From Firmicutes bacterium UBA5286 (lineage in GTDB: Bacteria > Bacillota > Proteinivoracia > UBA4975): a stretch of DNA of 64,000 bases. Position 1 is the stretch's first letter; every line of letters begins with the position of its first letter. The position numbers were made by a program, and so were the translations under genes. This document shows, piece after piece, positions 1-64,000 of the stretch. Below the pieces are notes generated by a model. It was given only the letters and a program-made list of their open reading frames with translations, did no database searches and was not told where the DNA came from. The stretch lies in assembly GCA_002408465.1 (NCBI GenBank), contig DHSM01000006.1, positions 131,392-195,391 of the forward strand, in the 5' to 3' direction.

Positions 1-338
1 CAAGTAGTTGTTGCCCTCATAGGAGATAATTTCGTACTTCGTCCCGCCAGCGGCATCCTTGACCTCCCCTTGAGGCAGCAAAATTTTGCCGTTGACCTCG
101 ATGCCAGGGGCAGGTTCGCTGCCAGGCTGCCAACCGATATAGGAATCACTATTGATATACTCGTCGATGGCCACCCGCACCAGCCAGGGCTTGGCCAAAT
201 CTACCAAAGTAATAAACACCAGCAACAGGACTGCCAAAATCATCCCCCAGCGATATGGCTTGGCATAGGTCAGGAGACGCTTCATCAAACGTGCATCGTA
301 TGCCTTGCCGATTACTTCTTCTTCATGATAGTTCTGCA
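1..338 (-). CDS. ABC transporter permease/ATP-binding protein, N-terminal part (partial; continues past the window start)
   Basis: Minus-strand reading frame from an ATG at 338 (MQNYHEEEVIGKAYDARLMKRLLTYAKPYRWGMILAVLLLVF...) looks like the N-terminal TM region of an ABC exporter. Its start overlaps the stop of the upstream exporter gene, suggesting a heterodimeric pair. Not in the ORF track because it runs off the edge. Confidence 0.55.
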
Positions 339-351
339 TATGTCTCCCCCC

Positions 352-2097
352 TTATGCTTCGGATACTTTCTTTTCCAATTGCTGCTTTAAATAGAGATGC
401 TGATAGAGGCCGCCCCGCTGCACCAAGTACTCATGAGTGCCTCGCTCAGCGATGGCGCCGCCTTCCAGGACGATAATTTCATCGGCATCCTCAACGGTAG
501 ATATTCGGTGAGAGATAATAATACTGGTGCGCCCTTTCATTATGCGGCGGAGGCCTTGGAGGATCTTTTCCTCAGTCTGGGTATCCACCGCCGACAGGCA
601 GTCATCGAGAATGAGGATTTTGGGGTCCTTGATCAGGGCCCGGGCAATGGAAACTCGCTGTTTTTGCCCCCCGGACAAGGTGACGCCCCTTTCCCCGGAC
701 ATGGTTTCAAACTTGTTGGGAAACTCCACAATATTGTCGTAGACCTGGGCCAGGCGGGCGGCTTCCTCAATCTCAGACTGGCTGTAGGAGCCTGCAAAGC
801 CAATATTGTTGGCTATGGTATCGGAGAAGAGAAAATTATCCTGGGGAACATAACCAATGCTCTCCCGCAGCAGGGTGAGGGGAATCTCGTTGATATCTAT
901 GCCATCGATGAACAACTGGCCCGGGGGCGAATTGTACAGACGCAGAAGCAGGTTGACCAAAGTGGTCTTGCCGCTGCCGGTCCTGCCAATAATGGCCAGG
1001 GTCTTGCCCTGTTTCAGCTTGATATTGATATTTTTAAGAGCCTGTGTCCCGTCAGGATAAGAAAAGTTTAGGTTCCTGAACTCGATTTGTCCCCGCAGGG
1101 ATTCCACCGGTTTGACTGTGGCGGGATCGTCGTAGACTTCAGGTCTTTCGTTAAACAGGATATTAAGGCGCTCCATGGAAGCCGAACCCCGCTGGAGCAC
1201 GTTGATTACCCGGCCTACTGCCATCATGGGCCAGATGAGCATGCCCAGGTAGGCGTTAAAGGCGACAAATTCCCCCAAACTGATTCTGGCGTTGATGACC
1301 TGGATGCCTCCGTAGCCCAGGACAATCATATAGCTGATGCCGGAAATTAACTGGATCATTGGCCCCATCAGTCCCCAGATTTTCACCATGCGCAGGTTTT
1401 TGACGGCATAGCTGCGGGCAGCGGCATCGAATCTATCCAGCTCTGCCTCTTCCTGGACAAAGGATTTGACCACCCTGATGCCGGACAAGGTCTCCTGCAC
1501 CCGATCTGTAAGGGTAGAGAAGGCTTGCTGCACCGCCCGGAAGCGCACGTGGATGTGGCGGCCGAATACTGAAGCCAGGCCCGCTAAAAAGGGCAGAGGT
1601 AACAGGGCCAGCAAAGTCAGTTTCCAGTCGATTTTGGCAGCCATGGTATACACCGTAATCGTAGTCAAAAACAGCGAGTCGGTGAGCATGAGCACCCCTG
1701 GTCCCATCGCCATGCGGATGGCATTGATGTCATTGGTGGCATGGGCCATGAGGTCCCCGGTCTTATGATTGTTGAAAAAGTTCACCGACAAAGTCTCCAA
1801 ATGGGAAAACAGCCGGTTGCGCAAATAGTATTCCAGGCGCCGGGCAGAACCCATGATATATATCCGCCAAAAATAACGCCCCAGTGCCATAATTGCGGCA
1901 ATGCCCAAGATGTAACCTGCGTAGCGCATCAGTCCAGCGTTGTCAATCTGCCGGGCTTGAATGAGGTCTGTGGTTTTGCCCAGCAGGCGCGGGATTTGCA
2001 GGTTGAAAATATTAACGGCTATCAGCCAGAAAATCCCCAGAGCATACCGCCAGGCGTTGATTTTGAAAAAATCTTTGAGTGCTTTGAATGATTTCAT
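352..2097 (-). CDS. ABC exporter, fused permease + ATP-binding protein (MsbA/YheI-like)
   Basis: 581 aa. Six-TM N-terminal half, then Walker A GRTGSGKTT, ABC signature LSGGQKQRVSIARAL, Walker B ILILDD and H-loop. Confidence 0.9.
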   Translation of the reverse strand: MKSFKALKDFFKINAWRYALGIFWLIAVNIFNLQIPRLLGKTTDLIQARQIDNAGLMRYAGYILGIAAIMALGRYFWRIYIMGSARRLEYYLRNRLFSHLETLSVNFFNNHKTGDLMAHATNDINAIRMAMGPGVLMLTDSLFLTTITVYTMAAKIDWKLTLLALLPLPFLAGLASVFGRHIHVRFRAVQQAFSTLTDRVQETLSGIRVVKSFVQEEAELDRFDAAARSYAVKNLRMVKIWGLMGPMIQLISGISYMIVLGYGGIQVINARISLGEFVAFNAYLGMLIWPMMAVGRVINVLQRGSASMERLNILFNERPEVYDDPATVKPVESLRGQIEFRNLNFSYPDGTQALKNINIKLKQGKTLAIIGRTGSGKTTLVNLLLRLYNSPPGQLFIDGIDINEIPLTLLRESIGYVPQDNFLFSDTIANNIGFAGSYSQSEIEEAARLAQVYDNIVEFPNKFETMSGERGVTLSGGQKQRVSIARALIKDPKILILDDCLSAVDTQTEEKILQGLRRIMKGRTSIIISHRISTVEDADEIIVLEGGAIAERGTHEYLVQRGGLYQHLYLKQQLEKKVSEA

Positions 2098-2251
2098 CTT
2101 GTCGCCCCCGATAAAATTTCACACTGCTAATATTAACATATGAAGCTTTCTCTGACAAATCTTAATTTCCCGGGAAAAATTGCTGCATTCTTGGGCTTGC
2201 TTCGATTATCTTGTCCAGGCGAATTTATTTAGACATCCGGAATATTCACCA

Positions 2252-2290
2252 AAAAAAAAACACCCTCTCAAGAGGGTGTGGCCCATTTTT
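2252..2290 (-). terminator. Rho-independent terminator downstream of the LysM gene
   Basis: CACCCTCT-caag-AGAGGGTG hairpin flanked by an A10 run on plus, which gives a hairpin followed by a T-run on the minus strand just after the LysM stop. Confidence 0.55.
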
Positions 2291-3107
2291 AAGTGGGGAT
2301 ACAGATAACCTGACCGATTTGCAGATTGTTGGGATTGACTCCCGGATTGGCTTGCTCGATGGCGGCCACTGTCGTGCCAAAGCGCTGGGCCAGGAGAAAA
2401 TAAGTGTCCCCCGCCTGGATGGTGTAAAGGAAGCCGGGGCAGACGGTTGGCGGCGCTGCCTGGGGAATGCAGATTACCTGACCGATTTGCAGATTGTTGG
2501 GATTGACTCCCGGATTGGCTTGCTGAATGGCGGCCACTGTCGTGCCAAAGCGCTGGGCCAGGAGAAAATAAGTGTCCCCCGCCTGGATGGTGTAGAGGAA
2601 ACCTGGGCAGACGGTTGGCGCAGCCTGGGGAATGCAGATAACCTGACCAATTTGCAGGTTGTTGGGGTTTACTCCCGGATTGGCTTGCTGAATGGCGGCT
2701 ACTGTCGTGCCAAAGCGCTGGGCCAGCTGGAAATAGGTGTCCCCCGCCTGGACGGTATAGAGAAAACCGTTGGGGCAGACAGGCGGGGCCGGCGCCTGAG
2801 GAATGCAGATGACCTGCCCAATCCTGAGATTGTTGGGATCAGCAGCGGGATTGGCTTGCTCGATGGCGGCCACTGTCGTGCCAAAGCGCTGGGCCAGCTG
2901 GAAATAGGTATCCCCCGCCTGGATGGTGTACAAAAATCCGTTGGGACATAGGGCATCCGGGAAAACCACCATCTGGTTTTCCAGATCGTCAAAGACATTT
3001 TGGATGTCTGGATTGGCCTGGGCCAGCTGCCGCGTTTCCAGTCCCCGGGTTCGAGCTATAAGGTACAAGCTTTCCCCCTTCTTTGCCACATATCTGTTGT
3101 TGTCCAT
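2289..3107 (-). CDS. LysM-repeat protein (5 LysM domains; likely spore coat/cortex associated, SafA-like)
   Basis: Repeated YTIQAGDTYFQLAQRFGTTVAAIEQANP...NLQIGQVICIP modules. No signal peptide. Probable start at MDNNRY (ATG about 3107) preceded by GAGGAGGA. Confidence 0.8.
   Translation of the reverse strand: MDNNRYVAKKGESLYLIARTRGLETRQLAQANPDIQNVFDDLENQMVVFPDALCPNGFLYTIQAGDTYFQLAQRFGTTVAAIEQANPAADPNNLRIGQVICIPQAPAPPVCPNGFLYTVQAGDTYFQLAQRFGTTVAAIQQANPGVNPNNLQIGQVICIPQAAPTVCPGFLYTIQAGDTYFLLAQRFGTTVAAIQQANPGVNPNNLQIGQVICIPQAAPPTVCPGFLYTIQAGDTYFLLAQRFGTTVAAIEQANPGVNPNNLQIGQVICIPT
2299..2960. repeat. Four near-identical tandem DNA repeats of about 168 bp (one LysM module each) inside the LysM gene
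   Basis: Motif tgaccgatttgcagattgttgggattgactcccggattggcttgct recurs at 2311, 2479, 2644 and 2814 with a 165-170 bp period. Confidence 0.85.
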
Positions 3108-3185
3108 ACTTTCTATCCTCCTCACAGAATACTTGCTCCCCTAATAACCTATGTAAACTGCCCTCTGCCAGTGCCTGGGCAAATA

Positions 3186-3213
3186 GCAAAAAAAAAACGC
3201 CCTTAGGCGGAAA
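3186..3213 (-). terminator. Possible terminator after the NUDIX gene
   Basis: An A10 run then cgccc-tta-ggcgg on plus gives a short hairpin plus T-run on minus. The stem is short. Confidence 0.35.
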
Positions 3214-3748
3214 GCTTGTTTAGTGCCAGATTTAGCGCCAGGCAGTTTAAAGAATGATGAATTGCCCCTGTTTCCATGAGCTGAGCCACGTCAGCTAAAG
3301 GAACCAGCTGGACATCAATGGATTCAGTACCCTCCAAGGCCTGCTCCCCCACTCGGCGGCAGCCGGTGGCCAAAAACAGGTGGCACCAGTTATTTTGAAT
3401 TGCCGGGTTGACGCTGACTGCGGTAAGCAGCTGGATTTTTCCGGCAGCATACCCGGTCTCCTCCGCCAGCTCCCGAGCGGCAGTAAGCCTGGGTTCCTCG
3501 CCAGGGTCCACCACTCCCCCGGGAATCTCAAGATTGATTTCTTCCAGGCCGTGACGGAACTGGCGGACCAGCACTACCTGATTATCTTCGGTAATTGCCA
3601 CAATATTAACCCAGTCGGGAAATTCCAGGATAAAGAAATCATGGTTCTCAAAGCCGGGAGCAGTGCGGGTATCTTTGCGCACACTCAAGTAAGGGTGCTT
3701 ACAAAGATAAGTGGTAGCGATTGTCTTCCATCTTGCCGGCTTATCCAT
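3203..3748 (-). CDS. NUDIX hydrolase (ADP-ribose pyrophosphatase-like)
   Basis: Nudix box GGVVDPGEEPRLTAARELAEETGY (GX5EX7REUXEEXGU). Confidence 0.85.
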   Translation of the reverse strand: MDKPARWKTIATTYLCKHPYLSVRKDTRTAPGFENHDFFILEFPDWVNIVAITEDNQVVLVRQFRHGLEEINLEIPGGVVDPGEEPRLTAARELAEETGYAAGKIQLLTAVSVNPAIQNNWCHLFLATGCRRVGEQALEGTESIDVQLVPLADVAQLMETGAIHHSLNCLALNLALNKLSA

Positions 3749-3783
3749 ATTATCAACTCCTGTGCCGAAATCGCCGCGGCAAG

Positions 3784-4425
3784 CTAGAAATCCAAGTACT
3801 CAATCTCGCAGTCCTTCCGCAGTTGTGCAATATAGTCACTGCGCATAGAGTCAGCTTTCTGTTCTTTAAGAGTGTAAGCTAAATATTCTCTGAGATCTTC
3901 CTCATCGATCTCCTCATCGCCCTCATAATTCTGAAGGTATAAATCCACCGCCGCCTGAATATCTTCTTCGCCCACCTCAATTTTGCTGAGCTCAAGCTCC
4001 TGCTCAAACAGGGCCTCAATCATCAAGATATCTGTCAGCACAGACTTGTATGATTCCAGGGAAAACTCAGCGTCTGTCAAAGCCTGTTCAAAGGCGTCTT
4101 CATCGGGAAAACTGTCTTTGACAGCTGCCAGCTCTTTTTCAACATCCACTGATTCTGCTGTAATACCTGCCTTTATGGCCGCCGCTTTCAGCAAGTGGGT
4201 ATTGATCAGGCGGTCGACAGCATACTGCTTAACCTGTTTAATTTCTTCGTCAGTCAGTGTGACCCCCTGACTTTCATAAGATGCCAGGTCGTAATTCACT
4301 TCAGAATCAAAAGCCTCTCGGGAAATCTCCACTCCGTTGACAATTGCCACCGGCCCCTTTTGGGAACAGCCAGCCAGCCCCAACAACAGTGAAAATACTA
4401 TGGCAAAAACAGTTATTTTTTTCAT
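3784..4425 (-). CDS. Lipoprotein with SurA N-terminal-like chaperone domain (no PPIase domain)
   Basis: Start at MKKITVFAIVFSLLLGLAGC (lipobox LAGC) preceded by GGAGG. Acidic helical SurA_N-like body. Confidence 0.55.
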   Translation of the reverse strand: MKKITVFAIVFSLLLGLAGCSQKGPVAIVNGVEISREAFDSEVNYDLASYESQGVTLTDEEIKQVKQYAVDRLINTHLLKAAAIKAGITAESVDVEKELAAVKDSFPDEDAFEQALTDAEFSLESYKSVLTDILMIEALFEQELELSKIEVGEEDIQAAVDLYLQNYEGDEEIDEEDLREYLAYTLKEQKADSMRSDYIAQLRKDCEIEYLDF

Positions 4426-4501
4426 AGATTCCTTGCCTCCCTTGCATGGGTACAACCCTAACATCATTCCTGAGGATAAGTCAAGGGCAAATCCTGCAAG
4501 T

Positions 4502-6736
4502 TTAAGCCTTAATTTTTTTTATTTCCTGAACACTGGCTGCCTGCAGCCATTTAGTAAAAGCCTCCGCTTCCTCCAGGAGCAACTGCAGACGTTGTCGCCT
4601 GGGTCCGGCTTTAAGTTTTGTCCCGGTCCCAATGCCCAGCACCAGTTTGCCTTCAATCAGTTCATAGCCCACAATCCCTGACTCAGAGAGCAGACGCAGA
4701 GCAGCGAGGATAGTCTCCTCGGTCTGGGCCAGGGCGGCAGCCAGGGAAGCCAAGGGCGCTATACCTCCCAGCTGATTGAGGATATACTTTAGGGCGCCCA
4801 GGAATCCCGGAAGAAAATCCTCTCTTTCCCCCGGGGCAAAACCCAACACCACCAGATCCGGCTCCACCATAGCCAGGACTTGGCGCAACACAGCAGGGGA
4901 AGGAGGCGGGGTAAGGAGGACCAACACGCTGGCGGGCTCAAGACCCACCCGGGTAAAACCTGGATGATCCTGCCATTTTATCCCCTCCCGGTATACTGCC
5001 GCCTGGGAAAACTGGCGCAATACTTGGCGCCAGGGGAGCCCCCGCAAATCCTCATACTGATAGCTTCTCTTCAGGAGCAGCGGGCGCTCATGCCCCGGCC
5101 ACCAAGCTTTGAGAGTAGCCATTACCGATTGCTGCCCCCGGTAATAATCCTGGGCTACAGTGAATACAGCGCCAATGCTGCCTCCGGGCTCTGGGGCCGG
5201 GCCCCCGTCCCACAAGCCGGCGGCAAGACTGTGCCTGCGATCGCCAAGTGTGAGGATATAGCCTGTGCCTGCAGGACGAATACTCTTGACAGCCAGGCTC
5301 TGACTATACAAGAGAGGACGGGCATTGCCCTCGCCGCAAGGCGCCATGGCAGCTAGATCTTCCACCAGTTCCAAACTAATATCGCCGGCTTTGACCACCA
5401 AATCCACCGTCAATTCCGACTGGGTCCACCCTTCCATCTTCTGAGCGAGGACCTGCTGAGCAGCTAGAATAAAGCTCTCCAGCTTGTCCAGGGAAAGAGA
5501 AAAGCCGGCGGCGGCAGGGTGCCCGCCAAACTTTAGCAGGTGCTCACTGCAGAGGTCCAGCACCTGGTAGATGTCAATTCCCTCTACCGAACGAGCCGAG
5601 CCCACGATGCTCCCATCCCGGCCGTCAGTCATGAGGATGGCTGGCGCCAGGCTGCCAGAACAAACTTGGCCGGCAGCGATGCCGATTACCCCCTGATGCC
5701 AGCTGGAATTGTGGGCCACAACCGGCCTCCCCGGCTCCAGGTCCAAATCCTCTAGAATCTTCCGGCCCAATTCTTTGCGCAGAAGATTGAGCCGGTTAAG
5801 TTCACGGGCCAGGGGCTCGGCCTCGGCTCTCTCTTTGGCCAGCAGCAGATTTACTCCTAAGCTGCCACTGTCCAGGCGGCCGGCGGCATTGATGCGGGGA
5901 GCAATCTGAAAGCCCAGCTTTTCCTCATCCACCAGTCCCGGCTGTAGATTGGCAGCGGCAAAAAGCGCTGCCAGGCCGGGCCTCTCTGCCTGCTGCAGCA
6001 GGGGCAAGCCCCTGACATACAGCTGCCGGCTGTGGCCCAGCAAGGGCACCACATCGGCAATTATCCCCAGAGCGACCAGGTCCAGCAGGTCATCTGCCCC
6101 CAGATTATGCCGGTTCAGCAACTCCCGAGCGAGGACAAAAGCAGTCCCCACTCCAGGCAGGTCCCGGGACGGGTGGCCCTGGGGAAGGAGCTTAAAATTC
6201 AGCACTGCCGCCGCCTGAGGCAATTCCGGAGGCGGCGTATGGTGATCGGTTACCACTACATCCATCCCCAGCCGGCCTGCCAGCTGGATTTCCCCATGGT
6301 TGCTGATGCCGCAGTCACAGGTGATGATTAAGTTTACGCCTTCGCCGGCCAGGGCTTCTACCCGCCGGGCATCCATGCCGTAGCCTTCGCTGAAGCGGTT
6401 GGGAATATGCCAGACTGCCTGGGCCTGCAGCCTGTTTAGGGTGGTGACCAGCAAGGCGGTGGCGGTGATGCCGTCCACATCATAATCGCCGTAAACAGCA
6501 ATCTTTTCTCCCCGTTCCAGGGCGGTCTCCACCCGGGCGATTGCCTGTATCAGAGGCGGATACTTGCTGAGATCCGGCTCGGGCTGAGCCAGAGGGTTGA
6601 GAATATGCTCAATCTCTTCCTTGCTGTCAATGCCCCGGTTGTGGAAGATGGCTGCCAGGCGGGGGCTGCCGCCAGCCCACAGGACCATTTCCGGAGGCAG
6701 GAGACCTTCTGGCGGCAATTTGATGCGCACGCTCAA
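4502..6736 (-). CDS. recJ: Single-stranded-DNA-specific exonuclease RecJ
   Basis: DHH family motifs (VYGDYDVDGITATALL, CDCG, VVTDHH), DHHA1 region and a long Firmicutes-type C-terminal extension. Its start overlaps the stop of the upstream nuclease gene. Confidence 0.9.
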   Translation of the reverse strand: MSVRIKLPPEGLLPPEMVLWAGGSPRLAAIFHNRGIDSKEEIEHILNPLAQPEPDLSKYPPLIQAIARVETALERGEKIAVYGDYDVDGITATALLVTTLNRLQAQAVWHIPNRFSEGYGMDARRVEALAGEGVNLIITCDCGISNHGEIQLAGRLGMDVVVTDHHTPPPELPQAAAVLNFKLLPQGHPSRDLPGVGTAFVLARELLNRHNLGADDLLDLVALGIIADVVPLLGHSRQLYVRGLPLLQQAERPGLAALFAAANLQPGLVDEEKLGFQIAPRINAAGRLDSGSLGVNLLLAKERAEAEPLARELNRLNLLRKELGRKILEDLDLEPGRPVVAHNSSWHQGVIGIAAGQVCSGSLAPAILMTDGRDGSIVGSARSVEGIDIYQVLDLCSEHLLKFGGHPAAAGFSLSLDKLESFILAAQQVLAQKMEGWTQSELTVDLVVKAGDISLELVEDLAAMAPCGEGNARPLLYSQSLAVKSIRPAGTGYILTLGDRRHSLAAGLWDGGPAPEPGGSIGAVFTVAQDYYRGQQSVMATLKAWWPGHERPLLLKRSYQYEDLRGLPWRQVLRQFSQAAVYREGIKWQDHPGFTRVGLEPASVLVLLTPPPSPAVLRQVLAMVEPDLVVLGFAPGEREDFLPGFLGALKYILNQLGGIAPLASLAAALAQTEETILAALRLLSESGIVGYELIEGKLVLGIGTGTKLKAGPRRQRLQLLLEEAEAFTKWLQAASVQEIKKIKA

Positions 6737-7515
6737 GGCAGGTTCACCCCCTGGAGGACAATTTCCTGTACTTGCTCCCAGTCCACCTCATCAATGTCCA
6801 GCAGATCTTCCTGAACTTCCTCCAGGCCCTGGCCATGGCAGACAGGCCGGTATTCGCAAAACCGGCAATTTTTCTCGTTATTCGTGGCCGGGAAGGCTGC
6901 TGTGCTCATAATCTGATCAATAAGCCGGCGAATCCAGGCTCCGTCCTGTTCCTGCTGCTGGACAGAGTAATTTACAGTCAACGGCTCCCGGGGAAATCTG
7001 GGATTCCAGTAAACCATCTGCACATTTTCCGCTTCTACACCAAAATAGCCGGTAAGGGTCAAGAGATACAGATAAAGCCGGGTCTGAGGAGAAACTGCGA
7101 AAGCTGACCGGGGTGGCCGTTCATCGGTCTTCCAGTCGTAAATGGTAACTTTCCCCTGGCCCGCCGCCAGCAAGTCGTACTTGGCCAACAGGCGCAGATC
7201 ATTCTGAGCTGAGCGCAGCTCATATTCCGGCAAGAACTCTTCCTTAGCTGACAGAGGCAAATACTCTTGCAGCTGGTTCAGCCAAGTTGCCAGCATGGGT
7301 TCTCCCGGAGGCAGCGCCCCCACGCCGCCGCTGAAATAGCGCTGAGCCAAAAGGTGAAATCTCCGCCCCAGCTCAATATGCTCGCTGACTTTTCCGCCAG
7401 CGGCAAAAGGCCAATAGAGGCCGTCGATGTAACGATACTTAAATTTCAGGGGACAGCTCTGCCAGGCGGACAGAGAGGCCTGGCTAAACCAGAGTTTGCT
7501 CAGTTCACTTGGCAC
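6733..7515 (-). CDS. PD-(D/E)XK nuclease with 4-Cys Fe-S cluster motif (Cas4/AddB C-terminal-like)
   Basis: 260 aa. One early Cys (SCPLKFKYRY), RecB-type motif IYDWKTDE and C-terminal C-x2-C-x5-C (CRFCEYRPVCHG). Confidence 0.7.
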   Translation of the reverse strand: MPSELSKLWFSQASLSAWQSCPLKFKYRYIDGLYWPFAAGGKVSEHIELGRRFHLLAQRYFSGGVGALPPGEPMLATWLNQLQEYLPLSAKEEFLPEYELRSAQNDLRLLAKYDLLAAGQGKVTIYDWKTDERPPRSAFAVSPQTRLYLYLLTLTGYFGVEAENVQMVYWNPRFPREPLTVNYSVQQQEQDGAWIRRLIDQIMSTAAFPATNNEKNCRFCEYRPVCHGQGLEEVQEDLLDIDEVDWEQVQEIVLQGVNLP

Positions 7516-9646
7516 CTGCCTTCACCTCCATGGTTTTTTCCAGCTCTTTTATTGCCAATGCAGGCCGCTGCCGTCCGTATTTGCCCTTTTTATGCCAGGT
7601 CAGCAGTAAATTGACTTTTGCGCGGGTGATGGCCACATACAACAGGCGCAGGCGCTCACACAGGAGTTCTTCCCGGGCGGCGGCAATGGCAGCGACAGTG
7701 TCCCGGCCCTGCATTTCCGCCCGGGCCACGGCCACGGGATTGATGATTTCCTCCGGCAGCCAGCCGTACTCCGCCCTGATCTTATCTGTGGGCAGGCCGG
7801 GATAATCATTGCTTGTGACGCTGACCACATATACCGTATCCCATTCCAGGCCCTTGGCCCGATGGGCGGTGACCAGGTTTACTACCCCCGGCTGGGGGCT
7901 ATAGCCCCAGCGGTCAAAGAAAACATTGGCTGCCCCCAGGAAGCTAGTGGTCAGCCGCCGGACTTCTTCCGCTACCTGGGGCAGGCGCCAATTGGGGTAG
8001 ATAGCCAGCCACTGCTTAATGTCTACAGCGATTTTCTGGGCCAGGGCCAATTCCTGTTGCTGCAGGCCCAAGTCATTGGCGATTTCCAGCACCAAAATAT
8101 CCGGGGGCAGGTGCAGGGCCTCCAGCCAGACCTTTAGCTGCTCCAGCTGGGCCTGGACATCCACCCACAATTCAAACTCCCTCAAGCTCTGGGGCCAGCT
8201 GGGCTCAGAAAAGAGCAGCTGTTCTGCCGGCACTGTCTCCAAGTAGCCCCGGACAGGAGCAACATCAACTAGTTGGGGAACAAGCCGTTCCAGGGCGGCC
8301 ACCAGCAAACCGTTATCCCCGGGATTGGCCAGGAAGTTTAGGATTGCCTGGAGGTCATCAATGGTCTTGCGCCGCTCGGCTGGATACTGGCAAATTTCGT
8401 AAAAAGGAGCCTCCATATCCGTCAGCGCCTGTCTGAAATCAGACACCAGTTGGTTAGTAGGGGCGAGAATTGCCACTGTCTTATCAGGATTGCGCTGGAC
8501 GTAGCCGGCGGCATGTTTGCTGACCTCAAGTATTTCTTCCTCAAAGTCTTCATAGCTGCGAACAGCCAGGGTATAGCCCGGAGAGCTGGGATTGGGGAAG
8601 GGATCATCGGCGGCCACCGGCTGAATATAGTTGGGCTCCAGCGCCTGCCGGCAAGCTGGGATGGGATGCTCATTGCAGCACCAGTGGACCAGGCCGTTGG
8701 CCAGGTCGATAATGTCAGTGCTGCTGCGGTTGGACTGGAGCATGGGCAGAGCAACTACATCCGGACGCCGGGCATAATCCCGGAACAGGCCGGGATCGGA
8801 ATCGGTGAAGGTTCCCATTATTGCCTGGTTGGAATCTCCCACCCGCACCAGGTTGCCGCTGCCCTTAGCTAATTTCAGGAGCAAGGCCTGCTGCAGAGGG
8901 TTGGAATCTTGGGCTTCATCTTCAAAAATATAAGGCCAGGCTGCCGACAGCCGCAGGGCCAGTTCCGCATCATCCTCCACCATGCGCCAAGCCCGCAGCA
9001 GGAGGTCGTCAAAGTCCACCATCCCCAGCTGGGCCAGGCGCTCCTGGTATTCACGATAGAACTCCGCCGTCCAGGCATAAAAATTATCGCCGCTGCTCTG
9101 CGCTGCCGCCTCTTGGGGAGACAGACCTAAAGCTTTAAAGCGGCGGATCATCTCTTTACCCATGTCCACGGTGCGGTTCCGCCACCCTTCAAGGGTCTGC
9201 TGAAAGCGCATATGGGATTCGCTGATCTTCAGCACCGCTTGCCAGCGCTGTTGGTTGCGGTCGATCCAGCGGTCGACGATCTCCTCAACCAGCCGCTCCC
9301 GGTAACCACCGTCGAGGATGGAAAAATCATCCCGAAGCAGAGCTGAATCCGGGCGCTGGCGGATAATCTGCAAAGCCAATGAATGCAGGGTCCTGACTTC
9401 AAAGCCAACTCCCCTGGGCAGATCCCGCTTTTCCAGCCAATCGCCAATCTTGCGGGTAAAGTTTGCCACCGCCGAGTTCATGACTGTAACCACCAGGATC
9501 TTGGAACCCCGGGGCAGACCTTCACTGATTAAACGGGCTGCCAGCCAGGAAAGCACAGTGGTCTTGCCGGCGCCGGGGACGGCAGGAACGGCCAGTAGTC
9601 CCCCTTTATACTCTGCTACTTCACTTTGTCCCGGTCGAAAGCGCAT
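7505..9646 (-). CDS. UvrD/PcrA-family SF1 DNA helicase (AddA helicase-core-like, no nuclease domain)
   Basis: Walker A AVPGAGKTT, motif II FEDEAQD, motif III VGDSNQAI, motif V LVTAHRAKGLEWD, motif VI YVAITRAK. The likely start is internal (MRFRPGQ at about 9646) with GGAGAGGAGGGG upstream. The longer track ORF overlaps the upstream gene by 200 nt. Confidence 0.85.
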   Translation of the reverse strand: MRFRPGQSEVAEYKGGLLAVPAVPGAGKTTVLSWLAARLISEGLPRGSKILVVTVMNSAVANFTRKIGDWLEKRDLPRGVGFEVRTLHSLALQIIRQRPDSALLRDDFSILDGGYRERLVEEIVDRWIDRNQQRWQAVLKISESHMRFQQTLEGWRNRTVDMGKEMIRRFKALGLSPQEAAAQSSGDNFYAWTAEFYREYQERLAQLGMVDFDDLLLRAWRMVEDDAELALRLSAAWPYIFEDEAQDSNPLQQALLLKLAKGSGNLVRVGDSNQAIMGTFTDSDPGLFRDYARRPDVVALPMLQSNRSSTDIIDLANGLVHWCCNEHPIPACRQALEPNYIQPVAADDPFPNPSSPGYTLAVRSYEDFEEEILEVSKHAAGYVQRNPDKTVAILAPTNQLVSDFRQALTDMEAPFYEICQYPAERRKTIDDLQAILNFLANPGDNGLLVAALERLVPQLVDVAPVRGYLETVPAEQLLFSEPSWPQSLREFELWVDVQAQLEQLKVWLEALHLPPDILVLEIANDLGLQQQELALAQKIAVDIKQWLAIYPNWRLPQVAEEVRRLTTSFLGAANVFFDRWGYSPQPGVVNLVTAHRAKGLEWDTVYVVSVTSNDYPGLPTDKIRAEYGWLPEEIINPVAVARAEMQGRDTVAAIAAAREELLCERLRLLYVAITRAKVNLLLTWHKKGKYGRQRPALAIKELEKTMEVKAGAK

Positions 9647-11588
9647 TCTCACACCCCTCCTCTCCCGCCAGCGCCCCATACAGCGCTGCCAACAATTCCC
9701 CATCCTGCTCAAACCCCTGACTGTCAATATTGGCGGCGGCCACAAGCAAATGCCCGCCGCAGCGGCGGAGTAGCGCTCTGGCCACCCTAGCCCCATTGTG
9801 GAGGCTGACAGACTGGTTGTATTCATCGGTCCAGATTTCCCCCTGAGGCCAGCGGGCCATAAGCACGTGGGGATTAATCAGCTCTCGCACATCCTGCTGA
9901 AACCAACGCCGGCTGGTGCAATCCATCCATACCTGCACTGTCGAGCGGAGATGTCCGGAGATATAGGCATAGGGCGTAGTCAAGATGACAGCATGCTCCC
10001 GGTTTGCCGGCTCTAGCAGACTCTCGGCCGCCACAGTTCCTGCCGAAAGCATGCGGATAAAGGCGGCGCCGGGGCTTGTACCCAGGTTAATGCGCCCTGT
10101 AGTCTTAATAAATTTATGGGCAGATACCAGCAGCTGCCTGCAGACCACCAAGTCATCGCGAGCGGGAGGCAGCCGGGAAAGCAGTTCACCAAAGACCCGT
10201 TGAAAGAAGAGGTCAATTGGCTGTTCGGGCCCCTGGCGGTAACTGTCCAGCCATTGTCGCAAGAGATCATAGCCCTGGGCGGCCCGAAAGCCCACCCGCT
10301 CCCGCTGCCACAGCTCCAGGGCCGGTAAATTGCAGTCCAAGACCTGCCGGCTCAGCAACCAGGCGCGCACGGGGTCCAGCTTGAGCAGCAGCTGCAAGGA
10401 CTGGGCCAGGTCAGGCACCCCCCAATCCAGTTGCCACTGGGGATGAGCCAACAGGGCCAAGGTCATCATCGCCCGCACATAAGGCTCGTCAATAAGGCGC
10501 CGATTCTTGGTGAGCACATTGAGAGACACTCCAGCTTCCTTGAGATGAAAGGCGAGAGTATGCTCCAGGACCTTATCTGCCAGGGGAGCAATGACTGCAA
10601 TTTCAGAAGCAGGCACCCCCTGGGCAAGCAGGCGCACAACCCTTTCCCCCACCCGGTCCAGGAGCTCGCTGCGCAGATCTTCATGAATCAGCTCGATTTG
10701 CGGCCGCCGTCTGGGCAAGACGGGGACGTTGCCAGAAAGGATACTTGAATACACTGCCCTTCCCGCCCCCAGCTGCTGCTGAGAGCGCACCGGCACAATT
10801 TTGCCAATGGCGCCGAAGCGCTGCCAGGCCCCTTGGGCATCGGCCCCGAAAAAACCGGCGTGGCCGCCGTCGGTGCTGAAAGTGAGCACAGCGCTCTCCA
10901 CATGTTCCAGCAACGCTGCAATTAAATCTTGGGCGGCAGGAGACTGTTCATCCACATCGTCTGCCAGCAGATGCTTAAATTGCCGCAATTCCTGGCGGTA
11001 CCAGGGCTCAGCCAGCAGCTGGCGGTAAAGGGCCACCGCCAAACCATAATCCAGGGTTCCGGACTTTTCCGCCCCCGCAATATAACTGTCCAGCACCTGC
11101 TGGGCAGATTTATACACATTCGGGTCTTTATCGGGCATTGCCGCTGCCAGACGGCTGCCAATTTCAGAAAAAGCTATTCCGTTCAGGCTAGCCAAAACTA
11201 GACAGCTACCCAGCTGAATGGCCAGGCGTTCGGGACTGGTAACCAAGCCGGCAAAATCTGCCTGCCTGGTCTGGATATGCCGAAGCATGGCAAACTGACC
11301 GGTCTCAACGGTGAGGAATTCCGGCTCCAGCCACATCTCTCCCCAAGGATCCAGGCGCGGCCAACAGCGCCGGATTTCCCGCTGCACCCAGCCAAAATAT
11401 GTATACACATGCAAGGGACCGGCCCAGGGAAAATCCACCCGCTCACGCCAGTCCCGGACATCCCGGGCGTTCCACAGCAGCACCAGGATTGAATCAGTTC
11501 TTCCTTTTCGGGCCAAAGAACTGTAGCGCTGCCACAGCTTTTCAGTTTTCCCCGCCCCACCTGGGCCCACCAAGAGCATCCTCTCCAT
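9621..11588 (-). CDS. P-loop SF1-helicase-like protein (AddB/RexB N-terminal-like, possibly degenerate helicase)
   Basis: N-terminal Walker A LLVGPGGAGKTEK, DExx-like LLADDVDEQ and a degenerate motif V/VI region near the C-terminus. No nuclease motif. Confidence 0.55.
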   Translation of the reverse strand: MERMLLVGPGGAGKTEKLWQRYSSLARKGRTDSILVLLWNARDVRDWRERVDFPWAGPLHVYTYFGWVQREIRRCWPRLDPWGEMWLEPEFLTVETGQFAMLRHIQTRQADFAGLVTSPERLAIQLGSCLVLASLNGIAFSEIGSRLAAAMPDKDPNVYKSAQQVLDSYIAGAEKSGTLDYGLAVALYRQLLAEPWYRQELRQFKHLLADDVDEQSPAAQDLIAALLEHVESAVLTFSTDGGHAGFFGADAQGAWQRFGAIGKIVPVRSQQQLGAGRAVYSSILSGNVPVLPRRRPQIELIHEDLRSELLDRVGERVVRLLAQGVPASEIAVIAPLADKVLEHTLAFHLKEAGVSLNVLTKNRRLIDEPYVRAMMTLALLAHPQWQLDWGVPDLAQSLQLLLKLDPVRAWLLSRQVLDCNLPALELWQRERVGFRAAQGYDLLRQWLDSYRQGPEQPIDLFFQRVFGELLSRLPPARDDLVVCRQLLVSAHKFIKTTGRINLGTSPGAAFIRMLSAGTVAAESLLEPANREHAVILTTPYAYISGHLRSTVQVWMDCTSRRWFQQDVRELINPHVLMARWPQGEIWTDEYNQSVSLHNGARVARALLRRCGGHLLVAAANIDSQGFEQDGELLAALYGALAGEEGCENALSTGTK

Positions 11589-11627
11589 CCCAACCCCTCC
11601 CGTCCCTATTATATCATTGGTCCATGC

Positions 11628-11690
11628 AACAAGGGACGGTCAATTGCTTCCTGGATTGTGTAATCCCAGGTGCGGAAGCAATTAAACCGT
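11628..11690. repeat. Long imperfect palindrome (about 18-bp arms) at the GC-content break
   Basis: gggacggtcaattgcttcc ... ggaagcaattaaaccgtcccc, with a nested cctggatt/atcccagg pair in the loop. Confidence 0.6.
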
Positions 11691-11774
11691 CCCCATCCTA
11701 ACAATCATGTCGCTCTAGTTGAGCACAAACTCAATGGCCCGGAACAGCTGGGTAATATTCCCTATGAAAATGGT

Positions 11775-12446
11775 CTACGCAATCATCCCGTCCACAATGT
11801 TCAAGGTTCTATTGCAGTATTGGCTGATATTCGGATTATGAGTAACAATTATCACTGTCTTGCCTTCCCTGTTCAGTTTTTGAAGCAAGCTTAGAATTTC
11901 ATCTGAAAGCCTTGTATCCAAAGCTCCTGTTGGTTCATCCGCCAAGATAATCTCTGGCTCATTTACCATTGCCCTAGCAATAGCGACCCGCTGTTTTTCA
12001 CCACCAGAGAGATTACGGGTAAGCCGTTTGGCCAATTTACTAATCTCAAGTTTTTCCATTATTTTATAAGCACGCCTTTCCATATCGCTCCATTTAACCG
12101 ACTTATTAAATAGCAAGGGGGTGATGACATTCTCTATGGCCGTGCGATCATTTAAGATGCCGAAATCCTGAAGAACAAACCCAACCTGTTTGTTTCGAAT
12201 TTTGGCAAGCATGTTCTGTTTTAATGTGCTGACCAATTGTCCGTTAAGGAAGTACTTACCATCCGTGGGATAATCAAGACAGCCAATAATGTTCAATAAG
12301 GTTGACTTTCCAGAACCAGATGGGCCCATTATGGCTAACATTTCACCTTTATCAACAGTCAAACTGATCCCCTTTAGGGCATGTATTTGTTCTGGAGTAT
12401 TCTGATTATAGATTTTATGTAAGCCGTGAACCTGAATATAAGTCAT
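11775..12446 (-). CDS. ABC transporter ATP-binding protein (MacB/LolD/FtsE-like)
   Basis: Walker [10 protein letters not shown], signature [14 protein letters not shown], Walker [12 protein letters not shown]. Confidence 0.9.
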
Positions 12447-12452
12447 TATTTT

Positions 12453-13724
12453 TCATCCCTTTCTCATTAAGCTGGAAAGACTTCTGTCTCTGTATAAAAA
12501 TAAAACTGTAACCATTGAAACTAACATATATGCAGCACATATTCCTAAAGTGACTATTATACTCAGAGGACTATATAGCATCGTGTCAGTATTCTCTGCT
12601 GCAGATATTCCCACTTTCACAGCGCCAAGAGCAACTACTGCAGGCAGGAAGACAATTATTGCGTTACATGCCATTTCCACAAAAAACAGATGGGGCCAGT
12701 CCATTCCATGCATAAGATAAATCACGACTTCCTGCCTGTTTTTTAACATCTGCAATATATTGTAGCCACTGATTCCAATTAAGGATATTAGGGCAACTAC
12801 CAAACCAAGACTGATAAAGCTCCTATTCCCTATAATAATCTGCTTTCTTTCCCTGCTATCTATATCTTCAAAAGAAATAAATTTTCCTAACCCTTCCGCC
12901 TCAGCTTGATTGTTCCACTGGTCTACTAATAAATCTATAGGTCCATTACCTTCAAAAAAACAGATAAAACTCGGATCTTCGGCGGTAAATTGTTTAATAT
13001 TGTCATCGCCCAACCCAAAGGGCGGCAAAATACAAAAGAAATCTCTGCTATGGGAGATTCTTTTTCCCACAAGATCTGAGAGCAAAATGCTATCTATATT
13101 TCCACCGGGAAAGGTGTAATAGCAATATTTATTTTGCAAAACTCCTATTACCGTAGTTTTTACCTTATACAATTCCTCATTATGTCCGATGGTCAAATCC
13201 ATTTGAGACCCCAACCCGTACATTTTGCTTAATGGACCGCTAACTATTATAGGTACAGTCCCGTTGGTAGTTAACAAGTCTCTTAACTTACCCTCCCTTA
13301 AAGGAAGAAACAGACTTTCCAGCAACACAGTGTCATAAACCTGGAAACCAGCCAGGGCATATTCCTGTTGTTCTGTGTCCCAAACCAATCCCATTCCAGC
13401 GTGGACGGTTCCAACAGCAATTATATCCTGATACCTGGTGATACTAGTTTTCATTTCATAGTAGCTGTTGAAAATATCCTCAGAGCCATCATATATGTTG
13501 CCTGTTTTTCCCCCGATTAAATTGCAGAAGCGTTCAGCCGGCAAAAATAGCACAGCATTATCTAGCTTGGAAGTCTTTATCAGATTTCGGGACTGATTAA
13601 CATAAGCGAACTTTGCAGAAAGTATGTTAAATATCAAACACATAAGCATAATCTGAGTCATTAACACAATAATACTACCTTTGTTTTTCCACATTCCCTT
13701 GCAGATAATGTACAGATTTTTCAC
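12453..13724 (-). CDS. FtsX-family ABC permease (MacB-type, large extracytoplasmic domain)
   Basis: N-terminal TM, about 250-aa periplasmic-type domain, three C-terminal TM helices. Stop overlaps the ATPase start region. Confidence 0.7.
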   Translation of the reverse strand: MKNLYIICKGMWKNKGSIIVLMTQIMLMCLIFNILSAKFAYVNQSRNLIKTSKLDNAVLFLPAERFCNLIGGKTGNIYDGSEDIFNSYYEMKTSITRYQDIIAVGTVHAGMGLVWDTEQQEYALAGFQVYDTVLLESLFLPLREGKLRDLLTTNGTVPIIVSGPLSKMYGLGSQMDLTIGHNEELYKVKTTVIGVLQNKYCYYTFPGGNIDSILLSDLVGKRISHSRDFFCILPPFGLGDDNIKQFTAEDPSFICFFEGNGPIDLLVDQWNNQAEAEGLGKFISFEDIDSRERKQIIIGNRSFISLGLVVALISLIGISGYNILQMLKNRQEVVIYLMHGMDWPHLFFVEMACNAIIVFLPAVVALGAVKVGISAAENTDTMLYSPLSIIVTLGICAAYMLVSMVTVLFLYRDRSLSSLMRKG

Positions 13725-14863
13725 TGCCAGTTTCCCCCAATATGCCGTGCAATTTGGCGCCTCAGCGCCTGGGGCATCAGCCTAGATACCGTCCATGCTA
13801 TTGCATGGGAAAATAATAGGGTCAAGAATAGACAGCAAATATATAGAATCCAGATATTGGTTATATCTATCCTGTAGTAAAGGTACCCTAATGGTATAAG
13901 AAGCGGTGATACAGTGTGGTAAACCAACAAACCCAGTCCGAAAGATACTGATGTAATGATAATAGCTTCAAATACTATATGGGAATACAACCAGAATCTT
14001 GTGCATCCACAAATAATATAGGTGTAGTATTTTTTGGTATTATAACTAATCCAATATCTATAAAAAGAAAAGACGTTAACCAAACTAAGTCCTACTGCTA
14101 ATACGATTAATAATAACAGGAGATAGATTTCATATAAATACTTCTGATCGCTGGGAACCGGAAGTGAAAGTGACTCATGAGGAAACAGGGAATAAAATTT
14201 GTCATTAAACCGCTCTATTTGACTTTCCGTAAGTGCGGTTTCAAAATAGAAATCTACTGTTGCACAAGATCCTGCAACTTTTTTATATTCTTTGAAGGGT
14301 ATGATCGCATTTCTTTCATTAACTAATTCCGGAGACCCTTTTACAGGCGATATTACCGGAAAAACCCCTACGCCAATTACATTATACTTGTTACCCTGAA
14401 TGGCAAATTGGGCCCCGCTGATATTCATGAGTTTATCAAAGTCGAGAAGGCAACTTGAAAGCAAAACCGGCCTCTCTGTATTGATGGCTGAATTAAAGTC
14501 TCGTCCTGTTTCCAGCACATAGCCTATGGAATTGCCATAATAGCCTGTTAGAATATAGTCGCCATCCTCAATATAGGTATGGGCATAAAGTCTGCTGATT
14601 TCTGGGAGATAGTTACTGGTATAAATTTCCTGCTCAATAAATTGGAGAACGTTTTTTAGATTTGAGTTGTCAAAGTACATGGTAAAGTGGCGCAAGCTCA
14701 TATGAATACTATCCAGTTCCTTATAGCGTGCTATATTATCGGCATAGAAGTATATAAATGCTGAGAAACATGTTGTTAAGCCAAGCAACATCACAAAAAA
14801 AATCAAAGTCTTTTTTTTGATAAAATCAATGACATCATAAATGACATGAAAAATAAACTTCAT
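13721..14863 (-). CDS. FtsX-family-like ABC permease (second permease)
   Basis: Same topology (N-terminal TM, large loop, C-terminal TM bundle). Start at MKFIF preceded by AAAGGAGA. ATGA overlap with the downstream gene. Confidence 0.6.
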   Translation of the reverse strand: MKFIFHVIYDVIDFIKKKTLIFFVMLLGLTTCFSAFIYFYADNIARYKELDSIHMSLRHFTMYFDNSNLKNVLQFIEQEIYTSNYLPEISRLYAHTYIEDGDYILTGYYGNSIGYVLETGRDFNSAINTERPVLLSSCLLDFDKLMNISGAQFAIQGNKYNVIGVGVFPVISPVKGSPELVNERNAIIPFKEYKKVAGSCATVDFYFETALTESQIERFNDKFYSLFPHESLSLPVPSDQKYLYEIYLLLLLIVLAVGLSLVNVFSFYRYWISYNTKKYYTYIICGCTRFWLYSHIVFEAIIITSVSFGLGLLVYHTVSPLLIPLGYLYYRIDITNIWILYICCLFLTLLFSHAIAWTVSRLMPQALRRQIARHIGGNWQ

Positions 14864-15091
14864 AAGGGTCTCCTTTCGTAAAAGGACTGTATTTCTTGTA
14901 TACATTTCTCCTAGTTTTTTGTTATTCCATCATCTTTCCCTGTGAGGAATATACCAAATATAATATATTGAGTCAATGTTTTAGATATACCCCCTGACTG
15001 AACCGAGTAAATAGTGGATATTAATGCATGGGAGAATCATCCTCTTACTGGATACATTATAAAGACTTCTTCTGCTTCAAAAGTAAAAACG

Positions 15092-15122
15092 GCTCCCAGA
15101 GGAAGCCGTCCTATCTGCACCA
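15092..15122 (-). terminator. Terminator downstream of the ABC exporter remnant
   Basis: acggctcc-caga-ggaagccgt hairpin with a preceding A-run on plus, giving a T-run on minus. Confidence 0.45.
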
Positions 15123-15142
15123 CATAGACATTGTTTTTGTCC

Positions 15143-16124
15143 TCACGCGCTCCGGGCCGTGAGGATACCATCGGTCATCCTGTAGACCTGGTCGGCGGCG
15201 TCGGCGATGGCCAAGTCATGGGTGACCACCACGACGCAGTAGTTTTCAGCGTGGGCCAGGTGCCGGAGTATGTCCATGACCCTGTTGCCGTTGGCGGTAT
15301 CCAGATTGCCAGTGGGCTCGTCGGCCAGCAGCAATCGTGCCCCGGTGGAAAGCGCCCGGGCAATGGCCACCCGCTGCTGCTCCCCGCCCGAGAGGTTGGA
15401 CAGAAAGCGCCGCCGCTTTTCCTCGGCAATGTCGTGCCCCTGGCCCTGGCCCAGGAGCGGGCCAGGGAAATGCTGGCCGCCGAAAGTACACACTGAAATT
15501 GGCGCAACTCAAATAGTCGATACTCTCTTATATCGGCGCCGTTAATCCTGATTACACCTTTATCCGGGTCATATAGCCGCAGTAGCAGCTTTATAAGCGT
15601 TGACTTGCCCGAGCCATTCAGCCCTACCAGGGCTACCTTTTCTTGACGGTGGAGGAGAAAACTCACATCTTCCAGGGCAGGTACTTGGCCCCTGGATAAG
15701 TAAAGGAAACATGCTCAAATTCTATAGATTCGACCCTGTCAAGACGCTTAGTACCCTTATCCGCAATGCGGTTATGGAAGCTCTCCAGGGTTTTAATATT
15801 TGCGATCTTTAACTGATTGTCATAAATCTGCATGGCTGAGTGGGTAAGCAGGGAAATGGCCGCCCAAAGCTGGCTTAAGAGGCCGGTATACAGGGAATAA
15901 TCCCCCACTGTCGCCATACCGTCCAGCACCCGAAACGCAATATTGACGCCGATGAGCACAACGACGACCTCCGGCAGACAATCCAGCAGGCAGGTCAGGA
16001 TTGTACGTTTCCGGGTCATGTCCCTCCGCTTGCCAAAAAGCTCCTTCCACAGCCGGGCATAACGATCTTTTAAGCGTTCTCCCGCATTGAACACCCGAAC
16101 ATCCTGGGCATAGCCCTTGTCCAC
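15143..16124 (-). pseudogene. Frameshifted, N-terminally truncated ABC exporter (permease-ATPase fusion) remnant
   Basis: Three overlapping minus-strand ORFs in different frames. 15663-16124 holds the end of the TM domain and the start of the NBD (IEFEHVSFTYP). 15175-15666 has Walker A GLNGSGKSTLIKLL then goes out of frame. 15143-15493 has [15 protein letters not shown], Walker B LLLADEPTGNLD and the H-loop VVVVTHD. Upstream is too short for a full TMD. Confidence 0.75.
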
Positions 16125-16262
16125 AGCAATGCTCTGATAATAGCTCTTATGCGTTCCCCGTTTATCTGGGCAATGCTCAGATGGTACAGGGACTTTGTGT
16201 ATTTTGCAGCCGCAATTGAGCTAATTTATAGTCACTTTCTTCATCTAGTGGAACTCCTTTCG

Positions 16263-17594
16263 CTAGTTGCAGGCTATATCCTGTTTCTTAAAGATAACGG
16301 CGCCCACTATAAAAAGCAAGATTGTTGCTATGGACAGGGTGAGCAGGCTGCTGAGGTAGGTAGAAGCCAGGCTCCCTTCCAGTAAGGGAACGACATCGGC
16401 CTTGGAGAAGAGATCCCAGGCAGTTGTGCTTAAGTTAGGTATTATGTTGCCAAAGGCGCTACCCAATACAAAGATTCCGGCGGCGACTAGGTGGGCAATG
16501 ACCTCATTCTTAACCAGGATTGAAATCAATAATCCCAGAGCGGTGCAGAAGAGGATAAAGAGCAGTATTTGCACAGCAGCCAGGCCGAAGAACTGCCAGA
16601 GGGGAATAAAGTCATATAATTCCAGTCTGGATACATCCGCCAGAACGGGAATCTTGCTGAGTCCGGTGTCGTAAAACCCTATATTTATTCCCATATCTTT
16701 AAATACTGTAAAGCTTGACAGGACATTCTTATCAAGAAGTACGGGGTAGTTTAATCCTCGGAAGCCGTGCCTGATACCCAGAATTAGAATGGACAAGATC
16801 TGGGGAAGAACTATTACGCTGCTGCTGGCGAAAAAACTCAGGGAGAGCTTGCGCAACAAATAACGAGTCCTGCTCAAGGGAGCAGATAAACTCACCTTTA
16901 TTACGCCAGAGCTCTTATCTCTGTGCAACATATTGACAGACATTAAGAGGACGACGATTCCCAAAATGTTGGGTAAACCACGACGCAGAAAATTAAACGT
17001 GAAAGCCCAGGGGGAAGTATCGTGGGCCCCGGTTGGGGGGAGGCCGGTCTTTACCATCTCCAAGTAATAACATGCATTTATCATGATAGCTAAAACTTCA
17101 TCTGGTGCAAATGTTGCCGCTGCGGCAGGGTGTACCATAAAACTTGGGTAGTCCAACTCCTCAGTAATATTCTCCCAGTCGCCGCCAAAAAACTGTTGGG
17201 GACATGGTGAAACGTTTTTTAAAAGGTGGTCCCAAGATAGCAACCGGTCTTCTGCCCGGGACCTATGGTATTCCACCCAGTCTCGCGACATATATGATTC
17301 ATAAATTCTCCTCGCCAATAAAACACGATAGTGGTAATACTCCTGGGATTTCTCATACTCCTCGGGGGATGCACTAATTGCCCCTCCCCGCCACCAGCTC
17401 TCAACTATATCCACAACGCCCTCATTTCCACCAATACTAGCTTTTAGAGCTGCTATCTTTTGACTCTCTGCACCCTTACTTTCATGCAAGGCTTGCTGAA
17501 TAAAGACCAATTGAAACAAGAAGAGAATCAGGATGAGGATTAAAAACTTATAGCTTTTACATATGCTTTTCAGTTCAAGGAAGAAGGATTCCAT
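16263..17594 (-). CDS. ABC-2 family transporter permease
   Basis: Multi-TM membrane protein at the end of the ATPase + 2 permease operon. Large extracytoplasmic loop then a TM bundle. Confidence 0.65.
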   Translation of the reverse strand: MESFFLELKSICKSYKFLILILILFLFQLVFIQQALHESKGAESQKIAALKASIGGNEGVVDIVESWWRGGAISASPEEYEKSQEYYHYRVLLARRIYESYMSRDWVEYHRSRAEDRLLSWDHLLKNVSPCPQQFFGGDWENITEELDYPSFMVHPAAAATFAPDEVLAIMINACYYLEMVKTGLPPTGAHDTSPWAFTFNFLRRGLPNILGIVVLLMSVNMLHRDKSSGVIKVSLSAPLSRTRYLLRKLSLSFFASSSVIVLPQILSILILGIRHGFRGLNYPVLLDKNVLSSFTVFKDMGINIGFYDTGLSKIPVLADVSRLELYDFIPLWQFFGLAAVQILLFILFCTALGLLISILVKNEVIAHLVAAGIFVLGSAFGNIIPNLSTTAWDLFSKADVVPLLEGSLASTYLSSLLTLSIATILLFIVGAVIFKKQDIACN

Positions 17595-18838
17595 TATGCC
17601 GGGCCTCCCTTCAGGTCTTGTTTATTCAGGACAACCAAGCTTAGAGCCAGGAGCAGGAATGTACATCCCCCCAGCAGGGTCAGGTAGGCCAGAGCGGAAC
17701 CAATATAAAAGCCCTGAAAAACATCCTTAAAGCCCAGGGCTGCAAAGGGCCAGGCCAGGTAGAAGCTGCTGCCGGTGGGGAAGAGAATCCGGAAGCTGTA
17801 ATCCAGGAAAAGCAAGCAAATAACAGCGCTCAGGGCATTGGCCGTGCTGCCAAGCAGTAATGAAGCTGTTCCGGTAAGGGCGAGAGTAAAACAGGACATC
17901 AACAGGTAGATTGGAATCACTCCCGCAATGTATGCAGACCAGGGCACCAGGGGTAGCACAGTGTCGGCAGCGGAGGGATCCGTGACCAAACTGGTATAGG
18001 AGCCCTCCATGTAAAAGACTGGGTAGTTTATGTCTCCCAATCCACGAACCAAGGACAGAACACCAAAGGTCAGGGCGATGAGCCCTGTGACCAAAACGAT
18101 ACTGGCAGTTATGTTGAGACCAAACTTCACTACATGAATAATGCTGCGTTTATGGGGCTGGGAGTACAGGACCTTGTATGCTCCGCCTTCAATGTCTTCA
18201 GCAAATAAGTCCATGCTCAGCATCAATAGGGTAATTACTACAATTAGTATCCAGGGGAAGCTGGTGAGATGGTAGAGGAAGTTGGCTGCAGTCATTTCAT
18301 AGGGACTGTTTAGGGGGTCAATATTATCCCTGAGCAGGGCCTGATTCACTACCAGGCGCTCTTCTATTTCTAAGGGATTAGCGCTTTGGGCAAGAATACT
18401 TGTCGACTCAACAAGACCTTCTTCAAAACCGTTGAGCAAATGTTGGTCCCGGGCTATCCAGAGCTCCAGCTTTTCCTGGGCTTTGTCTTTACTGTATTCA
18501 CCGGCTAAGATTGACTGCTGGCAGCAATACACGCGCTGCCACTGTAGGAAGTTTGCCTTCTTCTCCAGTTCAGCAATCACTACTTCGGCGTTGGGTGTGG
18601 TGCCAGCTTTGGCCGCTTCCCGGGCCATCTCCAATTCTTTGTGGACATTCGTCCCCTCAATCTGAATTAAGGCCAGTTCCTGATTAAGTTCAACTTCGAG
18701 GGCAGCCCAGTAATTATTGTCTTGGATAATGTTGTAGGTAATCATGGCCAGGAGGGAAGCTAGAAACACCAGGAGAACAACTAGGTTCTTCTTAGCATAC
18801 CAGAACTTAAGACACTCAAATTGCAGTATCGCCTTCAT
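17594..18838 (-). CDS. ABC-2 family transporter permease
   Basis: N-terminal TM, large soluble loop, C-terminal 5-6 TM. Start overlaps the stop of the ATPase gene. Confidence 0.65.
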   Translation of the reverse strand: MKAILQFECLKFWYAKKNLVVLLVFLASLLAMITYNIIQDNNYWAALEVELNQELALIQIEGTNVHKELEMAREAAKAGTTPNAEVVIAELEKKANFLQWQRVYCCQQSILAGEYSKDKAQEKLELWIARDQHLLNGFEEGLVESTSILAQSANPLEIEERLVVNQALLRDNIDPLNSPYEMTAANFLYHLTSFPWILIVVITLLMLSMDLFAEDIEGGAYKVLYSQPHKRSIIHVVKFGLNITASIVLVTGLIALTFGVLSLVRGLGDINYPVFYMEGSYTSLVTDPSAADTVLPLVPWSAYIAGVIPIYLLMSCFTLALTGTASLLLGSTANALSAVICLLFLDYSFRILFPTGSSFYLAWPFAALGFKDVFQGFYIGSALAYLTLLGGCTFLLLALSLVVLNKQDLKGGPA

Positions 18839-19779
18839 CAGAGGACTTCCTTCTCATAGATGTGGCTGTATAGGTTTTCAATATTCGCGGTCTGGGGCAC
18901 AATTCCCCTGAGCTCCCGGCCATCGGCCAGGATGGTGGTTATGACTCGGGTGCAATGCGTAATATCTGATAAAGATATCAGAAGCTCGCTTTCCCCGGCC
19001 AGGAAGTCCTGGAGCAGGCCCTCAGTCTTCAGCTTGCTCAGCATGGCCAGGTCCTGCTCCTGACGATCGACATAAAGCTTGTAACTGAGGACTGCCACGT
19101 CAGCCTGGGCCTTTTCCTGGGAGACAATCTCCCCGTCCTTAATAAAGATGTTGCGGGAGGATATCTTCTCCATCTCTATGAGTTGGTGGGAGGAGAACAG
19201 GATTCCGCAGCCCTCCCGGGCAAGCCCCTTTATCATACTCCGCAACTCAAAAACGCCCTGGGGATCCAAACCGTTAAAGGGCTCGTCCAGAATTAAGAAA
19301 GTAGGCTTGGGCAGGATGGCCACCGCCAGTGCCAGGCGCTGTTTCATCCCCATGGAGTAGGCTCCAGCCTTTTTCTTCAGGGCATGGCCCAGCCCGGTAA
19401 ACTCAATGACCTCTTCTAAGCGCTTCCGGGGGATTTGCCTGAGGCTGGCGAAGACCTTCAGGTTTTCTATCCCCGTCAAGTTGAAATACAGCCCCGGAGC
19501 CTCAATTAGGGCGGAAAGGTGACTGAGAGCCTGGCTGCGCTCCTTATACAGATCGTGCCCGGCAATCTCGACCTTGCCGCTTTCTGGGAAAACCAAGTTG
19601 GCGATGCACTTCATGGTAGTGCTCTTGCCTGAGCCGTTTGGGCCGATAAAGCCCAGAATCTCGCCGGTTTCCAGTGTAAAGGAAACGTTTTTTAAAACAT
19701 GCAGCTTGCCGAAAGACTTATTAAGGTTTTCAACAGACAAAATTCCCACTGCGTTACCTCCCATTGTCATTAGTAGCAT
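18838..19779 (-). CDS. ABC transporter ATP-binding protein (ABC-2 type)
   Basis: Walker A GPNGSGKST, signature SMGMKQRLALA, Walker B LILDEPFNGLD. Confidence 0.9.
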   Translation of the reverse strand: MLLMTMGGNAVGILSVENLNKSFGKLHVLKNVSFTLETGEILGFIGPNGSGKSTTMKCIANLVFPESGKVEIAGHDLYKERSQALSHLSALIEAPGLYFNLTGIENLKVFASLRQIPRKRLEEVIEFTGLGHALKKKAGAYSMGMKQRLALAVAILPKPTFLILDEPFNGLDPQGVFELRSMIKGLAREGCGILFSSHQLIEMEKISSRNIFIKDGEIVSQEKAQADVAVLSYKLYVDRQEQDLAMLSKLKTEGLLQDFLAGESELLISLSDITHCTRVITTILADGRELRGIVPQTANIENLYSHIYEKEVL

Positions 19780-19871
19780 GTAGTAAAAGATCTATATAGT
19801 GTAATGCGGCTAAATTGAATGAAGAAAACAATGCACCTTCACGGTATCATCCGGGCTGTTGCAAGCTAAAA

Positions 19872-20237
19872 TCAAGATTGGCTAAATAATGCTAGTAGGG
19901 CTGATGCTGACCTACGCCGGTCATCGAAGGCCACGTACTGACTTTGGGAAACCAACTCAGCCCCTTCTTCCATTTTGTTTTCCCCTGATTTTTCCTGTAG
20001 CTCAATAAGAGCTTCCCACGTGAAAGAAGATATATATGTCGGATTTTTCTTGTCCATGATGCCGATGCTACGGTAATAGCCAGCCAGCCTGTCCGTCTCC
20101 CGCTCCACCACCAGGTATTCCACCGCTCGGGAGATAAAGGCAAAGGAGATAAGTCCCTCCAGAAGGAGCAAAAACAGTGTGCGCACCCGCTGGCGCAGGG
20201 TGGACTGCAGGCAGATATTCCTAATGTTTCTTTTCAC
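19872..20237 (-). CDS. Small hypothetical protein with one hydrophobic segment
   Basis: The track ORF begins with a TTG only about 25 nt from the predicted -10. A GTG at about 20237 preceded by AGGTGAG is a more plausible start. Confidence 0.3.
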   Translation of the reverse strand: MKRNIRNICLQSTLRQRVRTLFLLLLEGLISFAFISRAVEYLVVERETDRLAGYYRSIGIMDKKNPTYISSFTWEALIELQEKSGENKMEEGAELVSQSQYVAFDDRRRSASALLALFSQS

Positions 20238-20292
20238 TTGCTCACCTGCTTTTCTGAGCAATTTTCAGAATCCGCTTTTTTAATTATAAATG

Positions 20293-20320
20293 ATTAAAAA
20301 AAAACGTCAATTGAACTGGG
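20293..20320 (-). promoter_or_regulatory. Sigma-A-type promoter (TTGACG, 16-nt spacer, TATAAT) reading into the small gene and ABC-2 operon
   Basis: Plus-strand cgtcaa at 20315-20320 and attata at 20293-20298 are a near-consensus -35/-10 on the minus strand. Confidence 0.5.
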
Positions 20321-20374
20321 TTTATAACTCAAATGTTAATCTTTACCCAAATTAGCCCTAGATAAAATATAAAT

Positions 20375-20422
20375 ACCCCAAAAACCCAGGATGTCTATCT
20401 GGATTCTTGGGGTTTACATATG
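20375..20422 (-). terminator. Terminator after the pepF/hyp/Mrr-like operon
   Basis: ccccaa...ccagg/ctgg...ttgggg hairpin. On minus it is followed by tatttatatttt. Confidence 0.4.
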
Positions 20423-20539
20423 TGCCTAACTTTTTTCTCATTCACTTAGTTTTGCAATCTAAACTAGCTCCAACAATCGTAAGGACCGGCAGCAAAGGGT
20501 GACTGGCGATCCTTAGATTGTAGAGAATCTAGAGGCACA

Positions 20540-21064
20540 TTAACTGCGGGTTTTGGCAGCGGCGGCGGTTTTCATTCCCTCGGGTATTCCGTCGGCCAAG
20601 CGCTCCAGCTCAGCTTCCAAGCGATTGAATTGCCACAGCCAGACACCAGTTTCCAGGGCCAGGCGGCGGGCTTTTCTGGTAAAGCCCTCTTGGCTGACGA
20701 GAATGGCAAACTCGCAGTTCAGCCTGCTCCGGGCTTCGCTTACAGCAATGACGGGTCTCTCATTGATGGGCTTGCGCCACCATTTGATGTGGACATAGGT
20801 TCTTGCTCCCAGCCTGGACAGTATATACTCCGCCCCCATGCGCCCCTGGTAGAGGACGTCTTCCACCTCATAACCATGGCAAAAAAAGTAGTCCAAAGCG
20901 GCGGCATTGCTGCCGGGAACGATTGAAACCTTCCGCCGGTGAAGCAACATGGCGGCCAGGTACACCAGGACAAGGCCGGCCAGCACCGGCCAGTAAGGTG
21001 AGGCAAAGCGGACAAATTCTTTAAGGGTGTGCCAGGCCAGCTTCAGCGCCTTTTCCATCAACAT
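20540..21064 (-). CDS. Membrane-anchored restriction-endonuclease-like (Mrr_cat/NERD-like PD-(D/E)XK fold) protein
   Basis: N-terminal TM (YWPVLAGLVLVYLAAMLL), then HGYEVEDVLYQGRMGAEYIL...YVHIKWWRKP...VIAVSEARS...ILVSQEGFTRKARRLALETGVWLW, which resembles the Mrr catalytic-core layout. Divergent, so family assignment is tentative. Confidence 0.4.
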   Translation of the reverse strand: MLMEKALKLAWHTLKEFVRFASPYWPVLAGLVLVYLAAMLLHRRKVSIVPGSNAAALDYFFCHGYEVEDVLYQGRMGAEYILSRLGARTYVHIKWWRKPINERPVIAVSEARSRLNCEFAILVSQEGFTRKARRLALETGVWLWQFNRLEAELERLADGIPEGMKTAAAAKTRS

Positions 21065-21085
21065 CCCCCTCGTTTCCGATGAATA

Positions 21086-21496
21086 CTACTGGGGCTCGGC
21101 CCCGGCCTCTCGGCTGCCCAGTTTCTTTAAGAGGCGAAGCAGATATTCGTAATGGGGTTTCAATTCATTGTCCTTTTCCAGCTCTCTTTTTATCCTGATC
21201 ACCATCTGGTTGAGCACAAACGGGTTTTTCTGGTGGAAGACCATGATCATCCTTAAAGCAAGAGTGGTGTTGGTAAATGCCTTCTTAGCCCGGAGTTTTT
21301 GCATAAAGGCCCAAAAGCCTCTGTCCCGGGACATCAGGGTTGCATAGCATTCCTGCACCCGGCTGAGATGCAGTTCCAGGTAGTCCATAGCCCCTTCATA
21401 CACCTGCAGATCAAGACGAGGCTCCAGGAGTTTCTGGGCCGCCTCGATCCCGGGCAGAGGGCCATAGCGTATTTCAGGATTTTCCAGCAGTTTCAA
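21086..21496 (-). CDS. Hypothetical protein (136 aa), co-operonic with pepF
   Basis: ORF spaced about 21 nt from both neighbours. No recognisable motif. Confidence 0.4.
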   Translation of the reverse strand: MKLLENPEIRYGPLPGIEAAQKLLEPRLDLQVYEGAMDYLELHLSRVQECYATLMSRDRGFWAFMQKLRAKKAFTNTTLALRMIMVFHQKNPFVLNQMVIRIKRELEKDNELKPHYEYLLRLLKKLGSREAGAEPQ

Positions 21497-21517
21497 GATG
21501 CAGTCTCCTCTCTAAAA

Positions 21518-23320
21518 TTATAATAGCTGTTCTAATTCCGCCAGCAATTTTGAGAAGACCTGGAGGGTGGTTACAAGAGGTTTAGGCTCGGTCATATCCA
21601 CACCGGCGGCCTTTAAAATATTTAGGGGGTAATCTGAACCGCCGCTCTTGAGGAATTGCAGATAGCGCCCGGTTGCCTTCTGGTCCCCCGCCAGGACATT
21701 TTGCGCCAGGCAGGTGGCGGCGGCAAAGCCGGTGACATATTTGTAGACATAGAAATTGTAGTAGAAATGAGGAATCCTTGCCCATTCCATGCCGATGAGG
21801 TCATCCACTTCCATTTCCGGGCCGTAGTACTTCTTGTTGAGCTCAAGCCACAGGGCGCTGAAATCTTCATTGGTCATGGGCTTGCCGGCTTCACTGCGGG
21901 CGTAGATTTCCTTCTCGAACTCGGCAAACAGGGTCTGGCGATAGACCGTGCCCCTAATTGTCTCTAAATACTCATTGATGATATACAAGCGCTTTTGCTT
22001 GTCCGTAGTAACCTTCAGCAAGTGGTCGTTGAGCAGGGCTTCGTTCAGGGTCGAAGCCACTTCTGCCAAAAAGATGGGGTATTCGGACATAGAGGGGGGC
22101 AGAGTTGATCTGCTGTAATAGCTGTGCATGGAATGGCCCAGTTCATGGGCGAGAGTAGAAGCTGAATTCAGGGTGTCGTCATAGTTCAGGAGCATAAAGG
22201 GTTTAGTTGAGTAACTGCCCCAAGAGTAAGCGCCGCTGCGCTTGCCCTTGTTCTCATATACATCAATCCAGCCCTGGGTAAAAGCCTTGCTGGCATCCCT
22301 GACATACTCCGGACCCAAAGGTGCAAGAGCGGTAAGGACCATGTCCTTGCCGGTTTCGAAGGGCACTTCCAGCTTGGCCTCGGTCACCAGGGGGGCGTAG
22401 ATATCGTGCATACTGATTTGCTCAAGCCCCAGAACCCGCTTTTTCAGGCTTACATATCTGTGCAAGGGTTCCAGGTTGGCGTTGATGGTGTCGATAACAT
22501 TGTCGTAGACACTGACAGGAATATTGTCTTCAAAGAGGGCGGCCTCCCGGGAACTGGCAAAGTTCCGGGCCCGGGCAAAGAACATGCCTCCCTTGATTTT
22601 GCTGTTGAGGCTGGTGGCTAGGGTGTTAATAACCTTGCCATAAGTAGTGTACATGGCCTCGTAAGCTTCCCGGCGCACTTGTCTGTCCTGGGACTGCATG
22701 TACTTGATAAAGCGGCCATGGGAAAGCTCAACCTTTTCTCCGCTTTCGTCGCTGATTTCGGGAAAACGCATATCGGCGTTATTGAGCATTGAGAAAATAT
22801 TGTAGGGAGCATCGTCCATTTCTCCGGCCATGGCCAGCAGCTGCTCTTCCCGGGGGCTCAAGGTATGAGGTTTGCGGCGAAGGACATTATTCAGGAACTG
22901 CCGGTATTCATCCAGACCCGGCTCTTCACTTAAGAATCCGCTGACACGGCCATCCTCCAGGCTCAGAAGTTCAGGCTCGATAAAGGATACAGCCGTTTGC
23001 AGCTCAACTCCCAGAGAACCTGCCCGGTCGGCCATACCCTGATGTTTCGAGTGAGCAGTGTCTTCGTCCCGACGTAAATTGGCAAAGACAATAACCTGAG
23101 CTCCCAGGACCATGATTTCATCCCGGAGTTTAAGACACTCCAGCAGCGTCTTGGCCCCTTCTCCTAAACGGCCGGAATACCCCTTAATCTTTTCAGAGAG
23201 CTCTTTAACTTTGGCAAAATCCTTTTCCCAGCCGGCATCATCGGCATAGACAGATTCCAAATCCCACTTGTACTTCTGCTGGATCTCTTGTCTGGCGGGG
23301 ACCCCGCCTTTTTTTACTTC
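21518..23320 (-). CDS. pepF: Oligoendopeptidase F (M3B family)
   Basis: HEXXH zinc motif HELGHSMHS and M3 fold. Likely GTG start (VTEVKKGG) preceded by AGGAGGG; the longer track ORF is an extension. Confidence 0.9.
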   Translation of the reverse strand, partial: EVKKGGVPARQEIQQKYKWDLESVYADDAGWEKDFAKVKELSEKIKGYSGRLGEGAKTLLECLKLRDEIMVLGAQVIVFANLRRDEDTAHSKHQGMADRAGSLGVELQTAVSFIEPELLSLEDGRVSGFLSEEPGLDEYRQFLNNVLRRKPHTLSPREEQLLAMAGEMDDAPYNIFSMLNNADMRFPEISDESGEKVELSHGRFIKYMQSQDRQVRREAYEAMYTTYGKVINTLATSLNSKIKGGMFFARARNFASSREAALFEDNIPVSVYDNVIDTINANLEPLHRYVSLKKRVLGLEQISMHDIYAPLVTEAKLEVPFETGKDMVLTALAPLGPEYVRDASKAFTQGWIDVYENKGKRSGAYSWGSYSTKPFMLLNYDDTLNSASTLAHELGHSMHSYYSRSTLPPSMSEYPIFLAEVASTLNEALLNDHLLKVTTDKQKRLYIINEYLETIRGTVYRQTLFAEFEKEIYARSEAGKPMTNEDFSALWLELNKKYYGPEMEVDDLIGMEWARIPHFYYNFYVYKYVTGFAAATCLAQNVLAGDQKATGRYLQFLKSGGSDYPLNILKAAGVDMTEPKPLVTTLQVFSKLLAELEQLL

Positions 23321-23488
23321 TGTCACTATATTCCCTCCTGCTTTATTTCTAACTTTTCTCACCTTAAGTATTCTGCTGCCTAGTAAAAAAAACCTTCCTA
23401 AATAAACAATAAAAATGATATACTGGCCAGACAAGAGAGAGAAAGCGCCTTTTCCAAGGCGCTTAATTCTTTTTGCTCCCACCTGCTC

Positions 23489-24718
23489 TTATTTACAGAG
23501 GACATGATGATGCACCTTTTTCCCTTTGCGTACGAAAATCTTATCATCTTTCAGCCAACTGGGGTCGATGATTAGCTCAAAATCGTCTATCTTCTGTTCA
23601 TTAATCGTGAGCCCTCCCTGCTGGATGAGGCGACGGCCTTCGCTCTTGCTAGATGTAAGCCCGCACTCAATGAGCAGGTCCAGGATGGGGATGCCTGGCT
23701 GCAACCGCCCCTTTTCTATTTGGGTTGTGGGGATTGCCCCTGCCTCTTTGCCCCCGGCAAACAACGCCCGGGCGGCTTGGCGGGACTTGACCGCTTCTTC
23801 TTCACCATGGACCAGTTTTGTAACTTCAAAGGCCAGCAGTTCCTTGGCTGCATTTATTTCCTGGCCCTGAATGGCGGTAGCGGCATCAATTTGTTCCACC
23901 GGCAGGAAAGTATAGAGCTTGAGGAAGCGATTGACGTCCCGGTCATGAGTGTTGCGCCAGTACTGGAAGAAATCATAGGGGCTGGTGAGCCGGGGATCAA
24001 GCCAGACGGCGCCGGCCTCGGTCTTGCCCATCTTCTTGCCGTCGGCAGTCTCCAGGAGGGGAATGGTCAGGCCGTAAGCTTCCTCTTGTTCCAGGCGCCG
24101 GATGAGGTCGATGCCGGAGATGATATTTGACCACTGATCGTCGCCGCCGATCTGCAAGCGGCAACCATGGCGGCGAAAAAGGGTTAGGAAGTCGTAGGAC
24201 TGGAGAAGCATGTAGTTAAACTCAATGAAGGACAGCCCCTTCTCCATCCTGGACTTGAAACATTCGTAGGTGAGCATGCGGTTGACGGAAAAATGCACGC
24301 CAATCTCCCTCAAGACTTCGATGTAGTTTAGCTTCAGCAACCAGTCGGCATTGTTTACCACCCTTAGTTCGGGGCCCTGGACACAGTCCAGGATTTTTTG
24401 GACCTGGGCGCCAATAGCCTGGGCATAAGAGGAAATAGTGCCGGGGTCAAGCATCTGCCGCATTTCTGTCTTGCCGCTGGGATCACCGATCATGGTGGTG
24501 CCGCCGCCAATCAGGGCGATAGGATGATGACCCGCCTTGCGCAGATGGGCCATAACCATCATGGGCAGCAGGTGGCCGATGTGGAGGCTGTCAGCAGTGG
24601 CATCAAAACCAGCATAAAAAACCGTAGGCTTTTGCAGCTGCTCTGCCAAGGGGTCCTCATGGGTTACCTGTTTGACCAGGCCCCTTTCGGTCAGGGTCTT
24701 TAATACATCTGTGGTCAT
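23489..24718 (-). CDS. tyrS: Tyrosine--tRNA ligase
   Basis: HIGH motif (FDATADSLHIGHLLP), KMSKS-type KMGKT and C-terminal S4 domain. Start at MTTDVLK; the track ORF extends into the T-box leader. Confidence 0.95.
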   Translation of the reverse strand: MTTDVLKTLTERGLVKQVTHEDPLAEQLQKPTVFYAGFDATADSLHIGHLLPMMVMAHLRKAGHHPIALIGGGTTMIGDPSGKTEMRQMLDPGTISSYAQAIGAQVQKILDCVQGPELRVVNNADWLLKLNYIEVLREIGVHFSVNRMLTYECFKSRMEKGLSFIEFNYMLLQSYDFLTLFRRHGCRLQIGGDDQWSNIISGIDLIRRLEQEEAYGLTIPLLETADGKKMGKTEAGAVWLDPRLTSPYDFFQYWRNTHDRDVNRFLKLYTFLPVEQIDAATAIQGQEINAAKELLAFEVTKLVHGEEEAVKSRQAARALFAGGKEAGAIPTTQIEKGRLQPGIPILDLLIECGLTSSKSEGRRLIQQGGLTINEQKIDDFELIIDPSWLKDDKIFVRKGKKVHHHVLCK

Positions 24719-24724
24719 ACTTTT

Positions 24725-25000
24725 TCCCTCCAAAATTACATTCAAAATAAAACAAACCCGCCCCCCAAAAAGGGACGAGTTGATAGCCCGCGGTACCACC
24801 CTGCTTGACTGCCCCAGGGGGCAGCCCGCTTTATTGGCCGATAACGGGGCCGCCGCCGCAGCCTACTGAGCATAGCCTTTGGGTGCGGAGCTCCGGGGTG
24901 TACGCGTCCCCCTTTGTTGCCGGTTTCCACTGCCACCGGCTCTCTGTAAACAAAGACTGGGTCTGCTCTCCCCTTCAACGCTTAAATTATTGATTGCTAT
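24725..25000 (-). promoter_or_regulatory. T-box riboswitch leader of tyrS
   Basis: Minus-strand AGGGTGGTACCGCGGG (plus 24787-24802) is the conserved T-box sequence. A GC-rich structured leader with a T-rich tract lies before the RBS. Exact 5' end not determined. Confidence 0.75.
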
Positions 25001-25042
25001 TATATCACCGTGGAGATAAAAAGACAATCAGGAGTTGACGGA

Positions 25043-25462
25043 TTAATCAGTGATTCCGTAGACCTTCCAGCGCCGGCCCTCCCGGTGCAAGAGAAAGTCG
25101 TCAGCCTGAATGAGGCCTGGACCATAATAGACAGTGACCACAGCCTGGTCACCAGAAATTACTACCTCACCGATTCTGTAGTGTTCAAAGAGCTGAGAAC
25201 CATCCTGCCAAAACAGTTGCCAGCGAGACTCATTCACTGTCAGGGTTGTCGCCTGCAAATTCTCCAGGACAGGGCTGCTGACAAACTTCTCCATAGCCTG
25301 GACATCTTTGCGGGCAAGGCTGTTGAGCATGTCACTGACCACATTTTCCGGAGCCGGTGGCGACAGAGCCGCCACTAAGACAATGAGGGCCAAAACCAGC
25401 ACAACTGCACCTGTGGAAATATAGGTCAGGAGTTTGGTCCGGGAGTTATCAGGTTTAGTCAC
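25043..25462 (-). CDS. Hypothetical membrane-anchored protein (N-terminal TM + small extracytoplasmic domain)
   Basis: TM helix LLTYISTGAVVLVLALIVLVAAL then a soluble domain. Confidence 0.45.
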   Translation of the reverse strand: MTKPDNSRTKLLTYISTGAVVLVLALIVLVAALSPPAPENVVSDMLNSLARKDVQAMEKFVSSPVLENLQATTLTVNESRWQLFWQDGSQLFEHYRIGEVVISGDQAVVTVYYGPGLIQADDFLLHREGRRWKVYGITD

Positions 25463-25550
25463 CAGTCATTCCCCCTTTGCCTATTAAAATACCACTTTTT
25501 TTTCTCGGGGGCAAATTTTCACTCTGAACTAAACGCCGAGGCCATAACTT

Positions 25551-26297
25551 TTAGTCTATTCCTGTCTCCAGAGCAATTTGCTGCCAACCCTCTTCCACCA
25601 TTTCCCTGACCATTTTAGCCACCCTGCTGGTCCCCATTTCCTCATAATCCCCGGGCATGATGGGTGGACTCACCAGCAAAGAAATCTGAGCCGGCCCGAT
25701 TCTATAGCCGTTGCCTTCATAAATATTACGGGTGCCCTGAATGCGGACTGGGACAATAGGCACATGGGCCTTCATAGCCAGCTTCATGCTCCCGCTCTTA
25801 AACTCGGCCATTTCGCCAGTCTGACTGCGGGTGCCTTCAGGGAAAATTACCATCGATAAGCCCTTGCGAACTTGCTCTGCAGCCAGATTAATGATTTCAA
25901 CTGCCTGGCGTATATCCTGGCGGTCAAGATACAGGCAGCCCACATGGCGCATGAGGCTGTTGACCACCGGCACACGGGCCAGTTCTTTTTTAGCTACAAA
26001 AGCTACGGATTTATCTATATATCCCAGCAGCAGCATAGTATCAAAGATACTGAGATGGTTGGCCATAAAGACAACAGGTCCCGGGGGAATATGCTTAATT
26101 CCCTTGACTGTCACCTTGCTGCCGGTGGCAACCAAGACTGTCCTTCCCCACCAATGAGCATATCTGCTTGCTAGTTTCTGGCGCTGGCTTTTGCGTCCTG
26201 TTATATTTAAAAACCAAAAAACAGGCAGGCAAAAAGCCCCCAGGAGTGTAGCAAGAAATGCAATAATTATCCAATAAAGTGTTCGCAATAACTTCAT
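25551..26297 (-). CDS. plsC: 1-acyl-sn-glycerol-3-phosphate acyltransferase
   Basis: HX4D motif (ANHLSIFD) and FPEGTRS motif. N-terminal TM. Confidence 0.85.
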   Translation of the reverse strand: MKLLRTLYWIIIAFLATLLGAFCLPVFWFLNITGRKSQRQKLASRYAHWWGRTVLVATGSKVTVKGIKHIPPGPVVFMANHLSIFDTMLLLGYIDKSVAFVAKKELARVPVVNSLMRHVGCLYLDRQDIRQAVEIINLAAEQVRKGLSMVIFPEGTRSQTGEMAEFKSGSMKLAMKAHVPIVPVRIQGTRNIYEGNGYRIGPAQISLLVSPPIMPGDYEEMGTSRVAKMVREMVEEGWQQIALETGID

Positions 26298-26478
26298 CCT
26301 CCACCACCGCCTGCAACTTTCTCCGCCTATTATAGCATAATGCAGTTGTATACGGAAAGAAAAACCACCTCAGTTCACTTTCCCTTGCCAAAAAAGCATT
26401 TAGTCTTATATCACACTAAATTGAATAGAATTATAATGCATATCCGCTATTACAAAATTTGGTAAGGAGGATAACCTG

Positions 26479-27612
26479 ATGACAAAGAGATTGGTTGCTT
26501 TGGTCCTGTGTGTCCTGATGTTAACGGCCTTGGCAGCTTGTCGGACGGATCCCGCCACCTCAGATGAGCCTGAATATAAGATTGGGATTATCACAGGCAC
26601 AGTATCTCAGGGAGAGGAGGAGTATCAGGCGGCCCATAACATGGCTGCCAAATATGGCGCTAAAATTGTCACTGCCACTTATCCTGACAACTTCTCTTCG
26701 GAAACTGAGACGACAATCGCCAACACAGTTGCCCTCGCTTCTGACCCCGACGTCAAGGCGATTGTCTTTGTGCAGGCAGTCCCGGGAACAGCTGCTGCCA
26801 TTGACAAGGTTCGTGAAACCCGTCCCGACATGCTCTTTATTGCCGGTGTAGCAGCCGAAGATCCAGCTACCATCGCCAGCAAGGCCGATATTGTCCTGCT
26901 GGTGGATGAAATCTCCATGGGCACAGCCATGCCGAAAAAGGCGGCGGAAATGGGAGCAAAGACCTTTATCCACTACTCCTTTGCCCGTCACCTCTCCTAT
27001 GCGACCATTGCCACCCGGCGCAACCTGATTATGAATACCTGTGAAGAGCTTGGCATTGCCTATTATGATGTCACCGCCCCAGATCCCCTCGGCGATGCAG
27101 GCGTATCCGGAGCCCAGCAATTCATCCTCGAGGATGTTCCCAGACAAATTGAACAGTACGGAAAGGATACCGCTTTCTTCTCCACCAACTGTTCCATGCA
27201 GGAGCCCCTCATTCGCTCAGTCTTGGAAGGGGGCGCCATCTATCCCCAGCAGTGCTGCCCCAGCCCCTACCATGGCTACCCGGCTGCCTTGAATATCGAT
27301 GTCAGCGGCCATGAAGGCGATATTCAATACATGCTGAACTCCGTTGGCACTGTGCTCAAAGAATATGGCCAGGAGTCGAGAATGTCCACCTGGGGCGTCG
27401 CCGTCAACATGCTGATGATTGAGGCCGGCGTCAAATACGCCATCGAATTCCTGGAAGGCAATACAGAGGGCCGAGTGGATGAAGACGTGCTCTTCCCCAT
27501 TATCGATAAAATTGCCAAGGGGGGAACAGTAGTAAGCACATATGAAGAGAATGGCGTGCCCATAGACAATTTCTACCTCATTCTCTGTGATTACTACGAC
27601 TTCAGTAAATAG
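26479..27612 (+). CDS. Lipoprotein, putative ABC substrate-binding protein (DUF3798-like)
   Basis: Signal peptide with lipobox LAAC. Sits directly upstream of the ATPase and two permeases. AAGGAGG RBS. Confidence 0.6.
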   Translation: MTKRLVALVLCVLMLTALAACRTDPATSDEPEYKIGIITGTVSQGEEEYQAAHNMAAKYGAKIVTATYPDNFSSETETTIANTVALASDPDVKAIVFVQAVPGTAAAIDKVRETRPDMLFIAGVAAEDPATIASKADIVLLVDEISMGTAMPKKAAEMGAKTFIHYSFARHLSYATIATRRNLIMNTCEELGIAYYDVTAPDPLGDAGVSGAQQFILEDVPRQIEQYGKDTAFFSTNCSMQEPLIRSVLEGGAIYPQQCCPSPYHGYPAALNIDVSGHEGDIQYMLNSVGTVLKEYGQESRMSTWGVAVNMLMIEAGVKYAIEFLEGNTEGRVDEDVLFPIIDKIAKGGTVVSTYEENGVPIDNFYLILCDYYDFSK

Positions 27613-27624
27613 ATAATCCTGTGA

Positions 27625-27660
27625 ATTCGCCGGCCTGCTCGGCAAGCTGGCGAATTTGTT
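27625..27660 (+). terminator. Intra-operon stem-loop / partial terminator after the binding-protein gene
   Basis: aattcgcc-ggcctgctcggcaagct-ggcgaatt then tgttt. Confidence 0.4.
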
Positions 27661-27696
27661 TACCCATTCCGAAATCCGAAATCGGGGGATGAGAAT

Positions 27697-29268
27697 TTGA
27701 AAACCCAATTCCTCTTGAATATGAAAGATATCTCAAAAGAATACTTCGGCAACCGTGTGCTCAAAAATGTGACCTTACAGGTAAAACCCGGCGAAATCCA
27801 TGCCTTGGTCGGTGAAAACGGCGCCGGCAAATCCACTTTAATGAACATCCTCTTTGGCATGCCCGTCATTGGTGGCACCGGCGGTTTTGAGGGAGAGGTG
27901 GAAATTAACGGTGAACCTGTCACTATCGATGCCCCCCATAAGGCCATTGACTTTGGCATTGGCATGGTGCATCAGGAATTCATGCTCATTCCCGGATTCA
28001 CCGTCACCGAAAATATCAAGGTAGGGAGAGAGACCAGCCGCCCATCCCTGTTAAGCCAAATTCTCAGCAAAGAATTGGAGACCCTTGACCTCGAGCAGAT
28101 GGCGGCGGATGCCCGCAAAGCCCTCAATGAAATTGGCCTCAATATAGAAGAATACGTCCTGGTGGCCGGCCTGCCAGTAGGTTACAAGCAGTTCGTTGAA
28201 ATTGCCCGGGAAATCGATAAAACGGGGATTAAGCTGCTGGTATTTGACGAACCCACAGCTGTTCTCACCGAAAGTGAAGCAGAAAGGCTGCTAAAGATCA
28301 TGAAGCTCATAGCCCAAAAGGACATCGCCATAATCTTTATTACCCACCGCCTAGGCGAAGTCATGCGGTATGCCGACAGCGTCTCTGTCCTCAGAGATGG
28401 AGAGCTGATAATGCGCACAGCAGTCAAAGATACTAGCATGGTGAAGATTGCCGAGCTGATGATTGGGCGCAAGGCACAGAAGTATGTAGATTCAGTTCCA
28501 GGCCGGCTGGAATCTGAGGAAATTGCCCTGTCTTTACAAGACTTCCATGTGGATATGCCAGGAGAGATGGTGCGGGGTATTGACCTGGACATACGGCAGG
28601 GAGAAATATTTGGCATCGGCGGCCTTTCCGGCCAAGGCAAACTGGGTATAGCCAACGGCATTATGGGCCTGTATAGTTCCCAGGGCAAGGTCAGTGTCTT
28701 TGGCCGGGAACTGGATCTGGGCAAGCTAGGAGCCGCTCTCGCCAACGGCATCGCTTTTGTTTCCGAAGACCGCAGAGGTGTCGGCCTCTTGTTGGACCAG
28801 TCCATTGAGCATAACCTGGTCTTTTCTGCCATACACATCCAAGAAGAATTCCTCATCAACCTAAAACTGCTCAAACTATATCATCGCAGCAAGGCGAGAA
28901 AGCATGCCCAGAAAATGATCAAGCTCCTCGATATCCGCTGTACCGGTCCCGCCCAAAAATTGGGCAGCCTCTCGGGAGGCAACCAGCAGAAAGTCTGTCT
29001 GGCCAGGGCCCTGACCCTCAACCCCAAAATACTCATAGTCTCTGAGCCCACCCGGGGCATTGACATCGGCGCCAAAAAACTGGTGCTGGAATACCTCCTT
29101 AATCTTAACAGCCAGCAGGGAATGACGATAATTATCATCAGCTCGGAATTGGTTGAGCTCCGTTCTCTCTGCCATCGCATCGCCATCATCGCCGATGGCA
29201 AAGTGGCGAGAATTATGGAGCCAGATGCCCCTGACGCTGAATTTGGCCTGGCCATGTCAGGAAACTGA
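27697..29268 (+). CDS. ABC transporter ATP-binding protein with two fused ATPase domains (sugar/CUT2-type)
   Basis: Two Walker A-like sites (GENGAGKST; second degenerate GLSGQGK) and two signature regions. TTG start preceded by GGGGGA. Confidence 0.85.
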   Translation: MKTQFLLNMKDISKEYFGNRVLKNVTLQVKPGEIHALVGENGAGKSTLMNILFGMPVIGGTGGFEGEVEINGEPVTIDAPHKAIDFGIGMVHQEFMLIPGFTVTENIKVGRETSRPSLLSQILSKELETLDLEQMAADARKALNEIGLNIEEYVLVAGLPVGYKQFVEIAREIDKTGIKLLVFDEPTAVLTESEAERLLKIMKLIAQKDIAIIFITHRLGEVMRYADSVSVLRDGELIMRTAVKDTSMVKIAELMIGRKAQKYVDSVPGRLESEEIALSLQDFHVDMPGEMVRGIDLDIRQGEIFGIGGLSGQGKLGIANGIMGLYSSQGKVSVFGRELDLGKLGAALANGIAFVSEDRRGVGLLLDQSIEHNLVFSAIHIQEEFLINLKLLKLYHRSKARKHAQKMIKLLDIRCTGPAQKLGSLSGGNQQKVCLARALTLNPKILIVSEPTRGIDIGAKKLVLEYLLNLNSQQGMTIIIISSELVELRSLCHRIAIIADGKVARIMEPDAPDAEFGLAMSGN

Positions 29269-29300
29269 AGAGCCATGAAATTACCAACTAACTGGGCTGA

Positions 29301-30410
29301 ATGCAAATTAACACTGGTATTGGGAGGGAGGTAAGAACATTGCAGACTAGAATAAAAAAACTCTATGCCAAAATCGGCTTGCCCCATATTATTATCGTCG
29401 CCTTTTTTCTGTTTCTGCTGACCGCTGCCGCCCCTCTGGGCCTCAGCGTTCGCAGCCTCATGGGAGATACCCTGAGAAGATGGGCGATGTACGGCATTCT
29501 TGTCCTAGCCATGGTCCCGGCAATTCAAAGCGGCATCGGTCCCAATTTCGGCATTTGCCTGGGCATCGTCGGCGGCCTTTTAGGGGCAACTGTCAGTATT
29601 GAGCTGGGCCTGGCCAATCCCTGGATTGCCATAATTGTTGCCATGCTGATTGGGGCATCTATTGCCAGCATTCTGGGCATTCTTTATGGGTCACTCTTAA
29701 ACAGGGTAAAGGGTTCAGAAATGACTGTTTCTACATATGTAGGTTTTTCAATAATAGCCTTTATGAATATTATGTGGCTGTCCCTGCCCTTTTCCAGCGG
29801 CACCCTGATCTGGCCTTTGGCCGGAATGGGCATGCGCAATAATATAAGCTTAGCTGGCAGTTTTGGCCATGTCTTCAATAACTGGCTTTCCTATTATCTC
29901 TTGGGAGACAAAACAACAGGCATCTTCATCCCCACAGGTTTGATTCTTGTCTTCCTGGCTGCCTGCCTGGCCATGTGGCTCTTTCTCAGGAGCAAGACGG
30001 GCATAGCTATGAGCGCAGCCGGAGAAAATCCCCATTTCGCCAGGGCAGCAGGCATCAATGTCCACAAGATGCGGATCATTGGCACGGCAGTATCTACTGC
30101 CCTAGGCGCCATCGGCATAATTGTCTATGCCCAAAGCTACGGCTTTCTGCAGCTATACAACGCCCCGCTGATGATGGGCTTTCACAGCGTCGCCGCCATT
30201 CTCATCGGCGGCGCCAGCACCAAAAAGGCTACCATATCAAATGTAATCGTTGGCGCTTTTCTCTTTCAGGGCATTCTGGCAGTTGCTTTGCCTGTGGTCA
30301 ACAAGGTGCTGCCCGAAAGCAACTTGCCTGACGTCATCCGAATTATCATCTCCAATGGAATTATCCTCTTCGCCCTGAGCAAGGCCAAAGGAGGCGCGGC
30401 CAATGCATAA
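29301..30410 (+). CDS. ABC transporter permease (branched-chain/ribose-type, BPD family)
   Basis: Multi-TM. A TTG at about 29340 after GGGAGGGAGG is a likely alternative start. Confidence 0.75.
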   Translation: MQINTGIGREVRTLQTRIKKLYAKIGLPHIIIVAFFLFLLTAAAPLGLSVRSLMGDTLRRWAMYGILVLAMVPAIQSGIGPNFGICLGIVGGLLGATVSIELGLANPWIAIIVAMLIGASIASILGILYGSLLNRVKGSEMTVSTYVGFSIIAFMNIMWLSLPFSSGTLIWPLAGMGMRNNISLAGSFGHVFNNWLSYYLLGDKTTGIFIPTGLILVFLAACLAMWLFLRSKTGIAMSAAGENPHFARAAGINVHKMRIIGTAVSTALGAIGIIVYAQSYGFLQLYNAPLMMGFHSVAAILIGGASTKKATISNVIVGAFLFQGILAVALPVVNKVLPESNLPDVIRIIISNGIILFALSKAKGGAANA

Positions 30411-31833
30411 GCTTAAAGAACTGGTATTAAACAACAAGGTGGTTCTACTATTTGGACTCCTCTGCATTGCGGCAATTTATACAGCCCAAAACCCCCTGAC
30501 TTTTGTTGCCGGGGAACTCTTTACCCGCATTGGCCGCAATGGCTTCATGGTCTTGGCCCTGCTCATTCCTGTCCTAGCGGGCATGGGCCTCAATTTCGGC
30601 ATCGTCATCGGCGCCATTGCCGCCCAAATTGCAGTATTCTGGACCGTTTACTGGGGCTATACCGGCAGCGAAGGCTTTCTCCTCTGCCTGCTCCTCTCCA
30701 CGCCCATTGCCATTTTTTTCGGCTGGCTGGTGGGCAGGATGTTCAACAAGATGAAAGGCGCCGAGATGATAGCCGGCTTGGTCCTGGGCTATTTTGCCGA
30801 TGGCTTATACCAGCTTTTTTTCCTCTATATCATCGGCGGGATAATTCCCGTCTACAATGAAAGACTCATTATCTCCGGGGGCATCGGCGTCAAAAACACC
30901 ATCGACTTGACAGGCAATCTCAAATATTCTCTGGACAATGTGCCCATGCTGCATATTGTGAAAATTGTCCTGGCTGTCCTGGCAGTTGTTTCCTTGATAA
31001 AAATAATCCTTGGAGTTGTGAAAAAAAATCCGCTCGGCCACAGGAGCTGGATTGTGTTGGGGGCGGCCCCAATAGCCTATGCTCTGACCTTTGTCCCGGC
31101 CATTAAGGAGTATCTCTCATCAGACCGGCTGCTGCTTCTCCATGCCGTACTATCTGGCCTGGGGGCGGTGATTGTCTGGCAGTCCTGGCTCATCGTCTCT
31201 AACAAAATCAGGCGGCGCAAAGAATACTCCCTGATTCGCCCCCTGGTCTACATGGCCATAGCCGTTGGAGGCTGTCTGTTGACTTATATCAAGCCTGTAG
31301 AAAAAATACTCTTGTATGTAAAAATCCCCGTCACCACTTATCTATGCATTGTTGCCCTCTGTTTGTTTAATGCTGCCCTGCTAAGGACTCGACTGGGCCA
31401 GAATATGCGCACTGTGGGACAGAGTCAGACTGTCGCCAACGCCGCCGGCATCAATGTGGACACAACCAGGATAATCGCCATGATTATCTCTACCACTCTG
31501 GCCTGCTGGGGACAACTGATTTACCTGCAGAATATCGGCACCTTTTCCACCTATGGCGCCCATACCCAGGTTGGCCAGTATGCCATTGCCGCGCTGCTGG
31601 TGGGCGGGGCTTCGGTGAAAAAAGCTTCCAGCAAACAGGCTGTCATAGGCGTAATCCTCTTCCACACCCTCTTCATTGTCGCGCCTCAGGCCGGCAAACA
31701 GCTGTTTAATAACGCCCAGCTGGGCGAGTATTTCCGTGTCTTCGTGGCCTATGGCGTCATCGCCGTTTCCTTGGCCATGCATGCCTGGAAAGATAGAGGT
31801 AAAACCAAAGAGCCCAATAGAAACAGAGTTTAA
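30403..31833 (+). CDS. ABC transporter permease (second permease)
   Basis: Multi-TM. Start overlaps the previous stop by 8 nt. Confidence 0.75.
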   Translation: MHKLKELVLNNKVVLLFGLLCIAAIYTAQNPLTFVAGELFTRIGRNGFMVLALLIPVLAGMGLNFGIVIGAIAAQIAVFWTVYWGYTGSEGFLLCLLLSTPIAIFFGWLVGRMFNKMKGAEMIAGLVLGYFADGLYQLFFLYIIGGIIPVYNERLIISGGIGVKNTIDLTGNLKYSLDNVPMLHIVKIVLAVLAVVSLIKIILGVVKKNPLGHRSWIVLGAAPIAYALTFVPAIKEYLSSDRLLLLHAVLSGLGAVIVWQSWLIVSNKIRRRKEYSLIRPLVYMAIAVGGCLLTYIKPVEKILLYVKIPVTTYLCIVALCLFNAALLRTRLGQNMRTVGQSQTVANAAGINVDTTRIIAMIISTTLACWGQLIYLQNIGTFSTYGAHTQVGQYAIAALLVGGASVKKASSKQAVIGVILFHTLFIVAPQAGKQLFNNAQLGEYFRVFVAYGVIAVSLAMHAWKDRGKTKEPNRNRV

Positions 31834-31837
31834 AAGT

Positions 31838-31870
31838 TAGGAAGGCATTCAGATGCCTTTCTTTTTTTTC
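31838..31870 (+). terminator. Rho-independent terminator of the ABC operon
   Basis: ggaaggcat-tcag-atgccttcc followed by T9. Confidence 0.75.
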
Positions 31871-31957
31871 TCTGAGCTTTTAGACATCCGCCCAGACGGA
31901 CAAAATCTCCTCTATGGTCATATGCTGTAAGGCATATTTCTTGAAGGGGGCCTGTTG

Positions 31958-32788
31958 ATGTCTGAAAACTCTGTTCTGTTGGCAGCCTGCCTGACCCTGT
32001 TCGCCGGTCTCACCACCACCCTTGGGGGGGCCGTCGCCTTTTATGCTAAGCGGGCAAATACCAAATTCTTGGCCATTGCCCTTGGATTTTCAGCAGGGGT
32101 GATGATTTACGTTTCCATGCTGGAAATTATGAGCAAGGCAAAAAATATACTCATTGAAGCCATGGGGGAAAAAGCAGGCAACTGGGCTGCGGTGCTGGCG
32201 TTCTTTGGCGGGATGCTCTTTATTGCCGTCATTGACAAGTTTATTCCCTCCTTTGAGGAAAGTCCCGGCGCTCCCCAGACAATCCCTCAAGCCAAGGAAA
32301 GGGGCACCACCGGCGCCAGTTCTTATAATCGCAAGCTGTTGCGCATGGGCCTGTTCACAGCTCTCGCTGTGGGCATCCACAATTTCCCCGAAGGGCTGAT
32401 TACCTTTTTTTCCACCTTGCAGAATCCGGTGATGGGTCTCAGCATCGCCGCCGCTATCGCCATTCACAACATTCCTGAGGGAATTGCCGTGGCTGCTCCC
32501 ATCTACTATGCAACCGGCAGCCGCCGGCAGGCATTCCTGTGGGCTTTTTTATCGGGAATCGCCGAACCCATTGGCGCCCTGGCCGGTTATCTGGTTCTGG
32601 CCCCCTTTCTCAGCAGCACAGTCTACGGCGTAATATTTGCCGCAGTTGCGGGAATTATGGTTTATATCTCCTTCGACCAGCTGCTGCCGGCAGCGAGAGA
32701 ATACGGTGATCATCACCTATCCGTGCTGGGCTTGATTGGCGGCATGGCGATAATGGCTTTAAGCCTGCTCTTGTTTATGAAATGTTAA
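31958..32788 (+). CDS. zupT: ZIP-family zinc transporter
   Basis: HNFPEGL and HNIPEGIAVA motifs, 8 TM. ATG at 31958 after GAAGGGGG. Confidence 0.85.
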   Translation: MSENSVLLAACLTLFAGLTTTLGGAVAFYAKRANTKFLAIALGFSAGVMIYVSMLEIMSKAKNILIEAMGEKAGNWAAVLAFFGGMLFIAVIDKFIPSFEESPGAPQTIPQAKERGTTGASSYNRKLLRMGLFTALAVGIHNFPEGLITFFSTLQNPVMGLSIAAAIAIHNIPEGIAVAAPIYYATGSRRQAFLWAFLSGIAEPIGALAGYLVLAPFLSSTVYGVIFAAVAGIMVYISFDQLLPAAREYGDHHLSVLGLIGGMAIMALSLLLFMKC

Positions 32789-32871
32789 ATATTGGCTGGG
32801 GAAATATTGGCGAAAACAAAGACTATAAGCTAAAATAGTACAAGCAATATGAAGCATAAGGGGCAAAGAAT

Positions 32872-34212
32872 ATGAAATTTAAGCACAAAAATATTATTAT
32901 TGCAGTCCTTGTCATAATCTGCTTTCTTCCCGGTCTTGCTGGGGCAAAGGCTCAAGAGCCTCAGACAGAAGCCCAGGCTGCAATTCTCATTGAGCAGGTC
33001 TCGGGAACAGTCCTCTACGCCAAGGACGCCTACCGCAGAATGTATCCCGCCAGCACCACCAAAATTCTCACTGCCTTGCTGGCAGTGGAAACAGCCGATA
33101 TGGATGCCCTGGTAACTGTTGGCCCGGAAATCAATTTAGTGTCAAAAGGCAGCAGCCTTGCCCGCCTCAGCGTCGGCGACACAATCACCCTCCGGGATTT
33201 GATCTATGGCCTCATGCTGCCCTCAGGCAATGACGCTGCTTATACCATTGCCGCCTACCTTGCCCGTCGCCAGTCTGGAAATCCTGATTTGTCAGCGCCT
33301 GAAGCCATTAAAGTCTTTGTTGACATGATGAATGCAAGAGCCCGGAAACTGGGAGCAAAGGATACACATTTTACCGGGCCTGATGGCTTTCATGCAGCCG
33401 ACCACTATACTACCGCCTATGATCTTAGTCTCCTGGCCAGAGAGGCGATGAGGCATCCTTTTATCCGCACAGTGGTTTCCACCGCTGATTACACCCCTGA
33501 TTCCTGGAAGGGCAGCAACACATGCAGCTGGAAAAACAACAATCTGCTCATTCACTCCCTCAATGATTTTTATTATCCCGCTGCCACCGGCCTGAAAACA
33601 GGATATACCGGGCAAGCAGGATTTTGCCTGATAAGCTCCGGCAGCAGCAATGCTTTGGACCTTATTGCCGTGTGCTTAAAGACTTCCGAAGCCGGGCGCT
33701 GGTCAGACGCCAAGGCATTGCTCGATTATGGGTTTGCCAATTATACCTGGCTGCAGCTGGTCAAGGCCAAGGAAGCAATACACACTGTCAGCATCACTAA
33801 CGGCGACTACGGCCAACCCGACGCGGTAATGCTCACCGCCGCAGAAGGTTTTGCCGGAGTCTTTGCCCAAGAAGATGCCGGACGCATAAAAAAAGAAATA
33901 GTCATTGACAATAACCTGCTGGAAACAAAGAATTCCTTGGGAGAAGCGGCAGCAGCTGCCCAAGGAGAGTATGCGCTGCGGGCGCCACTGTCTAAAGGCC
34001 AGGTTGTCGGTCAGGTAAAATTCACCCTGGGGGGCAGAGAATTGTTTTCTGCTGATTTGATTGTCACGGCCGATGTGGCCCCCCGGCCCTGGTGGCGGAC
34101 TACGCCTGCCCTGACTATTATTGTCTGTGGACTTATTTTTGTGGCTGCCATCACCGCTCTCAGCATAAGGCGCCGCCGCAAGACAGAATTGGCGCCTGGG
34201 AACAGCCACTAA
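32872..34212 (+). CDS. D-alanyl-D-alanine carboxypeptidase (PBP5/6 family, with C-terminal TM anchor)
   Basis: Signal peptide, SXXK (ASTTKIL), SXN (LPSGND), KTG (LKTGYT). Confidence 0.85.
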   Translation: MKFKHKNIIIAVLVIICFLPGLAGAKAQEPQTEAQAAILIEQVSGTVLYAKDAYRRMYPASTTKILTALLAVETADMDALVTVGPEINLVSKGSSLARLSVGDTITLRDLIYGLMLPSGNDAAYTIAAYLARRQSGNPDLSAPEAIKVFVDMMNARARKLGAKDTHFTGPDGFHAADHYTTAYDLSLLAREAMRHPFIRTVVSTADYTPDSWKGSNTCSWKNNNLLIHSLNDFYYPAATGLKTGYTGQAGFCLISSGSSNALDLIAVCLKTSEAGRWSDAKALLDYGFANYTWLQLVKAKEAIHTVSITNGDYGQPDAVMLTAAEGFAGVFAQEDAGRIKKEIVIDNNLLETKNSLGEAAAAAQGEYALRAPLSKGQVVGQVKFTLGGRELFSADLIVTADVAPRPWWRTTPALTIIVCGLIFVAAITALSIRRRRKTELAPGNSH

Positions 34213-34280
34213 TTTCATCGTCTTTTCAGCTACAGGAAGGATTTCCCGGAGCCAACGGCGAATAAATTATACAAGCCCAG

Positions 34281-34306
34281 TATCCCGGTGCTATTGCCCC
34301 GGGTTT
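34281..34306 (+). terminator. Weak possible terminator after the carboxypeptidase gene
   Basis: cccgg-tgctattgc-cccggg then tttatacttctt. Confidence 0.3.
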
Positions 34307-34313
34307 ATACTTC

Positions 34314-35321
34314 TTGAGGAGGAGTAAAATGGAACATATAATTGCAATCATAAAAAAACTCTTTAGGGATATTTATACTACTCTCGACTTTTCTACGGAT
34401 TTACTCCTCTATATTGGCTTGGGAGTGCTCTTGCTCCTGCTGATCATCCTGATGATTGCCAGGAAGAAACCTCGCAAACAAAAAAGCCAAAGTCCTAAGG
34501 ACAACGAGTCCGATTTTTTAGAGGTAGGACCGGAGCCGGTGATTGTCTATGGCAGAAACAAGACACAGGAAGCCCCCCAGCCAGAACCAGTGCCGGAATT
34601 CCAACTAGAGCTGACTCCGGAACCTGAACCGGAACCTACGCCTCAGTTTAATTTGACTCCAGAACCAGAGCCGGAACCCATGCCTCAGTTTGATTTGACA
34701 CCAGAACCGGAGCAGGAACCCGTTCCTCAGTTCAACATAACTCCCCAGCCTAAGCGGCAACCCCTGGCCCAAGCGGATTTCCCGCCGGAACCTGAACCGG
34801 AACCTGTTTCACAGTTAAAACCGGAGCCTTTGGACCTCTCTTCCTTGCCTCCGGCTCCTGAAACTTCCCCATTTCAACGTTTCATGAATGCTGGCCCCGG
34901 GCAGGAGGCGGCAGCAGCTTTTATGCCGGCCCTGGCTCAAGATCCCTTGCCACTTCTGGAATCCGATTTTGCCAGCGAAATCCTGCTGTTATTCAGCAAG
35001 CAGGGCTTCACCATTGAAAAAGTCGCCTATCACGGGACCTACGGCGCAGATTTTATCGTAGCCGCCGAAGGCATGAGGGCTTATGTCCAGGTTAAAGACT
35101 GGAAGAAAAAAGCGACCCCCCGCACTGTTCAGGAAGCTCGCTATTATTCCAATACTAATGGCTGCCACAAAACCATCCTCATCCCCGTGGCTGGGTATAC
35201 CAGCGCCGCCAACCGCGAAGCCGCCCAGCGGGCAGTCTCCCTTTGGAACGCTAAGACTTTGAAAAAAATCAGAAACGGTGAGCTCTCCCTGGAAGAGTGG
35301 ATAGCAGCCTCAAGTTTTTAA
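34314..35321 (+). CDS. Membrane-anchored protein with PEPEP repeats and a C-terminal restriction-endonuclease-like (Mrr_cat) domain
   Basis: N-terminal TM (LLLYIGLGVLLLLLIILMIA), PEPEPxPQF(N/D)LTPEPE repeats, then a C-terminal YHGTYGADFIV...AYVQVKDWKK...VQEARYY...ILIPVAGYTSAANREA region, which matches the Mrr_cat D...QxK layout. Confidence 0.55.
   Translation: MRRSKMEHIIAIIKKLFRDIYTTLDFSTDLLLYIGLGVLLLLLIILMIARKKPRKQKSQSPKDNESDFLEVGPEPVIVYGRNKTQEAPQPEPVPEFQLELTPEPEPEPTPQFNLTPEPEPEPMPQFDLTPEPEQEPVPQFNITPQPKRQPLAQADFPPEPEPEPVSQLKPEPLDLSSLPPAPETSPFQRFMNAGPGQEAAAAFMPALAQDPLPLLESDFASEILLLFSKQGFTIEKVAYHGTYGADFIVAAEGMRAYVQVKDWKKKATPRTVQEARYYSNTNGCHKTILIPVAGYTSAANREAAQRAVSLWNAKTLKKIRNGELSLEEWIAASSF
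34600..34800. repeat. About 63-bp (21 codon) tandem repeats encoding the PEPEP linker
   Basis: Three successive ccggaacc...cctcagtt(t/c)aa(t/c)...actcc(a/g)gaacc units. Confidence 0.6.
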
Positions 35322-35352
35322 GCCGGCAATGCCGGCTTTATTTTTTTGACTA
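35322..35352. terminator. Terminator between convergent genes
   Basis: gccggca-atg-ccggc followed by tttattttttt. Confidence 0.6.
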
Positions 35353-35353
35353 T

Positions 35354-36268
35354 TTAAAGGCTCAGGAATAAGTTGACGAATACCGGCACCGCCAGTGAAA
35401 GCACTGCGCCGGAAAAAAAAGCCAGGGGCGCATACTCCCGCCCCGCCCCCCGAGAGATTATCGGCAGGAGGACATCCATGGCGGTAGCTCCCGCGGGGGC
35501 AACAGCCGGCACAGGTCCCAGCCAGCGTGCCACCAAAGGGGTGATGATGACGGCAATCAGTTCTCGAAAGACATTAGACAGAAACGCAAGCGCCCCTAAC
35601 AGGGGACTGTGAATCTCAGAAATCAGCACAGAGGACAGACTATACCAACCGAAGCCGGAAGCCACAGCCGCTCCCTCCTGCCAGGGCAGGTCCCAGATGA
35701 GAGCAGTGAAAACCCCGCCCAATATGCTGCCTGCCACAATGCCAATGGGGATAAAAATGATTGCCAGCCCAAGCTTGCGCAAACTGGCGAAGACCTGACT
35801 TGCCCCTCCTAAATCAAGACCCACCCCCAGCAGGAGCAGTCCCAGCACCCAGGTGGCCGCATCGGTCAGAATGGGCAGCATTCCCTTGGCGACAGTCAGG
35901 CCGAGAACAAAACCTGCCACTACAGCGCCTAGCAAAATTAGGGTCAGTCGATAGCCTGCAGGGCCTTTTGCCAGCTGCCTGCTGTTCTCTTCTGCTTCAA
36001 TCCGGAATTTTGGCAGCGCTAAGCCCAGCAAACACAAGACAAAAATGCTGCCCAGGACCGTGGCGCCGGCCATAAAAAGGGCCCTGCCTCCTAGACTGCC
36101 TAACTGGCTGACCACTTGCGAATCAGCTCCCAGCCTGGCGCCCATCACCATAAGGAGCAAGATCAGACTAACATTGGATAGAGCCGCCACTGGCAGCTTT
36201 TCTGCCCAATCAGGCCTTTTTGCCGCCAAAATGTAACCGCCCACCAGGGGAATAATTATCATCCACAT
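35354..36268 (-). CDS. LysO/YbjE-like (DUF340) membrane protein
   Basis: Two repeated hydrophobic halves and a GFGWYSLS motif typical of the lysine-exporter LysO family. Confidence 0.55.
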   Translation of the reverse strand: MWMIIIPLVGGYILAAKRPDWAEKLPVAALSNVSLILLLMVMGARLGADSQVVSQLGSLGGRALFMAGATVLGSIFVLCLLGLALPKFRIEAEENSRQLAKGPAGYRLTLILLGAVVAGFVLGLTVAKGMLPILTDAATWVLGLLLLGVGLDLGGASQVFASLRKLGLAIIFIPIGIVAGSILGGVFTALIWDLPWQEGAAVASGFGWYSLSSVLISEIHSPLLGALAFLSNVFRELIAVIITPLVARWLGPVPAVAPAGATAMDVLLPIISRGAGREYAPLAFFSGAVLSLAVPVFVNLFLSL

Positions 36269-36334
36269 TTTTCAGCCCTCCTCGCAACGCCTATATCTTA
36301 CCCTAACAGGGTGCATCCCGCCAGCTCCCAGAAT

Positions 36335-36366
36335 CAAAAAGCGCGGGGCATGCCCACGCCTTTTAT
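36335..36366 (-). terminator. Terminator after the hybrid histidine kinase
   Basis: Near-palindromic gcgcggggcatgcccacgc, A-run before on plus and T-run after on minus. Confidence 0.55.
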
Positions 36367-36371
36367 ACTTT

Positions 36372-38456
36372 TTACTTGCCGTTTATCAGATTTTGTAAGC
36401 TTTGAATGAGTTCATTGATTTTAAACGGTTTAGGGAAAGCTGCATCAAAGCCGTATTCTTGCCAATTGGCCATGACAGGATCATTGGAATAGCCGCTGAT
36501 CACCACAGCCTTGACAGTTGGATCCAGCTTCCGCAGCTGGCCAATGGCTTCCTTGCCCCCCATGCCCCCGGGAATGACCAAGTCCATTATTACCGCATCG
36601 AATTTATAATTGTCAATGCTTTTTTGATAGAGCTTCAGCCCCTCAAGCCCATCCTTTGCCCAATCAACTCTGTAGCCATGCATTTCTAGCAGCTCCGACA
36701 GGGTCTGGGCGATAATTCTATTGTCTTCAATGATCAGAATATACCCGTCAGTTGGCTGGACAGTCCTTTCCGCTTCTTCTGGGAGAGACCCCGCCTTTGA
36801 AGCAGGCAGATAGACATTAAAGGTTGCGCCCGTCCCTTTCTGCGATTCAACTGCAATCACGCCCCCATGATTCTTGACTATAGAGAATGCCGTGGCCAGT
36901 CCAAGGCCGTTTCCCAGTTCTTTGGTGGTAAAAAAGGGATCGAATATATTATTGAGGTTTTCCGGGGCAATTCCCACCCCAGTATCTGTAACAGAGAAAC
37001 GGACATATGCGCCCTGGGGCAAAAGAAGGCTGCTGTCCTCATCGATTTCCACATTGCCGGCTTCAATTAGGATGGCGCCTCCCTCAGTCATAGCCTGCTG
37101 AGCGTTGAGGATCAGGTTGGCGATCACCTGTTTAATTTGACCTTGATCTATTTCGACGGCAGCCAACCCAAGCGCGATCTGAAATTTGGCCATGACTGCC
37201 GAGTCTTCCAGAACAAAAAGGACTGTATCCCGAAGGAGCGGGCCAAGCGCAGTTACTTTTTTTGCCGGTCTTCCGCCCTTGGCAAAGGTAAGAAGTTTCT
37301 TGGTCAGATCCTGAGCCTCAAAACAGGCGTCTTCTGCCAATTTTAAGTTTCTGACCACGCCTTCTTCATAAGTGGACATTATCTTTGCAACCTGAATGTG
37401 GCCTAAAATTGCGGTGAGGGCATTGTTAAAATTGTGGGCAATACCCCCGGCAAGGATCCCCAGAGATTCAAGTCTCTGGACATTCAAGAGCTCTGTTCTG
37501 GTTTCTTTCAGTTTTGCCGTCCGTTCTTCCACCAGCTCTTCCAGGTGCTTTTCATTCTTATTGAGCGCGCCGAACAAAAGAATATTTTCATAGGCCAGGG
37601 CTGAATAGGCGCTTAGCGTCATAATCAGTTCCCGGTCTTTGTCTGTATAAGCCGCAGTTTTATCCTCATCCCAGACGCAATGCCAGCCATAAGCACAGCC
37701 CGAGGTGGTAAAGGGCACCGCCAAACCGTAACCCCAGGAACCTGCTATCGGCCCCCAGCTCACAGGTGCAAGATCTCTCATAACCTGCTCCCCAATTGCC
37801 TCCGGCACTGACAGAGAAGATTCGCAGTTGCAGTTCTCACTTCTTCCCCAATAATAACGCTTTCCCCCATCGTCCAGGCAAATAGTTAAAAGGGAGTTGC
37901 AGTTTAAAAACTCACCTGCTGCACGGCTGGCACAGCTAAGGAGCTGCTCCGGGTTGCGTTGCGAAATTAGGCTGAAGCTCAAGTCCGCTAGGGTAGCCAG
38001 CTGCAAACCTGCTGTTAGAGAACTTGCCCCGAAAGGGGAATCGTATGGGGAAGAAGTATGCATAACTTTAGGGCTAACTTCTTTGCCGTTTTTGGCCAAG
38101 AGATCATTGACTGTAGCTAGGATATACTGGGGATCCGATGGCTTAGGGATTACCTGACAGGTCCCGCATTTCTGGCCCAAACTCAGCTCCCCCTGGAGGC
38201 GGCAGGTGGCGGAATAAAAGATAATTGGTGTATCTTCCTTGCCTGGCAGCGAACGCAATTGGCGAGCAAACTCAATGCCGTCTATAGTTGGCAGCAAAAT
38301 ATCGCTGATTATTAAATCTGGATGATTGGCTTGAACCAAGCTTAAAGCAGCCGTGCCGTCAGTAGCTTCTAACACCCGGTGCCCCAAACTGGTGAACAAA
38401 TTTGTTAAGACCTGGCGACTCAGGGCATGGTCTTCAACAATCATAATTTCAGCCAA
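36372..38456 (-). CDS. Hybrid sensor histidine kinase (REC-GAF-HisKA-HATPase-REC)
   Basis: N-terminal REC (IMIVEDHALSRQVLTNLF...DLIISDILLP), HisKA box HNFNNALTAILG, HATPase G-boxes and C-terminal REC (ILIIEDNRIIAQTL...DAVIMDLVIP). Confidence 0.85.
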   Translation of the reverse strand: MAEIMIVEDHALSRQVLTNLFTSLGHRVLEATDGTAALSLVQANHPDLIISDILLPTIDGIEFARQLRSLPGKEDTPIIFYSATCRLQGELSLGQKCGTCQVIPKPSDPQYILATVNDLLAKNGKEVSPKVMHTSSPYDSPFGASSLTAGLQLATLADLSFSLISQRNPEQLLSCASRAAGEFLNCNSLLTICLDDGGKRYYWGRSENCNCESSLSVPEAIGEQVMRDLAPVSWGPIAGSWGYGLAVPFTTSGCAYGWHCVWDEDKTAAYTDKDRELIMTLSAYSALAYENILLFGALNKNEKHLEELVEERTAKLKETRTELLNVQRLESLGILAGGIAHNFNNALTAILGHIQVAKIMSTYEEGVVRNLKLAEDACFEAQDLTKKLLTFAKGGRPAKKVTALGPLLRDTVLFVLEDSAVMAKFQIALGLAAVEIDQGQIKQVIANLILNAQQAMTEGGAILIEAGNVEIDEDSSLLLPQGAYVRFSVTDTGVGIAPENLNNIFDPFFTTKELGNGLGLATAFSIVKNHGGVIAVESQKGTGATFNVYLPASKAGSLPEEAERTVQPTDGYILIIEDNRIIAQTLSELLEMHGYRVDWAKDGLEGLKLYQKSIDNYKFDAVIMDLVIPGGMGGKEAIGQLRKLDPTVKAVVISGYSNDPVMANWQEYGFDAAFPKPFKINELIQSLQNLINGK

Positions 38457-38460
38457 TTTT

Positions 38461-38838
38461 TCATCCCCTTACTCTTTCTACCAGAGCCGTAATCTGCGAG
38501 GCAAAAGTCTCCGGTTCAATGGGTTTGCTGATATAAAAATCAAAGCCTCCCTTGAGCAGTTTTTCCCGGTCTCCCACCATTGCAAGAGCAGTTACCGCCA
38601 CCAGGGGTGTTTCAGCCATGGCAGGTTGGGCCTTTAAAGCTGCGGCGACCTGATAACCATCTACCCCCGGCAAGTGTACATCACAGATAATCAAATCCGG
38701 CTTCTTCCCGGCTAATTCCAGGCCCTCTTGACCATCAAGGGCAGAGAAAATACTGAAACCAGCAGTTTCGAGAAGGTAGGTCATCAGCTGAAGACTTATG
38801 AGATTATCCTCGATAATCAGAACTTTTTTTGGCATCAT
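38461..38838 (-). CDS. Single-domain response regulator (CheY-like REC)
   Basis: VLIIEDNLISLQLMTYLL...DLIICDVHLPGVDG...K motif set. Confidence 0.85.
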   Translation of the reverse strand: MMPKKVLIIEDNLISLQLMTYLLETAGFSIFSALDGQEGLELAGKKPDLIICDVHLPGVDGYQVAAALKAQPAMAETPLVAVTALAMVGDREKLLKGGFDFYISKPIEPETFASQITALVERVRG

Positions 38839-40220
38839 TATTGTTCACTTATGCCTTTTAGAATGAGAGTAAACTCGGAGCCTTTGCCAAGCTCGCTGCT
38901 AACGGCAATCTGGCCGCCTATAGATTCGGCCAACATATTGCTAAGATACAGTCCCAAGCCAGCGCCATCGCTGCGGGGAGGACCGACCCGGGTAAAGGCT
39001 TGAAACAGCTTGTCCAAATCCCCAGGCTTAATGCCAATTCCGGTATCGACAACGCTTAGCTCTAGCGCCTCATCGCCATTAGATTTGACAATAATATTAA
39101 TTTCTCCGTTTTCGGTATTCTTAATGGCATTATCAATAAGGTTTATCAGTATCTGGCTTAAGATCCGGCGATCAGTGCAGATGGGCAGGTCTGGGTTTGG
39201 AACACTGATCTTCAGGGCCAAGCCCTTATTTTCTGCCATTAAAGCCATAGTTGAGGCGATTTTCTTGACAAATTCCCCGCAGGAAAATAACTCCCGCTTG
39301 ATCTCTATTTCTCCCGACTCAATCTTGGATAAATCCAGGAGATCGTTGATTAGCGACAACAGGTGCTTGGCGCTGACCGAAATATTATTCAGCTGCCTCT
39401 CCTGGTCCCGGGTGAGGGGACCAGGCAGCCGCATCAGCAGCGTCCCGGTAAACCCAATTATTGCGTTGAGAGGGGTGCGCAGTTCGTGGCTCATCCTGGC
39501 CAGGAAATTATCCTTGGCATCGCAGGCCTTTTTTAACTGCTGATTAATTTCCTGCAATTTATCTTCCGCCAAATGGCGGTGTTTTATTTCATCAATGAGC
39601 TGAATATTGGCGGACCGCAAAGCAGCTGTCCGCTGTTCGACTCTTGTCTCCAAAGAGGCGTAAGCCTTGCGCACTTCCTCCTCTGCCTTCTCTCGCTCTG
39701 TGACATCCCGGATGACCAAAATGCTGCCAGCTGCCTGGCCCTGGTCATTAAAGATAGTTTCAGCGTTAAAATCAATGGGAATCTCTCTGCCATCACGGGA
39801 TACCATTACACCCCGGTTTACAACTTTGGCCCCCTCTTCCGGCAGTGCTGGCCTTGGGTCCTCAGCCGGCCCACCTGAATCCTTAAGGGCAAAAACCTCC
39901 TCCAGCTTTTTTGTGGAGGCATCTGCAACCTTACAGCCAGTCAAGTGTTCCGCCACCGGGTTCATAAAAATCACCCGGTTGCCTGCATCGGCTGCAATCA
40001 CCCCATCTCCGATACTGCGCAAAATCGTCAAAAACCAGCTCTCCCCCAACCTGTGCCTAATCTTAGAGGCATCTGTGCCTTTTTCTAGGTCAACCAATTC
40101 TTTACTTGCGGTCAAAACTCTCCCCCCAAAATTAATAACTTGGCGCCGATTTAGCCCTGCCTGGAGTCCTGTGAGCCCCCGCTCTGGCCCCCTTTGAATA
40201 TATAACCTGAATGTATCCAA
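38838..40220 (-). CDS. PAS-domain sensor histidine kinase
   Basis: PAS (ILRSIGDGVIAAD...), HisKA H-box SHELRTPLNAI and HATPase (DTGIGI, GLGL). The start codon is uncertain: the track start is TTG without SD. Confidence 0.8.
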   Translation of the reverse strand: MDTFRLYIQRGPERGLTGLQAGLNRRQVINFGGRVLTASKELVDLEKGTDASKIRHRLGESWFLTILRSIGDGVIAADAGNRVIFMNPVAEHLTGCKVADASTKKLEEVFALKDSGGPAEDPRPALPEEGAKVVNRGVMVSRDGREIPIDFNAETIFNDQGQAAGSILVIRDVTEREKAEEEVRKAYASLETRVEQRTAALRSANIQLIDEIKHRHLAEDKLQEINQQLKKACDAKDNFLARMSHELRTPLNAIIGFTGTLLMRLPGPLTRDQERQLNNISVSAKHLLSLINDLLDLSKIESGEIEIKRELFSCGEFVKKIASTMALMAENKGLALKISVPNPDLPICTDRRILSQILINLIDNAIKNTENGEINIIVKSNGDEALELSVVDTGIGIKPGDLDKLFQAFTRVGPPRSDGAGLGLYLSNMLAESIGGQIAVSSELGKGSEFTLILKGISEQ

Positions 40221-40353
40221 ATACTACAATTAGAAAAAGGCTTCCAGGGCAATCCCCACTAGAAAATACGAGCAAAAGAAAGAAAAACGCTAGAAATATC
40301 AGGGCAAAGGGATAAAGCTTATTAAAAAACTCCGTTTTAGACCTTTACTGACT

Positions 40354-40382
40354 TTGACCATTCCTGACCATGGTGATAGATT
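40354..40382 (+). promoter_or_regulatory. Candidate promoter of hsp20 (TTGACC, 17-nt spacer, TAGATT)
   Basis: Sequence pattern only. No CIRCE element seen. Confidence 0.3.
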
Positions 40383-40447
40383 ATAGATGAAGCAACAGGT
40401 AATAAAGGCCTGTAATCAAGGAAATAAAAATACTGGAGGTGCTACTT

Positions 40448-40861
40448 ATGTTTGAATTGACTCCCTACTCCCGCAGTCGCATGTTGCCCGGTTCCTGGCT
40501 CCGCGACTTCTTTACTGATGACTTTTTCGGTGGCCTCTCTACTATTAAAGCTGATATCTTTGCAGAAGGGGACAACCTGGTCATCGAGGCAGAATTGCCT
40601 GGGTTCAACAAAGATGACGTCAAGGTCAAAGTCAATGATAAGCAGCTGACCATTTCCGCTCAGCGCAAGGATGCAAACGAAGAAAGGTCAGAAGACTATA
40701 TCCGCAGAGAGCGCAGCGTCAGCCAGGTCTGCAGAACTTTCATCGTCGAAAATCTTGATGCAGACCAAATTCAAGCGAAATTTGAAAACGGCTTGCTGCG
40801 GCTGACAATGCCAAAACCTCAAGAACTGCAGCCGAAAGTCAAGGAAATTCACATCAAATAA
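40448..40861 (+). CDS. Hsp20/alpha-crystallin small heat-shock protein
   Basis: Alpha-crystallin domain (DIFAEGDNLVIEAELPGFNKDDVKVKV...LLRLTMPK). ATG after GGAGGTG. Confidence 0.9.
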   Translation: MFELTPYSRSRMLPGSWLRDFFTDDFFGGLSTIKADIFAEGDNLVIEAELPGFNKDDVKVKVNDKQLTISAQRKDANEERSEDYIRRERSVSQVCRTFIVENLDADQIQAKFENGLLRLTMPKPQELQPKVKEIHIK

Positions 40862-40877
40862 ACTATCCCCTCCTTAT

Positions 40878-40908
40878 CCCGCCCCCTGGGCGGGAGTATT
40901 TTTTCTCA
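40878..40908 (+). terminator. Rho-independent terminator of hsp20
   Basis: cccgcccc-ctgg-gcggg then agtatttttt. Confidence 0.7.
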
Positions 40909-40997
40909 TGTATAAACCTTAATCACTATAACATGAAGCATATAAAAAAAATGTCGAATTCTGTCTCCTGTTCACAGAAATCCTGATAAAGTACAAT

Positions 40998-41036
40998 TTA
41001 AAAAAGACCCCCCTTGCTCTCGGTAAGCGGGGGCCA
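40998..41036 (-). terminator. Terminator after the racemase gene (end of the ECF operon)
   Basis: gaccccccttgc...gcgggggcc hairpin, A6 before on plus and T-run after on minus. Confidence 0.6.
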
Positions 41037-41043
41037 ATTGATA

Positions 41044-41733
41044 TCACATATACAAGCCGGTTTTACAGACGGATAATTTAGCGTCAAGAATGGCGTTTAG
41101 TGTTACGATACCAGTTTTTATTGGGTCAATCACAGGGATGCCTACCTGGGCTTCAATCTCATCGCCAATCATTGTCATTCCCGCGCAACCCAGCAACAAA
41201 ACTTCTGCACCTTTTGCTTTCGCTGCTTTTGATGAGTTCAAAATACTGTTTCTGAGAACTTCTTTATCGTTGACAAAGTCTGCAATCGGCAAATTAAAGG
41301 TTTCCACTGAAGCAATTCGCGCTTCAAGACCATATGCTTTTACCGTAGCTTCCATCATTGGTTTGGCCTTCGTTGAAGAAGCAAGAATAGAAAACTTAAA
41401 CCCTAAGAGCAAGGCTATGGACATTGCACATTCGGCAATGCCGATTACGGGGACCGGGCAGATTTCCTTTAACGCATATAGACAGGGGTCGCCGAAACAT
41501 GCAAGCAACACGCCATCATATTGTTTCCCCGTCGCCTGCAACTGATTCAGATATTTTATAACCTCAGTTCCAGCTACTGTATAATCAACGAAACTCTCCA
41601 GAACCTCAGGCGCGTCAGGCATCTTGACAACAGTAACGGCAAGATCCGGAATGTTGAGCCTGGAAACGGTGTCTTGGATATCAGAAGTCATTTTTTCGGA
41701 GCTGTTAGGATTGATTAATAGTATTTGTTTCAT
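41044..41733 (-). CDS. Asp/Glu/hydantoin racemase family protein
   Basis: About 230 aa with paired Cys-containing motifs (LLACFGDPCL, LLLGCAGMT) typical of PF01177 racemases. Confidence 0.75.
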   Translation of the reverse strand: MKQILLINPNSSEKMTSDIQDTVSRLNIPDLAVTVVKMPDAPEVLESFVDYTVAGTEVIKYLNQLQATGKQYDGVLLACFGDPCLYALKEICPVPVIGIAECAMSIALLLGFKFSILASSTKAKPMMEATVKAYGLEARIASVETFNLPIADFVNDKEVLRNSILNSSKAAKAKGAEVLLLGCAGMTMIGDEIEAQVGIPVIDPIKTGIVTLNAILDAKLSVCKTGLYM

Positions 41734-41750
41734 ATTAACCTCCCCAGGGG

Positions 41751-42611
41751 TTATTTGCCAACGGGCTGCTTAGCAAGTTGGCGCCACTGCTCAAACATCT
41801 TTTCTGGAGAAATAATGTTATTGTCAAAGCCGACAGATTCTAAACGCTGAGCCAGCCTTGTAACTTGAGGTGGCTTAATATTGGCTTTTTCCAGCAGTTC
41901 AGTCTGGGCAAACACTTCCTGGACGCTGCCCTCTGAAAGCACGCGCCCGCCGGTCATGACTACCACACGTTTGGCATACTCGGCTACAATATCCATTTCA
42001 TGAGTAATAATGATAATTGTATGGCCATGCTTTTCGTTGAGCATTTTCAGGAATTCCATTACTTCGATAGACTGTTTGTAGTCCTGTCCCGTGGTTGGTT
42101 CATCAACAATAATTACTTTTGGACGCAAAGATAAAATGGAGGCGATGGCAATCCGCTGGCGAATACCCTTTACTTGAAAAAAAGGATGCTCTTCAAATAC
42201 TTCAGGAGTAACTCCTGCAATCGCTGCAGCCTCTGTAACCCGCTGTTTGACTTCATCTTCAGGAATCCGCAAATTGCGGGGGGCATAGGCGATTTCGTCA
42301 TAGATATTGTTATTAAACAACTGATGGTCAGGGTTTTGGAAGACATAGCCAATATTTTTGACCAGTTCCGTACAATCCTTGGTATGAACTACGTCAATGC
42401 CATTAACCTTGATTGTTCCGCTGGTAGCTTTCAGAATCCCGTTGAGGCATTTGGAAAAAGTTGTTTTGCCACAGCCGTTGGTGCCGATAAACGCAATAAA
42501 CTCTCCATCATAAAAATCAATGGATATATCTTCAATTGCTTTAGTGCCATCGGGATAGCAAAAAACTAAATCCTTGACTTCAATTATTTTGCTCTTCTCC
42601 ACATTACTCAT
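41751..42611 (-). CDS. ECF transporter ATPase, EcfA2-type
   Basis: Walker A GTNGCGKTT, Q-loop, signature, Walker B IIVDEPTTGQD. 8-nt overlap with the upstream EcfA gene. Confidence 0.85.
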   Translation of the reverse strand: MSNVEKSKIIEVKDLVFCYPDGTKAIEDISIDFYDGEFIAFIGTNGCGKTTFSKCLNGILKATSGTIKVNGIDVVHTKDCTELVKNIGYVFQNPDHQLFNNNIYDEIAYAPRNLRIPEDEVKQRVTEAAAIAGVTPEVFEEHPFFQVKGIRQRIAIASILSLRPKVIIVDEPTTGQDYKQSIEVMEFLKMLNEKHGHTIIIITHEMDIVAEYAKRVVVMTGGRVLSEGSVQEVFAQTELLEKANIKPPQVTRLAQRLESVGFDNNIISPEKMFEQWRQLAKQPVGK

Positions 42612-43458
42612 CTCCCTTCAGATAACCTTTAACAGTCTTTTCGATTTCTTCCAATTGAATGGGAGAGTGTTCGCCTTTGTTGCGGCTGGCGTTGACCATA
42701 TGCATAAATTTAATGGCGCCGGGAACGCGAATGCTCTTCTCGCTGATGAAATCCAAATCATCAAAGAATGTCTCTGTGGCGCCATATTTTTCAATCTGGC
42801 CGTCATGGACCAAAATCAGTTTATCAGCCAGTTCCACAAGCTTTTCAACATTGTGTTCGACAACAATTACAGTGAGGTTAAGCTGTTCTTTCATAATCCG
42901 CAAGAGATCGAAAACCATATCCTTGGAGATAGGATCCAACATTGAAGTTGGTTCGTCCAATATTATAATCTTAGGCTTCATAGCAATAATCGAGGCTATA
43001 GCTACTCGTTGCTTTTGCCCGCCGGAAAGGTCATAAGGAGGCTTTTCCAATAAACCTTCAATATTGGTGAGTTTGCATACCCACTCCAGACGTTTGCCAA
43101 TTTCTTCTACATCGCAGCCGATGTTTTCCAAGCCAAAGGAAATTTCCTCTTCGACGCTCATAGAAGTAAACTGGGCATCTGGGTCTGCGAAGACCATGCC
43201 AACAGTGCGTGCCAGTTCACGTGGGCTGGAATCACGGTTTAATTTTCCAAAAAGCTTGACGTCGCCCTTGTAAATACCATTATAATTTTCCGGAATAATA
43301 CCTTTTATGGCGGCAACAAGTGATGTTTTACCTGCTTCATTGGGTCCGATTACGCCGATAAATTGATTCTCTTCAATTTCCAGGTTAATTCCCTTTAATG
43401 CAGGTGTTTCTCGACCTTCATAACGCCAAATTAGATCTTTTATTTCAATTGCGTTCAT
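42604..43458 (-). CDS. ECF transporter ATPase, EcfA1-type
   Basis: Walker A GPNEAGKTS, signature LSGGQKQRVAIASI, Walker B IILDEPTSMLD. Confidence 0.85.
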   Translation of the reverse strand: MNAIEIKDLIWRYEGRETPALKGINLEIEENQFIGVIGPNEAGKTSLVAAIKGIIPENYNGIYKGDVKLFGKLNRDSSPRELARTVGMVFADPDAQFTSMSVEEEISFGLENIGCDVEEIGKRLEWVCKLTNIEGLLEKPPYDLSGGQKQRVAIASIIAMKPKIIILDEPTSMLDPISKDMVFDLLRIMKEQLNLTVIVVEHNVEKLVELADKLILVHDGQIEKYGATETFFDDLDFISEKSIRVPGAIKFMHMVNASRNKGEHSPIQLEEIEKTVKGYLKGDE

Positions 43459-43470
43459 TAGATTTCCCCC

Positions 43471-44355
43471 TTACAGATTGAACCAAGTATGGCGTAAAGT
43501 GCGATAGAGCCAAGCATTTTCAAGAGAGAAGGAATCCACCACCAGATCAAAGTACACTACTGCAAGAGAAGCGGCAATAATTGTGGCAATAATCCATTTA
43601 TCAGTACGCTGGAGTTTCATTTTATGCTTTAGATAATCCGGACGCTTTTTGCCGTCAACTTTGCCAGATAATTCTGTGCCCTTTGAAAAAAGCCCAATGC
43701 TGATATCTTCACATTTACGAATGGACAGAGTAAACAGAGGCACAAGGTACATAGAAAAATGTTTTACCTTGCCGCCAAAGGAAAGGTTTCTTACATCTAG
43801 GCCACGGGCTTGTTCCGCTTCCCTGATGATAGCGTAGTCCTCCAAAAAAATGCCGGCGGAACGCAAAATCAAGCCAAAAAAGTAAGATACGATGAAGGGA
43901 AATCCTAATGTCCGGAAACCTACAAGGATGTCCCGTTCCCTGTTAGTCGAAAAATAAAAAATCGATGCAAGCAAGAGAGCAATGATGCGAATATAGATAC
44001 TCATTGCCCACATAAATGAATGGAAATGAGCGTTAAATCTGCCGATGGAAAAGATGATTAGACCTTCTTCTGTATTAATGGGGAAGAAGAAATAAGTCAG
44101 ATTGATAATTATTCCGACAGTGATCATCATCGGCAAAAAGATTTTCAGGCGGCTCAAATTAACATGAGAATATTTGAGCATAAAGAAGATAATTATAATA
44201 AACAAAACATTATATTCAGGAGCTTCGATAAAAAGCGGGAGAAGACCAGTAGCTAAAAACAAGATTAGACGAGCAACTGGATGCAAAGCATACATTGGCG
44301 ATTCAGCAGGAATATAGCCGATAATTGTTCTTTGCATTTTCCTGGTTTGTTCCAT
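43471..44355 (-). CDS. ECF transporter transmembrane T component (EcfT/CbiQ family)
   Basis: 5-6 TM. Start at MEQTRKMQ preceded by GGAGGA. Confidence 0.8.
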   Translation of the reverse strand: MEQTRKMQRTIIGYIPAESPMYALHPVARLILFLATGLLPLFIEAPEYNVLFIIIIFFMLKYSHVNLSRLKIFLPMMITVGIIINLTYFFFPINTEEGLIIFSIGRFNAHFHSFMWAMSIYIRIIALLLASIFYFSTNRERDILVGFRTLGFPFIVSYFFGLILRSAGIFLEDYAIIREAEQARGLDVRNLSFGGKVKHFSMYLVPLFTLSIRKCEDISIGLFSKGTELSGKVDGKKRPDYLKHKMKLQRTDKWIIATIIAASLAVVYFDLVVDSFSLENAWLYRTLRHTWFNL

Positions 44356-44396
44356 ATCTATCCTCCGATCGTTGATGCAAATTTTTATGAAGAAAG

Positions 44397-44437
44397 CCAC
44401 AAATATTGTTGTGTGATTGATTGGGAATTCCCTATCA
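44397..44437 (-). promoter_or_regulatory. 13-bp perfect-stem hairpin between the S-component and EcfT genes
   Basis: ttgtgtgattgat-tgggaattcccta-tcaatcacacaac, with no T-run after it on the coding strand. Confidence 0.5.
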
Positions 44438-44512
44438 ATCACACAACTTTTTAGATTAAATTATTTGACGATTAGATCACTCTATTAACAGCAAATTGAT
44501 AAATGCTGTAAC

Positions 44513-45121
44513 CTATGCCCAGTATCCTTTGCAAAAAGTCTTTGTTCTGATAACAATCGGTGAGATGAACTTCAGCATGACTACACCCAAAACCCAGGAT
44601 GCGATTGAATTGCCAACGAACCAGCCGATGAAAACAGTGAGATGTGCACCTGGAGCGATTAAGCCGAACCATTTTAAGACAAAACTTCCCCAACCAGCGC
44701 CAAGAATATTCGAAACGATAATACCCCATACTGTAAAAATAATCCAGTCTTTTGCTGACTTCAGACGCGGGTCAGCCTTGAACTGGCGGAATGCCCAGCC
44801 AGCAATAATAGATTGGGCCAGGTTTCCGGGAATGTAGGCCAGTGATACAGGAAGCGGAGCTGAGCCAGAGATCATATTGGAAATAATGGGGAAAATGAAA
44901 CCTGCAATGCCTCCCCAGGCACCATACCAAATAGAACCAACGCTTTGAATAGCTTGGCCTGGCCAAAAAGCAGTAACATAGCCAAGGGGGACAGCAAGGC
45001 TACCAAAAGTACCCACGACAACGCCAATCCCTGCAAACAGCGCCATCATAACAAAATGCGCTAAACCAGGTTTGCGAACCTCGCCCTCTTGCAGTTGCCA
45101 GACACTTCCGACGTTTGCCAT
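44513..45121 (-). CDS. ECF transporter substrate-specific S component (substrate unknown)
   Basis: 202 aa, about 6 TM and Gly/Trp-rich, placed first in an S-T-A-A operon. AGGAGG RBS 9 nt upstream. Confidence 0.55.
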   Translation of the reverse strand: MANVGSVWQLQEGEVRKPGLAHFVMMALFAGIGVVVGTFGSLAVPLGYVTAFWPGQAIQSVGSIWYGAWGGIAGFIFPIISNMISGSAPLPVSLAYIPGNLAQSIIAGWAFRQFKADPRLKSAKDWIIFTVWGIIVSNILGAGWGSFVLKWFGLIAPGAHLTVFIGWFVGNSIASWVLGVVMLKFISPIVIRTKTFCKGYWA

Positions 45122-45386
45122 TTTTCGTGGCCTCCTAATTAGTATTTAGCCAAACAAATTTTTTTTGGCTTGGCTAAGAATACCATAATATTTTTTAGTT
45201 GTAAACACCTTTTTTTTGGTAAGAAAAGAGCCGCTTCCTGAAAAAACATGATAACCCTTCAGGATAGACCATTCTCTTACAGGTGCAATTTTATAATGCC
45301 CAAGATATTCAGTTCTTATATCTAAATTAGAAAACCATTGACATAAAAAATAAATAAGCAGCATCAAAAATATGTATGAAAATCTG

Positions 45387-45414
45387 TTGACTGTCCTCTA
45401 AAATATGTTATTAT
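45387..45414 (+). promoter_or_regulatory. Promoter of the ygeX-ygeY-ygeW operon (TTGACT, 16-nt spacer, TATTAT)
   Basis: Near-consensus hexamers about 70 nt upstream of the first ATG. Confidence 0.5.
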
Positions 45415-45425
45415 GGGTTTAGAGT

Positions 45426-45442
45426 CCTAAAAATGTTTTAGG
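45426..45442 (+). promoter_or_regulatory. Operator-like 7-3-7 palindrome just downstream of the -10
   Basis: CCTAAAA-atg-TTTTAGG. Confidence 0.4.
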
Positions 45443-45484
45443 GTAACGCAATTATTTTTAGCAGATTAGACTTTAGAAAGGAGC

Positions 45485-46702
45485 ATGGTTTACGTGGAGA
45501 AAATTAAATGGACTACTAATCAATTGCCGAAATCTAAGGACCGCAACCTGGAGATCATGTCGCTGGAGAATGTTAAACATGCCAGAGCTTTTCACCAAAG
45601 CTTTCCTCAGTATTCAGTTACTCCATTGGCACAGCTAAATAATATGGCAAGTTATTTGGGTGTCAACGGTATATATGTCAAGGATGAATCCTACCGCTTC
45701 GGATTAAATGCCTTTAAAGTCTTGGGCGGTTCTTTTGCAATGGGGCGCTATATTGCTCAGCAGCTAGGGAAAGATATTTCCGAGATGACTTACGATTACC
45801 TTACTTCCAAGCAACTCCGTGACGAATTCGGTCAGGCGACTTTTTTTACCGCCACTGATGGCAACCACGGCCGCGGCGTAACATGGGCCGCCAGCAAGCT
45901 GGGGCAAAAATCTGTCGTGCATATGCCCAAAGGTACCTGCAAACCTCGATTTGACAATATTGCAAAAGAGGGAGCAAAGGTAACGATAGAGAATGTTAAC
46001 TATGATGAATGTGTTCGCTTAGCAGCCGAGGACGCAGCTGCCACCCCCCATGGGGTAATTGTCCAGGACACTGCCTGGGAAGGTTATGAAGAAATCCCTG
46101 CCTGGATCATGCAGGGTTATGGCACAATGGCATTGGAAGCAGTGGAACAACTGAAAGCAGCTGGGGTTAAGCGTCCCACTCATGTCTTTGTCCAGGCTGG
46201 CGTTGGGTCCCTGGCAGGCGCAGTTCAAGGATTTATTGCCAATATGTATCCAGACAATCCCCCCACCACGGTAATCATGGAAGCCCAGGCTGCCAACTGC
46301 CTGTATCAATCTGCCGTAGCTGCCGACGGACAAGCGAGAGCTGTAGGCGGAGATTTGCAGACAATAATGGCCGGACTGGCATGCGGCGAAGCTAACACTA
46401 TTTCCTGGGACATTCTTAAAAATCACAGCAGCATCTTCGTCTCCTGCCCTGACTGGGTAGCAACTAAAGGCATGAGAATGCTGGCAGCCCCCTTCAAAGG
46501 CGATTCTCAGGTTGTCTCCGGTGAAAGCGGCGCTGTAGGCATGGGCTTACTGGCAACCTTAATGCAGGATGAAAACTATAAAGATTTGCGGGATGCAATC
46601 GGACTAAACAAAGACAGTATTATCTTATTATTTTCCACCGAAGGCGACACCGATCCAGAAAGCTACAAAAAAATCGTCTGGGGAAATACTGAATCTTGTT
46701 AA
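45485..46702 (+). CDS. dpaL: Diaminopropionate ammonia-lyase (YgeX/DpaL, PLP-dependent)
   Basis: PLP fold with the YgeX-type N-terminus (FHQSFPQYSVTPL...VKDESYRFGLNAFKVLGG) and a TDGNHGRGV glycine loop. The true start may be the internal MSLENV (about 45557). Confidence 0.8.
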   Translation: MVYVEKIKWTTNQLPKSKDRNLEIMSLENVKHARAFHQSFPQYSVTPLAQLNNMASYLGVNGIYVKDESYRFGLNAFKVLGGSFAMGRYIAQQLGKDISEMTYDYLTSKQLRDEFGQATFFTATDGNHGRGVTWAASKLGQKSVVHMPKGTCKPRFDNIAKEGAKVTIENVNYDECVRLAAEDAAATPHGVIVQDTAWEGYEEIPAWIMQGYGTMALEAVEQLKAAGVKRPTHVFVQAGVGSLAGAVQGFIANMYPDNPPTTVIMEAQAANCLYQSAVAADGQARAVGGDLQTIMAGLACGEANTISWDILKNHSSIFVSCPDWVATKGMRMLAAPFKGDSQVVSGESGAVGMGLLATLMQDENYKDLRDAIGLNKDSIILLFSTEGDTDPESYKKIVWGNTESC

Positions 46703-46746
46703 GTCTGATTTAAATAAAAATTATAAAAATCAAGGAGGTTACGTTA

Positions 46747-47940
46747 ATGGATTTCAAGAAAATCAAAGCAGCTGCAGAAGGTTATCAGGAAGATATGATA
46801 AAATTTCTGCGGGATTTAGTTGCGATTCCCGGCGAAAGCTGCGGCGAAGAAGGCGTCATCAAGCGCGTTGAAGCCGAAATGAAAAAGGTTGGTTTTGACA
46901 AGGTAGAAATCGACCTCATGGGCAATGTCCTGGGCTATATGGGCACAGGCAAAACCCTGATTGCTTATGACGCCCACGTGGACACCGTTGGCATTGGCAA
47001 TATCGATACTTGGGAATTTGATCCCTATAAAGGCTTTGAAACCGAAACTGAAATCGGCGGCCGCGGCACTTCTGACCAGTTAGGCGGCATTGTCTCCTCT
47101 GTTTATGGCGCAAGGATCATGAAAGATCTTGGCCTTCTTTCCGACAAATACACCGTCCTGGTAACAGGCACTGTGCAGGAAGAAGACTGTGACGGCCTGT
47201 GCTGGCAGTACATTATTAACGAAGATAAAGTAAAACCTGAGTTTGTCGTAGTTACTGAACCTACTGATGGCAATATTTATCGCGGCCAGCGGGGCAGAAT
47301 GGAAATCCGTGTTGATGTCAAGGGCGTTTCCTGCCATGGTTCCGCTCCCGAACGGGGCGATAACGCTATTTACAAGATAGCCGACATACTTCAGGAAATC
47401 CGCGCCTTAAACGACAAACTCCATTACGATCCTTTCCTTGGCAAGGGCACAGTCACCACCTCACAGATTTTCTATACATCCCCCTCCCGCTGTGCAGTAG
47501 CCGACTCCTGTGCAGTAAGTTTGGACCGCCGCCTCACCCATGGCGAAACTTATGAGATGGCGTTAGATGAAGTCCGCAATCTGCCTTCCTGCAAAAAATA
47601 CGGCGCAGTCGTCAGCATGTACAAGTATGATCGTCCCTCCTGGACCAACCTGGTCTACCCCACCGACTGCTACTTCCCCAGCTGGGTAATTCCTGAAGAT
47701 CATCCTGCCACCCAGGCGATGGTAGAAGCCTACAAAGGCATGTATGGCGAACCGAAGGTTGACAAGTGGACCTTCTCTACCAATGGTGTTTCCATCATGG
47801 GACGCTACGGTATTCCCGTAATCGGTTTCGGCCCCGGCAAAGAAGCTCAGGCACATGCTCCAAATGAAAAGACCTGGAAAGAAGACCTGGTACGCTGCGC
47901 AGCCGTTTACGCTGCAATGCCCCCTCTGTACTGCAAATAA
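46747..47940 (+). CDS. ygeY: YgeY-type M20-family peptidase/amidohydrolase
   Basis: M20/DapE-like metal-binding residues (H...D...E). AAGGAGG RBS. Conserved ygeW-ygeX-ygeY-type neighbourhood. Confidence 0.8.
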
Positions 47941-47976
47941 ATTTACTGTAAATTAATAGTAAAGGAGTCGACTGAT

Positions 47977-49173
47977 TTGGATCCAAAATTACATGGGTTT
48001 ATTGACAGATTAAATGCACTAAATTTCAAAGACATGTACAACAACGATTTTTTCCTAACCTGGGAGAAAACTGATGATGAGCTGGAAGCGGTTTTTACTA
48101 TAGCTGACGCCCTGCGCTATATGCGTGTAAACAATATCTCCGTGAAAATTTTTGAAAGCGGCCTGGGCATCTCATTGTTCCGGGACAACTCCACCAGGAC
48201 CCGGTTTAGCTTTGCCTCCGCCTGCAACTTGCTGGGATTGGAGGTACAGGATCTGGAGGAAGGAAAATCCCAGATTGCTCATGGCGAAACTGTAAGAGAA
48301 ACCGCCAACATGGTTTCCTTTATGGCTGATGTCATCGGTATCCGTGATGACATGTACATCGGCAAAGGGAACGCGTACATGCGTGAAGTTTCCAAGTCGA
48401 TTCGTGAAGGCCACAAAGATGGCGTTTTGGAACAGACTCCCACTTTAGTCAATTTGCAATGCGATATCGACCATCCCACCCAGTGCATGGCCGATATGCT
48501 CCACATTATTCATCAGTTTGGCGGCGCGGAAAACCTCAAGGGTAAAAAAATCGCCATGACTTGGGCCTATTCTCCCTCTTATGGCAAGCCCCTTTCAGTT
48601 CCTCAGGGTGTCATTGGCCTGATGACCCGTTTTGGCATGGATGTTGTCCTGGCCCATCCTGAAGGCTATGAAATAATGCCTGACGTTGAAGAAGTCGCCA
48701 AGAAACATGCTCAGGCCACCGGCGGCACCTTTACCAAGACCAATAGCATGGCGGAAGCCTTTAAGGATGCTGATATCGTTTATCCCAAGAGCTGGGCTTC
48801 TTTTGCCGCTATGGAAAAGAGAACTAATTTGTATGCTGCAGGCGATACCGACGGCATCAATGCCCTGGAAAAAGAATTGCTGGCCCAGAACGCTCAGCAC
48901 AAAGATTGGTGCTGTACTGAAGAACTGATAAAGACCACCAAAGATGGCAAGGCCCTTTACCTCCACTGTCTGCCTGCAGATATCAATGATATCTCCTGCA
49001 AGAATGGCGAAGTTGAAGCCTCTGTCTTTGACCGGTATCGCACCCCTCTGTACAAAGAAGCTTCTTTCAAGCCCTATATCATTGCAGCTATGATTTTCCT
49101 GGCCAAATGCAAAGATCCTCAGGCAATATTGAAGGCATTGGCTGAGCGCGGCACCCAGCGCTGGATGAAATAA
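47977..49173 (+). CDS. ygeW: YgeW-type knotted carbamoyltransferase
   Basis: STRTRFSF carbamoyl-phosphate-binding motif and an HCLPA-type motif (LHCLPAD). Confidence 0.85.
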   Translation: MDPKLHGFIDRLNALNFKDMYNNDFFLTWEKTDDELEAVFTIADALRYMRVNNISVKIFESGLGISLFRDNSTRTRFSFASACNLLGLEVQDLEEGKSQIAHGETVRETANMVSFMADVIGIRDDMYIGKGNAYMREVSKSIREGHKDGVLEQTPTLVNLQCDIDHPTQCMADMLHIIHQFGGAENLKGKKIAMTWAYSPSYGKPLSVPQGVIGLMTRFGMDVVLAHPEGYEIMPDVEEVAKKHAQATGGTFTKTNSMAEAFKDADIVYPKSWASFAAMEKRTNLYAAGDTDGINALEKELLAQNAQHKDWCCTEELIKTTKDGKALYLHCLPADINDISCKNGEVEASVFDRYRTPLYKEASFKPYIIAAMIFLAKCKDPQAILKALAERGTQRWMK

Positions 49174-49189
49174 TTGTCACAGATCATTA

Positions 49190-49230
49190 TTTTAGCGAAG
49201 CTCACCTGCAAATGCCGGTGAGCCTCGCTA
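49190..49230 (+). terminator. Stem-loop / possible attenuator between ygeW and the carbamate kinase gene
   Basis: agcgaagctcacc-tgcaaatgcc-ggtgagcctcgct, a 13-bp stem with one mismatch and a weak U-tract. Confidence 0.4.
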
Positions 49231-49259
49231 ATTTCATAACTCAAATGGAAATAAGGTGA

Positions 49260-50201
49260 TTGATAATGGGAAAAAGACTAGTAATCGCACTGGGAGGCAA
49301 CGCTCTGGGCAACACAGCGGCAGAACAGCTGGTGCTTGTAGCCCAGACAGCAAAGCCGATTGTTGACCTGATTCAGCAAGGGAACGAAGTAATCATTGCC
49401 CATGGCAACGGCCCCCAGGTGGGCATGATCAATCTTGGCATGAGCACCGCTCATGCTGCAGGCGCCATCAAAGCTGAGATGCCTTTCCCCGAGTGTGGAG
49501 CCATGAGCCAGGGCTATATCGGCTATCATCTTCAAAACAGCATCAGCAATGAGCTGGCAGCAAGAGCCATCAAGAAAAGCGTCGCCACAATAGTCACACA
49601 AGTGCTGGTGGACGAAAATGATTCGGCTTTCCAAAACCCGACAAAGCCAATTGGCGCATTCTACACTAAGGAACAGGCTGAAAAAATAGCCGCGGACAAA
49701 GGCTATACCATGGTAGAAGATGCAGGCCGCGGCTACCGCCAGGTAGTCCCCTCCCCCAAGCCGGTAGCGGTTGTAGAAAAGGATGTGGTGGCCGCCCTGG
49801 TAAACGCCGGCGTGGTTGTAATTACTGCCGGGGGAGGCGGAATCCCTGTCATTCAAAAGGATAATCGCCTAGTGGGCGTTCCCGCTGTCATCGACAAAGA
49901 CTTCGCTTCCGCTAAGGTCGCTGAACTGCTGGATGCAGATGCCCTCATAATCTTGACTGCTGTAGACCGGGTCGCCATCAATTGGGGCAAACCCAACCAG
50001 AGATCTTTGGCAGAAATGACCGTTGCCCAAGCCGAACAATACTGCAGAGAAGGTCATTTTGCCCCTGGCAGCATGTTGCCAAAGGTGAAAGCTGCCATCG
50101 GCTTTGCCCAATCGAAAGCAGGACGCAGGGCAATTATTGCCTCTCTGGAAAATGCCTCCCTCGCCCTTCGCGGCGAAAGCGGGACGATAATTCAGCAGTA
50201 A
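49260..50201 (+). CDS. arcC: Carbamate kinase
   Basis: N-terminal KRLVIALGGNAL and an amino-acid-kinase fold. Confidence 0.9.
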   Translation: MIMGKRLVIALGGNALGNTAAEQLVLVAQTAKPIVDLIQQGNEVIIAHGNGPQVGMINLGMSTAHAAGAIKAEMPFPECGAMSQGYIGYHLQNSISNELAARAIKKSVATIVTQVLVDENDSAFQNPTKPIGAFYTKEQAEKIAADKGYTMVEDAGRGYRQVVPSPKPVAVVEKDVVAALVNAGVVVITAGGGGIPVIQKDNRLVGVPAVIDKDFASAKVAELLDADALIILTAVDRVAINWGKPNQRSLAEMTVAQAEQYCREGHFAPGSMLPKVKAAIGFAQSKAGRRAIIASLENASLALRGESGTIIQQ

Positions 50202-50235
50202 TGGCAAGCGAAATTATTTTTCCGGAGGTTATCTG

Positions 50236-51075
50236 ATGCGCCAAGTGACATTAGGCCTAATCCAAATGGAAAGCTTTCTCGGCGATAAAGAAAGGAATTT
50301 GGCCCTGGCAATTCAGCTAGTAAGGGATGCGGCCAGCCAAGGGGCAAAGTTAATTTGCCTGCCGGAAATGTTTGTAACCGGCTACCATTTAGACAGTCTT
50401 GGCGATTCTCTTTACAGCCTGAGTGAAGAATTAAACGGGCCCACTATTGCCGCGTTGGGAAAACTGGCCAAAAAAATAAACGCTTATATCATTGCCCCCT
50501 TGGCCATAAAGAATCCTGACCATGGCCTCCTCCTCAACGTCGCTGTCCTCATTGACGATTGCGGCGAGGTGCAAGGAGTATATTCAAAAAATCATCTCTT
50601 TGGGGATGATGATAAATATTTTACCACCAGCGGCGAATATCCCGTCTTTAAGACCAAGTATGGAACCATCGGCATCATGATCTGCTGTGACAACAACTAT
50701 CCCGAACCAGCAAGAATTCTTGCTCTCCAAGGCGCTGAAATTATATTTACAACTGCTGCCTGGAGACTCCAGGAGGCAGACCTCTGGCGCCTGTACAACT
50801 GCTGCCGGGCGGCAGAAAACAACGTATTTGTCGCCGGCATCAACGCCTTTGGCCGCCTGGAAGGATTGTTTTTATTCGGCCACAGCATGCTGGTTAATCC
50901 CAGGGGCCAGATCCTTGAGGAAGTCAATGAAGACGGCAGCAGCGTCCTGGTCCGGACCATCGACTTAGACGAAATAGCGGCAATTCGCCAACACTCCCCC
51001 GGCCTCAAAGACCGTCACCCCCAAGAATATGGCGCTCTTTGTCAGCCTGCAGACCTGAATGGCATTCTCAAGTAA
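50236..51075 (+). CDS. Carbon-nitrogen hydrolase (nitrilase-superfamily amidohydrolase)
   Basis: E-K-C triad context (LICLPEMF, ...K..., GIMICCDNNYPE). Confidence 0.85.
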   Translation: MRQVTLGLIQMESFLGDKERNLALAIQLVRDAASQGAKLICLPEMFVTGYHLDSLGDSLYSLSEELNGPTIAALGKLAKKINAYIIAPLAIKNPDHGLLLNVAVLIDDCGEVQGVYSKNHLFGDDDKYFTTSGEYPVFKTKYGTIGIMICCDNNYPEPARILALQGAEIIFTTAAWRLQEADLWRLYNCCRAAENNVFVAGINAFGRLEGLFLFGHSMLVNPRGQILEEVNEDGSSVLVRTIDLDEIAAIRQHSPGLKDRHPQEYGALCQPADLNGILK

Positions 51076-51115
51076 ATTATTTGCCGGGTGAATTGCAGCA
51101 GGTATTTTTTCAATA

Positions 51116-51160
51116 ATAAACGACCTGCTTTCACAAATGTGAAGGGCAGGTCGTTTAATC
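51116..51160. terminator. Strong hairpin between the convergent nitrilase and yheO-like genes
   Basis: aaacgacctgc-tttcacaaatgtgaagg-gcaggtcgttt (11-bp perfect stem). No clear U-tract on either strand. Confidence 0.45.
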
Positions 51161-51173
51161 CTTGTTGAAGGGT

Positions 51174-51809
51174 TTACTTCTTAACATCGATATAATTATA
51201 CAGAGTATACTTGGAAATACCGAAATACCTTGAAATTTTATCGCCGCTCTTGCTGATTAACAGCGCGCCGGAGTCATACAAGTACTGCAAAGCTTTGATC
51301 TTGTCATCTTTGTTCATCAGGGGCACCGGCTTGCCAACCAGGCGAACGCTTTGTTCAAGCAGTTCGTCCAAGAGATCATTGACATTTTGCACAATCGGCT
51401 CAGGTTCTTTGTCGCCATTCTCTGTCTTGGTCAGGTTAGTCAGAGTATGCGCTGCCATTAACAGGGCAGTCATATCATAGTTGATCGACAGTATATTGGC
51501 CGCTTGCCCATTTTCGTCATAAACATAAATTGTGCTGGATTTGATTATCTTTTGGTCCTTAGTAGTCATTAAGTAATTGAGATGGTCCTCAAGCACAGCA
51601 TCCTTATTGCGCAGGGCCTCCAGCACCACATGGGAAGGGCCATCTCCCACCCTCCGTGAAGTTACATGCCCGTTTTCAATTGCTACAATGGAGCTTTCAA
51701 TATTGCCTTTGGTTAAATCGTGAACTACCACTTCACAATTATCCCCGAAATGCGCGGCGATCCCTTTGGCCAGGCGCTTTAAAAAATCTATTGTCAACTG
51801 GTTGCTCAT
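51174..51809 (-). CDS. YheO/DauR-like transcriptional regulator (PAS-like sensor + C-terminal HTH)
   Basis: N-terminal FLKRLAKGIAAHFGDNCEVVVHDL (YheO-type PAS_6) and C-terminal ISKYTLYNYI HTH. Start at MSNQL preceded by AAGGAG. Confidence 0.7.
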   Translation of the reverse strand: MSNQLTIDFLKRLAKGIAAHFGDNCEVVVHDLTKGNIESSIVAIENGHVTSRRVGDGPSHVVLEALRNKDAVLEDHLNYLMTTKDQKIIKSSTIYVYDENGQAANILSINYDMTALLMAAHTLTNLTKTENGDKEPEPIVQNVNDLLDELLEQSVRLVGKPVPLMNKDDKIKALQYLYDSGALLISKSGDKISRYFGISKYTLYNYIDVKK

Positions 51810-51860
51810 ATCCCCACTCCTTTTCAATTAACATGTCGCAAATATGAATTTTAGTGTAAA

Positions 51861-51875
51861 CTACCCATAGGGTAG
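51861..51875. promoter_or_regulatory. 6-3-6 palindrome in the divergent yheO/hydantoinase control region
   Basis: CTACCC-ata-GGGTAG. Confidence 0.4.
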
Positions 51876-51930
51876 ATTGTTTGCACCCTAATTATAAAGT
51901 AATCACATAAAATTATCTAAGGATGATTAG

Positions 51931-53319
51931 ATGAAAAAGCTAATAAAAAACGGAACCATTGTTACTCCAAGTTTATCATATCAAAGTAACATACTGATTG
52001 AAAATGGCATTATCGCCGCCATCCAGCCTGGGCTGGAAACGTCTGATACAGAAATTTATGATGCCAGGGGCTGCCGGCTGTTTCCCGGGTTTATTGATGC
52101 CCACACACATTTAGATATGGCTATGGGCCCCACTGTCACCGCAGACGACTTTCGGACTGGCACAAGGGCGGCTCTTGCTGGCGGCACTACATCAATCATT
52201 GATTTCGCCACCCAAGATAAAGGCGACACCCTGACCCATGCCCTGGGAAAATGGCATCGCAAGGCTGATGGCATTTCTGCCTGCGATTATGGCTTCCATA
52301 TGGCAATTATAGATTGGAATCCTGAAATATGCAACGAAATCCAATCAATTGCAGATGCAGGAGTAACTTCCTTTAAAGTCTATCTCGCCTATGACAACCT
52401 GCACGTCAGCGACAGCGCAATCTATGAAATCCTGCGCCGCGTAGGCCAGGTCCATGGAATTGTCGGCGCTCACTGCGAAAACGGAGACATCATCAGCAAG
52501 CTGATAGATACTAACCTTCGCCGCAACAATACCCAGCCTTGCTTTCACGCCCAGTCCCGGCCGGACCTGGCAGAAGCAGAAGCCATCTCCCGCTTCACTT
52601 ACATTGCGCAAATGGCAGAAGTTCCTGTCAACATCGTTCATCTCAGTAGCGAGGCCGGCTTAATGGCAGCTAAGAGCGCTCGCCAGCGGGGAGCAGATAT
52701 CTATATCGAATCCTGCCCCCAGTATTTTATTCTTGATGACAGCTGCTATTACCTGCCGGGATTTGAAGGGGCGAAATTTGTCTGTTCGCCGCCAGTACGT
52801 TCAAAACACAGTCAGACTGCTCTCTGGAACGCTCTTTCTGCAGGCAGCATTGATACCATCTCTACAGATCATTGCAGTTTTAACTGGAAAGGGCAAAAAG
52901 AACTGGGCCGCAATGATTTCAGTCAAATTCCTAATGGCCTGCCGGGAATTGAACACCGTCCCGTACTCCTGTACACCTACGGAGTTGCGGCAGGCCGCAT
53001 TAGCGAAAATCAATTTGTCGCCAGTTTATCTGAGAACACCGCCCGCCTTTTTGGCATGTTTCCGCAAAAAGGGCAAATAGCAGTTGGCAGCGATGCAGAT
53101 ATTGTCGTCTGGAATCCCAGCTGTCAGGGCACGCTCACGGCTCAAAACCAGGTGCAAAATGTCGACTATACCCCCTACGAAGGCCTGAAGATTCAAGGTG
53201 GAGCTAAGGCTGTTTTCTTGCGCGGAGAGCTGGCAGCCGAAAACGGCAAAGTGCTCTTCGAAAATCAGGGGAAATATATACATCGCCATAGCTGCGACTA
53301 TTACCATAAAAATTCGTAA
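51931..53319 (+). CDS. Cyclic amidohydrolase (D-hydantoinase/dihydropyrimidinase family)
   Basis: Metal-binding motifs FIDAHTHLD, carbamylated-Lys region FKVYLAY, and HxH...D. Confidence 0.85.
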   Translation: MKKLIKNGTIVTPSLSYQSNILIENGIIAAIQPGLETSDTEIYDARGCRLFPGFIDAHTHLDMAMGPTVTADDFRTGTRAALAGGTTSIIDFATQDKGDTLTHALGKWHRKADGISACDYGFHMAIIDWNPEICNEIQSIADAGVTSFKVYLAYDNLHVSDSAIYEILRRVGQVHGIVGAHCENGDIISKLIDTNLRRNNTQPCFHAQSRPDLAEAEAISRFTYIAQMAEVPVNIVHLSSEAGLMAAKSARQRGADIYIESCPQYFILDDSCYYLPGFEGAKFVCSPPVRSKHSQTALWNALSAGSIDTISTDHCSFNWKGQKELGRNDFSQIPNGLPGIEHRPVLLYTYGVAAGRISENQFVASLSENTARLFGMFPQKGQIAVGSDADIVVWNPSCQGTLTAQNQVQNVDYTPYEGLKIQGGAKAVFLRGELAAENGKVLFENQGKYIHRHSCDYYHKNS

Positions 53320-53334
53320 GCTTGCCAGAAAGAG

Positions 53335-53393
53335 ACCACCGCTCACTACCGGACCCCTCCGGCGTGAGCGGTGGCTTTTTTTTAGCAAAGTCT
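53335..53393 (+). terminator. Rho-independent terminator of the hydantoinase gene
   Basis: ccaccgctcac-taccggacccctccggc-gtgagcggtgg followed by T8. Confidence 0.8.
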
Positions 53394-53407
53394 ATCTGTG
53401 CACAAAT

Positions 53408-54823
53408 TTACTTCGTTAACTTTCTGTGCAAAAACTGTCCTGAACCTTTTTCCCCCAAGAATTTGCCGTCTTCAACCAAGATATCGCCACGGCGAATAGT
53501 CATAACCGGCCATCCCTTCGGGGTGATTCCTTGATAAATTGTATAGCCAATGCCGTAATGAAGGGTTTCATCAGACAAAGTTACTTCCTTTTCAGGATCG
53601 ACTATGACCATGTCCGCATCAAAACCAACCTGGATAGCTCCCTTCTGAGGATATAGGCCAAATGTTTTCGCAGGATTCAATGAAGTCATCTTCACTAGCT
53701 GATTCCAGGTGATGCGGCCTTTATTAATTCCTTCGGAAATAAGCAGGGCCAGCCGCTCTTCCACTCCACAGGAACCGCTGATGACCTTGGTAAAGTCGGG
53801 CTTCACCGAACCGTCTTCATTGACCTCCAGGTTCTGTTCCTTGATTTCCCGGGTAAAGGTGCAATTGTCAGAGCCAATAATGGTCAGAGTTCCGTCAGCC
53901 AGGCCTTCCCAGAGCTTATTCAGGTCCTTTTCGCTGCGCAATGGCGGGCTCATCATATTCAGGTGGCCATCTGCAGTCTGATATACTTCATCAGTAAGAG
54001 TCAGATAATGGGGGCAAGTTTCAGCAGTTACTTTGATGCCGGCCTTCTGGGCGTTATAAACAGCGTCCATGGCTTCGCCGGTGGAAAGGTGGAAAATATA
54101 AATTGGGCAATCCATGAACTTGGCGTAGGCGATAATGCGGTTAACTGCTTCCAGCTCGCAGATATTCGGTCTAGACAGGGGGAAGGCACTCCAGGCACGA
54201 TTGCCTTCCTGGAACAGTTTCTCGGTGCAGTATTCTACCAAGGCGTTGCTTTCGCAATGAAATCCCGGCATCGCGCCCTGGGCCCGGGCTTCGGCCATAA
54301 CTTTCAAAATATCGTCGTCCTCAATCATAACTCCAGATTTGCGGTAAGTCATAAAGAGTTTAAATGTAGGACAGCCATAGGCGACAATATCCTTGATCTC
54401 GTCAATAATCTTGTCATTGGCTTCGACGAATTTGGCATGGATGCCGTAATCAACTGCGCAAGCCTTCATTTCTTCACGCCGCTCTTTGATTGCTTCCAGT
54501 ACTGACTTGCCTTTTTTGGACTCAGAGAAATCCAGCAATGTAGTGACCCCGCCAAAGGCTGCACAGCGGCTGGCGGTATAGAAATCTAAGGTGTCATAGA
54601 TGCCGTTTACACCGGCATGAATATGACAGTGGGGATCGATAATGCCTGGGAGCACATATTTCCCAGCAGCGTCAATAACCCGTTTGGCGCTATCAAAAAT
54701 ACCCGTTTCCGAGATGGCAACAATTTTGGAATCCTTGATCGCTATGTCAGCTAAGTAAGACGAATCAGCGGAAACGACAGTGCCTCTTCGGATGATTAAA
54801 TCAAACATCGACTTGACCTCCAT
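53408..54823 (-). CDS. Dihydropyrimidinase/D-hydantoinase (second paralogue)
   Basis: GIIDPHCHIH, FKLFMTY (carbamylated Lys), AHAE-type signatures, about 470 aa. Confidence 0.85.
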   Translation of the reverse strand: MEVKSMFDLIIRRGTVVSADSSYLADIAIKDSKIVAISETGIFDSAKRVIDAAGKYVLPGIIDPHCHIHAGVNGIYDTLDFYTASRCAAFGGVTTLLDFSESKKGKSVLEAIKERREEMKACAVDYGIHAKFVEANDKIIDEIKDIVAYGCPTFKLFMTYRKSGVMIEDDDILKVMAEARAQGAMPGFHCESNALVEYCTEKLFQEGNRAWSAFPLSRPNICELEAVNRIIAYAKFMDCPIYIFHLSTGEAMDAVYNAQKAGIKVTAETCPHYLTLTDEVYQTADGHLNMMSPPLRSEKDLNKLWEGLADGTLTIIGSDNCTFTREIKEQNLEVNEDGSVKPDFTKVISGSCGVEERLALLISEGINKGRITWNQLVKMTSLNPAKTFGLYPQKGAIQVGFDADMVIVDPEKEVTLSDETLHYGIGYTIYQGITPKGWPVMTIRRGDILVEDGKFLGEKGSGQFLHRKLTK

Positions 54824-54907
54824 ATTAGATATAATGTTGTAGCTGAAACTGGCCTTAGGATTAAATAAGGTCTATCACCTTCCGGCAAGTTCTTTATTTA
54901 CAACAAT

Positions 54908-54936
54908 ATTTTAAAGCCAAATCAAAAATTTGTCAA
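54908..54936 (-). promoter_or_regulatory. Sigma-A promoter of the second hydantoinase gene (TTGACA, 17-nt spacer, TAAAAT)
   Basis: Plus-strand tgtcaa at 54931-54936 and atttta at 54908-54913 give consensus hexamers on minus. A 7-bp inverted repeat (attgtct/agacaat, 54954-54976) lies about 20 bp upstream. Confidence 0.55.
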
Positions 54937-55039
54937 GGTAGCCGCCTCATTCTATTGTCTGCGGCCCCAAGACAATTCATGTATGAAATTCTTGCCCGCT
55001 ATAATATTTTCCCCGGAAAGGGAAAATAGTTTTTGCCAT

Positions 55040-55070
55040 AAAAAAACACCACACTGTGGTGTTTTAAATA
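55040..55070 (-). terminator. Terminator after the YabE-like gene (bidirectional-looking)
   Basis: A7-caccacactgtggtg-TTTT. Confidence 0.65.
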
Positions 55071-55090
55071 GCATGGGCCGTCAACTAGTT

Positions 55091-56062
55091 TTACTGAATG
55101 ATCTCAATCCTCACCTTGCCTACTCCGTCGGCGTACAGGCCGATTTCCTTGGCCGCTGCCGCCGAAAGGTCGATAATCCTGCCGGGAGTAAAAGGCCCCC
55201 TGTCGTTAATCTCAACCACCACAGTCTTTCCTGTGGCCAGGTAGGTTACTTTTACTCTCGTGCCAAAGGGCAGTGTCTTGTGGGCGGCTGTCAACGCATA
55301 CATGTCAAAGGGAACGCCGCTGGCCGTTCTGCTGCCGTGGAGTTCCGCCCCGTAGTATGAGGCGACACCTACCACGGCTTCCCCGGTTGTGCCTCTGGAG
55401 ACTGTTCGAGTCCCCTTGAGGATGACCCCCGCCACCGGTTGAGCAAGTATGCTCTCACTGACTATGCGCCTGGACACTTCTGCACCGTCATGGAATATGA
55501 CTTCATAGGTTATCAGCTTGCTGCCGTCCTTAGCCTGGGTCTGCACCTTTTTCTTGCCCTGGCCCAAGGTGGGATCGCTTTTATACACTGTCTTAGCCGC
55601 TATAGCCACTTCTTCACTGACCAGCTGGCGGTCCACCCGGATGATTTCCACTGTCAGCCCTTCAGTCAGCCTTTGCTCCAGCGGGCAGCTGAGCAAATCG
55701 CCCTCAACACTGATACCTTGTTCCGCCAACAGTCCTTCAACGGTCCCTGCCCAGGAAATGACTGACAGTCCCCGGCCATCCCCCTTAATGACAACTTTTG
55801 TCCCCTTCTCAATAATAATGCAGTTGGATTGAGTTTCCTTGTCCAACCCAGGAAAGACCCGCTCATAATCAGCATCCAGGGTTATATTAGCTTCAGCCAG
55901 AATATCCGCCACCAGAGTCTTGGTTGTAAGAACCTCCAGCCTCCCAGCTCCCGACAGAATTGTTACCAGCCGCGGTTGAACCTGAACCGGATTGATGAAG
56001 ACAAGGGCTAAGATGGCCGCAAAAACAGCAGCCTTAATCAAATATTTTTTCTTGTCCTTCAT
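55091..56062 (-). CDS. DUF348-G5-3D (RlpA-like) domain protein, YabE-like
   Basis: N-terminal TM, repeated DUF348-like segments, a G5 domain, and a C-terminal 3D/DPBB region ([22 protein letters not shown]...). Start at MKDKK after GGGGGTGA. Confidence 0.75.
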
Positions 56063-56285
56063 CTTAATCACCCCCAAATTGGTAAACTTTGGCTTACCGT
56101 AATCCTAAAATCCCTTATATAGAATTATATACTATAGACGCAGGTTTTGAAGTTGGTAATTTTTGGCTGCGAGAGAACTTGCCCTGAACCAGGGGGATTC
56201 TCCGGTTTTTCTTCCCATAGGTTGATATTTATGGTAGCTTGTTCAATACCAGTAAGTATATCCCTAGCTGGAGGAAATAAACCTG

Positions 56286-56312
56286 CCGCTGATTCCGGCA
56301 GGTTGATATTAT
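56286..56312 (-). terminator. Possible terminator after the CoADR-rhodanese gene
   Basis: cctgccg-ctgattc-cggcagg with T-rich sequence following on minus. Confidence 0.4.
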
Positions 56313-56313
56313 T

Positions 56314-57951
56314 TTAGCCGATAATACTCATAGTGTAGCCTAAATAGCCGCCGGTGAGATTGTAGGCATCAAATCCCTTTTGGATGAGGAAGCGGAAGCC
56401 CACATTTGCCCGATAGCCCACACGGCAATAGATGACAACCTTTTTGTGCGGGTCAAGCTCCAGATAGCGCTTTCTCAACTCGTCCACAGGAATCAGAATT
56501 GCCCCCTCAACATGGCCTCTGTCATACTCTTCCTGGGTGCGGCAGTCAAGGATTGTTATATCTTCGCCTGTGCGCAATTCATCCAGCTGCCGGGGGGTAA
56601 TAATCCGCCCTTCCTGCCTGATAACATTGCTGGCGATCATCCCAGCCATGATCACGGGGTCCCTGGCGGAACCAAAGGGAGGGGCGTAAGCCAAGTCGAG
56701 ATTTTCCAGGTCGAAAACTGTCAGATTGGCATAGATGGCTGTAGACAATACGTCGATTCGCTTGTCGACACCTTCCCAGCCCACGATCTCCGCTCCGAGA
56801 ATCAGTCCGGTAAATTCCTCCACAACCAGTTTGCAAATCATCCACTTAGCCCCGGGATAATAGCCTGCATGATGAAGTGAGGGGCTGTAGCAGACGAAGT
56901 ATTTTCTTCCCAGTTCCTTTGCCTGTCCCTCAGTGAGTCCTGTGCGGGCAAGGGTAATGTCACAAGCCTTGATAATACTTGTACCCTGGACACCCTTAAA
57001 CAGCAATTTGCCGCCGGCAGCGTTGGCGCCGGCAACCCGGCCCTGCTTGTTGGCGCTGCCTGCCAGGGGAATGCGGATCATTTTTTTGGATACCAAATGC
57101 AAAGATTCTACGATATCGCCGGCGGCGTAAATGTCGGGATAACTTGTTTGCATGGTGGCATCGACCATCAGACCGCCACTTTCCCCGATTTGCAGCCCGG
57201 CTTTTTTCGCCAAATCCAGCTGGGGCTTGCTGCCAATAGCCACCACAACCAGATCAGCTTGAATTTTAGCGCCGTTAGAAAGCTCGACTTCTTCCACCCT
57301 AGCATTCCCTTTGATTGCAGTTAGCGCTGCTCCAAGGATTACGTGCATCCCTTTTTCCTGCAAATGCCTCTCTAGAGGAATTGAAAATTCGGGATCAAAG
57401 CCCCCAGCCAGCTGGGGCGCCAGTTCGACAATAGTTGTTTCAATCCCCTGGCTCAACAAGGCTTCAGCGGTTTCCAGGCCGATAAAACCGCCCCCTACCA
57501 CAATAGCAGATTTTACACCATCTAAGCCTTGTTTGACATTTACAGCTTCATCAACAGTAAACAAGTTATAGACACCCGGTAGATCGATTCCAGGGAGCGC
57601 AGGACTCACCGGCTTGCTGCCGGGAGCCAAAATCAGCTTGTCATAGTCTACCTTTTTTACGCCCTCTTCGCTTTGCACCTCAATGGCTTTTTCTTCGGGT
57701 AGAATCCTTAGCACTTCATGCTTCAATCTGACGTCTATATTAAATCTGTCTTTAAATAACTGAGCCGTAACCAGCAGGAGATTTTTCTTTTCCTTGATAT
57801 CTCCGCCCACATAATAGGGGAGACCACAGTTTGCAAAGGATACATACGGGCCTTTTTCAAAGATGATTATTTCTGCCTTCTCATTAACCCGCCTTGCCTT
57901 CACTGCTGCAGACGCCCCTGCAGCTACTCCGCCTACAACTATAATTTTCAT
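56314..57951 (-). CDS. CoA-disulfide reductase / NADH oxidase-family flavoprotein with C-terminal rhodanese domain
   Basis: FAD-binding GGVAAGAS, redox Cys in SFANCGLPY, NAD-binding GGGFIGLE, and a C-terminal rhodanese with active Cys (IYCRVGYRA). Start at MKIIVVGG. Confidence 0.85.
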   Translation of the reverse strand: MKIIVVGGVAAGASAAVKARRVNEKAEIIIFEKGPYVSFANCGLPYYVGGDIKEKKNLLLVTAQLFKDRFNIDVRLKHEVLRILPEEKAIEVQSEEGVKKVDYDKLILAPGSKPVSPALPGIDLPGVYNLFTVDEAVNVKQGLDGVKSAIVVGGGFIGLETAEALLSQGIETTIVELAPQLAGGFDPEFSIPLERHLQEKGMHVILGAALTAIKGNARVEEVELSNGAKIQADLVVVAIGSKPQLDLAKKAGLQIGESGGLMVDATMQTSYPDIYAAGDIVESLHLVSKKMIRIPLAGSANKQGRVAGANAAGGKLLFKGVQGTSIIKACDITLARTGLTEGQAKELGRKYFVCYSPSLHHAGYYPGAKWMICKLVVEEFTGLILGAEIVGWEGVDKRIDVLSTAIYANLTVFDLENLDLAYAPPFGSARDPVIMAGMIASNVIRQEGRIITPRQLDELRTGEDITILDCRTQEEYDRGHVEGAILIPVDELRKRYLELDPHKKVVIYCRVGYRANVGFRFLIQKGFDAYNLTGGYLGYTMSIIG

Positions 57952-57974
57952 AAATTTCCCTCCTTGCCCGGATA

Positions 57975-58012
57975 TTAAAAAAAAGATGGGGGGTCCTTTA
58001 AGGCCCCCCAAG
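57975..58012 (-). terminator. Terminator after the GntP permease gene
   Basis: ggggggtc-ctttaa-ggcccccc with A8 before on plus and T8 after on minus. Confidence 0.6.
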
Positions 58013-58114
58013 AAATACGTTTTTCCTGACCAGCCAACCGTCCCGGCTCACTTCCTGCCTGAACCCTTAAAAACAATGAAGAGTGCCGGCAACTAAGGTG
58101 CGATTGTACCGGTA

Positions 58115-59461
58115 TTACAAACCAAAGGGTGTGGCCCAAACTAAGGATAACAGATAGGTTACGATTAACGAGACTACCGACATGATACCACACACTGCAG
58201 AATAAGTTTTAAATCCGCCAGAGAGTGTAAGATTGGGCACCAAGGTAGATACCCAGAAACCGCTGTCATTCATCCACCTGATAGCCATGGCGCCGCCAAA
58301 GGCTGCGCAGGCAAGATACAGAGGAGAAACGCCAAGGGATGAAATATTAGGGGCAATCAAGCTGGCAGCTGTAATCATGCCGACAGTTCCTGATCCCTGT
58401 ACTGCGCCGATAATCGCGGCCACAACCCAGACAAAGAGAATGGGGCTGATGTTCCAGTTGGTCATCATTGCCGTTATGGACGCTCCGCTGCCACTGGCAT
58501 TGATAACTGCTGCAAAAGAGCCACCAGCGCCAGTAATCAAAAGGATTGTTCCCAGCACTGCCAGAGAGTCGGTCAAAGACTTGTTAGTCTTATCTCTGCC
58601 GATGACACCCCAGGAAATGATAATGGCAACAATCGCGCCAGCCAAGAGAGCAATTACCCTGTTGGACAGGAATTGCACATATGCAGGTATTTCCTCGGCA
58701 AAGGCGTTATAAACAGTTCCGAACAGAATCATGATAATGGGGAGGATGATTGGAATTATTGAAAGAATAAAGCTTGGAAGTTTGACGTTTTCTTCTTTCT
58801 TTACTTCTTCTTGTACAGCTTGCTCTTCATCTTTTTCAGGATCCCACTTGATAACCTTTTTGTCCAGCAGCACTTTATAGATGTAATAAGTGAGAACTGC
58901 GGAAACAGCTCCAATAACCACCCCGATGACAAACATCTGACCAATCGGGATTCCTAAAATTTCAGCGCCGGCTAAGGGGCCAGGGGTAGGCAAAATAAAG
59001 CAGTGGGCAATCCCTGCGCCAGCAACCAATGCTCCTAGATAATAGGGCAAGGGATGCCGGGTTACTTTGCTTAATCCTTTAGCGATGGGGGAAACGATGA
59101 CAAAGACGACGTCATAGAATACAGGAATAGAAGCCAGGAAACCTGTTGCAGCCATTGCCCAAGGAGTATTTTCCTTCTTCTTGATTCCCTTGAGGAAGCC
59201 ATTGGCGATTGATTCGACACCGCCGTAATCAGCTACCAGCTTGCCAATCATGATGCCGAAGGCGATAGGCAAGCCAATGCCTGTCATCAGACCGCCAAAG
59301 CCTGAAGAAATTGTGGACACAGTTTCAACAAGACCCAAACCGGAAGCGATTCCCAGATATAAGGAGCCGACTACTAATCCTATGGCAGCATTTAGTTTGA
59401 GATATGCCATGAGAAAAACCATTATTACTACTGCAATAAGCAGATGCACCAAAACTCCCAT
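58115..59461 (-). CDS. GntP-family permease (gluconate/organic-acid:H+ symporter family)
   Basis: 448 aa, about 12 TM. N-terminal LIAVVIMVFLMAYLKLNAAIGLV is typical of GntP/CitMHS-like permeases. Confidence 0.75.
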   Translation of the reverse strand: MGVLVHLLIAVVIMVFLMAYLKLNAAIGLVVGSLYLGIASGLGLVETVSTISSGFGGLMTGIGLPIAFGIMIGKLVADYGGVESIANGFLKGIKKKENTPWAMAATGFLASIPVFYDVVFVIVSPIAKGLSKVTRHPLPYYLGALVAGAGIAHCFILPTPGPLAGAEILGIPIGQMFVIGVVIGAVSAVLTYYIYKVLLDKKVIKWDPEKDEEQAVQEEVKKEENVKLPSFILSIIPIILPIIMILFGTVYNAFAEEIPAYVQFLSNRVIALLAGAIVAIIISWGVIGRDKTNKSLTDSLAVLGTILLITGAGGSFAAVINASGSGASITAMMTNWNISPILFVWVVAAIIGAVQGSGTVGMITAASLIAPNISSLGVSPLYLACAAFGGAMAIRWMNDSGFWVSTLVPNLTLSGGFKTYSAVCGIMSVVSLIVTYLLSLVWATPFGL

Positions 59462-59729
59462 TTTTTAAAACCTCCCTTAGAATTAGATCCTTTATTTAAC
59501 CTGTAAAACAACCAAAATCATTGAGTTTACATCCTACAGGATACAAGTTTCAAAGTATGGCCCCCTAACCCCTCTTGCGCGGTGTAAATATAGTTTTTAT
59601 CATTACAGTTGTTGAAGAGTAATGGGGCCAAGCCATCTAAGTTTACTTACAATCGGTGACCGCCAAGGGCGGCTGTCAAGGTCAGGAATGTTTTGTATCT
59701 TGATGCCTTGAGGCATCATTATCAAAGAC

Positions 59730-60338
59730 CTAGACTAAATTGTGGTCTTTTTGGATTTGCTCTAGTGTCCTCGGATTCTCTAACATGTCAAGAATGAAAC
59801 CTACGGCGAGACCAGCTGTCTTTGAAATTGTGCATTTTCCCGGAGCCAGGCAGCCTCTTTCCTTTTCTTCTTTGGAAAAATCAGCTTTTGCGACGGGGTT
59901 CCATGAATTCCACCATTTGCCAAAGCGTTTCCAGGTTACACTTCTGCAAGTTACGCCGCCGTATTCTTCCAGGAACTTCTGGCCAACAGTCTTGGCCACA
60001 TTATCAAAAGCGATCCAGCGGTAATCTTTGTTTTCCAGCTGTTTTTGCCGGTCTACGCCTGAGGCCAGGCTGATAGCAAAAGCCGCTCCTGTCAAGGCCC
60101 CGCAGTTGCCATCGCCCATGTTGGCATGTCCCCCGGAAAGGCCTACAAGACATTTGAAGATTGCTTCTTCAGATTCTTTATCTGTAAGCTCAACTCCATA
60201 TTCCCTTAATGTGTCAACAACAGCAACGAAAGTTGACTGTGCACAACCCCAATATTTAGTTGTATTCTCATACCCCAGTTGTACAGCCCTGTCAATGCAT
60301 TCCTGTTTGCATCCTGTACAATCATGCTTGCATCCCAT
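59730..60338 (-). CDS. C_GCAxxG_C_C family protein (putative redox-active)
   Basis: C...GCAQSTF...GGHANMGDGNCGALTGAAF... matches the C-GCAxxG-C-C cysteine pattern. Confidence 0.7.
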   Translation of the reverse strand: MGCKHDCTGCKQECIDRAVQLGYENTTKYWGCAQSTFVAVVDTLREYGVELTDKESEEAIFKCLVGLSGGHANMGDGNCGALTGAAFAISLASGVDRQKQLENKDYRWIAFDNVAKTVGQKFLEEYGGVTCRSVTWKRFGKWWNSWNPVAKADFSKEEKERGCLAPGKCTISKTAGLAVGFILDMLENPRTLEQIQKDHNLV

Positions 60339-60362
60339 CTGTATAACCTCCTTTATAATTTG

Positions 60363-60965
60363 TTATTTAAGATCCATCTCGGGTTCATGTTCTTTCCATA
60401 CCCAGGATTGGTCTTCAGGATTATTGATCAGATCCCAGATTGTCTCGACAGCCCAGCCGGCAGCCTTGGAGATGATACAGCCGTTGGCATGTCTGCACCC
60501 GACTTTTTCCGCTTGAGCGAACAATTCTTTGTTCCGGCCGGGGAACTGAGAGTCAAAGGCCATGCCGAATCTCTTCATGAGAATATTACGGCAGATAATG
60601 GAACCGTATTCCTTGACGAATTTGTCGCCAACGCCTTCTTTGACATTGTAATAGGAAATCCAGCGCTGCCACTTGCCGTTTTTCTCTTGTTCTTCTCTGC
60701 CGATTCCTACCGCCAGGCTGATGGCGGCGCTGGAACCCAAAACCGCGCCGCAAGTGCCAATGTGCATATTGCCGCAACCGCCGGTTAGACCAATGAGTGC
60801 CTTGAAGATTTCATTTTGCACTTCGGGAGAAACAAGCTCAATGCCTTCCTCTCTCAGTGCATCCAGGGCTGCGGAAAATGAACAGTGCGCGCAACCGACG
60901 AGAGTTCCCTGATACTGGAATGCAAGCTCTTTAGCCCTCTGAATACATCTCTCTTTGTTTTCCAC
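60363..60965 (-). CDS. C_GCAxxG_C_C family protein (tandem paralogue)
   Basis: Same Cys pattern (GCAHCSF...GGCGNMHIGTCGAVLG). Confidence 0.7.
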   Translation of the reverse strand: MENKERCIQRAKELAFQYQGTLVGCAHCSFSAALDALREEGIELVSPEVQNEIFKALIGLTGGCGNMHIGTCGAVLGSSAAISLAVGIGREEQEKNGKWQRWISYYNVKEGVGDKFVKEYGSIICRNILMKRFGMAFDSQFPGRNKELFAQAEKVGCRHANGCIISKAAGWAVETIWDLINNPEDQSWVWKEHEPEMDLK

Positions 60966-61006
60966 CTATTAGACCTCCTTATTTTTGCAGCCAAATAGCG
61001 GGATGT

Positions 61007-62668
61007 TTATTTTTTAAACACTGCTCCCTTGCTAGCTGACGATGCAAGTTTGGAATAATGGTACAAATAGCCTTTTTCTACTTTGGGTTTCGGGGGACAC
61101 CAGTTCAACTTTCTCTGTTCCAGCTCCTCCTGCGATAAATGCACCTCCAGTTTCTTAGCATTGATATCTATTTCTATGATATCTCCGTCTTGCAACAGAG
61201 CAATCGGACCACCCTCTGCCGCCTCAGGTGAAATGTGACCAATGGCCGGTCCTCTGGTTGCGCCGGAAAAGCGACCGTCTGTAATGATTGCAACATTCTT
61301 GTCCAGGCCCATGCCTACCAGGGCGGAGGTCGCGATCAGCATTTCCCGCATTCCCGGACCGCCTTTGGGTCCCTCATACCTGATTACAACGACATCTCCT
61401 TCTTTAATAGCTCCAGAGTATATCGCTTTCTGAGCATCTTCTTCCAAATCGAACACTCTAGCCGGGCCCACATGTTTCCACATTTCCGGTGCAACTGCTG
61501 TCCGCTTTACTGCAGCCCCTTCCGGCGCCAGGTTCCCTGCCAGTATGGCGATTCCACCGGTAGAATGCCAGGGGTTGTCCACAGTCCTGATTACATCATC
61601 CCGCTCAATGCAGGCGTTCTCAATTACTTGGCCAACAGTCTTTAAACCTACTGTCATGACACCTGTATTGATTAGTTTCTTCCGGGCCAGCTCCTTCATT
61701 ACTGCACTGACGCCGCCAGCTTCATAAAGATCCTGCAGGTGATGGGGGCCAGCGGGACTCATATTGCACAAATGGGGAGTCTTATCGCTGATTTCATTAA
61801 AGATCTCAAGATCGATTTCCATACCTGCCTCATAGGCAATCGCCGGCAGGTGCAAGACAGTATTTGTAGATCCGCCCAAAGCCACATCGACGACGATGGC
61901 ATTCCTCAAGCTCTCCATGGTAATAATGTCCAGGGGCCGTATATTCTGTTCCACCAGCTGGACAATCTGCCGGCCTGTTTGTTTTGCAAGGCGAATTCTT
62001 GCGGCATATACTGCAGGAATCGTTCCGTTGCCTGGCAGCGCCATCCCCATTGCTTCAGTCAGGCAGTTCATAGTGTTCGCCGTAAACATCCCAGAACATG
62101 AGCCACAGGTGGGGCAACCGCTATCTTCAATCTTGCTAAGTTCTTCAAGCCCCATTTTACCGGCAGCGTAACTGCCCTGGCATTCGCCTACATAGCTGAC
62201 ATCAATGTCCTTGCCTTTGTATCTTCCCGCCAGCATGGGACCGCCGCTGACAACTATCGCCGGGATATTCATCCTAACTGCGGCCATAAGCATTCCGGGA
62301 ACAATCTTGTCGCAGTTTGGCACCAAGACTAGCCCGTCGAATCTGTGGGCCTCAGTCATTATCTCTACCGAATCGGCAATATGCTCGCGGCTGGCCAGGG
62401 GATATCTCATGCCGGCATGCCCCATGGCAATGCCGTCACAGACCCCTATGGTTGGGAACTCAACTGGCATGCCGCCGGCGGCCCAAATACCTGCTTTTAC
62501 AGCTTCGGTAATGCTATCCAGGTTGGTATGACCGGGAACTATTTCGTTTTGGGAATTGGCAATGCCAATTATCGGTCGTGCTAAATCTTCATCTGAGTAG
62601 CCTGCTGCTTTAAGGAGTGATCTGTGCCATGCTCTGAAAGGGCCTTTTTTAATTTCATCGCTTCGCAA
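61007..62668 (-). CDS. ilvD: Dihydroxy-acid dehydratase
   Basis: IlvD/EDD family signatures ([17 protein letters not shown], Cys ligands for the Fe-S cluster). Confidence 0.9.
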
Positions 62669-62691
62669 AATTCTCGCCTCCTTTTTCTGAT

Positions 62692-63705
62692 TTAGTTTTC
62701 CTTCTGTTTCTGTTGAAAAAGTTTATAGGCCACATCGATAATCATATCTTCCTGGCCGCCAACCATTTTTCTTTTGCCAAGTTCCGCCAGAATATCTCTG
62801 GGATCAAGCTTAAACCTCTTTGCCGCCCGCTCGGTATGAATCAAAAAGCTTGAATAGACACCGGCGTATCCCAGCATCAAGGCGGATTTATCAATAATTT
62901 GCGGTCTGGTGGCTATGGGGGCGAGGATATCTTCTGCTGCATCAACTATTTTGTAGAAATCTATTTTTGTGGGCTGATTGTACTTTTCCAATACCCCTAT
63001 TAGTACCTCAGTTTGAGCATTACCTGCTCCAGCCCCCAGACCGCGAAGTGAACCATCAAGATACGTTGCCCCGGCCTTAACCGCTGCCAAGGCATTGGCT
63101 ATGGCCAGTCCTAAATTGTTGTGGGCATGAAATCCCACAGGCACATGGAGATTGCTTTTCAGCTCGGCAATCTTTTCTCCGACTTCCTCCGGTAACATCG
63201 CTCCGGCGGAATCGGCCATGTAAACAACATCAGAGCCATAGGACTCAAGCAACTTTGCCTGTTCCAAGATCTTTGCCTTTGACTCCATATGGGACATCAT
63301 CAGAAAGCCAAAGGTTGTCAAACCTAGTTTTTTGCTGAACTTAATGTGCTGTTCGGCAATATCTGCTTCGGTAACATGAGTGGCAATACGTGCAGCTTTG
63401 GCGCCGTTTGCTTTTGCCATTTCCAAATCTTCAATAGTGCCAATGCCGGGAATGAGCAAAACGGTAAGATTGGCGTTTTTAATAACATTAGAAGCAACAG
63501 CTAACCTATCCTTATCACTGGTAAGCGCCCAGCCATAGTTTTGGGAAGAACCGCTGAGGCCATCACCATGACTAATTTCGATATAATCCACTCCTGCTTG
63601 ATCCAACCCTGCCGCCACATCTTTCACCTGGTCCAGGGTAAATTTATGAGATACTGCATGACTTCCGTCTCTAAGAGTGGTATCGACAATATTTATTTTT
63701 TGCAT
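62692..63705 (-). CDS. 4-hydroxy-2-oxovalerate aldolase (DmpG/BphI family)
   Basis: [21 protein letters not shown] and [13 protein letters not shown] match DmpG closely. Start at MQKINIVD. Confidence 0.8.
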
Positions 63706-63707
63706 TT

Positions 63708-64000
63708 CTAGCGCCCCACCTTTCCAGACATTGCAGCCACAAGTCTTTCGGCAGCAGCGACTGCGGCACAATTCATGATGTCAAGGTTGCCGGAATACTT
63801 TGGCAGGAAATCACCTTTGCCCTCAACTTCGACAATTACGGTAACCACACCATCTTCCAGCAGCGGCGGCACCCTAAGCCTGTATCCAGGCACATACGAT
63901 CCAACCTGCTTAACCATATCCATTACCGATTTTTCGATTGCCTGACAATCAGGTTTTTCAACTTTTACATAGATAGTATTGGTCATAATAATGGGAGGTT
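63708..64000 (-). CDS. Acetaldehyde dehydrogenase (acylating), DmpF-like, C-terminal part (partial; gene continues past the window end)
   Basis: ...VPGYRLRV...[35 protein letters not shown] matches the DmpF C-terminal dimerisation region. There is no SD before the internal Met, so the frame presumably continues upstream. Confidence 0.65.

Follow-up and report, generated by a model that had tools for sequence, protein, structure and literature searches.

Anaerobic breakdown of uric acid proceeds via a pathway each enzyme of which was assigned in 2025 (PMC12507026; bioRxiv 10.1101/2025.04.24.650524; commentary PMC12990295). In its lower part, as described in two studies of that year (PMC12507026; bioRxiv 10.1101/2025.04.24.650524), ureidomethylhydantoin is broken down to pyruvate and ammonia, with formation of ATP, by HyuA, YgeW together with carbamate kinase, YgeY and YgeX. 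HyuA opens ureidomethylhydantoin/5-ureidodihydrouracil and YgeY removes the last ureido group (PMC12507026), while phosphorolysis of 2,3-diureidopropionate to carbamoyl phosphate is attributed to YgeW (PMC12507026; Liu et al. preprint, bioRxiv 10.1101/2025.04.24.650524). ATP was produced in vitro by YgeW plus YqeA, and carbamate kinase is encoded within 33 of the 39 clusters of the strain set (Liu et al. preprint, bioRxiv 10.1101/2025.04.24.650524).

The window, i.e. the whole 64-kb stretch of DNA analysed here, contains the genes for this part of the pathway between positions 41044 and 54936 (Table 1). Hydantoinase-1 (HyuA), YgeW, carbamate kinase, YgeY and YgeX constitute the lower half of the reductive uric-acid (2,8-dioxopurine) pathway, the half that yields ATP. 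We propose that the region is a composite catabolic cluster in which this core is combined with an added module, an explanation which, taken as a whole, we hold with slightly better than even confidence. Gene identities, neighbourhoods and motif conservation were established in the present analysis; the reactions were established by others on enzymes of E. coli and Clostridium.

Table 1. Features of the catabolic cluster (positions in the window; dot, no strand assigned).
Feature	Position	Strand	Basis
Hydantoin/allantoin-type racemase, last gene of the ECF operon	41044-41733	-	PF01177 (Asp/Glu/hydantoin racemase), E 3.7e-48
Two ECF-type ABC ATPases	41751-42611 and 42604-43458	-	PF00005
ECF T component (CbiQ family)	43471-44442	-	PF02361 (CbiQ); TIGR02454, 56.8 bits, below cut-off
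Predicted ECF S (substrate-capture) component	44513-45121	-	AlphaFold2 model and PDB fold matches
Weak operator-like site	45151-45165	.	2-mismatch match to CWAAAAANTTTTTWG
Weak operator-like site	45184-45198	.	2-mismatch match to CWAAAAANTTTTTWG, within ECF promoter spacer
Predicted ECF operon promoter	45205-45177	-	TTTACA-17-TATTCT with extended TG
Promoter of ygeX-ygeY-ygeW-arcC-CN-hydrolase operon	45387-45414	+	TTGACT-16-TATTAT, 10/12 matches and a TG
Palindrome 1	45426-45442	.	CCTAAAAATGTTTTAGG, directly 3' of the preceding promoter
Candidate operator, core of palindrome 1	45427-45441	.	CTAAAA-ATG-TTTTAG, centre about +13 from predicted transcription start
ygeX, 2,3-diaminopropionate ammonia-lyase	45485-46702	+	TIGR03528, 635 bits (cut-off 532); 48% identity to E. 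coli YgeX
ygeY, M20 hydrolase removing last ureido group	46747-47940	+	TIGR03526, 682 bits; 71% identity to E. coli YgeY
ygeW, knotted carbamoyltransferase	47977-49173	+	TIGR03316, 786 bits; 66% identity to E. coli YgeW
Carbamate kinase (YqeA equivalent), ATP-forming step	49260-50201	+	TIGR00746, 388 bits (cut-off 358); 58% identity to E. coli YqeA
CN-hydrolase	50236-51075	+	PF00795, E 8e-55
GC-rich hairpin between convergent CN-hydrolase and regulator genes	51119-51156	.	Sequence reading, AACGACCTGC...GCAGGTCGTT
YheO/DauR-family one-component regulator, 211 aa	51174-51809	-	PAS_6, E 1.5e-35; HTH_22, E 1.6e-17 (Pfam)
Degenerate operator-like site, regulator/hydantoinase-1 intergenic region	51839-51854	.	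CAAATATGAATTTTAG, 4-base spacer, 2 mismatches
Palindrome 2, regulator/hydantoinase-1 intergenic region	51861-51875	.	CTACCCATAGGGTAG
Hydantoinase-1, HyuA orthologue	51931-53319	+	TIGR02033, 574 bits, above cut-off
Intrinsic terminator 3' of hydantoinase-1	53336-53383	+	Sequence reading, CCACCGCTCAC...GTGAGCGGTGG, then T run
Hydantoinase-2, distinct paralogue	53408-54823	-	TIGR02033, 454 bits, above cut-off
Hydantoinase-2 promoter	54936-54908	-	TTGACA-17-TAAAAT, 11/12 matches

Core genes and additions

All eight genes of the original prediction were recovered by profile matches at the coordinates it gave. Its description of ygeW, ygeX and ygeY as a set for anaerobic catabolism of purine-derived N-heterocycles agrees both with these matches and with the 2025 papers, which at the same time render outdated its remark that the in vivo substrates are poorly defined. 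The set had also been called expanded. This holds for the CN-hydrolase and hydantoinase-2, but not for carbamate kinase, which is common in published clusters, nor for hydantoinase-1, which is 48-64% identical to HyuA of relatives (where the gene adjoins ygfK-ssnA) and 39% identical to E. coli HyuA. The real additions to the canonical set are the CN-hydrolase, hydantoinase-2 and a divergent five-gene operon (41044-45121, minus strand) encoding an ECF importer and a hydantoin/allantoin-type racemase. This operon belongs to the same cluster and had been left out of the span originally proposed (45387-54936).

In the core, HyuA would open the ring of the 5-substituted hydantoin ureidomethylhydantoin to give 2,3-diureidopropionate. 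The first ureido group would be phosphorolysed to carbamoyl phosphate, from which ATP is formed, and hydrolysis of the second would yield 2,3-diaminopropionate for cleavage to pyruvate and ammonia.

The CN-hydrolase is probably an N-carbamoyl (ureido) amidohydrolase. Its solved relatives include β-ureidopropionase-type nitrilases, N-carbamoylputrescine amidase and D-carbamoylases, and Glu44, Lys118 and Cys150, presumably the catalytic triad of the family, show no variation in the alignment. The hairpin downstream of its gene is probably a bidirectional terminator; it was not among the sites listed by a terminator scan. Both hydantoinases belong to the D-hydantoinase family, with hydantoinase-2 sharing only 32-36% identity with the HyuA group. 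Its promoter is present as originally predicted, looks real, and is kept in homologous form in two related lineages, L007 and L092; CTAAAAAATTTTAG is located 3' of it in L092 and not in the window. Taken as a class, promoter-like matches show no enrichment in the window (29 found versus 22.5 ± 4.7 expected).

The ECF module and the proposed origin of the substrate

The S component of the importer represents a family without described substrate; it matches neither a Pfam nor an NCBIfam family, and no sequence relative of solved structure was found. Its identity is supported by the predicted fold: the AlphaFold2 model (pLDDT 78, pTM 0.78) has six helices, and the top 13 matches of a PDB fold search are all ECF S components (ThiT, BioY, RibU, FolT; TM 0.51-0.71). 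Homologues with 60-89% identity occur in several phyla. The best NCBIfam models of the two ATPases, ECF_ATPase_2 and ECF_ATPase_1, score 260 and 235 bits and do not reach the curated equivalog cut-offs (330 and 315). The allantoin/hydantoin racemases 3qvj, 5lfd and 2eq5 are the best solved relatives of the racemase.

Unrelated metagenome contigs contain the ECF/racemase/hydantoinase module as well. Among 24 independent ECF-S loci of at least 6 kb each, a racemase gene is located 3' of the ECF genes in 11, a hydantoinase gene is present in 12, and nine loci have both; upper-pathway genes were found in none of the 24. The hydantoinases of ECF loci mostly match hydantoinase-2 best (35-51% identity), and hydantoinase-2 appears to travel with the module. 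Two ECF loci, L123 and L132, also carry genes for YgeX, a YgeY-like M20 hydrolase and an Amidohydro_3 protein, which in L123 is D-aminoacylase-like and in this respect resembles UacY. The gene content of these two loci is a complete predicted enzyme set from hydantoin to pyruvate. A third lineage, L092, shares the variant core of ygeY-ygeW-arcC-CN-hydrolase, regulator and hydantoinase-2, and neither ssnA nor ygfK was found there within 14 kb; the hydantoinase of this contig, the sole one found there, is 79% identical to hydantoinase-2. The nearest relative, L007, with a regulator of 93% identity, lacks the ECF genes and has an apparently truncated ygeX; thus, either the module is not stably kept or the L007 assembly is faulty.

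The original prediction had pointed to xdh and selD as genes to look for nearby. Neither these nor ygfK and ssnA are present in the window or in the 10 kb flanking it on each side (about 84 kb of genome). As this region has no genes for making the hydantoin out of uric acid (xdhD, ygfK, ssnA), import of a ring-opened purine intermediate is likely, such a compound being predicted as the imported substrate from the logic of the enzymes. The ECF importer would take up the intermediate released by other community members, the racemase would render both enantiomers usable, and the intermediate would then be fermented. Culture supernatants of mutants accumulate pathway intermediates, which therefore can leave cells.

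It is possible, albeit unlikely, that the organism is an ordinary complete degrader of uric acid, with xdhD/xdhAC, ygfK or uacX, ssnA and the selenium and molybdenum cofactor genes elsewhere in its genome, and with the ECF importer, racemase, hydantoinase-2 and CN-hydrolase being accessory or serving another substrate. Published surveys document variable cluster layouts and split pathway genes, variant clusters are described (PMC12507026), the carbamate kinase gene of some strains resides in another chromosomal region (Liu et al., bioRxiv 10.1101/2025.04.24.650524), and the gene search covered about 84 kb. Moreover, regulators from full-pathway genomes share 58-71% identity with that of the window (L007 and L092 apart), which suggests the same ligand. 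What speaks against a complete degrader is that ssnA-ygfK adjoins the regulator in 54 of 80 relatives and that precisely this position is empty here, in L007 and in L092, and also that the ECF module and upper-pathway genes never coincided in the independent loci surveyed. We regard it as improbable that two unrelated pathways lie side by side, with hydantoinase-2, the CN-hydrolase, the racemase and the ECF importer serving generic hydantoin/dihydropyrimidine utilisation on a substrate unrelated to diaminopropionate. The enzyme types match the trio of hydantoinase, carbamoylase and racemase that makes up the classical hydantoinase process, their solved relatives being D-hydantoinases, D-carbamoylases/β-ureidopropionases and hydantoin racemases. 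Furthermore, the nearest outgroup homologues of the CN-hydrolase (56-62% identity) adjoin NCS1 permeases rather than ygeW (in L093 and L150 also carbamate kinase), and many ECF loci hold other hydrolases, such as α/β-hydrolases, in place of ygeX. Against two separate pathways, the CN-hydrolase gene is the fifth of the ygeX operon, 34 nt past the carbamate kinase gene, in three lineages; the ECF operon and ygeX have a common intergenic region that carries the candidate operator; and several independent ECF loci contain ygeX, ygeY-like, ygeW-like or UacY-like genes.

The regulator and its candidate operator

To our knowledge, DauR is the sole characterised member of the regulator's family. The true start of the regulator is the ATG at 51809, and an identical protein is on record in public assemblies. 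In its structural model a helical DNA-binding domain comes after a PAS fold. Uricolytic genes adjoin orthologues (58-93% identity) in 71 of 80 genomes, which bears out the original assignment of the regulator to this cluster as a dedicated one. In the 80 orthologue loci it is divergent from ssnA (54) or from ygeX (10), or is followed by ygeX or ygeY (12).

Both palindromes originally proposed as regulatory sites are present at the places indicated, yet only one of them withstood comparison between genomes. As strings neither is unusual, given 23 perfect 6+3+6 and nine perfect 7+3+7 palindromes in the window, and the search for further copies revealed one copy of each in the 64 kb. Palindrome 1 thus owes its significance to cross-genome conservation only. 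Apart from its core, no site in the window matches the motif CTAAAA-N3-TTTTAG with fewer than two mismatches, and 40 of 76 related loci have this motif upstream of cluster genes. The 400 nt upstream of such genes hold 45 matches versus 0.54 expected from Markov-resampled controls; the density is 0.47 per kb there and 0.008 per kb in the remainder of the same loci, i.e. about 60-fold lower. On the same contigs the motif stands beside the regulator gene and again upstream of ygeX some 8 kb away, and the operator variant of strain L003 is altered in a spacer base alone. The motif and the regulator gene occur together. Neither the E. coli cluster nor 365 kb of ECF loci without the regulator contain the motif, save for one ECF-locus fragment from the window's own species. 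This conservation makes palindrome 1 a good operator candidate across many related gut and digester bacteria. Palindrome 2, a single copy at chance level and without significant conservation between genomes, is asymmetric in L007 and absent from L092, and is not supported as an operator.

We infer that the PAS-HTH regulator would control expression by binding CTAAAA-N3-TTTTAG and, acting as a repressor, would block RNA polymerase until a pathway intermediate binds to the PAS domain. Whether it might instead be a ligand-dependent activator at a class I position in relatives, and in the window a dual regulator or one whose +13 site is a rewired remnant, has to be considered, although we find this doubtful. 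In most relatives the site keeps a fixed distance to the predicted start of transcription, -56 to -60 or else -70 (centre at -56/-57 for the regulator's own promoter, -59/-60 for ssnA, and -58 to -60 or, one helical turn apart, -70/-71 for ygeX). This is the classical activator position and fits a repressor less well; moreover, the only full-length structural analogue found for the model is VqmA, a PAS-HTH protein and an activator. On the other hand, binding to the sites at ygeX of the window and at the hydantoinase-2 promoter of L092, the latter directly downstream of the -10, can only impede transcription, the adjacent promoters already come close to the consensus (scores 10-13), and DauR of Pseudomonas aeruginosa is a repressor. 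It is very improbable that palindrome 1 is something other than the regulator's site, be it an upstream element rich in A/T, a target of a global regulator or a hairpin of the ygeX leader RNA. The motif is indeed short and A/T-rich and would be transcribed in the window. In relatives, however, it lies upstream of the promoters and is thus not transcribed, the leader RNA of the window is no more stably folded than shuffled sequence (z = 0.49), and no Rfam family match was found in the cluster region; its enrichment and its linkage to the regulator gene likewise speak for an operator.

The space between the candidate operator and the start codon of ygeX is too short for a second promoter. No good operator was found at the regulator/hydantoinase-1 and hydantoinase-2 promoters of the window, so part of the cluster may escape the regulator's control. 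Of the two weak sites at the ECF promoter, that at 45151-45165 is a closer match in strain L003. The degenerate site between the regulator and hydantoinase-1 genes is uncertain as an operator; at the equivalent position strain L003 has a perfect CTAAAA-TTCA-TTTTAG.

Enzymes of the cluster and the uric-acid pathway

The genes around ygeX make up a genuine catabolic cluster that for the most part corresponds to a system published in 2025. All eight genes named in the original prediction are present under their correct names, as judged by NCBIfam and Pfam matches (see the table), and curated NCBIfam equivalog cut-offs for members of the lower pathway were exceeded by ygeX, ygeY, ygeW, arcC and the D-hydantoinase. 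The organism belongs to an uncultured lineage of Clostridia ('Eubacteriales bacterium') that is known from fermentation and other metagenome assemblies, including MAG GCA_002410985.1.

In the reductive uric-acid pathway, XdhD/XdhAC reduce uric acid to 2,8-dioxopurine, which is dearomatised and opened by YgfK (or UacX) and SsnA to give ureidomethylhydantoin and a little 5-ureidodihydrouracil. HyuA then opens the hydantoin ring to form 2,3-diureidopropionate, YgeW removes one ureido group by phosphorolysis, with carbamate kinase YqeA converting the resulting carbamoyl phosphate to ATP, YgeY takes off the second ureido group, and YgeX turns diaminopropionate into pyruvate and ammonia (for all steps, see PMC12507026; Liu et al., bioRxiv 10.1101/2025.04.24.650524; PMC12990295). 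Since these two studies of 2025 and the accompanying commentary assign every enzyme of the pathway, the earlier view of the in vivo substrates as poorly defined is outdated. Likewise, only part of the supposed expansion of the ygeW/ygeX/ygeY set holds: the CN-hydrolase and the second hydantoinase are additions, whereas the carbamate kinase belongs to the canonical set, as does one of the hydantoinases.

The window shares orthologues of HyuA, YgeW, YqeA, YgeY and YgeX with the clusters of E. coli (ygeW-ygeX-ygeY-hyuA-yqeA ... ygfK-ssnA-ygfM-xdhD), C. sporogenes and C. difficile, and its lower-pathway proteins are 39-71% identical to those of E. coli. Its enzymes are expected to perform the same chemistry, leading from ureidomethylhydantoin to pyruvate and ATP. 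The upper half of the pathway is a different matter. While the known clusters encode a molybdenum (selenium-dependent) XdhD/XdhAC, a YgfK/UacX reductase and the amidohydrolase SsnA, none of these was found in about 84 kb of genome. E. coli XdhA, XdhD, YgfK, YgfM and SsnA gave no tblastn match in the 64-kb window; Pfam scans of its ORFs (those of at least 150 amino acids without overlap by a longer ORF, as well as the 140-aa Hsp20 gene and an overlapped ORF of 125 aa) likewise revealed no upper-pathway gene, and the same holds for the 10 kb past either window end. Compared with the E. coli and Clostridium clusters, the window adds the CN-hydrolase, the second hydantoinase, a racemase and an ECF importer, of which we found no mention in the pathway papers examined. 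What appears to be new is a predicted regulator/operator pair, the lower-half-only architecture, and an ECF/racemase/hydantoinase module with an unassigned S-component family.

Genes and operator-like sites of the cluster, with the basis of each assignment
Feature	Position	Strand	Basis
Asp/Glu/hydantoin-family racemase	41044-41733	-	PF01177
ECF-type ATPase	41751-42611	-	ECF-type ATPase
ECF-type ATPase	42604-43458	-	ECF-type ATPase
T component, CbiQ-type	43471-44442	-	CbiQ family
Predicted ECF S component (202-aa membrane protein)	44513-45121	-	Fold match to S components
Palindrome 1 (CTAAAA-ATG-TTTTAG), predicted operator	45427-45441		Perfect half-sites
ygeX, diaminopropionate ammonia-lyase	45485-46702	+	NCBIfam equivalog, above curated cut-off
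ygeY	46747-47940	+	NCBIfam equivalog, above cut-off
ygeW	47977-49173	+	NCBIfam equivalog, above cut-off
Carbamate kinase (arcC)	49260-50201	+	NCBIfam equivalog, above cut-off
CN-hydrolase	50236-51075	+	Pfam CN_hydrolase
Regulator	51174-51809	-	Pfam PAS_6 and HTH_22
Degenerate operator-like site	51839-51854		Two mismatches, 4-base spacer
Palindrome 2	51861-51875		Perfect 6+3+6 palindrome
Hydantoinase-1	51931-53319	+	D-hydantoinase model, above cut-off
Hydantoinase-2	53408-54823	-	D-hydantoinase model, above cut-off

Predicted importer, racemase and accessory hydrolases

A divergent five-gene operon on the opposite strand, located upstream of ygeX and overlooked in the original prediction, encodes the racemase and the importer. 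As in group I ECF transporters (BioMNY, CbiMNQO), the genes for the S component, the T component and two ATPases lie in one operon. The best NCBIfam models for both ATPases are ECF_ATPase_1 and ECF_ATPase_2, yet the scores stay under the curated equivalog cut-offs. Neither Pfam nor NCBIfam has a family that matches the putative S component, and a sequence search retrieved no solved structure. When its AlphaFold2 model (pLDDT 78, pTM 0.78) was compared with the PDB, the top 13 fold matches were ThiT, BioY, RibU, FolT or an unnamed S component, followed by noise. The modelled protein has the six-helix ECF substrate-capture fold which ThiT, RibU, BioY and FolT share. A 72-aa ORF placed between ygeX and ecfS by some gene callers was dismissed on account of its low-complexity, unconvincing translation.

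The racemase, whose nearest solved structures are allantoin and hydantoin racemases, is predicted to be a hydantoin racemase of the Asp/Glu/hydantoin superfamily. The proximity of racemase and hydantoinase genes points to a hydantoin-like catabolic substrate of the S component rather than a vitamin or metal. If true, this would place it among the few ECF substrate-capture proteins with a catabolic substrate; a literature search for ECF transporters tied to a hydantoin racemase found none. Another transport gene set, comprising a DUF3798 binding protein, an ABC ATPase and two BPD_transp_2 permeases (26479-31833, plus strand), is located about 13 kb from the cluster with unrelated genes in between.

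Both hydantoinases pass TIGR02033 (574 bits for hydantoinase-1 and 454 bits for hydantoinase-2, with a cut-off of 393), and D-hydantoinases are the closest solved structures for both. Hydantoinase-1 shares 48-64% identity with the hydantoinases adjoining ygfK-ssnA in relatives and is, judged by this similarity, the HyuA orthologue; hydantoinase-2 is just 32-36% identical to the entire HyuA group. The CN-hydrolase reached no NCBIfam equivalog cut-off, the top model being aguB with 141 bits (cut-off 410). Glu44, Lys118 and Cys150, which we take to be its catalytic triad, are invariant in the alignment. This invariance and the gene neighbours of its outgroup homologues, an NCS1 permease and carbamate kinase, fit a function as N-carbamoyl amidohydrolase. 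The nearest outgroup homologues (56-62% identity) are found at four loci with an NCS1 permease (L093, L094, L149 and L150), three of which also have a LacI regulator, and two (L093 and L150) a carbamate kinase. L094 (2782-10825) additionally carries a ferredoxin-type DHO_dh (PydA/UacX-like), an amidohydrolase and an OTCase-like gene. These loci look like another anaerobic N-heterocycle pathway.

Classical hyu sets consist of a D-hydantoinase, an N-carbamoyl-amino-acid amidohydrolase and a hydantoin racemase, with an NCS1 permease such as Mhp1. The window appears to encode the same three enzyme classes, with the CN-hydrolase as the putative N-carbamoyl amidohydrolase, but it has an ECF transporter in place of the permease, and its set is wired into an operon that forms diaminopropionate and harvests carbamoyl phosphate.

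Homologues of the S component with 60-89% identity occur in Actinobacteria, Fusobacteria, Chloroflexi and many Firmicutes. A metagenome scan yielded 54 loci, and gene counts were made for the 24 of at least 6 kb. The racemase gene immediately follows the ATPase genes in 11 of these 24; a hydantoinase, mostly nearest to hydantoinase-2, is encoded in 12, and nine have both. ygeX and a ygeW-like gene were each present in three, and none of the 24 contains ssnA, ygfK or xdh. In two of the ECF loci (L123 and L132) the importer, racemase and hydantoinase are accompanied by ygeX, a ygeY-like M20 hydrolase and an Amidohydro_3 protein. The latter is, in L123, a member of the D-aminoacylase family, to which UacY, the C. 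difficile replacement for YgeW (PMC12507026), also belongs. With this combination, both loci encode, by predicted function, all steps from hydantoin to pyruvate plus an importer, and nothing that precedes hydantoin. In a third lineage (L092), ygeY-ygeW-arcC-CN-hydrolase occur with the regulator and an orthologue of hydantoinase-2 (79% identical); hydantoinase-1, ssnA and ygfK are absent within 14 kb. In UBA5496, the closest relative (L007:14241-15946; regulator 93% identical), ygeX is cut to a 214-aa ORF directly followed by the racemase gene. Owing to either a deletion or an assembly fault, this locus lacks the 5' half of ygeX along with the promoter and operator of that gene, as well as the four ECF genes.

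The regulator, its predicted operator and the proposed mode of regulation

The regulator starts at the ATG at 51809, preceded by an AAGGAG ribosome-binding site. The resulting 211-aa protein is on record in public assemblies in exactly this form, and a longer version with a TTG start is absent from those records. Its designation as a YheO-type regulator was borne out by PAS_6 (PF08348; 122 bits) and HTH_22 (PF13309; 63.7 bits), both above the gathering scores. A sequence search found no solved structure; the model displays a PAS fold and a helical C-terminal domain. Domains and fold are common to E. coli YheO, P. aeruginosa DauR and C. jejuni Cj1387c. Unlike these proteins, the orthologue group of the window's regulator is tied to uricolytic clusters of Oscillospirales-type Clostridia, with a predicted operator.

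Homologues number in the thousands, the nearest being 58-93% identical. We compared 80 orthologue loci from named genomes of Anaerotruncus, Flavonifractor, Pseudoflavonifractor, Intestinimonas, Hydrogenoanaerobacterium, Limiplasma, Butyricicoccus and others. The regulator gene is divergent from ssnA-ygfK, often followed by hyuA, in 54 of the 80 loci and divergent from ygeX-ygeY-ygeW-yqeA in ten; in another arrangement (12/80) ygeX or ygeY comes after it. At least one uricolytic gene lies beside it in 71 of the 80. Judged by gene neighbourhood, it is thus the dedicated pathway regulator in these Clostridia. In E. coli the corresponding role belongs, by position, to the gene for the sigma-54 activator YgeV, a regulator type that is absent from the window's cluster. 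We found no mention of such a regulator or operator, or of regulation outside E. coli, in the pathway papers examined, nor any paper on a link between the YheO family and purine catabolism.

Reading the regions upstream of the regulator orthologues at the 80 loci revealed a recurring CTAAAAAATTTTTAG. Scanning 76 loci, in which a lenient redundancy filter had left a few near-duplicate contigs, for CWAAAAANTTTTTWG with at most one mismatch gave 45 matches in the 96 kb that lie up to 400 nt upstream of cluster genes, versus nine in the other 1.13 Mb. First-order Markov resampling produced a mean of 0.54 and a maximum of three in the upstream regions. The motif precedes a cluster gene in 40 of the 76 loci. 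Several contigs carry one copy beside the regulator gene and another upstream of ygeX some 8 kb away, as expected of a regulon. The motif does not occur in the E. coli cluster, and 365 kb of ECF loci lacking the regulator yielded it only in one fragment that comes from the window's own species; in these comparisons its presence follows the regulator and not the enzymes.

Both palindromes described originally and the TTGACA-17-TAAAAT promoter are at the positions reported. Palindrome 1, just after the ygeX -10, is a copy of the conserved, enriched motif, in keeping with its proposed role as an operator. It is the sole match with up to one mismatch in 64 kb, and a strain variant (L003) differs only in a spacer base. 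No further copy of either palindrome (up to one mismatch) was found in the window or its 10-kb extensions. Palindrome 2, between the regulator and hydantoinase-1 genes, did not hold up as an operator and was dropped: it occurs only once, as often as chance predicts, and the window contains 23 perfect 6+3+6 palindromes in all; it also loses its symmetry in UBA5496 and is absent from L092. Beside it lies a degenerate operator-like site; at the same place the strain variant has a perfect CTAAAA-TTCA-TTTTAG with a 4-base spacer (L003:9956-9971), a strain-level polymorphism. Two weak operator-like sites are present at the predicted ECF promoter. In Flavonifractor-type loci, copies with two mismatches (L035:12698, L036:3684, L037:10337, L038:3220 and 4108, L039:12017) are found 135-1057 nt upstream of an ABC-ATPase gene that is itself downstream of the regulator, and the regulon there may include a transporter too. 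Taken together, regulator and conserved palindrome represent a predicted regulator/operator pair, and the occurrence of the palindrome next to the orthologues lends indirect support to the sequence-specific, ligand-modulated DNA binding that would be expected of this family.

How the regulator would act depends on the placement of its sites. The window operator is centred at about +13 from the predicted transcription start of TTGACT-16-TATTAT, with no room for a promoter in the interval from the operator to the ygeX start codon, and in L092 CTAAAAAATTTTAG immediately follows the homologous hydantoinase-2 promoter, TTGACA-17-TAAAAT. As predicted from the promoter sequences, both placements can only hinder RNA polymerase. 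In the other relatives, the site is centred at -56/-57 from the regulator's own promoter, at -59/-60 from the ssnA promoter and at -58 to -60 or -70/-71 from ygeX promoters. Such fixed upstream positions usually signify activation and speak for an activator or a dual regulator. We consider this less likely in view of the hindering sites in the window and L092 and of a weaker second A/T palindrome that adjoins the -35 at the relatives' ygeX promoters. A ligand-released repressor explains both site layouts, and we lean slightly towards it, the sign of regulation being deduced from these positions. DauR provides a precedent for a repressor in the YheO/DauR family; a literature search for DauR operators gave nothing relevant.

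The PAS domain is strongly conserved between the window's organism and full-pathway genomes. On this basis, the predicted effector is an intermediate shared by lower-half and full-pathway organisms, and not urate.

RNA elements and a possible salvage route

The cluster (40800-55400) has no Rfam match at E <= 1, and the ygeX leader was rejected as a structured RNA since it folds no better than shuffled sequence. In relatives, the ssnA-ygfK operon divergent from the regulator carries the Rfam ssnA RNA (RF03031, 47-56 bits; L017:9719-9766, L035:9740-9787, L054:1674-1722, L009:9761-9808) followed by a terminator-like hairpin, and the RNA shares its intergenic region with the palindromic operator; the window has no copy. 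To our knowledge no ligand has been assigned to this RNA, and none was found in the literature. Its location on the upper-pathway operon suggests a purine-pathway metabolite.

Mutant culture supernatants accumulate pathway intermediates, so these compounds can reach other cells. It is tempting to speculate that a previously unrecognised S-component family imports 5-ureidomethylhydantoin, or a closely related compound, as a secreted ring-opened purine intermediate, that the racemase removes a stereochemical bottleneck, and that the cluster enzymes ferment the imported compound to pyruvate with a gain of ATP via carbamoyl phosphate. Bacteria with only the lower half would then cross-feed on uric-acid degraders. 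Control of the whole pathway in Oscillospirales-type Clostridia would rest with a PAS-HTH sensor that responds to a mid-pathway intermediate, acts at CTAAAA-N3-TTTTAG and operates alongside the orphan ssnA RNA on the upper-pathway operon. Imported substrate and inducer are what we infer from the genes, and the combination of salvage route, cross-feeding, PAS-HTH control and ssnA RNA is offered as a tentative proposal.

Efforts are under way to use the 2,8-dioxopurine pathway of gut bacteria to lower urate, and strain differences in urate consumption have been ascribed to gene regulation (Liu et al., bioRxiv 10.1101/2025.04.24.650524). The predicted regulator/operator pair, common to Anaerotruncus, Flavonifractor, Pseudoflavonifractor, Intestinimonas and relatives, offers a testable handle on such differences. 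The existence of clusters that contain only the lower half, together with an importer and a racemase of their own, suggests an exchange of intermediates between community members, and the racemase is a candidate enzyme for the stereochemistry question left open by the commentary (PMC12990295).

Elsewhere in the window, a T-box leader (RF00230, 122 bits; 24768-24987, minus strand) is located upstream of a tyrosyl-tRNA synthetase gene (23489-24799). Two genes encode Mrr_cat restriction-endonuclease domains (20540-21064, minus strand; 34314-35321, plus strand), and a low-GC stretch (39%, 12001-14000) coincides with an ABC/FtsX-like transporter set.
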